In this document: in pieces, positions 1 through 64,000 of the stretch | How the letters are laid out: each line of letters begins with the position of its first letter | Numbering within the stretch: the first letter of the stretch is position 1 | Assembly: GCA_964036045.1 (NCBI GenBank) | Contig: OZ038378.1 | Coordinates: 12,586,001-12,650,000 of the forward strand | DNA from: Eutreptiella sp. 'Long Island Sound 2002' | Lineage: Eukaryota > Protista > Euglenida | Reading direction: 5' to 3' | DNA: 64,000 nt | Made by a program: the position numbers and the translations under genes | The notes under the pieces: model-generated | What the model was told of the DNA's origin: nothing | The model's database searches: none | Seen by the model: the letters and a program-made list of their open reading frames with translations, nothing else

Positions 1-109
1 CACATGCAATCAATTCACATGGCCCATACACAGACATTTTGGATTTCATCTTGCAACAAAGAGAAAACATATACTTCAACACCAGCAACACCACCAGACA
101 CTCCGCAGG

Positions 110-721
110 TTGGATTCCTCGTTGTGTAACGCAGACAGATATGCCGTGCAGGCAATTCTACACATGGCAAGGCATTTCTATCAACAGGGGACAGCCGTTG
201 GCTTGCTCCGCTGTGATCCCGGTAGTCTGAATCCTGAAACACGGTTTTCGGACATGATGGTCAACTTTTGGCAATTGGTTGAGAGTGGTGATAATGTATT
301 TAATAGGCATACTACTGTTGTATCGCTGGCTCCAGTCAGATCTGGTAGTGGTAGGTACATAGTTGAGCTGCATGATGAAAGTACTGGAAGGCTGTCGCAC
401 ATACGAGTCAAAAATGCAACACACGCTGCTCACAAGCTTTTGCCATACGTTGCTTCGATGACCCTGTCCCATTTGTGGGGTCCGCGCTTTGTGTGTGAGA
501 TAATCGATTTTATACATGCCAGCAAGGCAGACAATGCGCTTTCAGTATCACTATTGATTAAAGAACATATGAGATCACTAGATGCGGACAATTTGTCGGA
601 TGTTTTGCAACCCCTACCAGTTGTTGGTACATATATCAACCCAATTTTGAAAAGTATCATCCGTTGGACCCGCAAACAGCTTACAAAATGGATCCAGTCA
701 TCAACAATCCTTGAAAGGTAG
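110..721 (+). CDS. hypothetical protein
   Basis: 203-aa ORF directly upstream of a recombinase gene; no motif recognised. Confidence 0.45.
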   Translation: MDSSLCNADRYAVQAILHMARHFYQQGTAVGLLRCDPGSLNPETRFSDMMVNFWQLVESGDNVFNRHTTVVSLAPVRSGSGRYIVELHDESTGRLSHIRVKNATHAAHKLLPYVASMTLSHLWGPRFVCEIIDFIHASKADNALSVSLLIKEHMRSLDADNLSDVLQPLPVVGTYINPILKSIIRWTRKQLTKWIQSSTILER

Positions 722-759
722 ATTGCTGTAATACATAGCTGAATCTATGCTTTGTAGTT

Positions 760-2679
760 GTGACTACAATGAATGAGCATGGGTTGTCGGATCCTGTTGA
801 TTTTATTCTGCGGCAACCTGGGAAGCGGGTTGGAATGTGCAAAGATGCAGTAGAAGATATTGTCAAGCGTTACAATAAATGGGAGACTGTGCAGCAGATG
901 AAAAATTCATTGACGAACACTGCCGTGGTATACAGAATGTGGAAAGCCTATCTGAGTGACCCCTGCACCGAAAAAAAAATGCGGCGCTGTGGCCGTGCAA
1001 TAAAACTTATAATCAGATCCATTGGCCTGAGGGACGATAACAGACTGCACTATCGAGTGAGACGCCAGGTTGCTCCCTGTGAGGTGCAGAATCCTTCTCT
1101 GCCTGTGGTTGTTGAAGATTGTGAGAGTAGAATACCATACATCAAAAAAGAACTGACTGTGCCTGTCATGCAATTGAATTTCATTGAGGATGTTCTGAGA
1201 CATTGTGGCAAGGCGCGCATCAGTAAGTATGCCATACAAGGTTTGTTACGCTTCGCCCAGAGTCTGCCTACTGCAGGCATGGGTGTTGCAGAGATGGACG
1301 GTCCCTTCATACATACACAAGTGGAGCAAATCAGACACGTGTACTGTCTCAGTGGAACTGTGTGCAATGGTGTCAAGAGTCTTCTCTGGGCAGCAAGGAC
1401 CCACCAAAAATTTGACCCACATGCATATTTTCAAAGTCATTTGTGTCAGGTGCCATTCAAATTATTGGAGCGGTATCCGTTGCTTTGGAGGTTTCCTGTT
1501 CGTCTCGCAAAAAAGGTGTTAGGTGTGGCATGTGAGATTGATCGTGATCATATTGTCACAGCAGCTGCAACCCTGGCGCATGAAAGAATGTCTAATAGTG
1601 CGAAAAGACTACCCAGTCGAGCATATAGGTCCCTGGGGAACCAGTTGTGCACTGTACTTTATTATTGCGAACAAATTCGTTCGTCTGTCCGTCAGACATA
1701 TAGGGATGATTTGTGTCCAACTGGTCGCATTCGGAGCAAAGATTGCCTGATACTCTTGGTGGCACGCATTGTGGCATACAATAATAAGAATGGACACTGC
1801 AAGACGCTGATGCGTAGATCACATGCGTCCATGTTTGGAAGTAGTACCGACATACTGGACAGCGTGCTGCAATTTTTCCGTTTTTGTGTTCGCTCTGCAC
1901 TGTATGAGCCTGTTATAAAATCTGATTTCTTGATACAGCGGCGTATGATATATCTGAAAATGCATGAGCTGGAGGTCCAAAATCCGAACAAATATAGCTC
2001 CACCTATGTCCTGGAACGGGGTGTAAAGGTTGAGGTTGGCATTACTGATCATGATGTCGAGAAGATGCAGTCGGCGTGTGTGACATACAGGGATCTGAGT
2101 TTGGTACAGTTGCTCTCAACAACCGGTTTGCGGGCTGGTGCCATACAAGGCATGCAAATACAGGATGTCTCGGACGAACAGACTGGTCAAATTCGGAAGG
2201 TTGTGGCGATTCGTGAGAAGAATTCAGATGTCAGATTTGTCACTCCAGTTGCTGACCTACGAACCTCTTGGGACATATATTTACGGGATGAGCACCCCGG
2301 TCGGGAGGTGTCATCCTTTCTTTATCCGAGCCGTAGGACACCGATGAAAGCATCACCCTGTCTTGTTCGGAATGTTATTGTTAAGCTATGCCGCCTGTGT
2401 CAGTTACCACGCTTCCATCCACACCAGTTCCGGGCCTATATCGTCACAATGGCTATGGCAAAAGGCAATCGCCTGGAGGATGTTGCAAAATGGATGGGCC
2501 ACCGGCAACCATGTGTCACATACCGGCATTATTGGATAACCGATGAGGCACCCTTGGATGCCATTGCTTTGATGCAACAGCAACGCCAAGTACAACTACC
2601 CACCAGCGAGCCTGCAATTGTCACGCAGCGGCCGCAGTCTGACATAGATTTAATGCAGCAGATGGGTATTTTGCGGTGA
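760..2679 (+). CDS. large tyrosine recombinase, type B
   Basis: Catalytic residues in order: TTGLR, EKNS, HPHQFR, WMGH, TYRHY; about 400-aa N-terminal extension homologous to ORFs at 21359, 49906 and 62473. Confidence 0.9.
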   Translation: MTTMNEHGLSDPVDFILRQPGKRVGMCKDAVEDIVKRYNKWETVQQMKNSLTNTAVVYRMWKAYLSDPCTEKKMRRCGRAIKLIIRSIGLRDDNRLHYRVRRQVAPCEVQNPSLPVVVEDCESRIPYIKKELTVPVMQLNFIEDVLRHCGKARISKYAIQGLLRFAQSLPTAGMGVAEMDGPFIHTQVEQIRHVYCLSGTVCNGVKSLLWAARTHQKFDPHAYFQSHLCQVPFKLLERYPLLWRFPVRLAKKVLGVACEIDRDHIVTAAATLAHERMSNSAKRLPSRAYRSLGNQLCTVLYYCEQIRSSVRQTYRDDLCPTGRIRSKDCLILLVARIVAYNNKNGHCKTLMRRSHASMFGSSTDILDSVLQFFRFCVRSALYEPVIKSDFLIQRRMIYLKMHELEVQNPNKYSSTYVLERGVKVEVGITDHDVEKMQSACVTYRDLSLVQLLSTTGLRAGAIQGMQIQDVSDEQTGQIRKVVAIREKNSDVRFVTPVADLRTSWDIYLRDEHPGREVSSFLYPSRRTPMKASPCLVRNVIVKLCRLCQLPRFHPHQFRAYIVTMAMAKGNRLEDVAKWMGHRQPCVTYRHYWITDEAPLDAIALMQQQRQVQLPTSEPAIVTQRPQSDIDLMQQMGILR

Positions 2680-2700
2680 TTAATGAGACGGGCCTTCGTT

Positions 2701-3517
2701 TTATTTGCGCTTGCGTTTTGTTGCCTGTTTGCACATTGACTTGGTGGATTGACCTCCTGATACACTATCTATGCGCACTTGCAGTCGCTCGAGCATACGA
2801 CGAATCTCCTCAGTCATTCCTGTCGTAAATTGTTTGACGTATGTTCGTTGTTTATGTAGACTCTCATAGCAGACACGTATGTCATCCATACAGGCAGTAA
2901 GTCTCCCTTTCAGTACATTGGATGACTCACTGTCACATTCCTTGGTGTCACGTAAAACCCTACATATACTCAAGAACAAACGAATATGACCTGTCAAATG
3001 CGATTTGCATTCTGTGTCATTTTCGAACCCGAGAAAAAGCACACAATATTTGTGATCGTCCGAGAATTCCATACTAATGGATCCCTTACCAGGTATATTT
3101 TGTGACTGGGTGCTGACAAAGACAGCGCCATGTATGGCATTATGATCTGTCTGCAGCGTACGAATGTCATTCATGAATTTTGGTAATGTCCCTCCTCTCG
3201 ACAATCTTTTTACTTTTCACTTCGAATATAATTCGGCTACCTTCCCCACTATTCATTTCGATGTCTGTTGCATGTGGTCTATTTGAGGTGTCAATTATCT
3301 CATACTCCTGAAATGTTGAACGTAGCAGATTTTGTATCAATAGCTCCCCTTGGTTTCCCTTCGCACTGTTGCCTTGTCTGAGTAAGGCTATCTCGTGTTC
3401 ACGTTCCGATATCTTGATTTGCATGCGACGAACCTCATCATTCTGCAGACTTGCAACAACCTCTCTTAGCCGTTGAGCTTCTGTGTCGAGTCGCCATTTG
3501 TAATGTTCACACTCCGC
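2701..3517 (-). pseudogene. C-terminal part of coiled-coil plus PD-(D/E)XK nuclease-like gene (interrupted; +1 frameshift near 3180)
   Basis: KGNQGE...HATDIE...IIFEVKSK...FMND...AVFVS motif pattern; ORFs 3167-3424 and 2701-3204 join if one A of AAAA is removed; frame open to 3517. Confidence 0.6.
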
Positions 3518-3542
3518 GTCGCGTTGGAGCCTGTAAATATGT

Positions 3543-4667
3543 CTAGTAATCGCTTATCATACCGTGTGTCACAATTTCCTGCAATTCGGGAATTCTACCC
3601 ATCCAAGTAACATAAATTGCAACAATTGAAGTTAGAAATACCCCGAAAAATGTAAATGTATAATCTACATCATCAGTGACGTAGATGTCGTTTTCTGTCA
3701 GTAATAACCCAAAAATCGGATAGAGTGTCACACCAACGCCTCCTGGTACTTTAAGCAACAGACCCGTACCTGTAGATACTGCTTAGACCGCGAATGGCCA
3801 CAACAGACCCGTACCTGTAGATACTGCTCGGACCGCGAATGGCCATACTGCAGATATAAACTGCGCCATCAATTCACCAGCTTGCAAGCACATAGCACTG
3901 AGGCCCTCCAACTCATTTTCATCTAATGAAAAATAATAATAATCCAACGTGTCTTTGCCAAGTCCATAAAGCAGGGCGTACATTGACGCCAGCCCTCCCC
4001 CAATGGTGAGGATATGGGGCAAAAGTACATATATAAGGGTAGATAATGCATCATTAACATGAGTCATCGTAAACGTGGAGATAAGGTGCATAGCTTCGGA
4101 TACTGATATCAGAAACTTTTTCCCAGTCTGATTACACAGTAGACACAGCGCACCACGCATGGATGACACCGAATATGTGACTGACCCACGAACGAGATTC
4201 ATCAATTGTACCTCGTACGACGAAAATTTGCTGAATATCATGAGACCTTGCTCTACGGTCAATGCTACACCATACATCGCTGTCTCGCGTGGGATTATGT
4301 ACAGTGTGTTTTTACTTGCGTCTTGCGTCAAGATGATCTTTTCGCTGTGCCTTTTCAGCATGTTTTTTTTTTCCTCCAGATTTTTGGCCGTATCATCGCA
4401 TAAGACAATCGCCGGTACGTCCTGCAATCCCTCCTGTAGCATCCAGAAATATGGCCATATATCTTGATCTGTGTATAAACAATCGGTATGTATGTATACT
4501 CGCCAGCATTTTCCGCAATTTTCTGCTGCTAGATGCTGCAGCATATTTACTTCCTGTTTATCAAAATCACTGACTCGGATATCGTGATCTTCGTGTATCT
4601 TCTTTATGTGCGCTGACCAGTGATCATCAAGACCGAAGAAGTATATTGTTTTTTCGCCCTTTGACAT
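3543..4667 (-). pseudogene. cargo membrane protein with premature stop inside a 45-bp duplication
   Basis: ORF 3783-4667 continues in frame into 3543-3758; hydrophobic C-terminal segments. Confidence 0.55.
3756..3845. repeat. 45-bp tandem duplication (2 copies)
   Basis: caacagacccgtacctgtagatactgct(ta/cg)gaccgcgaatggcca at 3756-3800 and 3801-3845. Confidence 0.9.
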
Positions 4668-4699
4668 TTTGCTTTTTTTTGCACTCCCTTTGTTAATTT

Positions 4700-5116
4700 T
4701 TATGTCAATCGGAAATACTCGTATAACTCATGCAGGATGTTTTTCGTGCTGTTGTTTGTGCTGCTGTTGGGCCAATTATCGAATACCATATGTGATAGAC
4801 CGAGACGTTCCTGTATGAATAACAGTATTTCAGGAAATTCTACGAGGCAGTACCGCAGAAACATACCCCTCCAATCGCGACAACCAAGTGGAACATATGG
4901 AAACTGCTGATGCAGCCACCTGCGCCATTTTGAGTAGAACTGAGCCCAGTGGCGTTTAGAACACTCCAAGCGTAGCATGTCCCCAGTGATGTACTCAATT
5001 GCCATTGGTTCAATCTCCCACTCAACAGGGTGTTCGTTGGTCACCACATATCGGCAGAACATAGAGCCTTGTGGTGTACAGAATGCGCGTAACAGTGCTT
5101 TTTGACGTGCCTGCAT
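4700..5116 (-). CDS. cargo hypothetical protein (MQARQK...)
   Basis: 3' part of chimeric ORF 4700-5644, lying inside the insertion; own ATG at 5116. Confidence 0.45.
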   Translation of the reverse strand: MQARQKALLRAFCTPQGSMFCRYVVTNEHPVEWEIEPMAIEYITGDMLRLECSKRHWAQFYSKWRRWLHQQFPYVPLGCRDWRGMFLRYCLVEFPEILLFIQERLGLSHMVFDNWPNSSTNNSTKNILHELYEYFRLT

Positions 5117-5209
5117 TTTTGAATGCACCCCTGCAGAAAAAATAGGAGTGCAGAGCAACAGTTTTGACACAAACGTGATTACTAACGCGGTACCACATGA
5201 CAGTAAAGG

Positions 5210-5584
5210 GTCGCGTTGGATCTGGTTATCGCACAATGCACTTTTGATTCTCCTTTCAATTTCTGCTTCCAAGTCGCTGTACCGCTGTATGGCTCGATTC
5301 CTCCCCTCCTCTGCCAATTGTAACCTTTTTTCGTATTCAGCCTGTATGGAATCGATTTCACCCCGTAATCTGAGACTTTCTGCGGTTTGTCCATGTGAAA
5401 TGCCCTGCCAGTCATGTACCATGCCCTTGTCAAGAGTGTGTATGACCTTCAAAATGTGGTATCCGGTCACAAACATTGTAGTGTATGCCTCCTGTTGTGG
5501 AGGACTACTGTGTATTTTGTGCAGGACCTCTTTGTGTAAGTTGTTGGTTGTGTCCAATTGCACGTCAATAGAGATTGTCTCCAT
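5210..5584 (-). pseudogene. N-terminal coiled-coil part of the interrupted nuclease-like gene
   Basis: METISIDVQ...AEIERRIKSALCDNQIQRD ends exactly at the direct repeat. Confidence 0.6.
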
Positions 5585-5621
5585 ATTTCTTTGACACAAA
5601 CATAGATACGAATAACACTTA

Positions 5622-6158
5622 TTACCACAAAAAAAAAAAAACACAGATTAAACCATGCACTGTGACCCCAGCCAGACTACCACAAGGCAACTCAATTAGA
5701 ACGGATTTACCTGCCACGGGTATCCGGATGGTATCGTTCGCATAATACCATTTCATAAAACGTGCCATGTCCAATCGGCAGAACTTCGCAAGAAGAAATT
5801 CCATAACGATCAGAACTGCCGCCATCCCTAGTTTATACATTGCGACTGACCTTGCTCTTTTCAGATTTGTAATGTTGCGTTCCAATATTGCCTTGACCAC
5901 CTGTGTTTTTTCATTCTCTATATTATCGGGGATGACTGAGCCTTTGAATTTCGCCCGCGGTGTGTCTAGACGCTGCAGCAACTCCTGTCTGTCCATATCC
6001 TCCCCTGCGGGCTTTTCGTTGAGGATGTCGTGTGTGTCCTCTGATTTATGCGTCAAGCCAGGATCCGGTGTTGGTGTGATGGTGTGACACACCTGATTGC
6101 TTTCACTTGTGTTTTGATTATGCCTCCTCTTTTTCGTAGGTTGTGGTGTGATGCTGTC
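5622..6158 (-). pseudogene. 3' segment of conserved uncharacterised NCLDV gene (DUF5767-like by recollection)
   Basis: SVAMYKLGMAAVLIVMEFLLAKFCRLDM...SVLIEL; frame continues across the retrotransposon TSD. Confidence 0.6.
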
Positions 6159-6956
6159 AGTAAGAAAAAGTGCTTTTCCATTGCTTTAGGACATACTCTA
6201 GTTGTATTAGAGATGCACTGAGCAACCATGCATTTTTATCTTAGTATTGGTCCAGCCAAAAGTGGTGAGAACACATTTTGACCTATGGAACCAAACACTC
6301 AATCAGGATATGGAGTGGACCCCTTAATCCCCTTTCAATCAGAAGTAAAACATCTTTTCCTGAGTTGACTGAGCACTGACATACCTAAGGTAGAGCCTAT
6401 GAATTTATCTTTGTTTTTCCATGAATACTTATCTGCCCTAGTGGTATGCACCCTAGGGGGTTAGGCACCTCTTTTTGAGAGGTCCTGGGTTCAATTCCTG
6501 GTCAGCCTAACTAAGTAGGAAGATCCCATGTGACATGGCAGTGACCTCATCGCCACATACCATGCCACCTCAGCACATATGGGACCCAAAACAAAGAGTG
6601 CACATCTCCTAAGATGGCACTATGGAGAGAGAGTGATCCTGAGGCAGTTTTCTAACTCTTTTCCCAAAACATTTCAGCTATCTCTGTGAATATGCATTCA
6701 TTTGTATCCTGAGTTGCAGTTTCTGTGAATATCTAATCATCTTTCACTGTTTACACTGCAGCCCTTCATGCTTTGATCCTGAATTACCTTCTCCTTGCAT
6801 ACTATTGGCTTGGGCTATCCTGGATTGAGTTGGCTTTACTGTATTTCAACAAACAAAAGCTTTTCATCATCCAAAACCAGCAGCAGGACACCCTACAGCA
6901 ACAACAAGCAGCAGGAGAAGCAAAAACACAGTGCTGAAAACACTATAAACTTTTCT
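6159..6956 (+). repeat. 5' LTR (798 bp, AG...CT termini)
   Basis: Near-identical to 16758-17555; two substitutions seen by eye. Confidence 0.95.
6436..6507 (+). other. tRNA-Pro-like segment with Pol III A/B-box-like motifs inside LTR (second copy about 17035-17106)
   Basis: CTAGTGGTATG ... GAGAGGTCCTGGGTTCAATTCCTGGTCAGCC resembles eukaryotic tRNA-Pro D-arm and T-arm; anticodon arm not recognisable. Confidence 0.5.
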
Positions 6957-6968
6957 GGTAGCAAGAGG
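6956..6968 (+). promoter_or_regulatory. primer-binding site (tRNA-iMet-like)
   Basis: TGGTAGCAAGAGG immediately after the 5' LTR. Confidence 0.7.
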
Positions 6969-7054
6969 CAGCCTGTCTCTGTGCACCGGCAGCGACCCCG
7001 CGCCGTACAACCAGTGCTCCGAGCAGGCAAACATAAGCAGAAGGGTGGATTAAG

Positions 7055-9556
7055 ATGGATCCAGGAAGAGTGGACGCCGAGGTGAACACAGCGCCAGCGC
7101 CAGAGACACCGGCAAGGCCGGCGCCTGACGCTGTACCTTCGGTGGAGCCCTTACATGGGCCAATGGATACGGCGGAGGACTCCTTGGATGGCCTCCAGAC
7201 GGCCTTTGGCGCCCTGTCGGTGAAGGAAATGGTCTCTCAGCCTCAGCCTGTGAAGAGGAAGAGAGGAAACGAGAGCGAGAAGGATGCTCGAGAAGGAGCA
7301 GACGAAGGAGAGGAGCAAGGGCAAGACCCGACGGATGTCCCTACCTTCGAAGGCGCACCAAGCGCTTCTGGCCTCCAAGCATCACCCTCTCCCATAACCA
7401 CCACACACCCAGCCGCCGCTACATCCACTTCCACAACCAACCAGCCTATGGCAGAGGGCACAGGCTTTACTGGCATGCCTCACTACCCCGCCTATGGCAT
7501 GGGCCCACCTACCACTGCGCTCCTTGAGGCAACTACTGCCAGTGAGCCGGTGGCTTCCAGCTCTGTGCCGCGTTGGTATGCGGCTGACCATCCCCATCCA
7601 CTCCACGCCACTGGAACCTACATCGAGGTTCCTGGGTATGCTCCTGGGTGTGCACCTGGGTATGCACCCCTGAGTGGGTTGAGGAGAGGACCAGAGTCTC
7701 TGGGAGGCAGGAGTAGAGGATCGGGAAGATCCTCCAACAGGTCCCTGACGCGGTCGGAGATCAATGAGGTGCTCCGAGGAGCCACTTCGCAAATCGTGAG
7801 CGACCTCACGCAAGAGATCAGGGAGAAACTGCAGCCCCTGATGATCCCGTCCCATGCGTCACCTACGACAGTGGGAATGTCACCCCACCGAGTACAGGCT
7901 AACCACCTGGCGGCAGGGTTGACGAATACCCTGGGGAGCCTGAGGAGCCGACCGATGCCGACTCCTGCAGCAGTACCAGAAAGCCCATTCGTCCCGAGGA
8001 CAGCCCAGCCGCCCTACAGTCACGTGACGAACTCGACGAGGGCCGAGCTGGACCAGCTGGGGCTGACAGCCCTAAGGGCTATGGTGGACGTGGAGCCTTA
8101 TGGCTCCAGTGATCTAGGCGGAGACCCCTCCGATGATGGACCGCCTTCGATGACTTCTTCTTCGCCATCGGATGACGAAGACCCTGAGGACCCCGAGGAC
8201 CCCAAGGGTAAGAAGAAGAAGAAGAAGAAGAAGAAGACCCGACGCCCTGAAGGACGCCGAGCTCAGGAGGCGAAGGCTATTGCCACCTCCAAGATAGTGG
8301 TGAACCTGCCTGAATTCACAGGCAAGGACCTCAGCGAGTTCGCTGAGAACTTTGGCCGGTTCCTACGACTGACCGGCCAAACCCACGCGAGTGGGCGAGT
8401 GAAGTGCGACCTGCTCCTGCAGTGCTGCAAGACGAAGTACCTGGAGAAGCAGGTCAGGCAGATCGTCACCAACTCCGCCACCTTTGCCGACGTGTTGGTT
8501 GCCCTGGAGAGGCAGTACCCAACCTACGAGACAGACCTCTCCATCAGGGCCGAGATCCAGAACCTGCCCGTCCTGCCCAACAACCCCAAACCCGGCAGGG
8601 TCTCCGAGCTGTTGGCGGACCTGGACCACTGGGCTGGACGACTGACGCCCGGTTCCTACAGCAGCGACGACCTGCTGTTTTGGTTGTGCTACAAGCTCCC
8701 CCGTGAGCTATGGGACGAGTGCCGTCTGACGGCTGAGCGCAAGGCTAGATCCCTCCGCTACGAGGATCTATGCGTGCTGCTCCTGGAGATGGCGCTGGAG
8801 AAGGAGAGCGACCAACACCTGAACCACTACCGTCCTGGTGGTGGAGGTTCTGGAGGCAAAGGGTACCAAGGGTCCCGACCTGGGCAGGGGACTACCCCCA
8901 AACACGCCCACGCCCGCCTAATGGAGAACGTGAAGGAGCTATTCTGGTGTGATGCCAGAGATGAACAGGGCCACCTGCAGCATGCCTCCGACTGCGAGCA
9001 GCGAGACTGCTTTGCTGTCCAGGGGAAGCAGCAGGAAAAGATCACCGGCGCCAAGGTGAAGATGCCGGATCATTACCGCTGCACCATCACGTGTGCATTC
9101 TGCGGTAAGCGGAAGCACTATGAGGACGAGTGCTACCATAAGCAACGCCTATCGGCGAAGCTTAAGGGGGAAGATCCTGGCAAAGGCTCAGGCAAAGGTG
9201 GAGGCAAGGCCAAAGGCAACGACTCCGGCAAGGGCAAGTCGAAAGGACGTGGTCAAGGTGGTCAAGACAAGGGTCAAGGCGGACGAGGAGGAGGCGCTAA
9301 TCGCCAGAACGACAACAAGAACAAGGACAAGAACGGAGGTAACCCCAACCCTAATCCAGGGGGGAACTCCGAGCCCTCTGGAGGGCAGTCTGGACCTACC
9401 ACACGCTCACAGACGCAGGCCCAGCAAGAACAAGGAGCCAAGCGTGAGCATGAAGGTGGTGACGACGGCAACGCCAAGAAGAGAAGCCGTTTCATGAGGA
9501 TGGCCCGCAAATTGCGGAACAAGGGGTTCGAGGTGACCTGTCCCGCGGAGTTCTGA
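7055..9556 (+). CDS. gag: Gag
   Basis: 833 aa; capsid-like LPEFTGKD region; CCHC knuckle CAFCGKRKHYEDEC; ends TGA in frame with pol. Confidence 0.9.
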   Translation: MDPGRVDAEVNTAPAPETPARPAPDAVPSVEPLHGPMDTAEDSLDGLQTAFGALSVKEMVSQPQPVKRKRGNESEKDAREGADEGEEQGQDPTDVPTFEGAPSASGLQASPSPITTTHPAAATSTSTTNQPMAEGTGFTGMPHYPAYGMGPPTTALLEATTASEPVASSSVPRWYAADHPHPLHATGTYIEVPGYAPGCAPGYAPLSGLRRGPESLGGRSRGSGRSSNRSLTRSEINEVLRGATSQIVSDLTQEIREKLQPLMIPSHASPTTVGMSPHRVQANHLAAGLTNTLGSLRSRPMPTPAAVPESPFVPRTAQPPYSHVTNSTRAELDQLGLTALRAMVDVEPYGSSDLGGDPSDDGPPSMTSSSPSDDEDPEDPEDPKGKKKKKKKKKTRRPEGRRAQEAKAIATSKIVVNLPEFTGKDLSEFAENFGRFLRLTGQTHASGRVKCDLLLQCCKTKYLEKQVRQIVTNSATFADVLVALERQYPTYETDLSIRAEIQNLPVLPNNPKPGRVSELLADLDHWAGRLTPGSYSSDDLLFWLCYKLPRELWDECRLTAERKARSLRYEDLCVLLLEMALEKESDQHLNHYRPGGGGSGGKGYQGSRPGQGTTPKHAHARLMENVKELFWCDARDEQGHLQHASDCEQRDCFAVQGKQQEKITGAKVKMPDHYRCTITCAFCGKRKHYEDECYHKQRLSAKLKGEDPGKGSGKGGGKAKGNDSGKGKSKGRGQGGQDKGQGGRGGGANRQNDNKNKDKNGGNPNPNPGGNSEPSGGQSGPTTRSQTQAQQEQGAKREHEGGDDGNAKKRSRFMRMARKLRNKGFEVTCPAEF

Positions 9557-12500
9557 CGGGGACGCTCTGGTGGCACCCAAGACCTGGTGTTTTGGGTACG
9601 TATCCGACTAGGGGGACGTGAATACCTGGGGGTACTGGATACTGGAGCCACAATATCGATAGTGGCCAAGAAAACTTTACCTTGTGGGAGCCTGAAGAAC
9701 ACCATGACCACCGCCGCTATACGGATGGGGGATGGACATGTGGTGCACAGCTGCGGGGACTGCAAAGTGGAGGTACCTATGGGCTCCAGGACTATCGCCC
9801 ATCGGTTCTATGTGATGGACACTGATGCCTTCGACTTTGTACTGGGTACTGACTTCTTCGTGCAGCACTCCCAGATACAATCCCTGACGCTGCAAGCGCC
9901 CTACCTCCTGTACGTGGACCACGGCAGTGGCAGAGAGTCTGTGCCACTGGAGCAGTCGGAACATACCTCGAGTTACCTGAGACTATCGAAGGAGGAGCCC
10001 TCGAACATGATGGCGGCCTCCAAAACTGAGGACTATCAACTATTGGGGGAAGTCCTAGACCAAGGTCTGAAGGAGTTGGGTTACTCTCGAGAAGACCTAA
10101 GTGTGGAACTGTTCGCCAGCGACAAGCAGCATGTACTGGACCTATACTGCAGCAAGGGGAAGAACTGCAGCTACAAATTTTACTGGCCCTCTTTCGGGAT
10201 GGCCTACGGGAACCCCAGATTCAGTGAACTGGGGAAGGTGCTGACCAAGGTGGCCTTGGAACGTTCCCGTATGGTCCTGTGTTCCCCCGATTGGGGAGCC
10301 CATGGGGGCAACGAGTACTGGCGAACCCTCCTTGACAAGCTGACTATCAGCTCTGTGCGGTTACCTGATGAGGCCATCTACGTGCCTCTGGGACGCAAGA
10401 CGCCCATTGGGAAGCCCGGATGGGGGAGTATGCTCAGCGTGGTGGACGGAAGTCTTACCACCATCCCCTGGGAAGACCTGGACCCTACTCTGGTCCAGGC
10501 TATACAACGAGAAAGCGATGGACTCGCCTTGGGTGACTTGAAGGATCGCCTACGACCTCAAGATGCTGTTGAAACTACACCCGGAGGAGATGAGTACGTC
10601 GTGACTGACACCAACGCCCCCAACTCTCCCTGTCATGTACCTGTCCCTGATGGAGTCTCTGAGTGTGGACTATCTGAGCTACCTAGCTCTATCCACTCAG
10701 ACGACGAAACTGAGCACGACGCCTTCTTCGTGCAGACTGCGGTGGAAGAAGTGGAGAACGCCGAGTACGTTGCCCCACTAACACCCCTACTCTCCATGAG
10801 GGTGGAAGACCCCGTGGATGAAGAGCTGGACCCTCGATCCAGGCTCAGGGAGTATGTGGATTCCAAGAGGAAGTTGGTGGCGAAAAAGCTATGCTACGCG
10901 AAGCCTACCCGCAGCTCATGGCCACTGAAGCAAGGACGGATGGGAGACCTATCCCAACTGAAGGAGGACCTCGAACAGAAGATCACCACCTGGCAAAGGG
11001 AGGTAGATCTCAAGCTCATGAAGAGCGTATGGGGTGCCCATGTGAGAACCCCAGAGGAGGACGACCTCTCGGAGGAATGTGTATGTGAACCCCCTAAAGC
11101 GTGCCTATGTTGCCATCGTCCACCGGAGATGGTTGAGCAAGACCTTCTGTATGCCTACCAAGGGCTGAAGGATGCTACCGCGGGCGAAGAGTCGGTGGAG
11201 GACCACCTCCCGACGTCTATTCAAGGGGCAAGCAACTTACACTCCGACGAGGACATGGAGGACAAGATCAAGGTACTGGACCCGCGGGTACAAAAGCTGA
11301 TAAGGACCTATCTGGAGGTGTTCGGAGAACTACCCCCTCCAGCCTCATGCGACAAGCTGGTACAGATGGACCTCAAGCTGAAACCCGAGTTCGTGGGTCA
11401 CAAGATCCGGAGGAGACCCTATGCAGCTCCTAAAGAGCAGGCCGACGAGATTGAGCGACAGATACAAGACTGTATCGACGCTGGCCTAGTCCTGGAGTAC
11501 AAGGATGGGGACTACCCCCTACACTGCAGCCCCTGTTTCCTGGTGGCTAAACCTGGGTCTACAGCCAAACGGCTGGTAGTGGACTATGGAGAGCTGAACA
11601 AGAAGACGCTGAACCACTCAGGGTCCATTCCCAATATGGAGTCTACCCTGGAGAAGATAGCCTCCTGTCGCTACAAGACCAAGATGGACAAGCGAAGTGG
11701 ATTCTGGCAAGTGGACCTGACGCCCAACGCGCAGGAACTACTGGCCTTCATCACCCCTCAGGGGATGGTATTCAAGTGGAAGGTCATGCCATTCGGCGTG
11801 GCTAACGCCCCCGCTCTGTTCCAAGAGCTGATGAACAAGATCTTGTCCATCCTACGAAGGAGACCTAAGGTGCAGGAGCTCATTTCCCGTGGGGCCCAGA
11901 TGGAGGCTCACATCGACGATGTATGCCTCGGGACCAATACCCAGGAGGATCACCTAATCCTCTTGGGTGAGTTCTTTGCGGTCTGCCAGGAGGACCACAC
12001 ACGACTCAAGCTGGAGAAGTGTGAGTTCATGCAGGAGACCATGCAGTACCTGGGGTTTGACGTTGGCTATGGGTGGTGGACCCCAGCGGCCTCTAAGGCC
12101 AAACCCCTGATGGATGCCAAGGTACGACACGAAGACCCCAAGAAAGGACTTCATGATGTACGCAGTTTCATTGGGGCGTGCAACTTCTATCGCCGCCACA
12201 TCAAAAACGTCACCTACACCAGCGCGGTACTGACTGACTTGATCAAGAAGAGTACTACTTGGCGCTGGGGCCCACAAGAGCAACAAGCGTTTGACGAGCT
12301 CAAAGACAAGGTAGCCAACGCTAAGTGCTTGGGCGTGCCTAGGGCACAAGGGGAGATTATCCTGGTGACCGACGCCAGCAATGTGGGCGGTGGTGGAACG
12401 TTGTTCCAATGGCAAGCACTAGAGAAGGAGGAGTTCGACTCGGCCATTTCCCAATGGGGGACGGAAGGTCTCAACCGAGATGGAACCCTCAAGCACAGCT

Positions 12501-14485
12501 ACCCTGACGACAAGTGGGTCCTAGTACCTCTGGGCCACTGGAACTGGAAGTGGAACCAGGCCAGGGGGAACTACTCCACCTATGAGCAGGAACTGCTCGC
12601 GGGTATGCTGGTGCTATCCTCACAAGCACGACTGTTGGGGAGTAACCCTGTGGTCTGGCTATGCGACCAAGAACCGGTCCGCAGTTTCCAGAAGGGCCCC
12701 CCACCTGAGAAGGCCAAGCTACGTCGCTGGTGGACCTACCTCAGTCAACTACGGCTGACGGTACACCATATCCAGGGAGTGAAGAACGAGTGTGCCGACT
12801 ACATCAGCCGCAACAACTTCGACGCCCTGATTGGTGCCCGGTCTGAAGCGCTGGCTAAGGAAGCGTTCAGCCGTATGGACGTACACCTGGACCTGAACAT
12901 GACCATGATACGCCCCCTGGATGGACCTCAACAATCGGAGTACCTACAGGAGTTTGGGGATATCTACCGGCGCCTGGAGAAACGCCTTGAACCCCTCCTG
13001 GTCAACCAAGACCAGTGGAAGCGGGACAAGAGCTACCTCTGGCACGAGGACCGCATCGTGGTGCCTAGTGACCGAGTCCCAGCGCTGCTGAAGTGGACCC
13101 ATGAGTCCAGTGGTCATGTGGGTGCTGACCGTACCCTGAGGCTGTTCAAGCAGTGGTTCCACACTACGTGGACTGACGACCAGCTGCGGAAGACGCTCCT
13201 GCCTATCGTGGACAAGTGCCCGTGCAGGTCCTGTAGACCAGGGGATATCAGGGACAGAGGTCTCTACTCGACCCTGCCCATCCCTCACTGTGCTAACAGT
13301 GTTCTATACGTGGACTACACGGAGATGCCGAAGTTCGGGGGCTATGACTTCGCCCTCGTGGTAACCTGTGGGTTGACCAGGTTTACCAGGGTGTTTCCAT
13401 GTACCAAGCACATTACCGGAGAGGAGACTATCAAGATACTCCTGGAGGAGTGGTTTTGTGTCTATGGGGCGCTCAAGGAGATCAACTCCGATGAGGACGT
13501 ACGAGTACGCTCAGATACTGGCTGGTACAAGAGGGTCCTGAGGTCCCTCAATGTCCAGGTATCTACGGGGATTCCCTACTCTCACACGAGCAACCCCCTA
13601 TGTGAGCGACAGATTCGTGTCCTGAAGGAGAACGTCAGGATATGGTGCAAAACTGAACGCACCAGAGACTGGGTGAGACTACTCCCCGTCATATCCTTGA
13701 TGATGAACTCCCAAGAGAGTTCAGCTACTGGCTACTCGCCACATGAGCTATTCATGGGGCGCCCGGCATGGTTCCTACATGCCCCCTTTCCAGAGGACAC
13801 CCATTCTTCTGTGGGTGAATGGGTCCAAGAGCAACAAGCGAAGGTGGACAAGGCCAAGGCTATGCTCCAGAGAGTGAGGGAGCGTCAGTGGAACAAGAAG
13901 AACAAGCACCGTGTACCGGCCACCTACCAAGAAGGGGACTGGGTGCTGGTGCACCACAGTCGACTACCCGCCTGGCCACGCTCTACCAGCGATGACCCAT
14001 ACTTCGGGCCGTACAAGATCCTATCTGTGGATGGACACCGTATCACCGTGCGGTGTTCTCCCCGTCTAGGGGGGACCCTGGTGTGCGCCGCTCAACACCT
14101 GAAGCGCTACCATGATCCTGAAGACCTCTATGGGGAGGAGTGGGAGCTGAACGACGAGGAAATCGCCGCTCTGGACCTACAAGGGGCTGCCAGCCCTATG
14201 GAAGTTGAAGGTGAACTCCCCGACATGAACGCCGAGGAGATGGCTAAGGAGGGCTTCTACCTGGTGAAGTCTGTCCTACGCCACCGCTATCGCCAGGGTT
14301 TGCGCTTCCTCACCCTCTGGGAAGGGTTTGGAGTCGAAGAGGCCACCTGGGAGCCCTTCTCTGCATTTGTTCTACCTGAGGGACGCCTAAACTCAGTTCT
14401 GGTTGACTACTTGTCCCAGAACAACCTTGGTGAGTTGTTGAGGCTCGCCGAGACGCTTGCCTCCAAGAATAAAGCTAGGGACTGA
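9557..14485 (+). CDS. pol: Pol: protease, Dam-like methyltransferase domain, RT, RNase H, integrase, chromodomain
   Basis: LDTGA; ELFAS and YGNPRF; VDYGELN, PFGVANAP, HIDD; TDAS; HHCC-like region and DDE core; GPY; LWEGF..ATWEP. Confidence 0.95.
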   Translation, partial: RGRSGGTQDLVFWVRIRLGGREYLGVLDTGATISIVAKKTLPCGSLKNTMTTAAIRMGDGHVVHSCGDCKVEVPMGSRTIAHRFYVMDTDAFDFVLGTDFFVQHSQIQSLTLQAPYLLYVDHGSGRESVPLEQSEHTSSYLRLSKEEPSNMMAASKTEDYQLLGEVLDQGLKELGYSREDLSVELFASDKQHVLDLYCSKGKNCSYKFYWPSFGMAYGNPRFSELGKVLTKVALERSRMVLCSPDWGAHGGNEYWRTLLDKLTISSVRLPDEAIYVPLGRKTPIGKPGWGSMLSVVDGSLTTIPWEDLDPTLVQAIQRESDGLALGDLKDRLRPQDAVETTPGGDEYVVTDTNAPNSPCHVPVPDGVSECGLSELPSSIHSDDETEHDAFFVQTAVEEVENAEYVAPLTPLLSMRVEDPVDEELDPRSRLREYVDSKRKLVAKKLCYAKPTRSSWPLKQGRMGDLSQLKEDLEQKITTWQREVDLKLMKSVWGAHVRTPEEDDLSEECVCEPPKACLCCHRPPEMVEQDLLYAYQGLKDATAGEESVEDHLPTSIQGASNLHSDEDMEDKIKVLDPRVQKLIRTYLEVFGELPPPASCDKLVQMDLKLKPEFVGHKIRRRPYAAPKEQADEIERQIQDCIDAGLVLEYKDGDYPLHCSPCFLVAKPGSTAKRLVVDYGELNKKTLNHSGSIPNMESTLEKIASCRYKTKMDKRSGFWQVDLTPNAQELLAFITPQGMVFKWKVMPFGVANAPALFQELMNKILSILRRRPKVQELISRGAQMEAHIDDVCLGTNTQEDHLILLGEFFAVCQEDHTRLKLEKCEFMQETMQYLGFDVGYGWWTPAASKAKPLMDAKVRHEDPKKGLHDVRSFIGACNFYRRHIKNVTYTSAVLTDLIKKSTTWRWGPQEQQAFDELKDKVANAKCLGVPRAQGEIILVTDASNVGGGGTLFQWQALEKEEFDSAISQWGTEGLNRDGTLKHSYPDDKWVLVPLGHWNWKWNQARGNYSTYEQELLAGMLVLSSQARLLGSNPVVWLCDQEPVRSFQKGPPPEKAKLRRWWTYLSQLRLTVHHIQGVKNECADYISRNNFDALIGARSEALAKEAFSRMDVHLDLNMTMIRPLDGPQQSEYLQEFGDIYRRLEKRLEPLLVNQDQWKRDKSYLWHEDRIVVPSDRVPALLKWTHESSGHVGADRTLRLFKQWFHTTWTDDQLRKTLLPIVDKCPCRSCRPGDIRDRGLYSTLPIPHCANSVLYVDYTEMPKFGGYDFALVVTCGLTRFTRVFPCTKHITGEETIKILLEEWFCVYGALKEINSDEDVRVRSDTGWYKRVLRSLNVQVSTGIPYSHTSNPLCERQIRVLKENVRIWCKTERTRDWVRLLPVISLMMNSQESSATGYSPHELFMGRPAWFLHAPFPEDTHSSVGEWVQEQQAKVDKAKAMLQRVRERQWNKKNKHRVPATYQEGDWVLVHHSRLPAWPRSTSDDPYFGPYKILSVDGHRITVRCSPRLGGTLVCAAQHLKRYHDPEDLYGEEWELNDEEIAALDLQGAASPMEVEGELPDMNAEEMAKEGFYLVKSVLRHRYRQGLRFLTLWEGFGVEEATWEPFSAFVLPEGRLNSVLVDYLSQNNLGELLRLAETLASKNKARD

Positions 14486-16749
14486 ACCTTACCCTTACCT
14501 GCCAAAGCGTATGTGTGAGTGTGCTAGTCCTAAGGTCCTGAGAGCAAGCCGCAGAAGTGGTGTCCTAATTATACCCAAGTCTGCGCCCTTGCTGAACCTG
14601 GAGGGTTGGCTTATTGATGCCACGGGGTACGCCCCGGGTCTCCCCTCCCCTATGCGCCCAATTTCTGTGCTGGCGCAAAACCTTGGGGGAATACCCAGAG
14701 TGTTAATCCAGGTATTGTTTTCCCTACCTACCTGTCTACTACAGGGAGGGGTGGCCAAAAGCTATGAAGGCATGCAAAACGCCTGTTTGCTATGTGGCCA
14801 AAAACACTAACCTAACCCACTGTCACAGCCCACCAACCCAGCTAAAATTGCAGGAAAAGGGTGGGACAGTGACACGCCCCCTACAGGTCCTACACACCCT
14901 ACAGTGGCACCATCCTGGTGGGCGAGCACTGGGCAACTGGCTCTAGCCCCCACTCAGGACTACCACTCCTACACGCACACTCTACTTGGCGTTGCGAAGA
15001 GGAAGGTCTCGAGGTTCCTAGCGACCCACCTGTGAAATGACAAGAGAACACAGCGCTGCTAAGCAACTGTGGCCTCACAGGGGACGCCACAACGCGTTTC
15101 CCCTGCAAGGGCTTGGAGGGAGGGAGTGCTCTCGTGTGCAAAGCGCAGATGTCGATGAAGTCGGACTCCCTGCTCTGCCACAGGCGGAGCGGAGTTACTT
15201 GTTTGTGGGATCTACGCCCCTGTTTAGCAGGGCATAAAAAAAATGCTGCTGCACCACTCACCCTACCTGCCCACCTGTAAAACAAAGGCAAATGAAAGGG
15301 CGTTTGCGGCGGAGGAACCAAGGCACACTCCAGGTATTATACCCTTCTCAGTGTGCCCTATAATACGCTGTCCGCAAACACGCTGCATGGAGCAGCTACC
15401 CTTGTCAAGCAAGCAAGCGTTAAGGGACTCCTCAGGTTCTCTTAAAGAACGTACCGAGGAGCCCCTGGGTAGCCTAAACAAGGTTTACCGTGCGCACTTC
15501 GCGTGGCCTACCCTTTAATGCGTGTGTGCATGCACGAGTATGCGACAAGTTCGTGGGCAAACCTGCCCATCTACGCGTAAATCTTGACTCCACCAGGGGC
15601 TGGCCCCGCCTGGGCGTACCTACCTTACCTACCGCTGGGAAGTGAAGCAAGGTGAGAGAACAAAAGGGGCGCACGCGAAGAACGTTGCTATGCACTTGTG
15701 TGTATGACTAATCACCCTGATCTGACCGCTAAACATCTGCAATCTTTCTAATCAATCCCTCTACCGCGTCCTATCGTGGTTATCGTTGTTAACGCTGCTA
15801 CACGACTCGTTCACGGAGACACGAGACGAGCAATGTGTATGCGGCATGCAAGACGAGCATACCTGTAGTTTATACCTGATTCATTGAAGTCTTTTCAATT
15901 GATTTTCGAATTCTTGAATTTTTGAAGCTTCTATTAGTGTGGGTGGAATCTGTATGTTTGTTTATTAATGTGTGTCTCGTCATTTTCAAGACTACGTGAT
16001 ACATACGTTTATAATTCCATTATTTTTCCATTTTCCGGCGCTTCGCTAGGAGCCGCTCCTGCGCGCCGCCATTTTGTACGTATGAATTTCTGGATTTAAA
16101 TAATCCAGAGATGACTATAATTTCTATAAAAATGTGCTGAAGATGCACAATTGGATTCTGCTCAGGTGTGTCGTTTCAGAAAAATTCTACGCCGTCATTT
16201 GACGGATTTTGGTGTCGTCGCTTCGTTTTTGCGTGGATTCGTCCAAATTCCTCCCCTTCCTGCCTCTGCAGATACCCACGCGCAGCCTCGCTGAGTAGGC
16301 CGTGTTCGGGCCGAAACGCAGGTGCCTGGAGAGACTGAGCAGAACCAAGACCCCACCAAGGGGGATTTTATTTTCTTTCGACTCCCTTCGCCCTAAGACA
16401 GGTCACAGGTCGCCAGCAGGTTTACGAGAACCCATGCGAGTGTGTATAATGTGTCTTGCGTTTGGGTTGTGTCGACGCTGCGTCTTGGAGGGAGGGATGC
16501 ATATGCACATGTTTGGCATGCTCCCAATCTAACCCAACCAAGCCACAGGAGCCCCGGCAGCGCCAAGAGCGCTGAGTCTTCTGTAGGAAACTGTACAATC
16601 AGAGCAGCAAAAGGACGCCAGCCATGGTGAGCGCCCATTTTTCAGTGTGAGGGAGACTGTAGGTATTTTAAAGTAGATGTGGAAACCAAGGAAAGGCCAA
16701 GAAAAATTCCCTTTTTCCTAAAATGCGACAGTGGTGGCCACCACAGCAC

Positions 16750-16757
16750 AAGGGGGG
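16750..16757 (+). promoter_or_regulatory. polypurine tract
   Basis: AAGGGGGG abutting the 3' LTR. Confidence 0.8.
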
Positions 16758-17555
16758 AGTAAGAAAAAGTGCTTTTCCATTGCTTTAGGACATACTCTAG
16801 TTGTATTAGAGATGCACTGAGCAACCATGCATTTTTATCTTAGTATTGGTCCAGCCAAAAGTGGTGAGAACACATTTTGACCTATGGAACCAAACACTCA
16901 ATCAGGATATGGAGTGGACCCCTTAATCCCCTTTCAATCAGAAGTAAAACATCTTTTCCTGAGTTGACTGAGCACTGACATACCTAAGGTAGAGCCTATG
17001 AATTTATCTATGTTTTTCCATGAATACTTATCTGCCCTAGTGGTATGCACCCTAGGGGGTTAGGCACCTCTTTTTGAGAGGTCCTGGGTTCAATTCCTGG
17101 TCAGCCTAACTAAGTAGGAAGATCCCATGTGACATGGCAGTGACCTCATCGCCACATACCATGCCACCTCAGCACATATGGGACCCAAAACAAAGAGTGC
17201 ACATCTCCTAAGATGGCACTATGGAGAGAGAGTGATCCTGAGGCAGTTTTCTAACTCTTTTCCCAAAACATTTCAGCTATCTCTGTGAATATGCATTCAT
17301 TTGTATCCTGAGTTGCAGTTTCTGTGAATATCTAATCATCTTTCACTGTTTACACTGCAGCCCTTCATGCTTTGATCCTGAATTACCTTCTCCTTGCATA
17401 CTATTGGCTTGGGCTATCCTGGATTGAGTTGGCTTTACTGTATTTCAACAAACAAAAGCTTTTCATCATCCAAAACCAGCAGCAGGACACCCTACAGCAA
17501 CAACAAGCAGCAGGAGAAGCAAAAACACAGTGCTGAAAACTCTATAAACTTTTCT
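16758..17555 (+). repeat. 3' LTR (798 bp)
   Basis: Direct repeat of 6159-6956. Confidence 0.95.
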
Positions 17556-17909
17556 CTGTCCTCACTACTACTGCTGGAGTGGGATGTTTGTTGTTTTCTT
17601 TTACGCAGTATTTTGTGCCTTGCTTTGGATGATGGTGTTCCCTCGTCATCAGCAGCATTATCAGAGTTCGACGCACCATTTGATGATGTGTGCGGGATTG
17701 ATGTATCTTGTCGGATTTCTTGTGCTCTGAGTGTTGTAGTATGTTCAGTTTGTTCGCAGATAATATCGTTGAAATCCTGTTGTGAAACTGGTTTTTCATT
17801 TTCACCCTCAGTGATGTCGGGAGACATCTTCACCAGAGCAATCTTCGATCGCATTTCACTGTTATCGGACGCGAGAAGATGTGGGTGTATAACATCTTTG
17901 TTCTCGATC
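17556..17909 (-). pseudogene. middle segment of the DUF5767-like gene
   Basis: IENKDVIHPHLL...SSSSSED; in frame with 26190-26059 and with 6158-5622. Confidence 0.65.
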
Positions 17910-18010
17910 GTATCTGGTATGGATCAGGGACGCACTTGGCGCCACACGTACACGCCTGTGCTATGAAATGTCGCTAGGTGTTTCTTCTAGTATACTTAAA
18001 CAACAATACA

Positions 18011-18886
18011 ATGAATTTCCTAACCTGGCCATTTCAAAATGGGAAGGGAGGGAAGCAGGAGACGCGCGTGATTCACATCACCAGCCATTATGATCTTAGT
18101 CCATCAAAAAAACAGGCATCAGAGACAATCGAAGACAATAAGTGGTTGGAAGAAAATTGTGGTAAATATTACAATGTTGACATCGACGGGGATGCAGTTA
18201 AAAATTCAAACATAGTCATGCGGCTCCTTGCACTCTTGGAACCGAACCAAACGGATGATCACGTGCGTCGTGTCAGGTTTCGGATACATAAAGAATCACA
18301 AATCTACAACATCCTTAAATTAATCAATGAGGCCATCAACCGTGTACATCAAACATACAGGGGGCCGACGGTCTTGGTGACGCATGGCGAGAGGCTGGGC
18401 AACCTCCTAGTGATATACCCCACTGCGGATCGTGATCGACTGCGGTTTCAGGTTATAAACCTGTTCATGCGTAAAATGCTAGAATTGTATTTGACAAGTG
18501 CAAATCAAGCTTGGGGGTCAACCTTGGGGGTATGTCGTCAGTCTGATCATGTCGCCACTTATCTTGCCGGAAAGGACCATATCGTCAAGTTTGTACCTGC
18601 TTCACGTACCACACCCGCACAGCTCGAGGCTGATGGTACCAAAATAGCATGGGCAGAGTATAATTGGCTTGGTACTGCCAATGGTATTGCCACAAATGAC
18701 GAGTACCTTATGGAAACCACCTGTATAAACCTGTATAAGAAGAGCGATGAATGTCACAATGATCTAATCCAGTTCAAAGATTACATTGCTTCTCGGTTCG
18801 ACTGTCCTGAACTGGTGAGTGACACCATCTTTGATGATGTACTTGATCGTGGTACGATAGAAACAAATCTCCAGGACGGAATCTAA
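18011..18886 (+). CDS. cargo hypothetical protein
   Basis: Long ORF (track start 17978, first ATG 18011); no motif recognised. Confidence 0.6.
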   Translation: MNFLTWPFQNGKGGKQETRVIHITSHYDLSPSKKQASETIEDNKWLEENCGKYYNVDIDGDAVKNSNIVMRLLALLEPNQTDDHVRRVRFRIHKESQIYNILKLINEAINRVHQTYRGPTVLVTHGERLGNLLVIYPTADRDRLRFQVINLFMRKMLELYLTSANQAWGSTLGVCRQSDHVATYLAGKDHIVKFVPASRTTPAQLEADGTKIAWAEYNWLGTANGIATNDEYLMETTCINLYKKSDECHNDLIQFKDYIASRFDCPELVSDTIFDDVLDRGTIETNLQDGI

Positions 18887-18959
18887 TACCAGCGTCCATA
18901 AAGGTCATGCGGCTGGGGTCCATCATAGCATGTGTTGTCCTTTCCTTTCCCCGCATACC

Positions 18960-19486
18960 CTATGCATCGGCTTCTTTCGTTCTTGGACGCAAAAAGGTTG
19001 TACCGGATCCTTCGAGTGTGCGGGTATAATCAATTGTCATGTCACAATCCTGGATTCTATCTGAGTCGTATATAAGAGTTCTGAATGATTCATCGATGCA
19101 GATTCCTGCTACAGTAATTGAAACCGGAAATTGTCTGCGCTTCAGATAATCAGGGTCTGGAGGTATAAAGAACACATTACCGATGCCATCAATGACCTGG
19201 TTTTTGAAATCTGTCAACACCCATTGATCTGTGATTTTGAATCTTATATGCACCGTAGAGTCATCATCTATGGCAAACCAAAATCCCTGGTATCCTGGCA
19301 CACCTGTGCGCCAGAGACGTGTAGTATATGCATTTTTTGTCGTTGTGTTACACATTCCACATCGAACTCCTGTACTTTTGGTTGCATTCGTTCAGCAGCC
19401 TCGATGACCTTGGCTGCGTAGGTGAGAAACTGAGTTGTACTGCTACCAGCAGTCAATTTCAATATGATCTCAGTGGTTATGGACAT
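18960..19486 (-). pseudogene. cargo hypothetical protein, probably frameshifted near 19330
   Basis: Overlapping same-strand ORFs 19268-19486 and 18960-19355 with an A-run at the overlap. Confidence 0.4.
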
Positions 19487-19532
19487 TTTCTGGCAGCCTT
19501 AATAACCGAATGAGCATATACATCGGACAAAC

Positions 19533-21284
19533 ATGATTGTCGAGCAACGGCGCATAATTAGGGGTGGGACCACATGGCATGCAAAAATTCCGAGCGACGT
19601 TGCTACTGTCTACACGCAGATAAAGAAGAAATTTCACTGGAAGAACCCTGAGAGGGCTCTGCAGTATCTGCACCTGTTCACAGTCCATTTCAACGGAAGC
19701 ACGAGCCAGTTGGTGCATCCCTCTGATCCTCGCACCCTGGCATCTGCTAGTACATGTGATGTGATCCGGGCATGGGAGGCAATGGTAGATGCACATCGCT
19801 GGACACACAAGCACATGGTCAAAGTCCGGGCTTGGCTGTCGCGGGCAATGTCAGTGCATGTAGAATCTCTGGCTTATACTATAAATCCTACACTGCGACA
19901 GGGCTCCGGGCTTAGTGTTCTATGCCATCGATCTCAGAGGCCCAGAGTGACCATTCACGAGTGTCTACCGCTTCGAGTGCGCTCCAATCTTGAGTCCCCA
20001 CTGTACAAAATCGTGACATTTTTTGTACAGCTGTTTGCACGCAGAGTATTCAGGTCGTTTTCACCCGGAACTCTGAAACATATCGCATCTTTGTTTACAA
20101 CCCTTTTTCTACCTCACAAATCACTCAAACCGCCTGATGTGGCTGCCTTCATTCAGGAAGTGGGAAAATGGGATGCGTTTGCCTGGCTATGCCTGTATGG
20201 GGAAAGTCATTCTCCGCAAAGCGTTGTCTATAGTCGATTTTACAGGGATATACGTCACCTTTCTCTGCTGCATGCCAAGGGCTTCAATGGCACCCCCCCG
20301 TTTATACCGACACCAGAAGCACCGACCATGGAGGATGGCTCTCCATCTGACATGCATGACGCTGACACTAGTGTAAGCTGGGGAAGCACTGGTGATGAGG
20401 CCAAAGATGCATGTTTAACCGTCAAACAAAGACAACTGGGGTCTTTGCTGTGGAATATTCAGCGGCAAATATGCCGTTGTCCTCACTCACTGCCCCCGGA
20501 TGGCCATCAAGATGGCAAACGGTACGCCCTAAGTGACACGGAGGTTGTTGATGTTGTCAAAAAAGCACATTCCGTGCCTGAAAGGCTGATGGTTATGCTC
20601 TTATTACAGTATGGCATGCGTATCGGGGGGCTTTGTAGGATTCGAACAACCATATCCGGAATGGAGAAAATGCTTCAGAAAGGTGCTCACGTTTTGTGGA
20701 GTGATGTCCCCAGTGACCTCAGCACATCAGAAAAAAATGGAGCTCGACGCGTCATCAGCAACTTGTCACCTCGGCTGCGTGTGCTTGTCGCTCAGTACAT
20801 GAGGTGGCACAGACCTGTTGCGGGCAGCCACAACACTTATGTTTTTACGGCTGTAGGAGGCCGTAAAGAGTTTATGGACCCCTCTACTGCTTGGCGTGTG
20901 GTTAGGGGGGTATTAACTCGCGCCAATGTGCCCACCAAGCTTGCTCATCCGCATACGTTCCGGCACACCTGTATACAAATGCTGTATAACAACGGGCTTT
21001 CGTTCACTGAGATTTCAAAGTGGATAGGCCACCGCAATGAGAGTATCACAAGTAATATCTATGGACAGTTGCAACATCAGGACCTTCAGAACAGAGTCAG
21101 CGAGAAAGTACCATTCCTCGCATCAGGGCCTCAAGTGTCCGTACGGGAGCGCTGGAAGCGCGTGGCCAAATTTTTGAGTACGGTTTACGATTTTGACAAC
21201 GATGAACAGTGCCCTCCGGCCAAGCGTGCCCATGTAACAAGACAAGAGGACATCCTTAACCGTGCAAATAATCAACCACCGTGA
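19533..21284 (+). CDS. large tyrosine recombinase, type A
   Basis: YGMR, EKNG, HPHTFRH, WIGH, SNIYG. Confidence 0.9.
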   Translation: MIVEQRRIIRGGTTWHAKIPSDVATVYTQIKKKFHWKNPERALQYLHLFTVHFNGSTSQLVHPSDPRTLASASTCDVIRAWEAMVDAHRWTHKHMVKVRAWLSRAMSVHVESLAYTINPTLRQGSGLSVLCHRSQRPRVTIHECLPLRVRSNLESPLYKIVTFFVQLFARRVFRSFSPGTLKHIASLFTTLFLPHKSLKPPDVAAFIQEVGKWDAFAWLCLYGESHSPQSVVYSRFYRDIRHLSLLHAKGFNGTPPFIPTPEAPTMEDGSPSDMHDADTSVSWGSTGDEAKDACLTVKQRQLGSLLWNIQRQICRCPHSLPPDGHQDGKRYALSDTEVVDVVKKAHSVPERLMVMLLLQYGMRIGGLCRIRTTISGMEKMLQKGAHVLWSDVPSDLSTSEKNGARRVISNLSPRLRVLVAQYMRWHRPVAGSHNTYVFTAVGGRKEFMDPSTAWRVVRGVLTRANVPTKLAHPHTFRHTCIQMLYNNGLSFTEISKWIGHRNESITSNIYGQLQHQDLQNRVSEKVPFLASGPQVSVRERWKRVAKFLSTVYDFDNDEQCPPAKRAHVTRQEDILNRANNQPP

Positions 21285-21358
21285 TTTTACGCTTTGCCTT
21301 AAGAACTTGGAACCAGAACCCAAACACACCTTTCAAATGCATGGAATATATCCGGAAG

Positions 21359-23362
21359 TCACCAGAACAGCTTTTCTTTGTCGCTGATTGATGATGATGA
21401 GGTGGTTCCATTTGTTTGGCGTTTACTGGTGTCGCAACCGGCTTGGTCCTCTAATTGCATCATTTTCAGTCGCAGATGGTTAATCTCATCACGGAGCATA
21501 TCACGTTGCACGACCATGTCTTCTAACTTATCCCACATTTTTTCATTTCCAGTAATCCCAGATGTGGTGTCCTGTATATCTGTGGGGTGAACTTCGTTGT
21601 TGCACTGTTGCATGAGATGTTGCACTTTGTGCTGTATCTCAAATTCTGAAAGGTAGGAATTGTGGGTGGTGACCGAACCGCCATGGCCAATCCATTTGGC
21701 AACTACATCAATCGGGACCCCCTTCGTAACAAGGCTTGTGCAGAGAAACTTACGCCATCTGTGGTGGTTGAAAGGCTGTATTCCGGCACGGCGACACAGT
21801 GACCTCAGTATACCATCTATGATAAACTTCGGACATACTGGACCATGGGTGAAAACATGCTGGTCTTGACTTACCTGTCTGTGTTCATTCATGTAATCAG
21901 CTATGGCACTCTGAGTTTCAGCAGAGAAGCAGATCCGTCGCTCCTTACTGCCTTTTTCGATCACAATTGTGGACTCTCGTGCTGCATTCAGGTTTGGGTC
22001 CCATATGTGACTGATGCGCATATCGCTGACAGCTTGAATGCGCAGTCCCGTGGTTTTGCTGGTGCTTATGTACAGTCTCTCCCTGGGTGTACGGGCCACA
22101 GATGATAGTTGTTGAATGTGCTGTTCATTGATATCGAATATCGGTATCATAGGTAGATGTTCGGGTTCCTCCCTGTATAAATCAGGTTGCTGTAGTGCCA
22201 GGTCAGACAGCATGAGCATGACCTCAGTGTAGTCAATTTTGTGGCACGGATCCACGGCTGGGGCGAAGACACCAGCCTCCTTCCAGTTGTAGACCGTACC
22301 GAGTAGACCATCAGTTGGACATTGCTTTTTGTGTGTGTCTTCCTTGTGTCCTCTCAATTTTGAAAATCGATTGAAAATACCACAAAGTCGTGCACAGAAA
22401 CAATAAAAGATACGCAGTGTCAGTTCTTCTCTGGCTTTGCCGCGTATGACTTGTTGCAATGGTGCCTCGACGGCGAAACCCTCGGAGCTCTTGAGTTTGT
22501 ACAGCCACAAAAGTAGTCTACTGGTCTCACGATCAAGTGCACGTTCTGCCCTGTCAACGTTACGCCGCCCCTTCATTGCTGCCAGTCGTCTTCTGCGACT
22601 GACGGATGGTAAAATATCCACGGTAATTACCTGGATGTCCTCGGCTGGTGGTTGTTCTCTGTGAAGTATACGTCCAGTTAGGATAAATGTTTTCAATAAC
22701 GGGTGGCGATCCCAGAACTCACTCTCAGCATACTTCCTTGTAATTCTCCAGTACCCTGATTTGTCATATTGTTTTTGTATACAGGCGATGGCATGAAGAA
22801 CCCAGCGTTCCCATTTGTATTGACGGGCCAGGGCAGCTCTTTCTTTGATAGTCAGATCTAATATACCTATTGCAGCTGTCATTCTCTTCGATCGAATGAT
22901 TGCCGGCAGAACGAGTTCTGTGAGCTTGATTAATCTTCCGGTGGTACAATAACTTTTGTTCTGAGGTGGTATCATCCGCACAAGTTCTGTGGCCATTGCG
23001 GCCTCTTGTTTTGTGACATCGGCTACCACAATAATCTGATCAATCTCCCTGCGAATGTTCAGTTGTTTCAATTCCGATGGTCTCGTGGTTGCATATCCGA
23101 GACGCCGCATCAGGGCGTTCATAAAAGTGGCCACGACACGGCGGCACGGGCGATCCTCTGCTTGTAAATGACTTATGAATGAGTATAGGAGGGTGATCCA
23201 GTCGCTTCTCGGAGTTGCCTCAGCTTCAACAGGATTTGTAAATCCACAAAAGGCTATGAAGGTGTAAAGGTAAACCTGTGAATGTGAGTGGTTTCGATGT
23301 TTGGTTTTCAAACTTCCATGATCCACCCTGTAAGGGGCGCCGTAATTGGTTCTCGGATCCAT
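21359..23362 (-). CDS. large tyrosine recombinase, type B
   Basis: TTGLR, EKGS, NHHRWR, WIGH, THNSY. Confidence 0.88.
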   Translation of the reverse strand: MDPRTNYGAPYRVDHGSLKTKHRNHSHSQVYLYTFIAFCGFTNPVEAEATPRSDWITLLYSFISHLQAEDRPCRRVVATFMNALMRRLGYATTRPSELKQLNIRREIDQIIVVADVTKQEAAMATELVRMIPPQNKSYCTTGRLIKLTELVLPAIIRSKRMTAAIGILDLTIKERAALARQYKWERWVLHAIACIQKQYDKSGYWRITRKYAESEFWDRHPLLKTFILTGRILHREQPPAEDIQVITVDILPSVSRRRRLAAMKGRRNVDRAERALDRETSRLLLWLYKLKSSEGFAVEAPLQQVIRGKAREELTLRIFYCFCARLCGIFNRFSKLRGHKEDTHKKQCPTDGLLGTVYNWKEAGVFAPAVDPCHKIDYTEVMLMLSDLALQQPDLYREEPEHLPMIPIFDINEQHIQQLSSVARTPRERLYISTSKTTGLRIQAVSDMRISHIWDPNLNAARESTIVIEKGSKERRICFSAETQSAIADYMNEHRQVSQDQHVFTHGPVCPKFIIDGILRSLCRRAGIQPFNHHRWRKFLCTSLVTKGVPIDVVAKWIGHGGSVTTHNSYLSEFEIQHKVQHLMQQCNNEVHPTDIQDTTSGITGNEKMWDKLEDMVVQRDMLRDEINHLRLKMMQLEDQAGCDTSKRQTNGTTSSSSISDKEKLFW

Positions 23363-23615
23363 TTGTGCGCGATGTCTTTTGTGTAGGATGTCATCAGACG
23401 GAACCTGTTTTCCTGTCGGTACTATTTTGCTTTACGAGAGTTCTCCATTACGGATTACAATGCCACCTGTATCAAGCGCTCCATTTGCTACTGAGCAAAA
23501 AATCTCAAACCATGATGGGTACATGGGTAGCTGAAAAATTCAACGGTGACCTGAATTGTAGTCAATATAAATGGAGATCAAATGGAGAACCAAACGCCAA
23601 TTGCAGAGGGGGTAA

Positions 23616-24653
23616 TTGCTAGCAGAAGCCAGACTACTGCTCCTAGACATACTCAATACACTTATATCTACGGATCTGACAGAAACATTAGACACACTTG
23701 AGTTTAAGCAGAGCCTAGACTGTAGCAAAGCGTTGAAACTGAAATCATATCGGAAATTAATTCGTATGGGCAGACAGCTTCCTGTTAGCAAATCAGCCAT
23801 TAGAATACTGTTCGAGGTGTTGTACAAATTGAGCATCGGAGGAAAACCAGTAACCTTCACAATGTTTCTCACCCCATACACCCCATATATCGACACACCC
23901 CCCAATATTGAGGCAAAATACATTTTCAATACCTACATCCTCCCTGAACTGCAAAGACTACTGACAACGAAACATAATGGCAAACTGCTGGTTTCAGAAG
24001 ATGACGACGAGGTCAGACTTGAAGTGCAATGGGAACACCAGACCGCGCGCAGCATCAGACACCAGGCAGTCCTGACCGCACAGCATCGAACTATACGCAG
24101 ACAGGCATGTAGCCTTGCCTCAAAAATGATGCAAATACTTTTGATTGCCGACTCATCATTGTCTAGAGTTCAAATCTGGGATTATAATTACGACAGGACT
24201 GCTATGGTGACCATGAAAGTGTATCGTCAGCGCTATGAAACTACGCTTGACACCCGGCTGCCATCAAATGGAGAATTCATGGAGATACTCCACCAAATTT
24301 TTTCCTATCACCAGGTCGAGAAAATGCCTCTCCGATTCTCAATCGATCTATATTGCTACGCTAAATCCAACCAAATTCGTGGCATGGAGATCACAGCGCA
24401 GCTCGAAAAATTTGTTATACCCCAGTTACGACGCCTTTTCGCTGAACGCGACCCTGAGAATGAAATTGAGGTACGGCATCTCAGTACCGAATTGATTGAG
24501 TTAAACATCACGTGGCCCGGAGACACGAAATTCGCACATGCTGCGCACAGGGGACTCGAAAAAAAGGGGATGTGTCAAAATCTATTCGGAAACACTCTGG
24601 AATTCCTACCACAATTCAGTCAGGACATTCGAAAGCACAGACAATTGCAATAA
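23616..24653 (+). CDS. cargo hypothetical protein with internal duplication
   Basis: YILPELQRLL...EVQW and FVIPQLRRLF...NITW; true start may be about 23582 with a G-run frameshift. Confidence 0.55.
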   Translation: MLAEARLLLLDILNTLISTDLTETLDTLEFKQSLDCSKALKLKSYRKLIRMGRQLPVSKSAIRILFEVLYKLSIGGKPVTFTMFLTPYTPYIDTPPNIEAKYIFNTYILPELQRLLTTKHNGKLLVSEDDDEVRLEVQWEHQTARSIRHQAVLTAQHRTIRRQACSLASKMMQILLIADSSLSRVQIWDYNYDRTAMVTMKVYRQRYETTLDTRLPSNGEFMEILHQIFSYHQVEKMPLRFSIDLYCYAKSNQIRGMEITAQLEKFVIPQLRRLFAERDPENEIEVRHLSTELIELNITWPGDTKFAHAAHRGLEKKGMCQNLFGNTLEFLPQFSQDIRKHRQLQ

Positions 24654-24679
24654 TCGATGTTGAGAATTACAATCTCTCT

Positions 24680-25966
24680 CTACATTAGCAATGTTGCCCC
24701 GACTCTGTCGGCAGGTTTACCAAGTACAGGCAGCGACTGTGTGACTGCAAAATACTCTCTGAGTACATCGAACAGGGACTGCAGAATCAGGCGGCTTCTG
24801 TCGCAATTCCAATATAGGATAAAGAGGTCTCGACCCACATTCTGGAGGGTTTGCCAGTCCATTATGCCATCGACGACAAGCATCAACAAAAAGAGGTGAA
24901 CCCGCGACTCATTACTGGACATCCAGTACTCTGTTGCCACCTCATCGATATATGTCAGGACCCCTGTAGCTGTCCGCTGAAAGTGCCCGACTGAATGTAT
25001 GCCATCGAGTAGATCTCCAAGTAGGTGATCCCAATTTTTATAAAGGCGTACATAGTGTTCGCGTGTGGCTAACAATTCCGTGTTACTGCTTTCAGCCCGA
25101 TCAATGGTAGTCAAAATGGCATGCGTAATTTCGTGCACCAGTGTGTCTATCGCCTCGGAGACATCACTGTTAGTTATTTCCGGTAGTGGCACAGCGGCTG
25201 CATGCGAAGCACGGCAAAACATACCCTTTGTTGTTGCTCGGTTGAATGGAAAACATAAATCTTTTCTGCCGACTTGAATTGTACTGATAGCACGTTCGTA
25301 CACACGCCACAGAGGTTCGTCGTTAATATGTGCATACAAACTTCTGTTATGATACTGGATGAGTTTCCAAAGATTTGAATGTACAATATACACCGTCAGT
25401 CCAAAGAGATTCACAACAATGTCCGAATTAGACATGCCATATTTTTTCAGGGCCTGATGAAAAATTAGTTGTGTTGGTTTCATGACCTTGGTATGATACA
25501 AAGTCAAATCGCTGATTGTGTAATTGATAGAATCCTGTCGCCCGTATGCACTGAGCAGCAGTTCTCCGAGTGGGTGTTGTACATCCACATATTGAATGTC
25601 GAAGCCATGCGTCACCGACCTTTCCCGCTCTGTGTGTTTTTCCCAGAGCTGTGTGACAGGATTGGACAACAGTATGTAAACAGCGAAATATAATGACATA
25701 TCTATACAGAATCCCAGTATAACACACACCGCGACGATCCTACAGGCCCAGATGGTGCACCTCTCTGGGTGCTTGGGTGCTATCTGCAGCGTGGTCAAAA
25801 ATTTGCAAATATGGCATGCTGATGGCGCTTTTTTTTGCAGCGAGGTCCACTCGCTTATAAAAGTTAAAAGCTCGTCGCGTAGTGACTGTGTAGCGAAATC
25901 CGAGCAATCGTCATTACAGATGCCAGTTAGCCATTTGCAATACAACCGGTTTTTGCATATGTCCAT
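24680..25966 (-). CDS. putative zincin-type metallopeptidase (cargo)
   Basis: TLVHEITHAIL (HExxH) and downstream DEVATE. Confidence 0.6.
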   Translation of the reverse strand: MDICKNRLYCKWLTGICNDDCSDFATQSLRDELLTFISEWTSLQKKAPSACHICKFLTTLQIAPKHPERCTIWACRIVAVCVILGFCIDMSLYFAVYILLSNPVTQLWEKHTERERSVTHGFDIQYVDVQHPLGELLLSAYGRQDSINYTISDLTLYHTKVMKPTQLIFHQALKKYGMSNSDIVVNLFGLTVYIVHSNLWKLIQYHNRSLYAHINDEPLWRVYERAISTIQVGRKDLCFPFNRATTKGMFCRASHAAAVPLPEITNSDVSEAIDTLVHEITHAILTTIDRAESSNTELLATREHYVRLYKNWDHLLGDLLDGIHSVGHFQRTATGVLTYIDEVATEYWMSSNESRVHLFLLMLVVDGIMDWQTLQNVGRDLFILYWNCDRSRLILQSLFDVLREYFAVTQSLPVLGKPADRVGATLLM

Positions 25967-26058
25967 CTGCCTTTATGTGTACATATATGCTGAAGAAGAA
26001 TAAAAAAAAGACAAGAAACCCAGGGGAGGGCGCTAACCGCATCCATGGCCCATGCAAG

Positions 26059-26190
26059 GTTCTCGATCCAAAGCAGAAATAGTTCATCGTCGGCATTCAC
26101 ATCTTTACAATGCACATCGGCGCTCGGTATGTAGTGTGGTACAGCTGGCTCCAAAAAAAATGTTGCCTTTTTGTCAATGATTGGTGACAT
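26059..26190 (-). pseudogene. 5' segment of the DUF5767-like gene
   Basis: MSPIIDKK...ELFLLWIEN ends at the direct repeat. Confidence 0.6.
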
Positions 26191-26195
26191 ACGTT

Positions 26196-27314
26196 TCAGG
26201 GTTTTTTTTTATCGTATATTTTATCACCCCTTAGATACAACAATGTATTTTTTTGTGGTAACAATCTGTAGCGCCGCCTCTGTGTCCTTTTGTTCCGGTA
26301 TGGCCTGCTGTGGGTATTCATGTTCCACATACAATGAATCTTGAGCTGGCGCATGGGAGACACCCCGTCAGGTAAGATGCGTCGCTGTGACTTGTTCAAA
26401 TAGGTGCAGAATGCGATATGCACCACTTGCATTGTACCGGGCCACCTTCCAATCTGAACAACAGATCCTGTTGCGAATATGCGCAGGGTCTGGCATCGTG
26501 GACTGTGATTCAGAGTGGCCTGTGGTGCTAAACGCAGTACCTCACCAAATGATACTACATCCCAGTCCTGTGTCTGTAATGACCACTTAGGATACAGCCT
26601 ACCATTGTTCGGCATGGGGGGTGCGTCGCTGTGCTTGACTGTCACACTGACATCCTTCAGTAGTGGCTCATATGTAGCCAAAAACATGTCACCTTGCTGT
26701 CTGTTCAGGTCGTTCCTCAGTTTTTGCCTGTCAATGCGCCATCCAACCTGAAAATGTACATTTGCCAGTACAATATCACCTACAAAACCGTGGATATTGC
26801 CATCCTGTAGTGTTATACCACGTCCTTTGTACCTCTCTACCAAAAAGTGTAGTATTTTTCCGAACGCTGTGAAGCTTTGACAACCTGTTGCTTGAATTGT
26901 GTTACGACGTGAAATTTTGAGATTCGGCATTAAATCCATCCATTTCACATCAAGGGATAGTACACTGCGGAATGGGATGCGGCCAATTCGCTTCTGTAAA
27001 TTGCCATGTTGTGCCTCACACGAGGTAAGCATGCGTATACATGGCTCCATCGGATCAAAATTAGAATTTTTGATGTCATGCGAGACACTGACACATAGCT
27101 GATCGACGTCAATTGTCATACCATATGTCCACATCACAACGGTTCGTGTGTATATCCGTAGATCGTGATCTTTGTGAGGGCACTGCAAATGGTCGCCGAT
27201 TATACTGTGTTTATTCATACCTGTGCAAACACAACATGATGCATCTGCATATGTATGATCATCCATCCATATAGACAGGCATGTCATCAATTGTGTTAAC
27301 AGGTATGGAGTCAC
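26196..27314 (-). CDS. TBP-fold viral transcription factor (ICP46-like)
   Basis: Two TBP-like halves: NTIQATG and LRIFATGSVVQIG; ANVHFQVGWRIDRQKL; likely start 27266. Confidence 0.55.
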   Translation of the reverse strand: MTPYLLTQLMTCLSIWMDDHTYADASCCVCTGMNKHSIIGDHLQCPHKDHDLRIYTRTVVMWTYGMTIDVDQLCVSVSHDIKNSNFDPMEPCIRMLTSCEAQHGNLQKRIGRIPFRSVLSLDVKWMDLMPNLKISRRNTIQATGCQSFTAFGKILHFLVERYKGRGITLQDGNIHGFVGDIVLANVHFQVGWRIDRQKLRNDLNRQQGDMFLATYEPLLKDVSVTVKHSDAPPMPNNGRLYPKWSLQTQDWDVVSFGEVLRLAPQATLNHSPRCQTLRIFATGSVVQIGRWPGTMQVVHIAFCTYLNKSQRRILPDGVSPMRQLKIHCMWNMNTHSRPYRNKRTQRRRYRLLPQKNTLLYLRGDKIYDKKKP

Positions 27315-27906
27315 TATTCCATTTGCCTTTCATTCCTGAAAGTGGACCCATCGCACCTGGATGTAGGTCCAATGACGGGTCACTGTTACCAAGTTTCATC
27401 ATTCCCCAATCTGTGGATGGTTTTGCTTTTGGTATATTGTCACCCCTGAAAGTGTCACCGTATTCTTGTCGCCATGTACGTGTTCGGGTTTTGCAAAATT
27501 CGCGTCTCAGTGCCTTGTCCAGCAACCTGCGTCGTTTTTTGTTGGTATCCCCCATATTTCTGCTTGCCATGCGCTGGGAGATGGGCTTACGTTTTGCGGC
27601 TTCAAATCTTTCGTTAATGTCTTGTGTCTCGTTGACGTCCGATATGTGTTGCTCAAGTTTCGACATGTCATCCTGTGTGACAGCAAAATCTGACACGTCG
27701 AAGTGTTTTTGCGTTATTTTTCCAGCATCCTGTGCTATGTTTTCGGGTGTGTCCGATTTGTGCTGGTCCCTGACCTGATGCACATATCCATCAGTGTGCC
27801 CCTCGAACCGGGGGCATGATTGATACAGGAAGTGCAACAGTAACGCAATTGCGAGCGCAATAAAAAGTAGCGGCCATCTTTTTTCGACAATTTGTCTCAG
27901 TGACAT
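27259..27906 (-). CDS. membrane-anchored conserved viral protein (DUF5850-like by recollection)
   Basis: N-terminal TM helix; C-terminal GDTFRGDNIP...DLHPGAM. Confidence 0.45.
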   Translation of the reverse strand: MSLRQIVEKRWPLLFIALAIALLLHFLYQSCPRFEGHTDGYVHQVRDQHKSDTPENIAQDAGKITQKHFDVSDFAVTQDDMSKLEQHISDVNETQDINERFEAAKRKPISQRMASRNMGDTNKKRRRLLDKALRREFCKTRTRTWRQEYGDTFRGDNIPKAKPSTDWGMMKLGNSDPSLDLHPGAMGPLSGMKGKWNSDSIPVNTIDDMPVYMDG

Positions 27907-29546
27907 TTTCTGCCACTTTGTGCTTTACCTATAATACATATGTCATTGATGATATGTTTCCATGCCTCAGTGTGATCCGGTGGCGGTGGATCTGTATCAT
28001 CATAGGTGACCCTATATGCCCAATTTGTGCCCAATCTGGTATCGGATTCGGGTATCAGTGGTATCGTATGCTCTGCTGGGATGGGATATCCGTATTCCTC
28101 ATCATCAGGTATCCATAGATCACAAAAAAAAAAGGCAAATTTGTGTAGAGAACTTGCTGTCATGTGTGTGCAAGTACCTGTAGTGATGTGTTTAAGGGTC
28201 ACTTGATCCTGCTTGAATACAGTGATTAGATGCATACCCGCATACAAATGTTGCGTTTCTTTGGGGATATAAATGGTTATTTGCAACCCTATATCCGTCC
28301 GTAGCATTTTAGATAAATAGGATCTGGCTGATGATCGTGATGGAGCAATGTATACTGCGGAGGATGTACCTTTATGCACATTATTTGTCGTCAATTGCTG
28401 CTGCCATAACGCAGTTCTTTTCAAAAAAAACCACATGGGCCACCACCAATGGTGTGTGGGATTTCCGTGGTCCATTGGTTTCGGACAGCACTTGGTTTCG
28501 CAAATTACTAAAAACAACGACTTTGGGTAGTTTGGGGACTGAAAAAGTATCCGTAGCAGGTACAGAAGATTGCATGGTGGTACAAGTGATGCTCCATCCA
28601 CCCAACAAACACGGCCACTGGTTTTTTTGCTAGATGCATGTGTCCATGGTAAGATGTCATTGGTTTTTAACCCGAGATGGTATCCGAAGGCCTGTGCTGT
28701 ATGCGTGGATTTACAGGGCAGTAGTACAATTGCATCATTGGGCACGCGTTGCATGCGCATAGTGATGGCACCGGCGCTCGGAATATCAACAAATCGTATA
28801 TACTCTTTAAACCTGGTCAGAATTTTGAGAATCATAGATACTGGTTCATGGCATGAGAAAGGTTGGATTGCCACAAGCTTTTGGTGTCTAATTTGGATAA
28901 TACTCACATCTCTGCTTTGTAGCCAACGCTCACTTGATATGTCTGTGTGGTCATAGTCCTGCCATCCTGGGGCACCACATATTGAACGCCGCAGCCATGT
29001 CATGTACCTCTGATATGACCAGTAACCTGGTTGCTCATTGCAATGTGTTGATATTGTTACATTGCATGGATTGTGCAGACCCACTGAGAAAATGCTGGCA
29101 CCTGTACCACATGGACTCAGCAAATAATCTGGTGACATCCTCCACATTTTATTAATGAGATTTCTAGCCTTTTGCGTTGATACATATTTTATAAATTGAC
29201 ATCTTTCTGGTGACCTATAAAAATCCTTTCGTATTCTGATTGGCGCCGTAGATAACCATTCATGGAGTGCATTTGACATAATTGTAACCATTGTATCGAT
29301 ACCTCGCAAATTGAGATTGTGGTTACACCAGAGAATCCATCTTGTAAACCATAGGTCCGCGGGTGGGTTCTCGATTTTTTGTAATCCATTGCGATCGTGT
29401 GCTACATCCACACCGCTTGAAGGGTTAAAAGAAGAAGATAGTGTATGTGGTATTCCCATACAAAAGGCTGGTGGGGCCCCACTGTAACCAGTCACAAGCT
29501 CGTATGCATGGGTTGCATTGACAATAATCCACACAGTGCACTGCAT
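27897..29546 (-). CDS. probable C-terminal half of split RNA polymerase largest subunit, very divergent
   Basis: Ordered weak matches to RPB1 C-terminal motifs: SVG..P..VTISTH, WVDGASL..NLL, SARSYL, HL..MHLIT, SLHKFAF, RLGTN. Confidence 0.45.
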   Translation of the reverse strand: MQCTVWIIVNATHAYELVTGYSGAPPAFCMGIPHTLSSSFNPSSGVDVAHDRNGLQKIENPPADLWFTRWILWCNHNLNLRGIDTMVTIMSNALHEWLSTAPIRIRKDFYRSPERCQFIKYVSTQKARNLINKMWRMSPDYLLSPCGTGASIFSVGLHNPCNVTISTHCNEQPGYWSYQRYMTWLRRSICGAPGWQDYDHTDISSERWLQSRDVSIIQIRHQKLVAIQPFSCHEPVSMILKILTRFKEYIRFVDIPSAGAITMRMQRVPNDAIVLLPCKSTHTAQAFGYHLGLKTNDILPWTHASSKKTSGRVCWVDGASLVPPCNLLYLLRILFQSPNYPKSLFLVICETKCCPKPMDHGNPTHHWWWPMWFFLKRTALWQQQLTTNNVHKGTSSAVYIAPSRSSARSYLSKMLRTDIGLQITIYIPKETQHLYAGMHLITVFKQDQVTLKHITTGTCTHMTASSLHKFAFFFCDLWIPDDEEYGYPIPAEHTIPLIPESDTRLGTNWAYRVTYDDTDPPPPDHTEAWKHIINDICIIGKAQSGRKCH

Positions 29547-29584
29547 AATAACTTTGCTTTATCAATTACACTACAAATGAAAAA

Positions 29585-30028
29585 GTGGCACAGGCTGTGA
29601 AATGCATTTGGTTCGCACCGGGAGACGTGCAGGGAAAGCACTTACTTTTCGACACACGTGAGGATATTATGAAATTCATACATGCCAATGAAATGTATAA
29701 ATTGGTTTATCGCAAAAATGCATCCGGTATTTGTGCATGCTATACTGACGGAGCATATATTCTAGGAACTTCTAGTATCTTGGTGCAGTTCTTCGCAGTC
29801 ACTGATCCAGACATGAACAGTATATGTGAAATGCTACGAGATCTTGGTATGAACTATGCAAAGTATAAGCACATGGGTCATGTGCATACATTTCCCACAC
29901 CCTACAATGTCAATACAACGTGTGCACCCATGGACATACGCGCATGGTGTGATTCGCTGCTGGATCCATTCACAGTCTTGCATGTCCTACAACAACCACC
30001 CTCGCGCAAAAGGAAGAGACAGGTATGA
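29585..30028 (+). CDS. hypothetical protein
   Basis: 147-aa ORF between the RPB1 halves. Confidence 0.5.
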   Translation: MAQAVKCIWFAPGDVQGKHLLFDTREDIMKFIHANEMYKLVYRKNASGICACYTDGAYILGTSSILVQFFAVTDPDMNSICEMLRDLGMNYAKYKHMGHVHTFPTPYNVNTTCAPMDIRAWCDSLLDPFTVLHVLQQPPSRKRKRQV

Positions 30029-30227
30029 CACTGACCGAAAGTCGTTCATTTCTTGTCATCGCCATCAGCTGACTCAGATTCAGATTCACTCGCAATTTCA
30101 CGTATTATATCCAGTATATTTTCTTTCAAATATCTCATTCGATCCATAATCCATTTAGTGTGGTGTACTTCAAAATTCTGATCCAATTCCAGTTTCAGCA
30201 TTTTTTTGTTTTGGTTTTGCCTATCAC

Positions 30228-30875
30228 TTACGCATTGTGTGTCTTGATCAAAAAATCAATGTGTGAAGCCACATGCCTTGTGATAAAATCTACTTCGCAG
30301 TGTATGTCATTCGCCTTCGTCCTCAGGGCAAAAATGATGAAGGCTGTCATCATCTTGCGCTTTTCAATTGCGCGTTCAATACACAGTATGCTTGTATTGT
30401 AGATGAAACCATCTTCTCTGGATACACGGCGAAGTTTGGATATAGCTACATGTGGGCTATGTCGTGTTTTTTTGTAATTCGGTGTGAAAATACTACGAAG
30501 CAGATTGATCCTTTCTGCCACCATCGCCATCATTTTGGGTGTGACTTTGTATCCAATTATATCGGGTATACACTCTTTCGTAATAGTCTCACGACAAACC
30601 GAGCAGCGTTGCATGGAACCTGCACCTGCAACACCCTGTGGCACGACTGCAAACAGACAGGCGGCATAAAACGTGTGTCCACACTTCGGTAGAACAGTGT
30701 CCGTTTTCGATTCAAGGCATATGGTACAAGTGGCATCTTCGTGGAGCACCCTCTTCGTCCTGCGACGTTGGCACCTGGATACAGGAAAATCCGCAGTGCT
30801 GTATGGCTGTGTGGCTGTGTGGCTGTTCTGTGTTGTGTCATCATTTTCAAGTATGAATATAACATCTGCAATCAT
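30228..30875 (-). CDS. RING-finger protein (one zinc ligand C>Y)
   Basis: CTIC...CGHTFYAAC...CSVC. Confidence 0.75.
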   Translation of the reverse strand: MIADVIFILENDDTTQNSHTATQPYSTADFPVSRCQRRRTKRVLHEDATCTICLESKTDTVLPKCGHTFYAACLFAVVPQGVAGAGSMQRCSVCRETITKECIPDIIGYKVTPKMMAMVAERINLLRSIFTPNYKKTRHSPHVAISKLRRVSREDGFIYNTSILCIERAIEKRKMMTAFIIFALRTKANDIHCEVDFITRHVASHIDFLIKTHNA

Positions 30876-30880
30876 TGTGC

Positions 30881-33800
30881 CTATGGTACTGATATTTGTG
30901 TACAGCTTTTATGTTGGTATATGTATGATTCGAGATCAAAAAAAATGCCACAATTATATGAAAAACAATTATCCCGCCCAGTTCCATAATTATATGCGAA
31001 CTGTATGATCTGTTTGCCCGATCTGATGGTATGGTCCCATGCCACTGTCACATTTTCTGACATCTTGATGCCCAGGCGCATTGCGTATCCTGACTGTGCG
31101 GTCTTACACGCGCCTTCAACAAGGGCCTCGCGGCCAGCCCTGGCATGTACAAGGAATGAGCATGGATCCAGACCTGACACAAAACTGGTGCGGTGTAGAA
31201 GCCCCGAAAATTCAAGTCTACTATACTGATTGTTGTGCAGTGTAGGAAACGAATGTGTATGTGCAGCTTCGTCCTCAATATCTGTTACGCCCTCGACAAC
31301 CTGTTGACCAAGACACAGACAACACTGGAGAAGATTGGATACACTTCCCTTTGTACCCAGCATACACAGTGTTGCGAATGAGCTGATTTCTTTATTTCTG
31401 AAAATATTGCCTATTATTAGGGCCTCGGACTCTGCTCTACATGAAACACGCCGCTGTATGTCATGAAATTCGGACTCGCGTAGATTCGAAATGTGCATTT
31501 CCATCAGCCCTTGTGCTTTAGCCACCAATGCTGGCGGTAGTACACAATCGTTCAGGCCAATAGAAATACAATATCCATACATGCTCACATATGAAGCAAT
31601 TTTTTGAATATTGGTCAAAAACTGTGAAGCCTTGTGACCCCCATAGTACAGGAAAATTCTATGCAGAATTCCACCGCGCCCACCAAGGCTGGAACTGGTT
31701 ATGGCACCTTGTACATATAACCCACCTGAAATGATGCGGATGTTGATAAGCTGTGAATTGTATCTGTAGTGTAATTTACAAAGCGTATCATTGATGACAT
31801 ATTCGAAGCATGGACAGTTATCCGGTAGTAGTAATGACATCAAAGCCATGCCGGAGTGGCACCACGATTCCAACCCATCGTCCCTTTGTAATGAAAGCTG
31901 TACGGTCGCATGCAGAGGTTCTTGTACACAAAATTGTAACCACCTGGCCCGTAGTGAGTGCATCCTGCTCATAAGCTGTCCAAATGATATACCTTCAATC
32001 TGCGCGGCTAATTGTTGAAAAATTGACAGCGTGTGCCAGCATGTTGGAACCGGTGTCAGCCAGTGCCAGGCCACAACGGCGTCTTGTATTGGTTGCACAA
32101 CTGGCTTCCCTGCCTGTCCGGTGACTATTTGCTGGCTGATGCTCATCAGTTCAGACAGCTCTGTGAGTGCTGCCGTGTTTTGTGGAAAATGAACATTGAT
32201 CTCATCACCATCATAGTCCCCACGCATAGCTTCGATGGGTGCACAGCTTAATCCAAACGAAAGTCCATCGCTACTTTCTCTGATCCGCATTGCGAGCATG
32301 CTCTCTTGAACCAGTGTGGGTTGTCTGTTGACTAATACTATGTCACCATCAGTATAGGTTGTCCACAGAATGAAGCCAATCTGTACATCTGGCCAGTCCA
32401 ACAGATCACATGGATCAGATACAGTTCCATCATTGCAGTGCATTATTTTGTCCCCGTGACATAGTTGTGATATTGTACATATGCAGCCATTGACAGTCAC
32501 CTTCTGTGGTATTGGGAGGGGAGTGTCATCAGGAGCATGTGGTGGTGCCTCCAGTTTGCATAAATCCACATCGTTGCCCATTATGAAGAGTTTGTACCGT
32601 CTGTTGTTGCGGATTAACGTATCACCTAACATCAAAACGTCTGGTTTCCATAGAGCAATTTGTGATACCTGCAAGGGTGAAGTTGACTCCGAAATGGAGG
32701 TTGACATTCTGTACACTTTACCCTGCTGCATCGTGTGTTTCATCTTTGCTATATTGAAAATCTGCACTTGTACGGCTTTTGTTATATTGGCCAGTATGCA
32801 TCGTGGTATGCTGATCTCATCGCACCCAAGAATTGAATTACATGTTGCCACAGTGCGAGCGCATGTATTGACACGCTTGCCCATCCCATCCCGTCTTTGT
32901 CGTCCCGTCTTACCAGCCAACCGCCGTCGTATTGCTGTTTTCGTACTGCAAAGAGTTGATGGACGACGTGGCTGTTGACTGTCCCGTTGACCAACACAGT
33001 ACATTCTTCCCTGATCCATTGTGATTCTTTCGTATGAGTGATTGATCTCTGCGAAGGCATTGTAGACGGTATTGCTATTCCTACAATTTCTTATTGTTGT
33101 ACAATGTGAGATGATAGTCCTGTATTCCAGAACTATGCCATCCTCGGAACAGAATGGCTGACCGGTTTTGCTGTTTTTATTGTGTGTGGATGGTCTTGCT
33201 ATGGGTGGTATCACAGGTATTGCTGTCATGATCGCAAAAACTGGATGATTGGCATCTGTGCGGAATCCGAGAGCTTGATAATGTAAAAGCGGAACCCTGT
33301 TCAGTATGTGCATTATCACACCAGGTGGGATTGGTACACTGCTGCTGCTCCTGTTGCTGTGACTTGCATGCACACAAAGCCCATGCAATCGAAAAAGCAA
33401 AGTCGATGCTGCACAAAATTGACAATGCATATATCTGGCACATACTAGTGATATTTTCTTCAGTCGCTGTAACATTCTATTGTGGCTTCCAGTGCTGTGA
33501 ATGGGAAACTGTGCGAAAATCAAATAAGGACTCACCCTTAATTGGCAGCACTTTACACATATAGTCTGTAGTACATTGCACACCAGTTGTTGAAAGAGCG
33601 GGTTGACAATGGCACATGGGAGTTCGATGTGCCCCACATGACCTGGGCAATTGTTATAATCTTGAAAGCAGGTTGTACACTCAGTTGCAAGTCCGTTAAC
33701 CTGGGCACCATGCCCAAGGCGCGGATCATACAGTGTTCCATGTAATGAGCCCTGATCTGATGTGACATAAGGTAAACTACTGTTAATATGTGCCACTGAC

Positions 33801-34027
33801 ATTCGTCTGATCAGGTCTGAACTGGCAATGGACATATTAAACTTTTCAATATGATTGTCCCCATCAATCTGTAGTTGCGGATAGAGAGACGCTGCATTAC
33901 CAGCCATTGGCTGCCAGTACACATCAGACAGGCATGGCATGTCTGTTTGGGCTGTGGCATGTTGTGACACAGGATTAGGTGTTTTCTTTGGTATATAAGA
34001 TATGCGTTCAATGACCCTTCCATTCAT
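30881..34027 (-). CDS. RPB1: RNA polymerase largest subunit, N-terminal half (RpoA'-like)
   Basis: DPRLG..CTTC..CPGHVGHIEL, GKRVN..ARTV, NRQPTL, RGDYDGDE, GTKGS, AGRE..KTAQSGY; ends soon after IIQFAY. Confidence 0.93.
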   Translation of the reverse strand: MNGRVIERISYIPKKTPNPVSQHATAQTDMPCLSDVYWQPMAGNAASLYPQLQIDGDNHIEKFNMSIASSDLIRRMSVAHINSSLPYVTSDQGSLHGTLYDPRLGHGAQVNGLATECTTCFQDYNNCPGHVGHIELPCAIVNPLFQQLVCNVLQTICVKCCQLRVSPYLIFAQFPIHSTGSHNRMLQRLKKISLVCARYMHCQFCAASTLLFRLHGLCVHASHSNRSSSSVPIPPGVIMHILNRVPLLHYQALGFRTDANHPVFAIMTAIPVIPPIARPSTHNKNSKTGQPFCSEDGIVLEYRTIISHCTTIRNCRNSNTVYNAFAEINHSYERITMDQGRMYCVGQRDSQQPRRPSTLCSTKTAIRRRLAGKTGRQRRDGMGKRVNTCARTVATCNSILGCDEISIPRCILANITKAVQVQIFNIAKMKHTMQQGKVYRMSTSISESTSPLQVSQIALWKPDVLMLGDTLIRNNRRYKLFIMGNDVDLCKLEAPPHAPDDTPLPIPQKVTVNGCICTISQLCHGDKIMHCNDGTVSDPCDLLDWPDVQIGFILWTTYTDGDIVLVNRQPTLVQESMLAMRIRESSDGLSFGLSCAPIEAMRGDYDGDEINVHFPQNTAALTELSELMSISQQIVTGQAGKPVVQPIQDAVVAWHWLTPVPTCWHTLSIFQQLAAQIEGISFGQLMSRMHSLRARWLQFCVQEPLHATVQLSLQRDDGLESWCHSGMALMSLLLPDNCPCFEYVINDTLCKLHYRYNSQLINIRIISGGLYVQGAITSSSLGGRGGILHRIFLYYGGHKASQFLTNIQKIASYVSMYGYCISIGLNDCVLPPALVAKAQGLMEMHISNLRESEFHDIQRRVSCRAESEALIIGNIFRNKEISSFATLCMLGTKGSVSNLLQCCLCLGQQVVEGVTDIEDEAAHTHSFPTLHNNQYSRLEFSGLLHRTSFVSGLDPCSFLVHARAGREALVEGACKTAQSGYAMRLGIKMSENVTVAWDHTIRSGKQIIQFAYNYGTGRDNCFSYNCGIFFDLESYIYQHKSCTQISVP

Positions 34028-34623
34028 TGTGTTTGTGTAAAAGCTGAGGATAGTGATTGCACAACCGATGATAGACCCTCCCTCAGTTGCTGTTGATTCT
34101 GTTCGGATAGGTCTGTGTTCAGTATTTGACTCTGAGCAAGCTGCAGTAGATGTGTCAGTAGACCAGATGCATTTTCTGGGTTTTTGATTACATCCTTTAC
34201 CATGTCAACCATGTTTAACAGACCCTGTTGACACTCTTCGCGTTGTTGCATTGGAATGGCAACATTTCCACACTTACCGTTGGCGAAGTCATAGGCATCT
34301 TTTGTGTATGTAGTTATGTCATGGTTCATTTCGTGATACATATCGAGTATGGCCACCCAAATATGCCCCAGGCATTTATCCTTGTCATTCGAAGGTGGTA
34401 GTCCTTTGACATGAGCGATAACTGCACATAGTTGCACGGGTAGATGTGTTTCATCAAGATTTTTGAGAGATTCCAACACCAGGCAGTTATAGGAACTTTG
34501 TTGCAATTGATTTGTGTCACAACATCTCAGCCCGTTTAAAAGACTTTGTTCCTCAGATAACTCTGGTAAAGCACAAATGGTTTCTGTAAATTTCTTGATT
34601 GCATCGCGGGTAGTATCGTTCAT
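34024..34623 (-). CDS. hypothetical protein
   Basis: 199-aa ORF overlapping the RPB1 start. Confidence 0.6.
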   Translation of the reverse strand: MNDTTRDAIKKFTETICALPELSEEQSLLNGLRCCDTNQLQQSSYNCLVLESLKNLDETHLPVQLCAVIAHVKGLPPSNDKDKCLGHIWVAILDMYHEMNHDITTYTKDAYDFANGKCGNVAIPMQQREECQQGLLNMVDMVKDVIKNPENASGLLTHLLQLAQSQILNTDLSEQNQQQLREGLSSVVQSLSSAFTQTQ

Positions 34624-34673
34624 TATCTCAGCTACTTACTTATGGATAGAGTGAATGTGGATGGTTAATACCT

Positions 34674-35039
34674 TTATGCGTTTCGCCTTGTCTGGTCACC
34701 ACATTCCTGACAAACCCTTATCTCAGTCATACCCTCATCTGCGGAACGCAATTGTTTGTTGTACACAATGACATTCTTACTGCCACATTTTCTACATGAA
34801 CCATGTACAATTGTCGTGAACCTGTTTTCTGTTTTTGATCTTGTCAACTGTTCGTAATCCTCAACGTCATTTGCCAATTGCTTCGCCTCAATTCTTCTGA
34901 CAAATGATATTTTCCAGAAATCATCGTCATCCATAAAAAAAATCTGTGCAATGAAACGATCTATACTTGTAGCAAAAACAAAACCAGACCAAAATGCCCG
35001 ACCTGAAATTTGATTTGGACAAAACAACTGTGCTGACAT
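34674..35039 (-). CDS. TFIIS: TFIIS-type zinc ribbon transcription elongation factor
   Basis: CRKCGS...QLRSADEGMT...CQECG. Confidence 0.88.
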   Translation of the reverse strand: MSAQLFCPNQISGRAFWSGFVFATSIDRFIAQIFFMDDDDFWKISFVRRIEAKQLANDVEDYEQLTRSKTENRFTTIVHGSCRKCGSKNVIVYNKQLRSADEGMTEIRVCQECGDQTRRNA

Positions 35040-35308
35040 CTGCTGTTGTTTTCAGTCTTATAGGTGTGTTCCGTTTTATTTCACGCATAAAGAGTAAACA
35101 GATGAACCAGGAATTGATTCTGCTTTTGATGTTAACGATTCCGATGGCAGTTATTTGCTCGATTCTATGGTTCAAGTCATCGTCGAATATGGCACAGCCC
35201 GTTAATGGCGTGATTATGATCGCCCTTGTGGCTGCAATGGTCAACATGACTGCTAATCTATTCTCTGTGAAGGATCAGGGGCACCAAGTATCTGAAGAAC
35301 AGTCTTAG
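34994..35308 (+). CDS. small membrane protein (3 hydrophobic segments)
   Basis: 104-aa hydrophobic ORF. Confidence 0.55.
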   Translation: MPDLKFDLDKTTVLTSAVVFSLIGVFRFISRIKSKQMNQELILLLMLTIPMAVICSILWFKSSSNMAQPVNGVIMIALVAAMVNMTANLFSVKDQGHQVSEEQS

Positions 35309-35990
35309 CGAGTTTTGGTGATTTCATTGCTGTCGCCAGTTTGTGTTCTACATCGACAATGGATTCAGCCATCGCTACACATAAATCCATCATACTGCCG
35401 AACACAGACCTTATCTTTTCTGCACGCTTCAAAGAAATACCGGGGATACAACAGAGCAGATCACCGAAACCGATTTTACTCCCGGATCTGCGTCTTTTCA
35501 AGGTCACATCCAGGCACATGGGTGTGTAATTATGCTTATCCTGTTTTTCGAAAACACATGCGAGTAAAGAAACAATATCAACCGTTTCCTGTACATTTGA
35601 TGTCCGGATTGTGTGTAAATCACTCTGTAGCGACATGTGCACCAGTGTTCGCTGTACTTGTGTTTTCCCGCCAGCACTGTCATGGTATGGCAGGGCATCG
35701 ATGAGTTTGTAGTCACCTTCGATTATGAGAACGATATGACAGAATGCTGCATTGGTATGTCTCCAATCTCGCATATTTTGTATTTGTTGGGCAAGTCGTC
35801 CATCATAGACACTGTGCAAGAGATCATCCACACGTTTCCGCTCAATTATACATTCGTCATTTGTGCCAATTTGGATATGTATATCACCTACACTTAATCT
35901 TTTTCGTTCCACTGGGTGTATAGCCTTCTGATTGAATCTGTCGAGCAAATCCATTGGCTCGCGATCATCAACAGTAACGAGACACGTCAT
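35253..35990 (-). CDS. ERCC4/XPF-Mus81-family nuclease
   Basis: VDDRE, LSVGDI, IIERK..DL..S..DGR..Q, HhH IPGIS. Confidence 0.88.
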   Translation of the reverse strand: MTCLVTVDDREPMDLLDRFNQKAIHPVERKRLSVGDIHIQIGTNDECIIERKRVDDLLHSVYDGRLAQQIQNMRDWRHTNAAFCHIVLIIEGDYKLIDALPYHDSAGGKTQVQRTLVHMSLQSDLHTIRTSNVQETVDIVSLLACVFEKQDKHNYTPMCLDVTLKRRRSGSKIGFGDLLCCIPGISLKRAEKIRSVFGSMMDLCVAMAESIVDVEHKLATAMKSPKLAKTVLQILGAPDPSQRID

Positions 35991-36022
35991 TGTTGTCTTA
36001 AGATCTTCATAAGATTTTATCC

Positions 36023-37572
36023 TTATTGTACATGCTCCATGATGGTCTCCAGTGGAAGGTATGGTGACTGTATGTGTAAATATTGAGTTTCAATTATCAG
36101 TATCAGTTTTTGTTGGCAACGTGTTAAAGCTATATATAGTAGATTTACATCTTGTGTGGATCCTTCATCAGAGCGATATCCGAAGAGGTTGTATTGACAC
36201 AGATACACACAAGGAAATTCAAGTCCCTTGGCTGCATGCACAGTGCAGAATATAACATCAGGCTGTGTCCTGTTACCTGTCTCACCACATTGCAGAACAT
36301 CCTCGACAAAATCGAGCCACCTATCACAATCGATGTCTGTATTAGGGGGCATGTCATGTCGGAACCCCATGTGGAACAAGAGTTGTACTGTGGCAGATGG
36401 CGGTAGGATGTCGCGCCTTGTGAGCAGATTGTCGAACTGTATACTGTCTGTTCTACCTGACCTGTTGATGCACATCTGACGCGTGTACCGTAACGCACCG
36501 TTGATGGTTGGTGCAATCCATGCACAACAACAATGACCGTCGTTCGTTTGATTGTGCAAAAAAAAATGATACAACATTTTGACAATTGGCCTGTTGTTGC
36601 GTGAAAGAATGCATGGTGCTGCTGTGTTTTTCTGGTTTCCTTTGATTGTATTGAGTATGTAGCTATTCTGGTTGCGAACAATTGCCACCTGCACTGCCTT
36701 TGTGTCATTGGTTGTTCCACCACGTATCTTACCATTTATATTCTGTGTCACAGCTATCACTTTTTGTGGGCACCTGAAACAGTATGTCAATGGGTACTGT
36801 TGCATGCACCATTCATATGCTAGTTTTTCCAGTGCACTTTTGCTAGCCCCGCGAAACCCATATATGCTCTGTGAATGATCACCAACTATGACAATGCATG
36901 TGTGAGTTTTTTCCGAAACTATGCAATGCTTCAGAAAAGCTGCGTTCAATGTACTGAAATCCTGACCTTCATCTATCAGAAGTAGATCAGGTGTCGTACT
37001 CAATGTTAGACAATGGAAAACCGCAAAATATATGGTCCCATCTTGGTCAAATACTGTGCAATCTGGCTGAAGTGTCGCAGATAACACAGTGTCACAGAGG
37101 GTCAGAGGTCCATAGTCATTTGTTGGAAAAATTCCATTTTGTCGCTTCCGTAAAACAATCTGATACTGTTTAATTAATTCTGTTTTCGATAGTGTAGGGG
37201 CAAGTCTGTATAGTGTACTGTATAGGTGATTGTCGTCAATGCTTGCACATCCATTGCAATACTGCTTGCACAGCTTCAGTGCAAGCGAATTGACTGTACA
37301 GATTGATATATGGGTGGGTAGTTGTGTTGCAGCCATGGCAGCTAGCAATTTTTTTCCATGGTTCTCGACACTTCAACATTAAAACTTATCAGATACACAG
37401 TTGCATCAGGAACACTCAGTATTATATGCAGCAGCGTGCTCGATTTGCCTGCCCCTGCAACGGCATGTACGTATATGTTGCATGGGGTACGCCCTTCTTG
37501 TCTTGCAAGGGTTGTCTTCACAGTATTGGCGATACAGACCTGTTCTTGTGTCAACATTGTTGGCTCAATCAT
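36023..37572 (-). pseudogene. UvrD/Rep-like SF1 helicase, frameshifted at the A7 run near 37349-37355
   Basis: Walker A AVAGAGKS in 37342-37572; IDEGQD, GDHSQSIYGFRGA, TVHAAKGLEF, LYIALTR in 36023-37348. Confidence 0.88.
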
Positions 37573-37589
37573 GGCAATCTGCAGATGTT

Positions 37590-38234
37590 TCAGGGTATAT
37601 ACAGGGCTACGCGCATACCCTGTGGCACGTTGATATCATCTGTTGTTATGAGCGATTGGGGACGATTATGCTTCAAAATCACATACCACCAAACCGGACA
37701 GAAATCCCCTCCAAAAACAATTACTTTCGTAGTATTTGGATGGAAGGTGTGCAAGTATTCGATCAACATCTTGTCGTCTGCAAAATGTTGGCATGGTAGA
37801 ATGTTGACTGTGTGTTGCTTCTGAAGTGCAGATCTTTTGATGTTTGCATTGTTAATGATTTCTATTGTAGCTGTCTCATTTTGGTAGTTGGCAGTGAAAT
37901 TTGCAGTGGCTAGTGTTGGTAAACCAAGGGGATCTGGGCTTGCGTTCAATGTCATTTCCCCCTTCCTTCCGCTGTATAATATCCACTGACCATTGTATTG
38001 AATAGCAAAGACTGTTTTGTTCTTTACACTCCGTGAAAACGGTTCAGCCTCAGACCGCGATGAAAATTTGTGTGTCTTGTTGTGACCCATCACAGTAAAC
38101 GGCATGCCATTTGCTACCAGATAGTACTGTCTATCTGGCCATGATTTTCTTGTATAACCACCCGCCAAAAGAAGAAATGCTATGCTACAAATCCAAATGC
38201 ACACACAAACAATATACACTGTCACGCGTTGCAT
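37590..38234 (-). CDS. membrane-anchored hypothetical protein
   Basis: N-terminal TM segment, 214 aa. Confidence 0.55.
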   Translation of the reverse strand: MQRVTVYIVCVCIWICSIAFLLLAGGYTRKSWPDRQYYLVANGMPFTVMGHNKTHKFSSRSEAEPFSRSVKNKTVFAIQYNGQWILYSGRKGEMTLNASPDPLGLPTLATANFTANYQNETATIEIINNANIKRSALQKQHTVNILPCQHFADDKMLIEYLHTFHPNTTKVIVFGGDFCPVWWYVILKHNRPQSLITTDDINVPQGMRVALYIP

Positions 38235-38251
38235 GTGTGCTGTGCCCCTTT

Positions 38252-39481
38252 TTATACATATACAGCAAGTTTATTCTTGATCATCTGTATCTGTGACTCA
38301 GCCAGTTGCACCCTGTGCGGCGTATCGAGATGTGATTCTTCCATTTGTTCACCGAAAATGCTATGGTGAAATTCCGATGAAATCGCACACGCTGCTCTGT
38401 ATGCACACTTTATTATTGTGTCGTTGTGCTTTGTTGATTTTAAAAACTTCAAAAAATCTTCAGGCTTCAGTGAGGGCCGTTTGCAAAAGTAACGGACCGC
38501 ATTGTGGCCTGTTGACATCATATATGATGCGTGCCCGTGCTCACCGGTCTCCCCCAAACACAACGAGGCTTTTGTACATTTCTCATCTTTGAATTCGAAA
38601 TATACTCTCCTCGTTTCTCCGTCTGATGGTCTTATTACAATCCCCATTAGATGCCTTTTATCTGCGCCAACGCATCCGTAGTGAATCTTCTCTGCTGTAG
38701 GGGGGACGGTGGGATCACCATATAAAATGAGAATTGACCAACGGTATGTGAGACAGACAGACTTCAATTTTTCAAAGACATCCACTGATGGGAACACTGG
38801 TTTGATTTCCAGGAGCATACAATGTTGGTGCCAATTTTCCTCCGTATTAGGTTGCATGCACCAATTGTATATTTCACTGTCGTTGTCGGAGAACAGTATC
38901 CCATCAGGCGTATAAGTGTGTAAATGGCCCTCAGCAAAGTTGTGCCCTCTATATGAAAGCGCAAATCTCTCATACAGCACCGCAATACCACAGAAAGCCA
39001 ACAAAATACGAATTTGTGTTTCGAGGTGACTGTCTGGGGCCATTCTTTCCAGTGTCTGTCCGGTCTGTTTCAATGTAATCTTGTATCCGAGGTTATTTCC
39101 GTATGCTTGGCGTCGTAATATCACCCCGTCCCTGCACACCTCCTGTATTCCAAATGTACCCACATCATATCGCTGTCCTGAAAACAGCAACAATACATTC
39201 ACCATTTTTGTGTTCCAGATTGCTGCACGAAGTCCGTGTGTGATGACCGCTGGAAAGGCGAAATATAGAGTGTCTGGTGAGGTCCATCTATTCCCGTATC
39301 TGTTTGGTACAACCCATCTAACATATAGAACACGAGGTTCGCTTTCGTGTGATACGATAAACCCACCATTGCATTTGTAAGTTGACGGAAATCGCTCACC
39401 TTCGGTCACAACATCAGATATGCTGGCCAGGTCCACCACATGATCTATATCCCCAATGTCCTCCAGATGCAAAGATTGCAT
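38252..39481 (-). CDS. putative PD-(D/E)XK endonuclease
   Basis: YTPDG...LLEIKP. Confidence 0.5.
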   Translation of the reverse strand: MQSLHLEDIGDIDHVVDLASISDVVTEGERFPSTYKCNGGFIVSHESEPRVLYVRWVVPNRYGNRWTSPDTLYFAFPAVITHGLRAAIWNTKMVNVLLLFSGQRYDVGTFGIQEVCRDGVILRRQAYGNNLGYKITLKQTGQTLERMAPDSHLETQIRILLAFCGIAVLYERFALSYRGHNFAEGHLHTYTPDGILFSDNDSEIYNWCMQPNTEENWHQHCMLLEIKPVFPSVDVFEKLKSVCLTYRWSILILYGDPTVPPTAEKIHYGCVGADKRHLMGIVIRPSDGETRRVYFEFKDEKCTKASLCLGETGEHGHASYMMSTGHNAVRYFCKRPSLKPEDFLKFLKSTKHNDTIIKCAYRAACAISSEFHHSIFGEQMEESHLDTPHRVQLAESQIQMIKNKLAVYV

Positions 39482-39717
39482 TTAGTTCACAAAAGACTGT
39501 GATATGACAATGTAAACGTTACCCCTCAGTATCCTCATGCTGATCTGCTTTGTTTTTCGTCTCCACATCTTCTTGCTGATATGGTGACACCTGTTCTTTA
39601 TGCCCTACTGACTGTACTGGCCTGAAATTGCGTTCTAATTTGTCTGGATGTCTGTTTTGGTATAGTTCAGCGCCTGGTGGCCACTGTGTACGCTACTTGT
39701 TTTTGGACAGACCTGGG

Positions 39718-39966
39718 CTATATTCCACCTGTTAACAAAGAGGTGATGGTGTGTATGGCATTGTTGTTGCACATATGCTCGCATGTGGCATATAATTCAA
39801 GGAAACAGACCTGGACCATGTCGGGATCAATGAGATGCGAAATGTCTCTTTTGAGTGAGTACATTGCATTTTGTATGTCCTGTGCGTGGTGCATTTCGGC
39901 CAACAGCGTGTAGTTGTTGTTCCCTGTGAGATATGATGTGTTTATGTTTTTGTGTGCGTCATGCAT
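39718..39966 (-). CDS. small hypothetical protein
   Basis: 82-aa ORF co-oriented with neighbours. Confidence 0.35.
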   Translation of the reverse strand: MHDAHKNINTSYLTGNNNYTLLAEMHHAQDIQNAMYSLKRDISHLIDPDMVQVCFLELYATCEHMCNNNAIHTITSLLTGGI

Positions 39967-41472
39967 CCATTCATACTACCAAAGCGTGTGGTGTGGCATA
40001 CTTGTGTACACGTGATAATCTGTCAGACTTTGCATATGTGAATATTGCAGCAGTGAATTGAGCAAGACCGTTGGTGAAAGCCTTATGTCGTATATGGTGA
40101 TCGACATCTGACGGTCCAACGTCCTATGCGAAAATTGTGTGGTTCGTTGTCAACGGTTGTGTTCGGACATTTTACATCAGAATCAGGGGTGTGGCACATA
40201 CCTGTCGTGTGATCGCCGGTTTGCATGTTTGTCCTTGCCTTTGCCTTTGCCTTTCCCGTAATCGTATGCCACTGGGTAGTGGTTGTATGGTTGCGGGGGA
40301 GGATGTCCTGTATAGGGCATCTGCCATGACCGACTGTGACTCGGTTCGTGGTACTGCCTGTGGAGGTTTTCGCCGTATGCATATGGGTGAGCATGAGCGT
40401 ACTCGGGCCTTGTGTTGTTCATCATTCTGTATAAACAAAGATGCTGTTTGTTTCTATAAAACTGTTGACCTGACCTTTTTATATCATGTGGTGTTTTCCA
40501 TTTATGTGCACAAAGTTTATCCGATCGATATAAAATCAGCCCCCCCCCCTCCCCCAGACACCGTCACTTCCATGTTTTTCTACTCAACATGAATTGTGCT
40601 GGTTTGTGTTGCCCATCTGTGACAGCTCCTTGTGTGTATGAAAATTCTTTCGAGTTCTTTGAGTCTACTTCATTTGTTGATATTGCTTGATATTTGATTT
40701 GTTGTTTTTCTTTCTTGCTCGTTGATGTTTGTCTTTTAACTTCTTTTTGGCCGCGTTGTCCGCTTCCGGCCAATTATCTTCAAGGAAGAGTCTAAGGGCA
40801 GGGTACACGAAGAATGTAAGCGCATTAACAAGACCGTGCCTCGTGTGGGTTGCACAGTTTCAAAGGCTGCAAAGTCCACGGAGAGGACTATGTTGTTTGG
40901 TATCAAGGAAGGCACCAGAGCCAGAGGGCTACTGGAGGAGGCTTCGTATTTATACACCGTGGATGTCACATGCACGCATGCATTTGATTGTCGTTGTCCT
41001 TCATGTTGTACATGTATGTCAGCCCAAACACTACCCCATACAGCCAAGGGTGTGACAAAGCGCAGATCAACCAATGACATATAGAGAAACAATTCTGTGC
41101 ATGGTGCCTTGCCTTCCCCTGAGCGGCGGTTGATGATCACTTGGATCCGGAATGCTTGGGAGCGAATTTCTGAAAAAAATCTGCGCGCTGAAACGGCTTA
41201 TTTTCCGTACCAAAAAGTTGTTTACCGTTCCTTTGGATCCTCAATTTGTGTTGGATGAAACACATTGGCACCGCATCAACGCGGAAGTCGCTTCACACGT
41301 GTTCTCTTTGCTCGCTCAGTGGTAGAACCGGAAGTGACATTCATATCATCACTGCTACTCAGAAGGGTTGATCATCGTTTCCTATAAATACGGTGCTGTC
41401 TGCGTCTGGATCTGCAGTACCTGACTTGATGTTGCTGCGATGACAAATGACACATGGATCTGTCATCATTAT

Positions 41473-42219
41473 TCATTCAAGATTCCCGAAATCCACATAT
41501 GCGATGTCAAACCCCATGTTTGCATACATGAGAAGAAGCCTTTTCATATTTTGTGGTGTTTTCCGTTTATGTGCCCAAAGTTTATCGGATTGATATAAAA
41601 TCATTGAGAGGAAGGGAAATTGCTTTATCCTATCTACGGATATTATGGGTTCTCTGCAATCATGTATGACCCGTTTACGCATGGTGTCTTCGTCTCTGTA
41701 GAACCTTGTGAGTTCAGAAAAAAATACATCATTCCTGAATACAGACGACAGGCTGTAAATCCACATTCCATTTGTGTCAAGTATCATAAAAAGCTTAATA
41801 TTGTGCTTTTTGTAGTCTATGATTGCTTGATACAGGTCAGAGCCAGAAGGGGGGCTCAAATTCTGCGTTCCTGTAGCAGGATGGGTATGGAAATGACCAA
41901 CAAGTGATGTATGCCCTTTGATATCAGGTTTCATATTGCAAAAAGGTTTCACACTTCCTGTATCTCCGATCCAAATGTCGGAGACCCGAATGGTACGATC
42001 TCCACACCCGACAAGCAACCCTGCGACCTCCTGGCAAGATTGCTCAGATAGACAACAAAGAGAATGATTGTGTTTTATCACCAGCATCAGCATGTCTCTG
42101 ACATCACAGTCAACAACCCTTTTTGTTGTACTGGAGCAGTATTGCATGGTATGGGAAGTGACATTTATACCACTCTCACTGCTACCCAGTAGATTAGAAA
42201 GGTTTATCATAATGCACAT
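41473..42219 (-). CDS. JAB/MPN (JAMM) metalloprotease-like protein
   Basis: EVAGLL...GHFHTHP...PPSGSDL. Confidence 0.8.
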   Translation of the reverse strand: MCIMINLSNLLGSSESGINVTSHTMQYCSSTTKRVVDCDVRDMLMLVIKHNHSLCCLSEQSCQEVAGLLVGCGDRTIRVSDIWIGDTGSVKPFCNMKPDIKGHTSLVGHFHTHPATGTQNLSPPSGSDLYQAIIDYKKHNIKLFMILDTNGMWIYSLSSVFRNDVFFSELTRFYRDEDTMRKRVIHDCREPIISVDRIKQFPFLSMILYQSDKLWAHKRKTPQNMKRLLLMYANMGFDIAYVDFGNLE

Positions 42220-42237
42220 TTCCTATAAATACGGTGG

Positions 42238-43124
42238 TTAGAATGTCTCATCTAATTCTGCTCCTGTCTGCGTCTGGATCTGCGGCGAGTTTGGATAACT
42301 GACTCTATGTTGCTTGTTTGGGACATCATCCTCTTGTGCGTCCATTTGCCTTTTGTTTGACTCGGGGTTTAACGCCACGTCAGGGAAAACTACGCTGTAT
42401 CGTGTGTATCCCTGTGTCTCTGGTGGGTACACGATACATTCGCGAACACGTAATTGTAGGGACTTGACGGTTTTTGAAACAAACAATTCCTCCATCTCAA
42501 TGCATGGTTCAATTGTGAAGCCACGATTCCAGGCAACCACCTCATCAAAACTGATAATTGAGCTGTCTGGTTTGAAAAACACAGTGTGGTACACCGTTGG
42601 TGTTGAAGTGGACGACTGAGAAAAATACTACCATGTAGCATGTCAGCCGCCATTTGTACCTCCTGTTGTGTCATCTCGCCACTGCGTCCAAGATTCAGTG
42701 TGCGACGGATATTTTGGTTACCCACTACCAATTTCCGTATAAAATCAGCAACGGCATCCACCTGTGTGCACAGTTTATTGTCCTCCTCGCTTTTTTCGGG
42801 CTTTCTGGCATCGAAGAGCGCGAACGGAAGCGACATATTCTGCTGTTGTTGTCTGTCCTGCTCATTCGATTGATATTGCTTGACACCAGGACAAAAGACC
42901 GGTGGAAATCTCAGCAAAAGTCTCTTGAGACCTTTCGCCTCCTTCGCAATATTTTCAGCACCAGCTACCATCTCAACAGCTGCAGTTCCACACTGTTTCT
43001 CCGTACAGCGGATCGGAACACGGTGATATATACTGCCTGTGCGTTGTAATTCCATTGCGACAGGCAGACACACAACAATGTTGTCATCGGCCTTGATTTG
43101 CATCACATCTCGCAGAGGATACAT
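42238..43124 (-). pseudogene. DUF2738-like viral ssDNA-binding protein, frameshifted near 42620
   Basis: LLLRFPPVFCPGV...SLPFALF in 42390-43124; IEMEELFV..SLQLRVRECIV in 42238-42594. Confidence 0.55.
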
Positions 43125-43196
43125 GATATCTGAGCCACAGAAAAGCGGTTTCCCTCATCAGAAAATGTCGTACTTTAAGGCTGATTTGTGCACTAA

Positions 43197-43658
43197 ATGT
43201 TATCAAAAAATTGCATGGATTGCCATACTGTCATTGACCAATCACATTTTGGGGGGTCCTTCAAGACTGGCCTGTATCAATTCACAGAGAGCGAGATATG
43301 TGACTGCATGGAGACAATCAATGTTGAACAGCGAGACAATTCGGATGTCAAATCGCATGACAATTTTGACAGCTTTTGCAATACCATAAAGGACTGGGGG
43401 TCCGCATACCCTTACCCTGTACATCTCAGAGATTTAATGTTTGCCTTGTGCTATATGCTGATAAAAAACGATGACCAAAAGTTTGTGATTGTCATTAAAA
43501 ACAAAATCGCCCCGTTTGATCCTATGCATATTTATAGAGTTTGCATTCAAAAGGCGATGAGTACATCCAATCTAGACCCACAATACGCAAGAATTACATG
43601 TTCAACGCTTTTACTAATCCGTGATACCATACTCGAGGAGTGCCGTCAATTGAGGTGA
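43197..43658 (+). CDS. hypothetical protein
   Basis: 153-aa ORF. Confidence 0.5.
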   Translation: MLSKNCMDCHTVIDQSHFGGSFKTGLYQFTESEICDCMETINVEQRDNSDVKSHDNFDSFCNTIKDWGSAYPYPVHLRDLMFALCYMLIKNDDQKFVIVIKNKIAPFDPMHIYRVCIQKAMSTSNLDPQYARITCSTLLLIRDTILEECRQLR

Positions 43659-43924
43659 CGAATGAATTCAGTCTTCATAAATTCCAAATCGTACAAAATG
43701 CTTTCAATTGTGCGCCGTATAATTCTGATTGGATCAACGTTGCTTTTGTATTGTGTCGTGAAAATTAGGCCCTGCTTTTTTTCGTCACTGCAATAACCAA
43801 CAAAAAATCTTTCCTCGCATTTACTTAGTCGGTCGCGTAGCAGATTGCCGACTGTATGATTCTCGTTGAATATTTCCAAACACATCGTGTTGTCAGTATT
43901 TATGGTATACTGAATTTTGCTCAT
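43646..43924 (-). CDS. RPB11: RNA polymerase subunit RPB11/RpoL-like
   Basis: NENHTVGNLLR...FVGY. Confidence 0.8.
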   Translation of the reverse strand: MSKIQYTINTDNTMCLEIFNENHTVGNLLRDRLSKCEERFFVGYCSDEKKQGLIFTTQYKSNVDPIRIIRRTIESILYDLEFMKTEFIRHLN

Positions 43925-45420
43925 AGTACAGGGAATCCAACGGAACCAGAAGAATACCTGAGAATGGAGATTGATGAAGCAGTGATAATTATATCAAACT
44001 TGGCCGGTATGGTGTGATATTGGCTATCGTATACCTCAACATCAGTTTTTGCTGGTGCCGCCTGATTTTTTGCAACCTCACTTGCCTCAATATTCAGATT
44101 GACGCTTGCAAGACGAGCAAAGTTTGTTGATCCATCAGGCTGGACACTGTCAAGGCGATTCGCATATGAAATCATATGGTAACCTGTGTCTTCTGGTATG
44201 CGAACAGCGGAGTACCAGGGTGCAACCATTGTGAAGTAGTCCGAAGACATGTTCACACGGTCCACGTTTTCGTATGTCAATATGGCACGCGCTATCAGAC
44301 TTGCAATGCCAACTGGATTGAAAGTTCTTTGATGATTAGTACCGTTAGTACCAACTCCCCTTGTTGTGTGTGTGGAGTAGTTAGACCATTCACTGCGAAT
44401 TGTTGTATTACGCATTGCGAAAAATATTGCGCGAATGGAATGGGCAAATCGTAGATCAATCCCTCTTCTGTCCTGGGTGGTTGGGTTGAAACTTGTGGGT
44501 GGTATGGTTTGAACCTGTGTTATAACAGTGTCGATTTCGTTTTCCTCTCCAGTTTTTTCGCGGTCACCATTGGGTATCACAGCGTAGTGTGCCCAGACCT
44601 GTGGATTTTTGAGACTGAGGGGACCGGATGAAAGATCCAGTGCAGTATGCTGTTGTCCTTGCTGACTTATTTCTGCAGGTGTCACTGTAGCAGGTTGGCC
44701 ATCGGGTATTTGGGTATTGACTTTGTCAATTATTAGCAAATCCTCCCATTGTCTAAACTTTATTGTTAATCTGACATCATTGAAAGGACATGCTGCCTGG
44801 ATGATTGCGTCTGATGGCTCATGTGTGAAATAGAAGGGGAGGGGTATATTTAGGACTGTTCTTGGAAGTACCAATGACCGACCACTAGGCACACCATCAT
44901 CTGCATCAGGAGCAAGCAGTGCACCTGTTTCATGATACTCATAGTATGGGTTCACCAGCTTTGGTATGTTTCCAATCATGTTTTCGTATCCGTTTACCTT
45001 ACCAGCTGGTGTCATGAAAGCAGCTAAAAAGTCCATGTGGTATGAGGTCAATTTGTTTACCATCAAATCGTTGAAATGCAAGTAGGCTTCCTCTATCAAA
45101 TTATGGCCAATATTTCGTGTCCACCGTGCTTGGAAGCCCGGTTTGCATTTGACTTCGGGCAATTCAACTCGCAACCAGACATCTCTGATGTAGTCACCTG
45201 CACGCGAAAACATTGCTTGCATTTCAATTCCGAAATCCCCTGTTGTGCCACATCTGTTCAATTGTGCAGCAATCACAGTGAACCAGGCTGACTTTCTGAT
45301 GACCTTTCTGAATTTATTCACTGATTTACCACCATACAACCAACACTCAATTTCGTCATATGTGCTCAAATCTATGAATGCTGTGGTGAGGGATACTGTT
45401 GCCGTTGATCCGATGGTCTT
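43921..45420 (-). CDS. MCP: NCLDV double jelly-roll major capsid protein, iridovirus-like (expected start codon reads AAG)
   Basis: AFIDLSTYDEIE..YGG, KSAWFT, SRAGDY, RWTRNIGHNL, MIGN, PLPFYF, DLRFAHS, TGYHMISY, GSTNFARL, GSVGFPVL. Confidence 0.96.
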   Translation of the reverse strand, partial: KTIGSTATVSLTTAFIDLSTYDEIECWLYGGKSVNKFRKVIRKSAWFTVIAAQLNRCGTTGDFGIEMQAMFSRAGDYIRDVWLRVELPEVKCKPGFQARWTRNIGHNLIEEAYLHFNDLMVNKLTSYHMDFLAAFMTPAGKVNGYENMIGNIPKLVNPYYEYHETGALLAPDADDGVPSGRSLVLPRTVLNIPLPFYFTHEPSDAIIQAACPFNDVRLTIKFRQWEDLLIIDKVNTQIPDGQPATVTPAEISQQGQQHTALDLSSGPLSLKNPQVWAHYAVIPNGDREKTGEENEIDTVITQVQTIPPTSFNPTTQDRRGIDLRFAHSIRAIFFAMRNTTIRSEWSNYSTHTTRGVGTNGTNHQRTFNPVGIASLIARAILTYENVDRVNMSSDYFTMVAPWYSAVRIPEDTGYHMISYANRLDSVQPDGSTNFARLASVNLNIEASEVAKNQAAPAKTDVEVYDSQYHTIPAKFDIIITASSISILRYSSGSVGFPVL

Positions 45421-45426
45421 TTTTTT

Positions 45427-45437
45427 ATATATATATA
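45427..45437. promoter_or_regulatory. TATATA run between divergent MCP and A32 genes
   Basis: atatatatata; a similar run precedes the ORF at 54815. Confidence 0.35.
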
Positions 45438-45500
45438 CGAATGAGTCGGGTGTTATGTTTTTTTTTTTTCATAAGGGGTTTTCGTTGTGTAAAAAAAAAA

Positions 45501-45834
45501 ATGACGGACACCTGCAATCACAAAGTGGCTTTGGACATGATGCCAAAATCTATGTCAAGACAAAAAACAGGAAAGAGGTCCGAAGAACCATCCCCCAAGC
45601 AACCCGTGCCACTACAGATGCCGAATTCCCATGGTATACAGGCATTGGATATGAATGTACTCAGAGGTTCAAATAGGGTTGGAATCATCGGACTTCCGGG
45701 TATGGGAAAAAGCAGCCCATGCAGGACGCTGTTACGGCATTTGTATTCTTCCTTTCCAGTGGTTTGTGTGTGCTCAGGTTCTGAATCCGAAAATCCATTT
45801 TACAGCAAATTTGTCCCAAGGTTATACATCCATA
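45501..45834 (+). pseudogene. A32: A32-type genome packaging ATPase, 5' segment
   Basis: IIGLPGMGKS (Walker A), SGSESENPFY...PRLYIH ending at the duplicated site. Confidence 0.85.
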
Positions 45835-45926
45835 GTGGACACCCTGCCACAGACACATTCGGTACGATTGATCCTTTTGATTTTTTTTTTTGTGTGTGTC
45901 AGATTGCACTTATAAATACAGAAAAA

Positions 45927-48011
45927 ATGTCCAGTATTTTATTTGTTCAATCGTCGGATTTAGGGAGTGGATGCAATCCATGCCGAAATATAAAAATGGA
46001 TTGGCGTGGAGTTGTAACCCTTCATATGCGACACAAGAACATGAACATCAACGTCGACATTGTTTGTAAAAAATTGTTCCAACAGGCGATTGACCTTCCT
46101 GTGCTGCAAAAGAAGAAGTCAGGACTTAGTGGTCAGTATGACAGAATCATTTTACATAAGTGCCAGGATGCCACAATGGAGAAACTGCTCTGGCTTCTGA
46201 CTCCGGATGCTCCTGTAGTGATTATGATTGGGAAGAGAGATGTGACCATACCCGAGAATATGGCCTCACATTATCTCGATGGTTACAATTACATCTTTCC
46301 AAAGGAATATTCGAGTCATTGCGCAGTTACCTCTGAACTCAGCAAAATTGCAATTGGGCTGTTAAGGGAGGATGAGGAAGAAGGATCTAAATCCAGCCCA
46401 AAAACAAATCAATTGCGGAATCGGGACACACATTCCTTCCTTTCATGGGTGCATGATAGCAGCACAAAAGATCAATAATTGCACAATCAAGAACAGGAAC
46501 AATTGACAAATACAATTATATCCAATCTGGCGACGGAGCCAAACAGGCGGTCAGGCAGTGAAGAAGGGGCTGAATCAGGTGGATCTGATTCAATTCACCT
46601 CGATGCAGTACCTGATTTTGTATCAAAAAATGGTGACATCAATGAAAAAACTCATAATATTTCATCTATCGGCTCTTCATCGAAGAGGTATGCAGGCTTG
46701 CGAGACATACTGGAAACATCCAGAAAAGTTAGCGCAGCATCGGGTAGCCGAAGTATTCAGCAAAACATTCGAGACAAATCGGCTTCACAACAAAATATCC
46801 CGAAGGGGCGGTCAGGGAGTGAAGAAGGGGCTAAATCAGGCGGATCTGATTCAATCCACCTCAATCAATCCGATGCAGTATCTGATTTTGCATCAAAAAA
46901 TGTTGACAGCTCATCTCAGATGTATAGAGAATTGAGTATCGCCAACAGCTCGTCGCCGGCTTCACAACAAAATATTCAGAATGAGCCAAACGGGCGGTCA
47001 GGCGGAGAAGAAGGGACTGAATCAGGTGGATCTGATTCAATCCACCTCGATCAATCCAATGCATCCGTTCCATCTATGGGCAATTTATCTCAGAGGTTAG
47101 GGGCCAACATGCCGGAAACATCGAGAACAGTTAGCGCAGCATCGGGTAGCGGAAATATTCAGCAAAACACATTGAGAAAAATTAACGTCTCCAACAGCTC
47201 GTCGCCGGCTTCACAACAAAATATCCGGAATGAGCCAAACGGGCGGTCAGGCAGTGACAACCCCGAGCAGGCTGGATCTGATTCAATCCACCTCAATGGA
47301 TTTGCATTAGAAAATCGTGACAACAATGGAACCCTTATATCCATGAACAATTCATCTCAGAGGCATATGGGCTCGGCCGACATGCTGAATGCAGTATTGA
47401 ATAGCGGCAATATGCAGCAAAACAGATTGAGACAAATTGCCACTTCACAACAAAATATCCAGAATGAGCCAAACGGCAGTGAAGCCGACCCGAATTCTTC
47501 GAACCACCCCAATCGATTCATGGATTTCGCATTGGAAGACATCAATGAAAAATTTCGAGACCCCCTTCCATTTATCGGCAATTCATTCGACGACGTATCC
47601 AGGAAGCTTAGCGCAGCATCGGGTGGCGCGAAAAATTCACCTATGTTCATCGGCAAAAGACCGTCATCAGAGCTGAACGGGTGGCCATCAGACCGTATAT
47701 ACCCAGACCATCAATTAATTAATGTCGTCTCCAGGGGGGGGCATGAATCAAGTCAATCAAACGCAGTATTTCGAGGAAATGGCGACAACGATGGAGGAAT
47801 CGAATACGATCCTCCTTTAAAGCGATCCAGGACAGATTCTCCAATTTCTATGCAAGGAACCACAACTCCCATTCAAAGCCAAACGGACGGCTCTTCACAA
47901 CATTGGAACAGAATGGAACCAACCGCGGCATCGTCTGACGTAGAGGAGCGGGTGGATTTATTAGCACGTAATTACATTACAGATTACAGAAATAACAAAT
48001 CATATTTTTAA
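45927..48011 (+). pseudogene. cargo protein: degenerate helicase-like N-terminus plus Ser/Asn/Gln-rich repeats; in-frame TAA at 46476-46478
   Basis: YDRIILHKCQD...IMIG; SQQNI..EPNGRSG..GSDSIHL repeated 4-5 times. Confidence 0.5.
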
Positions 48012-48133
48012 GTGGCCACGGCAATGAGGATCACCATACCCAGAAGGCCATGAGTTGGACTTACAATTGCCAATCTCAGGGGACAAAGTACGTTCAGCCA
48101 CAATACAAACAAAAGAGACATACATTCACTATG

Positions 48134-48235
48134 CTATGAGGAAATCTCTGAGTCTTCGAAGGGGTAAGGCCTCTGTATGATCTTAGAAACCAATTGCCAT
48201 TGCTCTTCGTCCTTTTTAAATCTCTGTTCAGGCAC
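48134..48235 (-). pseudogene. relic 3' end of a second type A recombinase
   Basis: Translates KKDEEQWQLVSKIIQRPYPFEDSEISS*, versus KKDDAVKEQWRSVFKLIQKPYPFEDSEMSS in the adjacent gene. Confidence 0.8.
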
Positions 48236-48253
48236 AATACACACAAACATTTA

Positions 48254-49894
48254 CTATGCTCGCAATGAGGACATCTCTGAGTCTTCGAAGGGGTAAGGCT
48301 TTTGTATGAGCTTAAAAACTGATCGCCATTGCTCTTTGACAGCGTCGTCCTTTTTTGGATCTCCGCTCAGCACCCCGTATATAGCATCATTAAGTGTATC
48401 TGCACTGATCTTGCCATAAATTCCACTTGTTATGGCCTGACTGGAATGACCAATCCACTTTGAAATGGTCTCAAAACTAAGACCACCACCGAGATAGAGC
48501 ATCTGAACAACCGTGTGCCGAAAGGCATGCGGATGTGCCCTGAATCCAGAGGCATGTATTCCACAGCGATCAAAGATGCTGGCACAGACCCGGTATATCG
48601 TCTTAGTTGACACATGGCCATCCCTGTCACCGGGGAAAAGAAAGTATGATTTATAATGCTTTTGTTGGTTGATATACCTGGAGATCAGAATACGCAATGC
48701 ATCGTTCACGTAGACCGTTCTTTTTTTGCCGTTCTTTTCGGTAGTAAAAAGCTTCATGGGAATGCGATTGGGTACCACAGGTCCGTCAATGATTTGTCCA
48801 AATGAGAGCCTCGAAATCCCTCCTATACGCAACCCTGTTATCAAGAAAGTGATTACAACAACCCTTTCGATTGCCGAAATGGATGCTGCAATTAGTAATT
48901 TGACCTGATCACTGCTGAACGCTGTCACTGAGCTCTCTGCGTCGGCCTCCCACGCCGTACACATCTTTTGTCGTAGACATTGCATTCTTGTTTGCAATTC
49001 CTCTCTCTCCTGGTATGCTGCATCGTCGCCTGAACGCATGGACGACGATGCAGAACTTATATAGTCATCAACACTGCAATGAGATGTGGAGCGATGGCGG
49101 CCTGGTAGCGGAAATCGGGCCCTTCTTGTCGGTCCCAGATTACTGTACTGCATGCTGACATATCGAACTTGAAGCCTGAAATATGCCAGTGAAATTTTTC
49201 GGGAGTTCTGATCAAACATGGACTCCAACCTGTCCATCCAATCGGTCGCACTCAGCTTTGCTAGATGGGCCAGACACTCCCTTGTTCCTTGTTGTAGCAT
49301 CTCAATCCGTAGTAGTGGCTCTTTATCAAAAAGCAGATGGTATATGAAACCCAGCATTTGTCTGCAATGTGAAACCGACACTGAGGACATTTTGGGGATG
49401 AGATGCCTACCAATGTGTGACAATAGACGGTACTCTACCCGATCAGGTGCTTGTCTGATTCTCAGGGGCAGCACATCTTCCAGTTTAGCAACTCTCGACA
49501 CTGCTGACCGCTCACAGACCCATTGGTGTCTGCTGTGCCCTTTGCTCCGCCTCATGTTGGGGTTGATGATGCAGGCAATCTGAGGATTCAGCAATGTCAT
49601 AGCTCTGCAGATTGAGACCCTGACATGACACCTGTGCTTTGCGGACCAATTTGCCGACATTTTTGACCAAACCTCCTGTGCCTTGCTCAGCGAATTCCTG
49701 TCAATGGCCTGCTGGATATTTGACAGTTGGGGGTTGCTGTTTTTGTTGAAGCGTGTAGCAAAATGATATAGGTACGCCAATGAGCTCTCTGCTTTCGAGT
49801 TGGACACAGAATTGCGTATAGTGTTGCGAATTTTCCTGTAGTCTTCCAGAGTTTCATCTGTGATTTGGGACCAATTAACATGAAGCAGTCGCAT
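48254..49894 (-). CDS. large tyrosine recombinase, type A
   Basis: ITGLR, EKNG, HPHAFRH, WIGH, SGIYG. Confidence 0.9.
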   Translation of the reverse strand: MRLLHVNWSQITDETLEDYRKIRNTIRNSVSNSKAESSLAYLYHFATRFNKNSNPQLSNIQQAIDRNSLSKAQEVWSKMSANWSAKHRCHVRVSICRAMTLLNPQIACIINPNMRRSKGHSRHQWVCERSAVSRVAKLEDVLPLRIRQAPDRVEYRLLSHIGRHLIPKMSSVSVSHCRQMLGFIYHLLFDKEPLLRIEMLQQGTRECLAHLAKLSATDWMDRLESMFDQNSRKISLAYFRLQVRYVSMQYSNLGPTRRARFPLPGRHRSTSHCSVDDYISSASSSMRSGDDAAYQEREELQTRMQCLRQKMCTAWEADAESSVTAFSSDQVKLLIAASISAIERVVVITFLITGLRIGGISRLSFGQIIDGPVVPNRIPMKLFTTEKNGKKRTVYVNDALRILISRYINQQKHYKSYFLFPGDRDGHVSTKTIYRVCASIFDRCGIHASGFRAHPHAFRHTVVQMLYLGGGLSFETISKWIGHSSQAITSGIYGKISADTLNDAIYGVLSGDPKKDDAVKEQWRSVFKLIQKPYPFEDSEMSSLRA

Positions 49895-49905
49895 GGCTCA
49901 TCTTC

Positions 49906-51816
49906 TTAGTCAAAAGGGAGTGCCGGCCACTTATCAGAACTATTGACACTTTGTGTCTCTGGCTGATGCTCTTGGTGATTGTTCTTCAGTTGAAGCCTCA
50001 GTTGTTGGTTCTCATCTCGCAGCCTTTGTATCTCCTGCTCTCTTGGGTCATCATTGACTGGGCCGAACAGCCTCATTGCGACATCTGGTGCATTAGTGAA
50101 ATAATGCGAATATGTTGTAGCTGGGCTTTTGTGGCCTAGGTACTTGGATATTGTTTCAAGTGGTATTCCCTGTTCAATGGATATATTTACAAGAAAAGCC
50201 CTGAACATGTGAATATGGATATTCTTTCTGGACGTTGGTAGGTTTGAGCGTCCGACAATTTTACTGAAATGCCACGCAGGGCAAATTGGTCTGCCGTTCC
50301 GGGTGAAAAGAGGGTCCATGGCATTCAAAACCCCATTCCGGTTTCGTATCTCTGTGACGTATTCGATCAGGTGTCTTTCGATTTCAGGTGAAATGGTAAC
50401 TACTCTGCGTTTCGACCATTTTTCGAGTAGATGGGCCGTTTTCCTTGGAAGGTTTGATGTACAATCCCACACTTCGCCCAGTAGAATGCATCTGAGGGCA
50501 TTTTTTCTGAGTCCCCAAAATTTGAGCATGCAGACCAGGAGCCGTTCCCGAGGATGTATACAAGCAGCCTCGATGAGTTCTACCTCAGCAATCGTCAGTG
50601 GATCCTTAGGCCTATGGGATACCACTGGTATGGCCGTAGAAAGTGCCGTAGCGTTGAGGAAAAATTGATGATTCAGTTCCTGCCAAACCTCAGCCATTGT
50701 CATTCTGGGAAATGGTGCTGTGGTGAACCATTCATGGTCAATCAAATAGTTGTACATGTTGACAACGTGCTGTCTTGTTGGCAATGAACGCTTGTTTTGG
50801 TCCGATGCATATTGCACTGCCTCCCTTGTTGTGGCATTGAGGACACCCAGTGTCACGGCCACGGCTCGCAGCACAGCGGCACGATGCAGTGTTCGGTCAA
50901 TCAGTTCATGCAAAGTGCAGTCACGTGCAGATGTCACTTTTTGCAAGATTGAGACAAACCACACAGCCCTAAGGCAGAAGGATCGTATACTACGTTTTTT
51001 GGCTATTGCGTCACCGAAATCCCTGTACTTCGATTTTACGAATCTGGTGACCAGCTCAACAATCAAGGACATGTCATTCAATGCCTCAATCTTCTGCACA
51101 CAACGTGCCACACAAATGTCCAAATGATACAATGGGGGGAAACAATCGAGAAATGTTTTTGGGACGTATTGTGTGTGTGTCACGAAACATCCCGTAGGAT
51201 CCATCATAGGGTGTGTCTTTATTTGCCGGATAAGGAACACAAGGGGTGCTCTGCCTGACTTTTTGACACGCGTACAGGACTCAACACCCTGCTGGACTTG
51301 TTGTATGTCCCATGCTTTCAGTGTTTCCAGGTCCTGGAAATTGTGATACGAGACAAAGTAGATCAGATTGAGTATTGTGGTTGCATCGAGGCGTAGTTTT
51401 GGAATTCTGATGAGCGTCTGTAGCAGCACGCGATGGCCCTGTGTGGTGGCGTGACTTGTTATTTTCTTTGAGGCATTTTCTACTGTGAGTCGGATGTTGT
51501 TGTCTTTCCATTTTTCGCGGCATGTGTTTCTCATATGCCTCCCTCTTGCAGAGGCAAACCTGTATCTCTTCCTACGATCCAGTCGCTCGCCGCGAGTTGT
51601 GAGTATGCAATGCAAAGTACGGTGATGTCTAGAAACGGTGTCATAATACTCGTAGATTTCATCAATCGGACTCGAAAGAAAGTCCCCTGCTGTATTGTAT
51701 GGTCCCTCGATTACAAATCTACGCAACTCTGTATAAATTCGGCCACCACAAACGGCGTTGTTGTATAGGAGTAACTGTAATAATTCCTCATGATCAACAG
51801 AAAGTGGACCAGCCAT
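49906..51816 (-). CDS. large tyrosine recombinase, type B
   Basis: WGLR, EKWS, HIHMFR, YLGH, TYSHY. Confidence 0.9.
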   Translation of the reverse strand: MAGPLSVDHEELLQLLLYNNAVCGGRIYTELRRFVIEGPYNTAGDFLSSPIDEIYEYYDTVSRHHRTLHCILTTRGERLDRRKRYRFASARGRHMRNTCREKWKDNNIRLTVENASKKITSHATTQGHRVLLQTLIRIPKLRLDATTILNLIYFVSYHNFQDLETLKAWDIQQVQQGVESCTRVKKSGRAPLVFLIRQIKTHPMMDPTGCFVTHTQYVPKTFLDCFPPLYHLDICVARCVQKIEALNDMSLIVELVTRFVKSKYRDFGDAIAKKRSIRSFCLRAVWFVSILQKVTSARDCTLHELIDRTLHRAAVLRAVAVTLGVLNATTREAVQYASDQNKRSLPTRQHVVNMYNYLIDHEWFTTAPFPRMTMAEVWQELNHQFFLNATALSTAIPVVSHRPKDPLTIAEVELIEAACIHPRERLLVCMLKFWGLRKNALRCILLGEVWDCTSNLPRKTAHLLEKWSKRRVVTISPEIERHLIEYVTEIRNRNGVLNAMDPLFTRNGRPICPAWHFSKIVGRSNLPTSRKNIHIHMFRAFLVNISIEQGIPLETISKYLGHKSPATTYSHYFTNAPDVAMRLFGPVNDDPREQEIQRLRDENQQLRLQLKNNHQEHQPETQSVNSSDKWPALPFD

Positions 51817-52165
51817 GTTTGTTTCGCGTATTACGGAGAATAGCCATCTACAACATCCATATCTGTTATTGGATGGTCGTTATTTGCATCATTGGGTTTT
51901 GCAGTGGTTTCCAGAAATACCAAATCACTGTTGTTGTTGACCTCAATCTTGCGCTTCTTTTTGTTCGTCTCCATCTGCATATGCAAAGCGCAGACAGTGT
52001 ATGCAGAGAGCATTTGTATATGACACACATGCACCGGGCGAATACCTCTGCAAGCTCCGATGTGAAGTCGAAAAAGTAGGTGACATTTTGCATGATCTGT
52101 GAAGTATACATGTATACATAAGGGTCTCTCAGCCGCGACCATGCAAAAGGAGATATTTCCATTTA

Positions 52166-54499
52166 ATGACATATGTGTATCACTGCACGTCCACCGGCAG
52201 AAACAAATTTGTGCATCCCAATACGGGCACTTTCGGTGGTGATAATAACACCTCTGTCGGATCTTTGGTCTATGATGAACCGAATGTCAATTCGAAGGCA
52301 TACATAGGGGCTGTTCTAAATGGCAACAAATTTCACTGTTCACTGTCTGCTTGGTTCGCGTTCTGCGCTCTCAAACCCATCGCCAATGGAAAATGGGAGT
52401 GGGAGATAAGTGACTCACTGTTACGTTCGCTGAATACATCACCGTCGGGTGCGGTATATGTTTCCATTTTCGACCCAATTTTGGGTCTTGTTCGGGATGT
52501 AGAGTTGGATATGCATCGGAGTACTGTTTTGTGTGCATATGCGAAATACCCGGGACGTGTCCGGACCACGCCTCCAGGTGGCACTGTTGTTGAGGGGCAC
52601 ATTCGTTTCAGACTGGCTGCCCAAACGCTGTATGGCACAGTCATGTGCGTTGATACCGATGTTATACAGATTGAGGTCAAATCTGAGGACAGCGAGGAAT
52701 TACTCCGGACATTGAGACAGATTGAAACTCTGGTTTACATAGGTGGCTCAACCCTCCGTAGTGGGAATAGGACGCGGGTGTATGCTGTAGATGAGGCTGA
52801 TCAAGACAATTTCGCGACGCAAGGTCTGCGCGGAGACACATTTGTTAATGGCAATTGGTATGTAACATCCCATTCTGCCAATCACTTTATCGCAATAACA
52901 TCTTCCCTACAGTCTACCTTGTCGAGCTACGAATATGACTGGCCCTTTCCGGTGTCATACGTGCAAGAGGGGTTGGTCATTGTGGCCGCCTTCGAGCAGA
53001 CAATACCCGCTATGCCCACACCTATGTTGCTGAATATAAGACAGATGCCTAATGTCACCATAGCCAAATCCTCAGTGGTACTACGCGATGGTAATAAATC
53101 AATTGACATTTTGGCCCGTGCCCCAGATACTGCATTACTGGTGCTGACGGATGATGCTGTTTTCCTGCGACCTCCTGGTCTTGTGGTGTCCACACTGATT
53201 CGTGCAACCGTACTGGAGTCACATAGCCACAAGACTGGCATGTATTTTCCGACTGCTAGGAGCATTGCATGTTTTGCCAAACCCGGATCCTATGAGTCTC
53301 TAGCGTTCATTATGGTACCCACTGTTTGGCCTGCTAATCCTAATGGCGCCAATGCTGTGACTGTGGGGGTGACTAGCATTGGTAATGGGCTTTATGAACA
53401 AGAATGGACATTCACAGGGCGGATGCTTCTGCACGCGCTGTCGTGGTCCATCAGCATTGAAAATGTTACCGTGGCCGATACAAGAATCAGTATCACGCTT
53501 TACGGAAAAAATGTACTGCAGTCTGCGTGGACCACCTTATACACATTGCGAGATTACACAGTAGGTTCGACTACAACATCACACACTGTTCAGTTTCGTG
53601 ACTCCCTTTTGCCCTATCACACCGGTGACCCTCTGCCCATTGGATCATTGTCGGCTGAACACCTGCTACAGATACTGACATCAATGCAGTACTATCGAGT
53701 ACGAATACAGACAATAGATTCGACAATGACACTGAATATATCGAAAGTTGTGCTGCGAACTACACCTGATATACACGCGGCTTCATTCATCAAGCCGCGT
53801 TTGTTGGGTTCTGCAGGTCTGACCGCTGGTATGAGGGTTATCCGGATCAAACTGTCTAAAAAGGTTCAGGGGGTGGAGATATGCCCCTGTGCAGTTGGGG
53901 CATTTTTGGAAATTTGGAAAGTGGATACCCCTGGGCCAATATGGGTAGACGCACTTGGTACATCTTGGACATCAGGTTCATTTGTAAATTATGGAAAGCG
54001 GAGTTTACTGGAGAATTGCTCCGTCTCGCTCACTTCGGTTACCCTGCCAAGAGATGTACCGTTATGTGGACGTGATACCACCGTGCAGTCATTTCCGTAC
54101 TTCTGGTGTTTTGTCAGACATCCATGTCTCAAACCTGTTCGCTCAGCGGTGTTCAGTCGTTTACGGAGGACTTCTCCCTCTGCAGTATTGCCTCGTTGGA
54201 TACAGGAATCAAATACATTATGTTTTCTTGTCGGTGTTTCATCAGCAAAGGTATCCAATGGAAACGCCTTTATTGAGTGTCATGGTGCCACTGTTGTGGA
54301 GGCCGAAATGACGGACATGATACAAGCAGGGATGCCCGAATTCTGTATGATTTCTGTGGATAATGAAGTGCTGAACTTTGTTCAATACGGAGACACACAA
54401 CGTGAGGTTGTTCCATTGGAGGCACCCGATGATATTTTGTCCGGCATAACCGCTACTTTGACAGTTACGGTACAATCTGGAAAACCGGGTCGCAATTGA
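52166..54499 (+). CDS. penton/minor-capsid-like protein (irido/marseillevirus type, by recollection)
   Basis: N-terminal STGRN..HP..G.F; C-terminal LTSVTLP...FPYFW...FIEC.G...P.EAPD...ITATL. Confidence 0.45.
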   Translation: MTYVYHCTSTGRNKFVHPNTGTFGGDNNTSVGSLVYDEPNVNSKAYIGAVLNGNKFHCSLSAWFAFCALKPIANGKWEWEISDSLLRSLNTSPSGAVYVSIFDPILGLVRDVELDMHRSTVLCAYAKYPGRVRTTPPGGTVVEGHIRFRLAAQTLYGTVMCVDTDVIQIEVKSEDSEELLRTLRQIETLVYIGGSTLRSGNRTRVYAVDEADQDNFATQGLRGDTFVNGNWYVTSHSANHFIAITSSLQSTLSSYEYDWPFPVSYVQEGLVIVAAFEQTIPAMPTPMLLNIRQMPNVTIAKSSVVLRDGNKSIDILARAPDTALLVLTDDAVFLRPPGLVVSTLIRATVLESHSHKTGMYFPTARSIACFAKPGSYESLAFIMVPTVWPANPNGANAVTVGVTSIGNGLYEQEWTFTGRMLLHALSWSISIENVTVADTRISITLYGKNVLQSAWTTLYTLRDYTVGSTTTSHTVQFRDSLLPYHTGDPLPIGSLSAEHLLQILTSMQYYRVRIQTIDSTMTLNISKVVLRTTPDIHAASFIKPRLLGSAGLTAGMRVIRIKLSKKVQGVEICPCAVGAFLEIWKVDTPGPIWVDALGTSWTSGSFVNYGKRSLLENCSVSLTSVTLPRDVPLCGRDTTVQSFPYFWCFVRHPCLKPVRSAVFSRLRRTSPSAVLPRWIQESNTLCFLVGVSSAKVSNGNAFIECHGATVVEAEMTDMIQAGMPEFCMISVDNEVLNFVQYGDTQREVVPLEAPDDILSGITATLTVTVQSGKPGRN

Positions 54500-54814
54500 G
54501 CAGATGGGCGTCTGAGGGGTATATCCCCTCTCCTCTCTGCTGCATTGATAATGACCGCGCAGCTTTGCGATTGAGTCGATGGTTGTGTGTTGCCGTCGCG
54601 CTCACGGTGGCGCTTCTCACGAAGAGCGGGTCGACGGTGCTTGCCACTCTGGCGTGCATCCCGGGCAAGCTCAAGTGCATACTCATAGTCGCGTATGATT
54701 GCCTGCTCCCTCATGCGTAGGATGCGGGGCCGCGTCATTGTCTGTGGCCGGAAACCCCAAACAGCAATGATATCTGAAAGGCAAAGCGTGTAATTTATAT
54801 ACATATATATATAA

Positions 54815-55558
54815 ATGGCACCTATTCGTGTGGGATGGTTCGATCGTGTCAACTTCAAAATTACCAATACCTTCGAACATGACAACAAGCGGGACAAACG
54901 ACGTCGGAAAAGGAATGAGGCAATTGCAATAAAATTATGTGCTCAGCTTGTGAAGGCTCTAGGCGGTATAGTTGAATACATCCACAACCATGAAATCTCA
55001 TACTTTGCTGATGGTGGTCATGATAAATCAATCCTTTTCTCGTTGTTTTTCGAAACAACCAAAGTAATGGTGATTCCTGACGGTATTGATGGGGTAAGGA
55101 GGCAACCTGACGGGCCTGGAGATGGTATATTGATCCGTTATCGTGCCCTTGGTGATACATTTCAATTAATGTTGGGTCGCCGCGGTCGAGTTATCAGTAT
55201 ACAGGACCTGGCAAAACGCTTGATGAGATTGAGCCTGGATGACACTGATTGGCTGATATTTGAGTCTCTGAATATACAATTTCATTTCCAAGCAAACAAC
55301 ATCGGTCGTTCCTACACCGACGATCATAGAACAGTTAGAGTTGAGAAGGGACTGGAGATGGAGTTGAAAAAGATTTTGTGTCTGATGTTACCAGCGGTAG
55401 ACAAGGTGGAGGTTGAAGTACACGCTGACATTTTGGATGTGTGGACAGCAGGTGAGAGTGGATACATTTGCCGTATAATGCTCAGAGACGAAGAACGACC
55501 AGCGTATCCTTTATGCAATACCGGATGGCCATACAAAGTCAGGTGGGTGCATTTGTAG
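54815..55558 (+). CDS. cargo hypothetical protein
   Basis: 247-aa ORF after a TATATA run. Confidence 0.6.
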   Translation: MAPIRVGWFDRVNFKITNTFEHDNKRDKRRRKRNEAIAIKLCAQLVKALGGIVEYIHNHEISYFADGGHDKSILFSLFFETTKVMVIPDGIDGVRRQPDGPGDGILIRYRALGDTFQLMLGRRGRVISIQDLAKRLMRLSLDDTDWLIFESLNIQFHFQANNIGRSYTDDHRTVRVEKGLEMELKKILCLMLPAVDKVEVEVHADILDVWTAGESGYICRIMLRDEERPAYPLCNTGWPYKVRWVHL

Positions 55559-55798
55559 TGGGACAAAACAAAGTGCAACGAACGGAAAAAATGTCTGGCA
55601 TCTTTTGTATCTACATCTTTCCGGTGTGGATTGTTTCTGGCCTCCTGAGCGAAAGGGCGAATATTGTCTGTGGATGGATGTCCACATACACCATTTCATG
55701 TAGCATGGTTCCATTTTGTCGACTTCGAAATTACCAATCTGGCTGACACACTTCAGTTGAATAATATGTGAAGATGTATACACATCTCTAAAAAAAGC

Positions 55799-56996
55799 AT
55801 GAATGTCGGTATCGTTGCATCAGCGCAATCTGCATACACACATACATCGCGCATAAAATTGCAAGGCGACGGAGATGACATTGTTGCTGTTGCACTGTCA
55901 GGGGGGGGCTGTTGCAGTGGCTTACGACGTTGAAGGGAGTTCACACCATGATCTACGCCTCATTATATATGATTCCTTCTCTGGAACGGAAAAATATTCA
56001 CACGAAATCGCAACCGACATTAACAAGAATGTAAAGTCCAATATTGCAATGGTCTTACTCACTGATGGGAAACCAATGGTGTTATTTTCCCAAGGACACA
56101 ACATTATGCGAAGTCGGGCCCTCGATGAGGAAGGTGAGCAATGGGAGGATCCGCAGATTATTTTTACACATCCAGTCAACCAGTGGATAACATCTCTTTC
56201 AAACATGGAACTCATTGACGGCAATCCAGCCATTGCATTTTCCCACGGCGGTGGCAATGTTTGGTACATCAGAGCCAGCGATCCAAAAGGTGACGCTTGG
56301 ACATATTATGTAACAACGGTCACCTATGGACGAGGTGATCAGGAGAAATTTTCGGAACACCTGCAGGATTACGCCTCCCTTGCAATTGTAAATGGAAACC
56401 CAGCGGTTTTGAAACAGCAGTGGGCACCAAACGGAAGTAAGGTTGGCGCAAGCTATGCACGGTCCCCCAATATAATTGGTGATAGTGCGTGGGGTCTCGA
56501 TAATCAAACAGCACAGATTAAAGATGACAGTGGTAACGATATAGTTTGCAGTGGGCAGACAAGAGGTTGGTTATTTTGGTGTCAAACAACACAACATCCC
56601 TACATTCTGAGGCCATCCAGAGGACTCTACTGTGGTCCAAATGCTAATGGAATCGGCTCAGGGAATTGGCATCTCATTCAGGACCTTAAACATGAGGGAA
56701 CTACTCCCTGTAACTATCCATGTGATGCGGTGTCTCTACTCAATGAGACACAGCTTTTGTACCCAGTGGTAAATTCGCACCGTGAACTTCAAATACGAAT
56801 GATAAGTATCACCGCACATGACAGTGTAAAGAAGAAACAGGTGAACCTGCCACCAATTACCGTATCTAGAATATTGGGCTCACTATGCGCAGTGATCATG
56901 CAAGAAGATATTGTGCTAGTGTTTGCGAGAGTACAAAATATTATTCACTTCATCAGGTATGATGCATCTGATGATGTCTCAGTAATTTCTATCTGA
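55799..56996 (+). pseudogene. MNVGIVASA-family protein with beta-propeller-like repeats; frameshift at G8 (55901-55908)
   Basis: ATG 55799 gives MNVGIVASA; repeats LTDGKPMV, LIDGNPAI, IVNGNPAV in ORF 55875-56996. Confidence 0.65.
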
Positions 56997-57178
56997 TGAC
57001 TGTCCTAACATTCGCATAATGATTAGGGTCTTGATCTGACTCGATTTGATCCCAACAAACGAGATGAGTCGCCCCTACTTTGACCTTTGCCCTGGAACTG
57101 GAAGAAGAATCACGAACGATTGTACATCCGATGGTACAAATGGTAGACAGGTGACACTTTGGATGACTGGACAGCAGT

Positions 57179-57478
57179 TCAGGCTGGATACACTTGCTGT
57201 ATAATGCTCAGAGATAACGAAGAACCGAATAACCGATCTGGCCATAAGAGCATATTAAGAACCGCAACGTAGTCCTGCTCTCGCACCCGCGAAATATCCA
57301 TGCATATTTGCAAAGAGAACACGCAGTTTTTTGTTTTTACTTTGTAGTTTTTCGTAATCAGGCGGTCAGCATCAGTAAGGATCATACACCAAACACCAGA
57401 CCTATTCACCGTTTTAATCACGTCTACAAACGCACCTCGGTAAAAGGTGACCCCTGTTTTGTCAACCATTTCCGCCAC
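57179..57478 (-). CDS. small hypothetical protein
   Basis: 99-aa ORF at the right end of the element. Confidence 0.35.
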   Translation of the reverse strand: MAEMVDKTGVTFYRGAFVDVIKTVNRSGVWCMILTDADRLITKNYKVKTKNCVFSLQICMDISRVREQDYVAVLNMLLWPDRLFGSSLSLSIIQQVYPA

Positions 57479-57584
57479 GCGTCAAATGACCTCTGCTTAG
57501 TAGGACGACATTGTAAAGTCATCTGTTTACAGGTCAATAAAGGTCTGTTAATAAGGTTGATATTGTCTGTGGCAGGGTGTCCAC

Positions 57585-57722
57585 TATACATCCATAACAA
57601 AGTCAACAAGCGGATTCTGAAACAATTCGTGAATAGACAAAAACTTGCAATTGCGGGTAATAGCAAACTTATTGATTCCCTGTTGATACTTGATGACTGC
57701 TTCGATCCTAGTTTCATATTCA
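57585..57722 (+). pseudogene. A32: A32 ATPase middle segment (Walker B), truncated again
   Basis: YIHNKVNKRILKQFVNRQKLA...LLILDDC; A32 similarity not evident after about 57722. Confidence 0.8.
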
Positions 57723-57778
57723 CCCGGTCTGGATTGTTTATTCCGCTGTGGATGGACAGCCTTTTTCTTGTGCTTTTT

Positions 57779-58147
57779 CTATGCATGCTGGCGATGTATC
57801 TTTTTGCAACTTTTGTTTTTCATTTCGGTGTACCTCCAGTTCGAGTCAAAGGTGCAATGGCCAATCATTGTTGATGGCCATAGATATATATACGTCCCGA
57901 TTATCAGTACCATTCCTACTAGAAAGGTTGCATACACCAATTCGGTTCTTTTATATTCCAAACCGATTCCGTGAGACGGGAAAGGTGTTGTGAAACAGTA
58001 TAAGTCTGGTGTTTTTGCCTCTGAGCCTTGTATATTTGCCGTATCAGTGTGAACGAATGTTGGCCAACCAAAAATACCATAACGTATATCTAGACCTTCT
58101 TCAGTTTCAGCAGCCGACAGTCTCGCAACCAGGCTGTGTTGTATCAA
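57779..58147 (-). pseudogene. partial paralogue of the 59216-60040 protein
   Basis: PDLYCFTTPFPSHGIGLEY versus PDLYCFTTPHPAYGIRLQY. Confidence 0.7.
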
Positions 58148-58317
58148 TTGTCATTATTTTGGGGGGTTGGGGTTAGTTCGACGTTTCCTTGGCTGTTTAT
58201 ACATCATCGATACTATCATACTCATCATTTCAGGTTGTATGGTTACCCGATGGTGCTTCAAATGGTCCCACAGTTTTCCGACATAATCATGACAAGTGTG
58301 TATGCCAACGCAAAGCA

Positions 58318-59058
58318 ATGAATGTGGGGATTGTAGCAAGTGCAGCAAGAAAAACCGGTGGTGATTCAGCCGCCACAATGCCGGTTACTGTGTCAAATGG
58401 CACGGATTATGTTTCCGCATACAGTCCCATAGGTGACCAGGTGACATACACACCCGTAAATGGACCCTCTGCAGCAATAATTTACAAAGCCCCTGGCAGT
58501 GGCCCTGCCTACATACACTGGCCCACCTTTGCTGTGCATCCGTTGCATTATGTCAATCCAGAAAAAAGCTTTTGGAATCGTACCCTTTATTTGGCAGTGG
58601 CATTTGAAATTAACGGTTGGCAAGAGCTTGTTGGACAGGGGTCGAATCCCGCACATGGTACAGATCCAGGTACCTATCGTTTGTTCGCCAATATTGGTGG
58701 CGCGGGCGCAAACAATATACCCATTTACTTCAGGTACCAGGTGACCTGCGAGCGTGACCTGTTGCTGGGTGGCAGCAGCTCAGTCTCAGCCAGTGTGTAC
58801 AACGGAGGCGGGATCCGAATTTTCACTGCATACATCGGTCCTGACACACAAAAATGTTTGATCAATGCGCAACACATAAAGGATTCGCCACGAACGGGTC
58901 TGTCACTGAGTGAATCCGCAATACTTTCACCCGTGCGAATAATGAACCAATTTAAGGGTAAGCTGTATGATATGCGTGTGTATGATGGTGAGCATACAGA
59001 CACTGAGGTGCAGACCACGTGCGAGGATATTGCACATGCGCTGGGCGTTACGCTCTAA
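58318..59058 (+). CDS. MNVGIVASA-family protein with LamG/ConA-like C-terminus
   Basis: MNVGIVASA start; FKGKLYDMRVYD..TDTEV. Confidence 0.65.
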   Translation: MNVGIVASAARKTGGDSAATMPVTVSNGTDYVSAYSPIGDQVTYTPVNGPSAAIIYKAPGSGPAYIHWPTFAVHPLHYVNPEKSFWNRTLYLAVAFEINGWQELVGQGSNPAHGTDPGTYRLFANIGGAGANNIPIYFRYQVTCERDLLLGGSSSVSASVYNGGGIRIFTAYIGPDTQKCLINAQHIKDSPRTGLSLSESAILSPVRIMNQFKGKLYDMRVYDGEHTDTEVQTTCEDIAHALGVTL

Positions 59059-59215
59059 GGTACAGCCCCCCCCCCCCCCCCCCATGTTGATGCCCGAACA
59101 ATCCTCCTTGACTGCTGGCCACCTCGCGCAAGGCATCCTAGTGGATCCTGGTAGTTTGGTGCGAACTAGTAGGTTTGCAGTTACAATGCAGTCAAACGAC
59201 AAACGCCTGTGAATC

Positions 59216-60040
59216 TCACTCGAATCCCCATTTTGCTCTTAACATATCGATTTCATTCGTAACATGCTGTGATGTCATGCCATTAGGTATATCATATATT
59301 CGAATTTCGTGGTATCTCATCCCTCTTTTCGGATCCCTCAAGCCCAATGAGTTCAGAAAGTGTGCATTATCGTACCATTGAGAAGCTGCTGTAGTAGCTG
59401 CAATAGCCAATTCTTGTTGATGGCCACGTGATGATGCCCATGTATATATGTCCATATTATCAGTACCACTACTACTGGAATTGCATACAAGTGCATACAC
59501 CAATTTATCGTCCTGTTGCATTAATTGTGTCCCTAACCTGGTCGTTCGATATTGCAAACGAATTCCGTAAGCCGGGTGAGGCGTTGTGAAACAGTATAAA
59601 TCTGGATTATATGCTGCTGTGTCTTCTTTATTTGCCGTCAGCCAATCACCCCCACTCTCTTGTGTATGTTGGCCAACCAAAATTATCATTTTACCGCGTA
59701 CAACTAGACTTGCTTCAGTTTCACCCACTGTTGCCATGCCATAGAGCGTGTGGTTCATCTGTAAATATGGGTAACCATTATTACTAAAATAGAGCACTCT
59801 ACCATTCTGGTCTATTGTTCTGGTCCCTTTTAGACATACTTGCCAAATGCAATTTTCTTCTGTACCTGATGGGGCTTTAATCGGTTTCCACCTTACTATA
59901 TCCTCGTGGTCTTCACTTCCAGTCACAGTGGTTCCATCATTTCTAATAATCGAACCTGATTCTCGAGAATCCCATATGTGAGTTACATATGTACTCAATC
60001 TCACCACTGCACCTGCACTTGCCACAATCCCTATGTTCAT
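59216..60040 (-). CDS. MNIGIVASA-family protein with LamG/ConA-like C-terminus
   Basis: MNIGIVASA start; YHEIRIYD...LRAKWG. Confidence 0.65.
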   Translation of the reverse strand: MNIGIVASAGAVVRLSTYVTHIWDSRESGSIIRNDGTTVTGSEDHEDIVRWKPIKAPSGTEENCIWQVCLKGTRTIDQNGRVLYFSNNGYPYLQMNHTLYGMATVGETEASLVVRGKMIILVGQHTQESGGDWLTANKEDTAAYNPDLYCFTTPHPAYGIRLQYRTTRLGTQLMQQDDKLVYALVCNSSSSGTDNMDIYTWASSRGHQQELAIAATTAASQWYDNAHFLNSLGLRDPKRGMRYHEIRIYDIPNGMTSQHVTNEIDMLRAKWGFE

Positions 60041-60906
60041 TGGTTTGCACCAGGATATACTGTATTGATACTTATGCTTGCTTGTCCGTGATGCATGACT
60101 GCGAACTAGTAGCGACCATTACGACCGATTTTCATTGTCACATTGCATCAATGTACAAACATCTTCTACTACTAGTATGCGTCATCTTGGCGTATGTAGT
60201 TTGTTAGTAGTCGTGTCTGCCGTAGTGATATAAACTGAACATCAATATGGTCGCAACGCAATTTGACCGCTGATTGGTCGGTAGATCATGTAGGATGACG
60301 TAAAACAGGCATCGAAATCAGGTCGGGGAGGATCATGCGGACGATGAGGCATGAGGCAAATGCAACAACGATGATAGGCCCGGCCCAGGCGTCCATGAAC
60401 AACAATATCATAATCATCACGATGGTCATTTGCATCGAAAATGCGATCATGCCCATCCACAGTAGTAACTGTGGGTACAACATTAAACTCCTGACAATCA
60501 AGAAACGACGGAATTACATAGGGCCCATTGAGGTAGAAATTTTCCCTGCTGCAGAAAGTCCACACATTCCGTGGATTCGTGCCTTGTTGATCAGATCGAC
60601 CCGCTTTAAAGATGGTATTTCTGATTCGCAGTTTTCAACACGAGGGCAAGTGCAGAAGGTCAAAAAAAATGTAAATGGTTGTAATACAGTGTAAATGTGA
60701 TGTGAATCATCCGGAAAATTGTGGTGACATTGGGTGAATTGAATAAATGAATGAATGAAAACCAGGAAAACCAGGAATCGGGCGGTCAGATATACAACAC
60801 TTTTCTACTCATTTCTCTCTGTGGTCCATGGTGTTGTGGACATTTATTTATCTGTTCCACAGTTTATGCTGTTTGACGTATTCTACATTCCGCTCACATT
60901 GTCATG

Positions 60907-62490
60907 TCATAGACCATATGGTTTGTCGATCATTCGTGCAATATCAAGCCATTTCTTGTGTGTTTTAGTGTCATCACTGATGAATGGTACACCTTGTATG
61001 CTAGCCGTTATGTCTTCCTGTCTAAGTTTGCCATATACGGTACATGTTGTGGTTGCGCTGCTATGGCCCACCCATTTCGCAATGGATTCCCATTTACATC
61101 CACATACCCACATGAGATGGATAAGGGTATGTCTGAATGAATGGGGATGCCCCTGGACCTGTGCCCTGTCCAAAATCCTTTTTATTTTTTTCCACATACA
61201 TGCTGTACTGGTATGTTCATGTGTCTTCAAGGTATGTGTCTTACGACCTGGAAACACATAATCACTATGTACAGACCGACAGGAATCGAGCCACCCAGCG
61301 AGCAAGATACGACATGATGCAGTCAAATGTACGACACGTTTCAGACCGTTCTTCTCTGTGGTGCATAGTGTTGTTGGCGTGGTTATCGGTCTGTTTCGCA
61401 GACCAGGGTAATAAAGGCGACAGAGTCCACCAATACGCAACCCAGTTGTTAGAAGCAGGATGACTATGAACTGTGAGAGGGGTTCACCTGTGCATGCATC
61501 AATAATGCACTTTATCTCTTCTGGTGTGAATGCTGTTTTGGAATGTGCATTCCTGCTGTGGCACAGCTGACACTGAAGTCTTGATACATGTGATCTGAAT
61601 TGTAACTCATCTCTACAGTCTGTTTTCTGTACCAAAATATGGTGCAACGTCTGAATATGTAATACATGCTTTTCGAATACTGCATTTCTGATTTGCTTCG
61701 ATTCATAAAGCTGTTCATATACATTGAGCCAATCTGCTATGGACATCTTCGATATTCTGAGCCATAGCTGGTCCGAAGACAATGTGCATAACTCGGGCAG
61801 CTTAGTAAATACTTTGTAATAGAAACAAGTCATACGGCATACATGCTGGCGAGTTGGATTGTGCCTGCAAACACCGAATATGTATTCATATGCAATCCGT
61901 GATAAGGATGAATAAACAGCATTATCCTTTTGTAACATGCGCACACAACCTGGTAGACAAATGTGTATTGCAAAAGGTTTGTTGTTTTGTGACCTGTCTG
62001 CGCGCACAATTGTTGTGCCCTCCTTGTATTTGTAGCTTTCAGGAATGTGCATTGGGTTCATTGCATGTGCAACATCGGGAGAGTACATACTCGTAATGGT
62101 GCATATGCCCCGCCGCGCCACATCTTGGTATGTGCGCGAATAAACACAATCCTCGCAACTCCTCATCCACACATCCCGCACTGTGGAAAGGGCACCCTTG
62201 TCATCTTTCAGGCCCAGTAAGAATGCTGGGTCGTCAATATCCAGTGCCCCGTTTTTGATTTTCCTGTTGCATTCTGCATTGAACCTGTTTACGAATGTGA
62301 AGAATACTGCAAGGAATGTATTCGCCCGGGATGCTGGTAGGTTGAATTTGTTGATAAGTTCTGTATGTATGTGCTTGTATATCGCAGTATATCTACACTT
62401 TCTCCACTTTGACGGTGCGGGCATCGTAATTAAAATGCATATATCTCTATAGGGCTTACATATATTTGAGTAATGAGTGAAGGGGTGCAA
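60907..62490 (-). CDS. large tyrosine recombinase, type A (likely start 62424)
   Basis: TTGLR, EKNG, HPHSFRH, WVGH, CTVYG. Confidence 0.9.
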   Translation of the reverse strand: MHPFTHYSNICKPYRDICILITMPAPSKWRKCRYTAIYKHIHTELINKFNLPASRANTFLAVFFTFVNRFNAECNRKIKNGALDIDDPAFLLGLKDDKGALSTVRDVWMRSCEDCVYSRTYQDVARRGICTITSMYSPDVAHAMNPMHIPESYKYKEGTTIVRADRSQNNKPFAIHICLPGCVRMLQKDNAVYSSLSRIAYEYIFGVCRHNPTRQHVCRMTCFYYKVFTKLPELCTLSSDQLWLRISKMSIADWLNVYEQLYESKQIRNAVFEKHVLHIQTLHHILVQKTDCRDELQFRSHVSRLQCQLCHSRNAHSKTAFTPEEIKCIIDACTGEPLSQFIVILLLTTGLRIGGLCRLYYPGLRNRPITTPTTLCTTEKNGLKRVVHLTASCRILLAGWLDSCRSVHSDYVFPGRKTHTLKTHEHTSTACMWKKIKRILDRAQVQGHPHSFRHTLIHLMWVCGCKWESIAKWVGHSSATTTCTVYGKLRQEDITASIQGVPFISDDTKTHKKWLDIARMIDKPYGL

Positions 62491-63555
62491 AGAATAATGT
62501 CATGCAAGGAGAGGCGTACGCTGAGTGGCAATTGGGCACAAACCACAAAAGATATTGAAGCCTTCGTAAAGAGTACAGCATATAACCACGACGAGAACTC
62601 GGTTGATGAACTTTACGATAAATTTGAAAGCTTTATTACAGGGCTTGGTCGGGAAATTACTGGGTGGCGCAGTCGTAATGTGATCAAATGCTTAGCCTTG
62701 GCTAGGGGCATAGATGCCGATTGTGTGAAGGAGCGCATTCGCCCCATACTGTATAAGCGTCGCATGCAGCTGGACGGTCAACTGCACATCCGGGACATAG
62801 TTAGATATGTCAGTGGTCGGAGGACACTGTCCGGACAGGCCCAAATGGATACGGATACAGCAAAATGTGTAATGAGGGTCCTGCAGACATTATCGACCCA
62901 AACATTCCAGACATCACAAATTGCAGCATTTGCCTGCTTCGCTTTATTTGTGCAACGTCAGCACCAGCAAACAATTTATCAATGGCTTGAAAAGTGTATT
63001 GATCGTGTGGAGGTGGAGCGAGCTTCAATGTGGCGTGGTAGTGGCAATGATTCCAAACTATTAGTGTCTCTCCTTGACACACTCCAACGACAACCAGCCT
63101 TTGACAAAAGTGGCCAGTATGCCAGCCACCTTCATGCAGTGTCATATGAATTCATGTCCGAATATAGCAGTCTGTGGCGGTACCCCAAAGGTCTTGCCAT
63201 AGCGTTGCAAAAATATTGCAAAACAAAAAATGAGCGGTTGTATGTGTTGAATATGGCAGAGAGCCTGACAATTGGGCGAGCACATGAACATTCCGATCGC
63301 CTTCTGCAGCGCATTCGACGGAGTGTTGCCATCCCGCTGTCCCAGCTGCTGTACCATCTCCAGCAGTCTTGTATGAGTATCACTGAATCATTGCCAATAA
63401 CAGTCGAGTATGATCAGGTCACTGAGCTGATTGCCACCATCACTGCCAGGGCATACAAAGTCTGCCGTATCCGTTGTACTGTTCTACAGGCAAGGCCAGG
63501 GTGCTTACTGGACCGCTGGCTTGGGTTTTTTAGTAGCGGTATTGGTATCACATGA
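62473..63555 (+). pseudogene. N-terminal part of a type B recombinase lacking the catalytic domain
   Basis: FDKSGQYASHLHAV...SLWRYP...AHEH matches FDPHAYFQSHLCQV...LLWRFP...AHER in ORF 760. Confidence 0.6.
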
Positions 63556-63993
63556 TTTTACAGTGAATGCCACTGCGGTCGTATCGAACTCAAACTTGAG
63601 ATACCCGAGCAAATCGAGACGTAGTAAAAGTCCAATGAAATCGAGACTGCGTAGCTTTTCTTGCAAAATTGGATGCTGCATGTAAACTTTGTCGCGGAAC
63701 ACCCGAATATTCAACGCATGATCAGACAGTGTGCACAAAATAGCATTGATAACACATGCCATTTCATCAATGACACCACAATTTTCGTATTCATATGGCG
63801 AGTGTATCATTGGTGAGTAATAGGTGCCGACGTGCCGCTTCCTTGATATCCCTTTTACGCTTTTTTCTTTCGCTCTCTGTGTGTGGCTTATGCACACCTT
63901 GCCAGTCACCATTTGAAAAAGCCCATGGGTCTGACAAAAGAATTGCAATAGAGTGCCATGTGTTCTTGCTGGTGCTTCTTGATTCTTGGTCAC
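63505..63993 (-). CDS. hypothetical protein (may start outside the window)
   Basis: 162-aa ORF at the window edge. Confidence 0.35.
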   Translation of the reverse strand: MTKNQEAPARTHGTLLQFFCQTHGLFQMVTGKVCISHTQRAKEKSVKGISRKRHVGTYYSPMIHSPYEYENCGVIDEMACVINAILCTLSDHALNIRVFRDKVYMQHPILQEKLRSLDFIGLLLRLDLLGYLKFEFDTTAVAFTVKSCDTNTATKKPKPAVQ

Positions 63994-64000
63994 TCAAAAA

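Follow-up and report, generated by a model that had tools for sequence, protein, structure and literature searches.

A Probable Site-Specific Integrative Element with Paired Tyrosine Recombinases Splits a Conserved Gene of a Probably Endogenous Giant Virus

INTRODUCTION

Integrative elements with more than one recombinase are known from bacteria. Like the element presented here, those of the SE, GInt, and Tn554 types possess a pair of catalytically intact tyrosine recombinases, imperfectly matching inverted ends, a 6-bp spacer, target specificity, and cargo; they also carry Tfp, Srap, or TnpC accessory genes, and Tn554 inserts without target duplication (available sections of PMC10214605). The same sections describe the bacterial RIT elements, which likewise have several tyrosine recombinases (three overlapping enzymes of 315 to 410 amino acids) and inverted ends of about 34 bp. 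The cyanobacterial nifD/XisA and hupL/XisC elements share other features with the present one: they are several kilobases long, encode their own recombinase, lie between direct repeats inside a conserved gene, and occur as different variants in different genes with little shared cargo (available part of PMC4874684).

As far as the accessible descriptions extend, the giant-virus mobilome comprises insertion sequence (IS)-type transposons, introns, inteins, virophages, transpovirons, and single recombinases that integrate a whole virus. Of these and related elements, IS4 and Fanzor transposons, virophages, transpovirons, and MIGEs are, as here, confined to giant-virus DNA and have DDE transposases or capsid genes, none of which was recognized in the 8.16-kb element (accessible portions of 10.1101/299784 and PMC13236599). 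The phaeovirus integrase is also a tyrosine recombinase of an endogenous giant virus with inverted repeats around a core (PMC13236599, in the part available). A literature search found no paired-recombinase element of the present kind for giant viruses.

Here we describe an 8.16-kb insert within a stretch of 64 kb (the window, meaning all of the DNA that was analyzed). It is likely a site-specific integrative element that arrived in circular form and has since, probably, become fixed in an endogenous virus undergoing decay. It is predicted to work like the bacterial multirecombinase elements (Tn554 and SE) and the gene-interrupting elements of cyanobacteria, and it is a member of none of these groups.

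RESULTS

A conserved viral gene is split at a direct repeat

The insert divides a gene encoding a DUF5767-like giant-virus protein, as follows:

26059 to 26190, minus strand: target gene piece 1 (44 amino acids), DUF5767-like giant-virus protein
17556 to 17899, minus strand: target gene piece 2 (about 114 amino acids)
5622 to 6158, minus strand: target gene piece 3 (178 amino acids), containing the conserved domain, with 55 homologues at an E value of ≤0.001
17900 to 26068, no strand: whole element with both repeat copies (8,159 bp plus one repeat)
6159 to 17555, plus strand: Ty3-type long terminal repeat (LTR) retrotransposon in the target gene, with 798-bp LTRs 99.7% identical, a 5-bp target duplication, and very high read depth

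The sequence-only reading had proposed that removal of the insert fuses pieces 1 and 2 in frame and had named contiguous alignment to one homologue family as the test. Aligned separately, the two pieces meet without any gap in 10 of the 12 homologues tested, which were picked for full N termini out of 34 matches of at least 190 amino acids, and the fusion stands. The break falls between N44 and K45, within the N-terminal motif that is the most conserved in the target family and in which W41, E43, and K45 are conserved at ≥90%. That the repeat lies exactly at the homology breakpoint argues for an integrative element, and a conserved gene is here interrupted between direct repeats in the cyanobacterial manner. 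Correcting the earlier picture, the gene continues past piece 2 and is split again by the LTR retrotransposon, whose read depth is about 1e6 versus about 150. A search for piece 3 homologues among longer proteins gave 0 of 394 candidates, and a full HMMER search then gave the 55. PF19071 (DUF5767) was matched by 5 of 18 target homologues, one of them above the cutoff, and not by the target piece in the window.

The ends of the element carry degenerate inverted arms

The borders consist of the following features:

17900 to 17909, plus strand: left 10-bp direct repeat, its last 6 bp (17904 to 17909) being the predicted crossover spacer
26059 to 26068, plus strand: right 10-bp direct repeat, with the predicted spacer at 26063 to 26068
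17910 to 17943, plus strand: left arm, a degenerate inverted repeat (23/34 with the right arm), predicted recombinase binding site
26029 to 26062, minus strand: right arm, a degenerate inverted repeat pairing with the left arm at 23/34

The two copies of the repeat, GTTCTCGATC, lie 8,159 bp apart at the positions first reported, and neither strand of the window holds a further copy. Recurrence of a 10-mer is by itself ordinary, 1,913 distinct 10-mers being repeated between 17.5 and 64 kb; a 10-bp match within a pair of 50-bp stretches whose positions are set by homology occurred at a frequency of 0.0022 in about 20,000 random pairs.

A terminal inverted repeat had been thought absent. A degenerate one is present, with 23 of 34 bp matching around a 6-bp spacer (0 of 5,000 random pairs), and the inner ends (17914 to 17943 versus 26029 to 26058) form an inverted repeat at 21 of 30 bp (0 of 3,000 random 40-bp pairs); alignment of the 150-bp ends was not significant (p = 0.11). 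The symmetry noted earlier for the empty site is real in that a 5-bp inverted pair about a 9-bp spacer is present at the target, and the axis of the inverted repeat lies 1.5 bp off that symmetry axis. Pairing of the target-side arms is weak, with 6 of 12 bases on the axis of the element and 7 of 12 on the earlier one. End repeats that restore the target and arms about a 6- to 8-bp spacer are the anatomy of site-specific integrative elements of the lambda/Xer type, with arms that are here degenerate and weak on the target side. The GC content of the element is 0.465, versus 0.438 for the viral flank, and 88% of it is coding.

The element encodes two distinct tyrosine recombinases

The recombinases occupy the center of the element:

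19533 to 21284, plus strand: tyrosine recombinase A (583 amino acids), PF00589 above the cutoff, model matching the XerA fold
21359 to 23362, minus strand: tyrosine recombinase B (667 amino acids), PF00589 above the cutoff, catalytic motifs present

The two genes are convergent, as had been claimed, and are separated by 74 bp. Both proteins belong to the tyrosine recombinase superfamily, retaining all six residues of the R-K-H-R-H/W-Y catalytic set; those of recombinase A (R363, K401, H474, R477, H500, and Y510) are invariant across 12 aligned sequences, and its predicted fold matches XerA at an E value of 8.6e-7. The structure model of recombinase B was unusable (pLDDT, 35.5). In a tree that contained no Crypton sequences, A and B fall in two separate, deep clades, the A clade with nine further proteins (support, 98/99) and the B clade with P0187 (98/92); the enzymes of the 8.16-kb element matched PF00589 only. 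Proteins P0178 to P0185 are relatives of the A clade.

Searches of the viral contig collection gave no match with the single A protein, the target alignment, or the B alignment as the query, and the A alignments retrieved 10 and 20 loci through the catalytic domain only (generic integrases). A search of genome contigs returned two loci with generic integrases, and a plasmid search returned two weak matches to B.

The cargo has no recognized family

Four further open reading frames (ORFs) flank the recombinase pair:

18011 to 18886, plus strand: ORF of 291 amino acids, no family match, deletions in other copies
18960 to 19355, minus strand: ORF of 131 amino acids, no family match
23766 to 24653, plus strand: ORF of 295 amino acids, no family match
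24680 to 25966, minus strand: ORF of 428 amino acids with HExxH at residue 278, metallopeptidase as a lead only

None of the four matched Pfam, NCBIfam, or PHROGs, the sequence-level check for the capsid, packaging ATPase, or polymerase genes of a Polinton-like virus or virophage. The HExxH motif of the protein that had been called a peptidase is there, and the name itself comes from that motif alone; the best score of an Atlas search, 0.77, offers a lead only. A domain search of the element found no reverse transcriptase, RNase H, or homing nuclease, Rfam gave no match at an E value of ≤0.5, and a scan for bacterial promoters and terminators stayed below the shuffled background.

A sister element and a third insert share the design

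The window holds second and third inserts of similar build:

45823 to 57596, no strand: sister 11.8-kb element with a 12-bp direct repeat, perfect 24-bp arms (24/24), and a 6-bp spacer, splitting the A32 packaging ATPase gene
48254 to 49894 and 49906 to 51816, tandem: recombinases A and B, respectively, of the sister element
3518 to 5220, no strand: 1.7-kb insert without a recombinase, with an 11-bp direct repeat, splitting the gene downstream of the target

The 8.16- and 11.8-kb elements had been assigned to one class with different targets, and this assignment is supported, since each has one A-clade and one B-clade enzyme, interrupts a conserved viral gene between direct repeats of 10 to 12 bp, and has inverted arms about a 6-bp spacer. 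The axis with a 6-bp spacer scores best in both (23/34 and 24/24) and ties for best, weakly (16/34), in the 1.7-kb insert, which splits a gene that is Mrr-like in one homologue, also weakly. The recombinases are convergent in the 8.16-kb element and tandem in its sister, and A and B are the sole genes found in common. Two candidates for shared cargo were rejected: a five-residue motif of the 291- and 294-amino-acid ORFs failed a shuffling control, and the 295- and 247-amino-acid ORFs matched only at an E value of 0.11. The two elements likely represent a family of site-specific giant-virus parasites that has no earlier description.

The surrounding virus is probably endogenous and decaying

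The giant virus that hosts the element likely sits integrated in the genome of a eukaryote. The region probably represents an endogenous virus in decay, and its type is that of the iridoviruses and marseilleviruses, again probably. Decay is indicated by the retrotransposon in the same gene, by a capsid gene whose 5' end is damaged relative to two sister copies, by the variant pattern (11 synonymous and 21 nonsynonymous among the 32 classified, from 40 listed of 349), and by the state of the recombinases. Genes of the element occur on five long contigs (the four sister contigs measure 311,589, 509,278, 605,025, and 839,976 bp), with a recombinase broken on three and A and B both whole on two; the contigs are up to 12% diverged, and the element genes appear in runs under two organism labels. 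Aligned against the viral contig collection, the capsid had no relative above 36%. The neighboring gene at 26196 to 27287, which looks TBP-like, had no Pfam or PDB match.

Read depth inside the element is not above that of the flank, which indicates no extra copies, and the right junction is covered by contigs from other runs. The search for an empty site or circle junction that the sequence-only reading had suggested found neither in the contigs of any of the four runs, contigs being an assembly product that drops rare forms. Estuary runs entered as small shares, and X7 pieces of 151 to 175 bp at a depth of about 2 were left out of the evidence.

DISCUSSION

We infer a circular form, the position of the spacer, cooperation of A with B, and the order of events as follows. 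A and B would recognize two kinds of site, the degenerate inverted arms that end the element and half-sites in the target that match them in part, and strands would be exchanged across the 6-bp spacer. Enzymes of the lambda, Cre, and Xer types exchange strands across such a spacer. As with XerC and XerD, each of the two different enzymes may act on one of the two unequal half-sites. Every member of the family targets a different conserved viral coding motif and would thereby find landing sites across many related viruses. Weighing against this reading are the absence of an empty site or circle from the contigs of four runs, the read depth inside the element, which does not exceed that of the flank, the weak pairing on the target side, and searches of viral and metagenome contigs that yielded no related locus together with its flanks.

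Described systems differ from this arrangement in several ways. In contrast to the SE, GInt, and Tn554 types, the host here is a eukaryotic giant virus, the enzymes have 580 to 670 amino acids and are unrelated outside the catalytic domain, direct repeats of 10 to 12 bp are present, and the orientation of A and B varies. Assignment to Tn554 (two recombinases plus TnpC, without target duplication) was rejected on the 10-bp repeat and on Pfam and NCBIfam searches that found no TnpC-like match, and assignment to SE/GInt (core intA, tfp, intB, and srap) was rejected on the adjacency of A and B and on the sharing of only these two genes by the sisters. RIT elements have three smaller tandem enzymes, whereas there are only two, larger ones here, and DIRS/Ngaro retrotransposons were dismissed because the element has no reverse transcriptase or RNase H. 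Cyanobacterial elements carry a single xis recombinase near one end and their excision in heterocyst development has been shown (PMC4874684, available part), whereas here two recombinases lie centrally and excision is hypothetical.

A copy-out mode of the SE/Tn554 type, in which a circular copy leaves no empty site and the target gene is lost for good, with elements accumulating in dormant proviruses or trans-helped defective genomes, is a real if minor possibility. SE likewise have two recombinases, inverted ends that match imperfectly, and a spacer of 6 bp (PMC10214605, available sections), and contigs of four runs contain no empty site. They contain no circle either, however, no Tfp-, Srap-, or TnpC-like gene was recognized, the two elements have no cargo in common, and the exact 10- to 12-bp repeat points to homology-dependent exchange. 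Somewhat more doubtful is an excisable DNA-level intron, carried by a replicating virus and precisely removed on provirus reactivation, as a tolerated parasite or, like nifD, a latency lock. Three conserved viral genes split at exact repeats favor it, as do the divergence of the contigs, their two organism labels, and the two contigs with both enzymes whole; moreover, splitting of the A32 ATPase would leave a virus unable to package DNA unless the element is excised or the function is supplied in trans. Against it stand the lack of an empty site or circle in the contigs of four runs, near-neutral variation among copies, further lesions in the window copy, and the fact that an exact repeat is already expected from integration alone. 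It is rather unlikely that the whole paired-recombinase family consists of such introns, whose excision would be needed for gene function, including that of the packaging ATPase, and would act as a recombination-controlled latency switch.

Very improbable is the view that the recombinase genes belong to the virus itself, as an integrase or resolvase, and that the repeat is the scar of a one-off rearrangement, as the sister element largely refutes it. The GC content close to that of the flank would fit, as would P0185 (A type) and P0122 (an intact target homologue), which both have a longest contig of 26,302 bp and may be neighbors. Phaeoviruses do use a tyrosine recombinase as an integrase, but theirs is a single gene that lies near the provirus ends and inserts the entire viral genome at a core of 2 bp (PMC13236599, in the part available), whereas here several paired enzymes sit on small elements within viral genes: four divergent A or B sets, 19 to 27% identical, lie within 64 kb, two of them inside conserved genes, each with separate repeats and arms. 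Splicing of a giant RNA intron is hardly credible. The exact in-frame break inside a conserved motif, and some homologues that seem interrupted just upstream of it, would suit an intron, yet GT-AG, GC-AG, or AT-AC ends occur in none of the 11 possible registers on the strand of the gene, and neither an Rfam match, a reverse transcriptase, nor a homing nuclease accompanies it.

If the preferred reading, a site-specific integrative element, is true, a bacterial-style class of genomic islands, with paired tyrosine recombinases and conserved viral coding motifs as targets, would be added to eukaryotic viruses. Such elements would explain why core genes of endogenous giant viruses seem to be missing or cut short, and they raise the directly testable question of whether their effect is to kill a provirus or to control its reactivation. 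As a natural set of related enzymes that differ in their 6-bp cores, the recombinases would be of use for the study or engineering of specificity. Metagenomic relatives of A and B have about 30% identity, and two short true relatives lie on metagenome contigs without the partner gene.

Target gene

A DUF5767-like giant-virus gene on the minus strand is present as three pieces (26190–26059, from 17899, and 6158–5622). Used as a HMMER query, the 6158–5622 piece retrieved 55 proteins; among 18 target homologues, five matched DUF5767, one of them above the cut-off. The 44-aa N-terminal piece and the piece from 17899 were aligned separately to a single homologue family, using 12 homologues chosen for full N termini out of 34 matches of at least 190 aa. 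They are contiguous, with zero gap, in 10 of the 12, bearing out the in-frame rejoining proposed by the sequence-only reading; the other two each gave a chance alignment of one piece at another position. Judged from this abutment, the target is thus one gene in three parts, cut by a recombinase element and again by a retrotransposon. The homologue N termini share a W-x-E-N-K motif (W41, E43, and K45 conserved in at least 90% of 14 rows), and it is within this motif, the most conserved of the N terminus, that the recombinase element sits.

In eight target homologues (P0143, P0145, P0151, P0157, P0160, P0161, P0162, and P0130), unrelated residues start just before W-x-E-N-K, as though other viruses, too, had an intron or element interrupting the gene at almost this position. 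The longest Logan contig is 26,302 bp for both P0185 (A-type recombinase) and P0122 (closest intact target homologue), a hint that their genes lie on one contig.

Presumed mobile features of the window
769–2679: further recombinase, B
3518–5220: 1.7-kb insert with 11-bp direct repeat, without recombinase; one 294-aa orphan ORF
6159–17555: Ty3-type LTR retrotransposon adjoining the element; 798-bp LTRs, 99.7% identical; 5-bp target duplication
17900–26068: the 8.16-kb element; ORFs in order 291 aa, 131 aa, recombinase A, recombinase B, 295 aa, 428 aa
45823–57596: 11.8-kb sister element with its own A and B; 12-bp direct repeat
60907–63555: further recombinases, A and truncated B, divergent

Structure of the element and other inserts

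The claimed 10-bp direct repeat is present at 17900–17909 and 26059–26068, 8159 bp apart, and only these two copies occur on either strand of the window. Recurring 10-mers are frequent (1913 in 17.5–64 kb); for random pairs, the chance of a 10-bp match inside two preset 50-bp stretches is 0.0022, which applies here because both stretches are set by protein homology. Six ORFs cover 88% of the DNA between the repeats, and the recombinase pair and HExxH cargo described earlier are among them: A (583 aa, plus strand), B (667 aa, minus strand), and a 428-aa protein with HExxH. The interior (17910–26058) starts with GT and finishes with AG on the plus strand, opposite the target gene, likely by chance.

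The element had been said to have no convincing terminal inverted repeat, but a degenerate one exists: 21 of 30 bases match between 17914–17943 and 26029–26058, a level reached by none of 3000 random 40-bp pairs (p = 0.001 with 60-bp ends, 0.11 with 150-bp ends). When every spacer of 4 to 10 bp inside the repeat was scanned, the best axis (23/34; 0 of 5000 random pairs) lay around the final six repeat bases, and the same analysis of the sister element gave 24/24 around a 6-bp spacer. Target-side pairing is weak (6/12 on the 6-bp-spacer axis, 7/12 on the 9-bp axis suggested earlier), so crossover across the 6-bp spacer is a prediction.

The sister element interrupts an A32 ATPase, whose pieces match residues 20–70 and 68–115 of an intact A32 (locus L051), no shuffle out of 1000 scoring as high for either. 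The 1.7-kb insert, possibly a non-autonomous member, interrupts the gene downstream of the target; a homologue of that gene (P0123) has a weak Mrr-type nuclease match. Element limits around the recombinases at 769–2679 and 60907–63555 were not found in the window, nor was cargo common to the elements compared.

Within 57850–64000, the gene breaks off again beyond the second A32 piece. Two paralogous convergent ORFs at 58318–59058 and 59216–60040, a decayed third copy near 57782–58150, and the divergent A/B pair at 60907–63555 suggest another element with its right end beyond the window. The sister cargo contains degenerate 180- to 260-bp tandem repeats (46530–47630 and 48092–48336), partly coding (363-aa ORF).

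Recombinases A and B

Both A and B match PF00589 above the cut-off and score far under the cut-offs of Xer-type models. In A, R363, K401, H474, R477, H500, and Y510 are invariant across 12 sequences, and the corresponding catalytic motifs are kept in B. The predicted structure of A (mean pLDDT 74) matches XerA (E = 8.6e-7). The A and B profiles are alignable only across a 166-column catalytic domain. A tree was built from 35 catalytic domains, all retained and with no Crypton or phaeovirus sequences among them. There the window's three A proteins fall into a group with nine from databases (support 98/99), and the three of type B cluster with P0187 (98/92); the separation of A plus B from the phage and bacterial rows has 93/93, on a tree with midpoint rooting only. 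A-type relatives with 51% identity occur on two JGI contigs (L031:525–1320 and L032), with a frame-changing insertion, possibly an intron, within the catalytic domain.

Probable mode of entry

We consider it probable that this is a site-specific integrative element, which would enter its target through tyrosine recombination with strand exchange at the 6-bp spacer, two enzymes serving two unequal half-sites. Joints skipping the element or closing a circle were absent from the contigs of four runs, although contigs drop rare forms, and depth within the element was not above the flank (four runs). Copy-out, which leaves no empty site, is possible but not likely, and fits equally well if dormant copies were struck. 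Programmed excision, in which elements are carried in a replicating virus and then cut out, is likewise possible but not likely; elements riding in replicating virus, together with the split A32, do imply excision or help in trans. Both would refine entry by tyrosine recombination and do not exclude it. That the recombinases represent a viral integrase is unlikely; the phaeovirus recombinase differs in being, according to part of one report, a single enzyme that integrates the whole virus (PMC13236599). An RNA intron is very unlikely.

Judging from portions of the respective papers, the element works like SE (strand-biased circularizing integrative elements), Tn554, and GInt yet lacks some features that define each of them (PMC10214605), is built similarly to cyanobacterial interruption elements yet departs from these, too, in defining features (PMC4874684), and differs in arrangement from Amoebidium recombinase clusters (PMC11244446). 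No such class is listed in the first half of a review on mobile elements of giant viruses (10.1101/299784). A paired-recombinase element in giant viruses was not found in the literature covered, partly in excerpt and without subscription papers or supplements, and one may still have been described elsewhere.

Viral setting, copies and age

The window encodes a double-jelly-roll major capsid protein, RPB1, TFIIS, an ERCC4 nuclease, and a UvrD helicase. The best solved relatives of the capsid are 7yjl and 6ojn (E of 1e-56 or better), which we take to be marseillevirus/iridovirus capsids; those of the PBCV-1 type reach 1e-3 to 1e-8. Its identity to some 50 metagenomic capsids lies between 50 and 70%. 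A related capsid (57%; P0039 cluster) on several 0.7- to 2.9-Mb ENA contigs likely belongs to another multicopy endogenous virus of the same lineage.

With 2 differences in 798 bases between its LTRs, the retrotransposon is a recent insertion. Since it adjoins the element and its LTR reaches a summed depth of ∼1e6 versus ∼150 for viral DNA (run X1), we infer that the virus is endogenous, lying in the genome of a eukaryote. The LTR ends are noncanonical (AG...CT, not TG...CA), the chromodomain match is weak (E = 0.005), and read depth indicates extremely high copy number.

The stretch occurs, whole or in part, in nine runs of four studies, under two organism labels and in estuary metagenomes; the right junction is bridged by a contig of organism B. 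Five long ENA contigs carry near-identical element genes (88 to 99%): recombinase B occurs on all five, A and the HExxH gene on four each, and both recombinases are whole on two. Among 40 of 349 listed variants, 32 were classed (11 synonymous, 21 nonsynonymous), close to neutral, and the 5′ end of the capsid gene is damaged in the window copy relative to two other copies. The element therefore likely predates the spread of these copies and now decays with them. Runs X1, X3, and X5 carry small insertions near 23309 (5′ end of B) and 24682 (HExxH gene, 3′ end), two places where the window sequence thus departs from that of other copies.

Follow-up and report, generated by a model that had tools for sequence, protein, structure and literature searches.

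In the window, by which we mean the whole 64-kb stretch of DNA analysed, the A32 packaging ATPase gene of a giant virus is split by an 11.76-kb insert, which is likely a member of a family of integrative elements with site-specific insertion at conserved codons in the core genes of giant viruses and with predicted excision as circles, allowing the gene to be expressed. The first-pass annotation had described a self-excising integrative element of a giant virus; from this description we retain a tyrosine-recombinase-mobilised element whose short duplicated core flanks the break in a core gene, a reading made considerably stronger by comparison with other viruses. Excision itself was not observed in contigs. 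In the mechanism that we propose, each recombinase pair would recognise the ends of its own element and one target gene, with the two enzymes acting jointly, as TnpA/TnpB or IntA/IntB do. The circle would integrate via strand exchange across a 6–11-bp core common to the target, and the reverse reaction would remove the element from some genome copies during infection.

Anatomy of the element

The element is bounded by perfect 23-bp inverted ends, as first annotated, and no such match is expected by chance. The 8-bp core is duplicated on its two sides (Table 1), but the direct repeat spans 12 bp, not 8, so that the boundary between arm and core is ambiguous and arm and core splits of 23+8, 22+10 and 21+12 are allowed. 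The element junction, with 23/23 inverted arms around the 8-bp core, has the inverted arms and the 6–8-bp asymmetric core of a loxP/FRT-type site. In such a site, however, the same arms are present on both partners and a single enzyme acts, whereas here the target arms have only their first 2 bases in common with the element arm and two enzymes are present. The symmetry around the 8-bp core of the target is 4 bp only (6/13). The loxP-like site that had been proposed is not supported, because the arms of target and element differ and the family as a whole does not have long inverted arms.

Table 1. Features of the window, and split core genes around sister recombinase pairs
Feature	Position or locus	Strand	Remarks
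Type B recombinase near window start	769..2679	+	Partnerless within window
Convergent recombinase pair	19533..23362		Type A (+), type B (-), both intact; no ends above shuffled null
NCLDV major capsid protein, adjoins target gene	43921..45222	-	Frame continues upstream; expected start without ATG
A32-like packaging ATPase, 5' piece, Walker A	45501..45836	+	49% to P0032 residues 14-107
Left direct repeat, 12 bp	45823..45834		8-bp core 45825-45832; identical to right repeat
Left inverted arm, 23 bp	45833..45855	+	Perfect inverted match to right arm
Cargo: 183-aa ORF and repetitive 363-aa ORF	45927..48011	+	No family match
Tyrosine recombinase type A, 546 aa	48254..49894	-	PF00589; R356 K387 H456 R459 H483 Y493
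Tyrosine recombinase type B, 636 aa	49906..51816	-	PF00589; R437 K466 H536 R539 H562 Y572
Cargo, 777 aa	52166..54499	+	No family match
Cargo, 247 aa	54815..55558	+	Pieces recur at 55689-55738 and 57152-57226
Relic right end	55665..55696	-	Arm 18/21, then core-like 9-mer
Cargo, 373-aa ORF	55800..56996	+	Out-of-frame start motif common to ORFs at 58318 and 59216
Right inverted arm, 23 bp	57564..57586	-	Perfect inverted match to left arm
Right direct repeat, 12 bp	57585..57596		8-bp core 57587-57594; identical to left repeat
A32 middle piece, up to Walker B	57587..57706	+	59% to P0032 residues 103-143
Second A32 break	57707..57761		Homology ends at ~57706, about 120 bp past insert
Divergent recombinase pair	60907..63555		Type A (-) intact; type B (+) truncated before catalytic domain
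D6/D11 helicase split at His-Trp	L195		Core 6 bp
Cysteine protease split at Cys-Trp	L200-202		Core 8 bp
Cysteine protease split at Cys-Trp	L203		Core 7 bp
Cysteine protease split at Cys-Trp	L204-207		Core 7 bp, read on L205
VLTF3 split at Gln-Gly	L208		Core 9 bp
VLTF3 split at Gln-Gly	L209/210		Core 11 bp

The two tandem recombinases, 11 bp apart, were correctly recognised from the start: the R-K-H-R-H-Y residues are complete in each, and by the R-K-H-R-H/W-Y residues and the fold both are members of the tyrosine recombinase superfamily. The predicted structure of type A (mean pLDDT 57) matches XerA, Cre and XerH. Among the ORFs of the element, no transposase was matched in Pfam, PHROGs or NCBIfam, in agreement with the earlier remark that no DDE transposase is recognisable, and the same sequence-family searches gave no capsid protein, packaging ATPase or replication enzyme as cargo. 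In Tn554, SEs and GInts the recombinases are accompanied by conserved accessory genes (TnpC; Tfp and Srap; GinC and GinD); here the ORFs neighbouring the recombinases gave no match to the families of these three collections. Inside the element, the arm of a relic right end is 14% diverged from the element arm; its 18/21 match exceeds the best of 300 shuffles (17), and the core-like 9-mer that follows is matched equally well at 0.6% of window positions. Further copies of the inverted ends were sought, as had been suggested: no third copy of the 23-bp arm is present in the window at ≤3 mismatches (chance expectation 0), an exact scan gave 0 matches in viral and metagenome contig collections, and the element ends are unbranched and single-copy in Logan contigs, although copies of the arm alone may exist elsewhere in the genome.

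Sister recombinase pairs and split core genes

Both recombinases of the element fall within a large clade of recombinases from giant viruses. At E≤1e-30, 174 representatives match the window profile, and most of the 150 listed sort into types A and B. In two trees, with support of 99/97 and 1.0, the recombinases of the window group with those of IMG/VR to the exclusion of eight phage or bacterial rows, and the first tree does not resolve the branching order among A, B and the sister types A' and B'. Word-based homolog searches returned near-identical copies and one relative only, and neither the type A protein nor the capsid protein of the window found relatives in viral contigs. A four-sequence alignment scan of viral contigs gave generic phage integrases only, the ESM Atlas generic integrase and reverse-transcriptase clusters only, and a GTDB scan six weak bacterial loci.

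In the sister clade, a convergent B' gene accompanies 14 of the 16 full-length A' loci in IMG/VR, and the remaining two end at a contig edge, whereas the A/B pair of the element is tandem; in L199, L204–207 and L208 the two genes are adjacent. Ten lineages are represented among these loci; they are not fully independent, because several of the IMG/VR loci have a bin in common. In six of the ten, a core gene is split with both halves present and a core is duplicated as direct repeats of 6–11 bp (Table 1), and one gene half is visible in three more (L196, L198 with L161, and L199). That these examples stem from A'/B' and not from A/B pairs counts against the proposed reading of the window element. 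The insertion points are conserved codons of core genes, one core at one codon pair is reused in three lineages, and helicase-targeting elements group together, as do VLTF3-targeting elements, in both the A' tree and the B' tree. Collinear gene halves and a shared core in a coding gene were found for the window element and the sister elements alike. Inverted ends are mostly absent from the latter (7–17/23), and their ends were located via the split genes, the search for symmetric arms having missed most. Occupied sites recur across separate metagenomes (L200, L201 and L202; L204–207; L209 and L210).

These observations bear on the possibility that the insert is a hAT- or Mutator-like DDE transposon, non-autonomous and flanked by an 8–12-bp target duplication, which captured viral DNA with the recombinase pair. 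Perfect inverted ends with a flanking repeat are compatible with DDE elements, and the other recombinase loci of the window are without such ends. Nevertheless, this origin is highly improbable, as the unbranched ends, the arm without matches in the contig collections, the diverged internal arm followed by core-like sequence, and the 6–11-bp cores, the reuse of one core and the general lack of inverted ends in the sister elements all argue against it. The hallmarks of hAT or Mutator elements, namely a DDE transposase and many copies with varied duplications, were found neither in the element ORFs, the window and the Logan contigs nor in the sister elements, and at the level of the family the DDE reading is largely refuted.

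The split halves show constraint. Between L203 and L205, the split protease has zero stops at near-saturated synonymous divergence, and the 3' half shows a dN/dS of about 0.07, including the codons from the core to the first ATG of this half. Synonymous differences between these loci are 0.86 in the 5' half of the protease and 0.69–0.75 in its 3' half, as well as in the recombinases and in the genes that flank the element; the similar divergence of recombinases and flanking genes is as co-inheritance predicts. Between L200 and L202 the constraint is weaker, with a dN/dS of about 0.3 from few changes. An intact protease paralog is also present in L203 and L205.

The check that had been proposed for excision was negative at the level of contigs, in that neither the circle junction nor the empty site of the window element is present in the Logan contigs of six runs, in which rare forms are dropped. 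For the L200 flank, no empty site was found in IMG/VR: the 10 matches comprise three of the same locus, all occupied, and seven that are unrelated. These results would also be expected if the recombinases mobilise the element by copy-out, like bacterial SEs, and never excise it cleanly, the gene being rescued by RNA, an intact copy or a co-infecting virus. SEs have two tyrosine recombinases and leave no empty site (available text of PMC10214605), and the paralogs of L203 and L205 could supply the protease. We nevertheless regard this explanation as unlikely, since rescue by another copy would leave the split halves unconstrained, yet constraint was measured, since RNA joining would have to span 6–11 kb with genes on both strands, and since an identical core on both sides is the expected remnant of reversible recombination. 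Returning to excision as circles, we suggest tentatively, at slightly less than even chances, that the genomes of giant viruses contain 'DNA introns'. These two-recombinase elements would be stable in essential genes (those for the packaging ATPase, a late transcription factor, an early-factor helicase and the virion protease), and no infection would be productive unless they were excised, so that the virus would depend on them and would gain a recombination switch over late gene expression or latency.

Comparison with known systems

The elements skin and SPbeta use a serine-type recombinase. Both are site-specific elements inside a gene, sigK and spsM, respectively, which is reconstituted by excision (available portions of PMC5025042 and PMC4191935). 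They are bacterial and rely on one recombinase and a directionality factor, whereas the present elements have two tyrosine recombinases, belong to giant viruses of eukaryotes and are only predicted to be excised. Inteins and self-splicing introns prefer conserved gene sites. Those of giant viruses are likewise parasites of conserved viral genes that must be removed for function (10.1101/299784, in the part available), but they are removed at the level of RNA or protein, whereas an element of the window type would be cut out of DNA and carries a multi-gene cargo.

The Tn554 family, SEs, GInts and RIT elements resemble the window element in having two intact tyrosine recombinases, several kilobases of cargo and few targets (PMC10214605, PMC3414803), and SEs also in their short inverted ends, the two recombinases lying between 13–19-bp imperfect inverted repeats (PMC10214605, same portions). 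The window element differs in its recombinase clade, in the identical core on both sides and in targeting conserved codons within core genes of viruses; by family matches, no TnpC, Tfp or Srap-like partner was identified beside its recombinases. Cryptons and Starships, too, are DNA elements of eukaryotes that carry a tyrosine recombinase and short terminal direct repeats and have been proposed to move as circles, but Cryptons, as far as the accessible text describes them, have one recombinase, 4–6-bp repeats and no inverted ends, and gene-specific targeting is absent from that description (PMC3212892); the window element has two recombinases, an 8–12-bp repeat and 23-bp inverted ends. The phaeovirus integrase, for which circles are shown by reads, is likewise a tyrosine recombinase of a giant virus; its attP and attB sites have short homology, and inverted repeats flank the core (PMC13236599, available sections). 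According to the same sections, a single enzyme integrates the complete virus at CC in the host, whereas here a pair moves a 6–12-kb unit within viral genes.

No description of such elements was found in a literature search largely confined to open main texts. The elements suggest that giant-virus genomes contain a widespread and apparently undescribed class of mobile DNA, and that such viruses could gate essential genes by programmed rearrangement of their DNA. Split marker genes (VLTF3, helicase, protease and A32) in giant-virus assemblies, which may have been misread as errors or decay, would be explained. The family is also a source of numerous natural recombinase pairs with a short, defined target for each; these likely work in eukaryotic cells and are directly assayable.

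State of the window virus

The earlier observation that A32 stops and resumes across the insert is borne out, as both pieces match the intact homolog P0032, but the insert is not the sole break of the gene, because homology stops at about 57706 and residues 144–294 (the last ~150 codons) have no match anywhere in the 64-kb window. The DNA after 57707 is possibly the left end of a second element. The window copy probably sits in a decaying endogenous virus and, in view of this and of the second break, is to be seen as a record of the system and not as a working switch.

The decayed appearance of this virus, with the second A32 break, the startless capsid gene, a truncated recombinase and an LTR element in its DNA, would suit purely selfish, gene-killing insertions that hit the same site independently and recently in each lineage, the constraint being older than the insertion; site-specific enzymes are able to strike one site repeatedly. 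Such insertions are quite improbable, given that between L203 and L205 the recombinases have diverged about as much as the flanking genes and that occupied sites are seen again in separate metagenomes.

Around the three other recombinase loci of the window, no ends rise above shuffled nulls, and no split core gene was found using the ORFs of the IMG/VR loci, an insensitive comparison in which one other gene was matched. The DNA beyond the second A32 break resembles the inner right-end region of the element.

Ends and target site of the element

As the first-pass annotation had described, the element carries a tandem pair of tyrosine recombinases 11 bp apart; both match PF00589, and on sequence comparison all catalytic residues are retained in both. 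The type A structure model resembles XerA, Cre and XerH, and the type B model is confident (pLDDT 86). No element ORF matched a transposase, capsid or polymerase family in the family searches, in agreement with the reported absence of a recognisable DDE transposase.

The claimed 23-bp inverted arms are present, in exactly two copies within the window. The flanking repeat is duplicated as claimed, but it reads as 12 bp rather than only 8 bp, because the same two bases border both copies of the 8-bp core, and the arm–core boundary can be read in three ways (23+8, 22+10 or 21+12). The 4-bp symmetry noted for the empty site holds. Across the viral core region (19,589 positions), 4-bp symmetry occurs at 90 sites and TA symmetry at both core borders at 53; since such symmetry is rare, the target is probably non-random. 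The wider target arms, however, match each other at only 6/13 positions and have only their two leading bases in common with the element arm, so that the proposed loxP-like site pair is not upheld.

The element left end lies in unbranched contigs in four sequencing runs, with no joint skipping the element in their contigs. At the right end, runs X3 and X4 each contain two variants, one with a base change in the arm, both leading into the same core and flank, and contigs of four runs have no circle or empty-site loose end. The junction search suggested earlier thus found neither product in contigs, which lose rare forms; nor was an excision product observed in an IMG/VR scan for the empty site of the L200 flank, where the 10 matches comprised three from this locus, all occupied, and seven unrelated.

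The A32 gene and its viral setting

Both A32 pieces align to P0032, an intact homolog of 294 aa with a weak Pox_A32 match (left piece, residues 14–107; right piece, 103–143), which supports a split by the insert, but the gene is broken again near 57707, and residues 144–294 have no counterpart anywhere in the 64-kb window. Contigs from three runs (X3, X6 and X9) span this second break. The DNA past it is similar to the inner right-end region of the element, runs toward another recombinase pair and contains genes with a start motif common to one element cargo gene; from these features we infer a candidate second element at Walker B, its far end beyond the window. The diverged A32 fragment in X3 and X4 suggests another broken viral copy, and the 1082-base loop is either a tandem duplication or a small circle.

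Around the element lie NCLDV core genes, namely those for the capsid protein and for RNA polymerase subunits. The best solved-structure relatives of the window capsid are 7yjl and 6ojn, which we take to be from a marseillevirus and an iridovirus, suggesting that the virus belongs to Pimascovirales. The LTRs of a retrotransposon in the window are 99.7% identical, the capsid gene has no start, one recombinase is truncated and the source contig is 1.3 Mb long, which together point to a virus that is endogenous and in decay. Those element proteins that were queried recur on contigs identical in length to those with the flanking genes (1.31 Mb, 605 kb and, mostly, also 312 kb).

Sister elements in IMG/VR

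A profile built from the six full-length window recombinases matched 174 representatives at E<=1e-30; types A and B take in most of the 150 listed. In a catalytic-domain tree of 44 chosen rows (10 A, 10 B, 8 A', 8 B' and 8 outgroup), A, B and the sister groups A' and B' each form one clade, in a branching order that this tree does not fix, and the 36 ingroup rows separate from phage or bacterial rows with support of 99/97. Gene order within pairs is tandem, convergent or divergent.

Among the 78 matches returned by an A' alignment search of IMG/VR, the top 16 are full-length loci (L195–L210) representing 10 lineages, some of which share bins (L196 with L197; L161, L198, L199 and L208). A convergent B' gene accompanies A' in 14, and the other two reach a contig edge. 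In 6/10 lineages the pair is flanked by both halves of a core gene and a duplicated core. The same 7 core bases occur in protease-targeting elements of viruses of 31–44% GC. The helicase and VLTF3 identities are putative, drawing in part on known motifs, and the match to the VLTF3 family of Pfam is weak. One gene half is visible at L196, L199 and L198, the missing half of the last appearing to be L161, and no half is visible at L197.

Features of the window and of related loci
Locus	Position	Feature	Core
Window	6159–17555	Ty3/gypsy-like LTR retrotransposon with chromodomain; LTRs 798 bp; ends apparently AG...CT rather than TG...CA; apparent 5-bp target duplication	
Window	45833–45855; 57564–57586	Inverted arms	
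Window	54653–55734	Contigs of X1, X3 and X4 loop back 1082 bases, over right-arm module with relic end	
Window	55800; 58318–59058; 59216–60040	Small gene family, common N-terminal motif; diverged copies, many loose ends in runs; no protein family match	
Window	57620–57688	Second, diverged A32 fragment in X3 and X4; upstream DNA unrelated	
Window	60907–63555	Recombinase pair	
L200–202		Papain-like protease, split at catalytic Cys-Trp	8 bp
L203		Papain-like protease, split at catalytic Cys-Trp	7 bp
L204–207		Papain-like protease, split at catalytic Cys-Trp	7 bp, read on L205
L208		VLTF3, split at Gln-Gly	9 bp
L209/210		VLTF3, split at Gln-Gly	11 bp
L195		D6/D11-like helicase, split at His-Trp	6 bp
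L081	1928–3889	Fanzor/TnpB-like gene (by eye) inserted directly beside recombinase gene	
L082	3347–5293	As L081	
L199	11386–12588	As L081; masks element end	
L199	5233–7368	Protease adjoining recombinase pair, also with weak intein-splicing match	
L200	9551–11473	A' recombinase; N-terminal extension resembles GIY-YIG-type domain by eye, Pfam gave PF00589 only	
L196	4388–7268	Primase-polymerase and D5-like helicase among cargo between pair	
L209	4357–5087; 20302–21025	Inverted repeat, ~730 bp, 76%, repeat-protein genes, outside element	

The sister elements are 6.2–10.7 kb long, with unrelated cargo. Their inverted arms match at 16–17/23 positions in L200 and L202 and at 7–12/23 in L203, L205, L208 and L195; because of this drop, the family trait, as judged from sequence, is the core rather than the arm. 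Helicase-targeting elements form one clade and VLTF3-targeting elements another in the A' and B' trees alike, which shows stable pairing and target fidelity, short of proven co-evolution, since relatedness alone could yield matching clades. The replication genes at L196 suggest that some sister elements are self-replicating, and the L199 protease gene may hold two parasites.

Constraint on split genes and a proposed mechanism

Neither half of the split protease contains a stop in L203 or L205. Between these loci, synonymous differences are 0.69 in the 3' protease half, 0.86 in the 5' half, 0.69 and 0.71 in the recombinases and 0.73–0.75 in three flanking genes; dN/dS in the 3' half is about 0.07, approximate because near saturation, and the codons from the core to the first ATG of this half are conserved too. 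This fits inheritance of the element along with the virus while the protease gene stayed in use; alternatively, insertion may have occurred independently at one site in both. Counting against continued use are an intact protease paralog in both viruses and, in the closer pair L200 and L202, a dN/dS of about 0.3 on few changes.

To judge from the available portions of the cited papers, the element would work like skin and SPbeta (PMC5025042, PMC4191935), excision being predicted here, and is similar in build to Tn554 and the SE elements, which require both recombinases (PMC10214605, PMC3414803), yet it appears to belong to neither group; it is also distinct from Cryptons (PMC3212892) and phaeovirus integrases (PMC13236599). 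The literature, as far as its text was available, yielded no description of such elements or anything closer, and the accessible part of a giant-virus intein/intron review (10.1101/299784) does not describe them.

Sequence data establish the element ends, the cores, the recombinase pairs with their catalytic residues intact, targets at specific codons and constraint on the split halves. By tyrosine-recombinase chemistry and analogy with Tn554 and SEs, the recombinase pair would join the two element ends across the core, the element would be released as a circle and the circle could integrate into an empty allele. In the window's A and B clades the A32 insert is the sole split-gene case, and no element ends were found at three other window recombinase loci. 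Within the element, an internal arm, 14% diverged and followed by core-like sequence, hints weakly that the core moved along with the element, weakly because a repeated gene start also accounts for part of the match.
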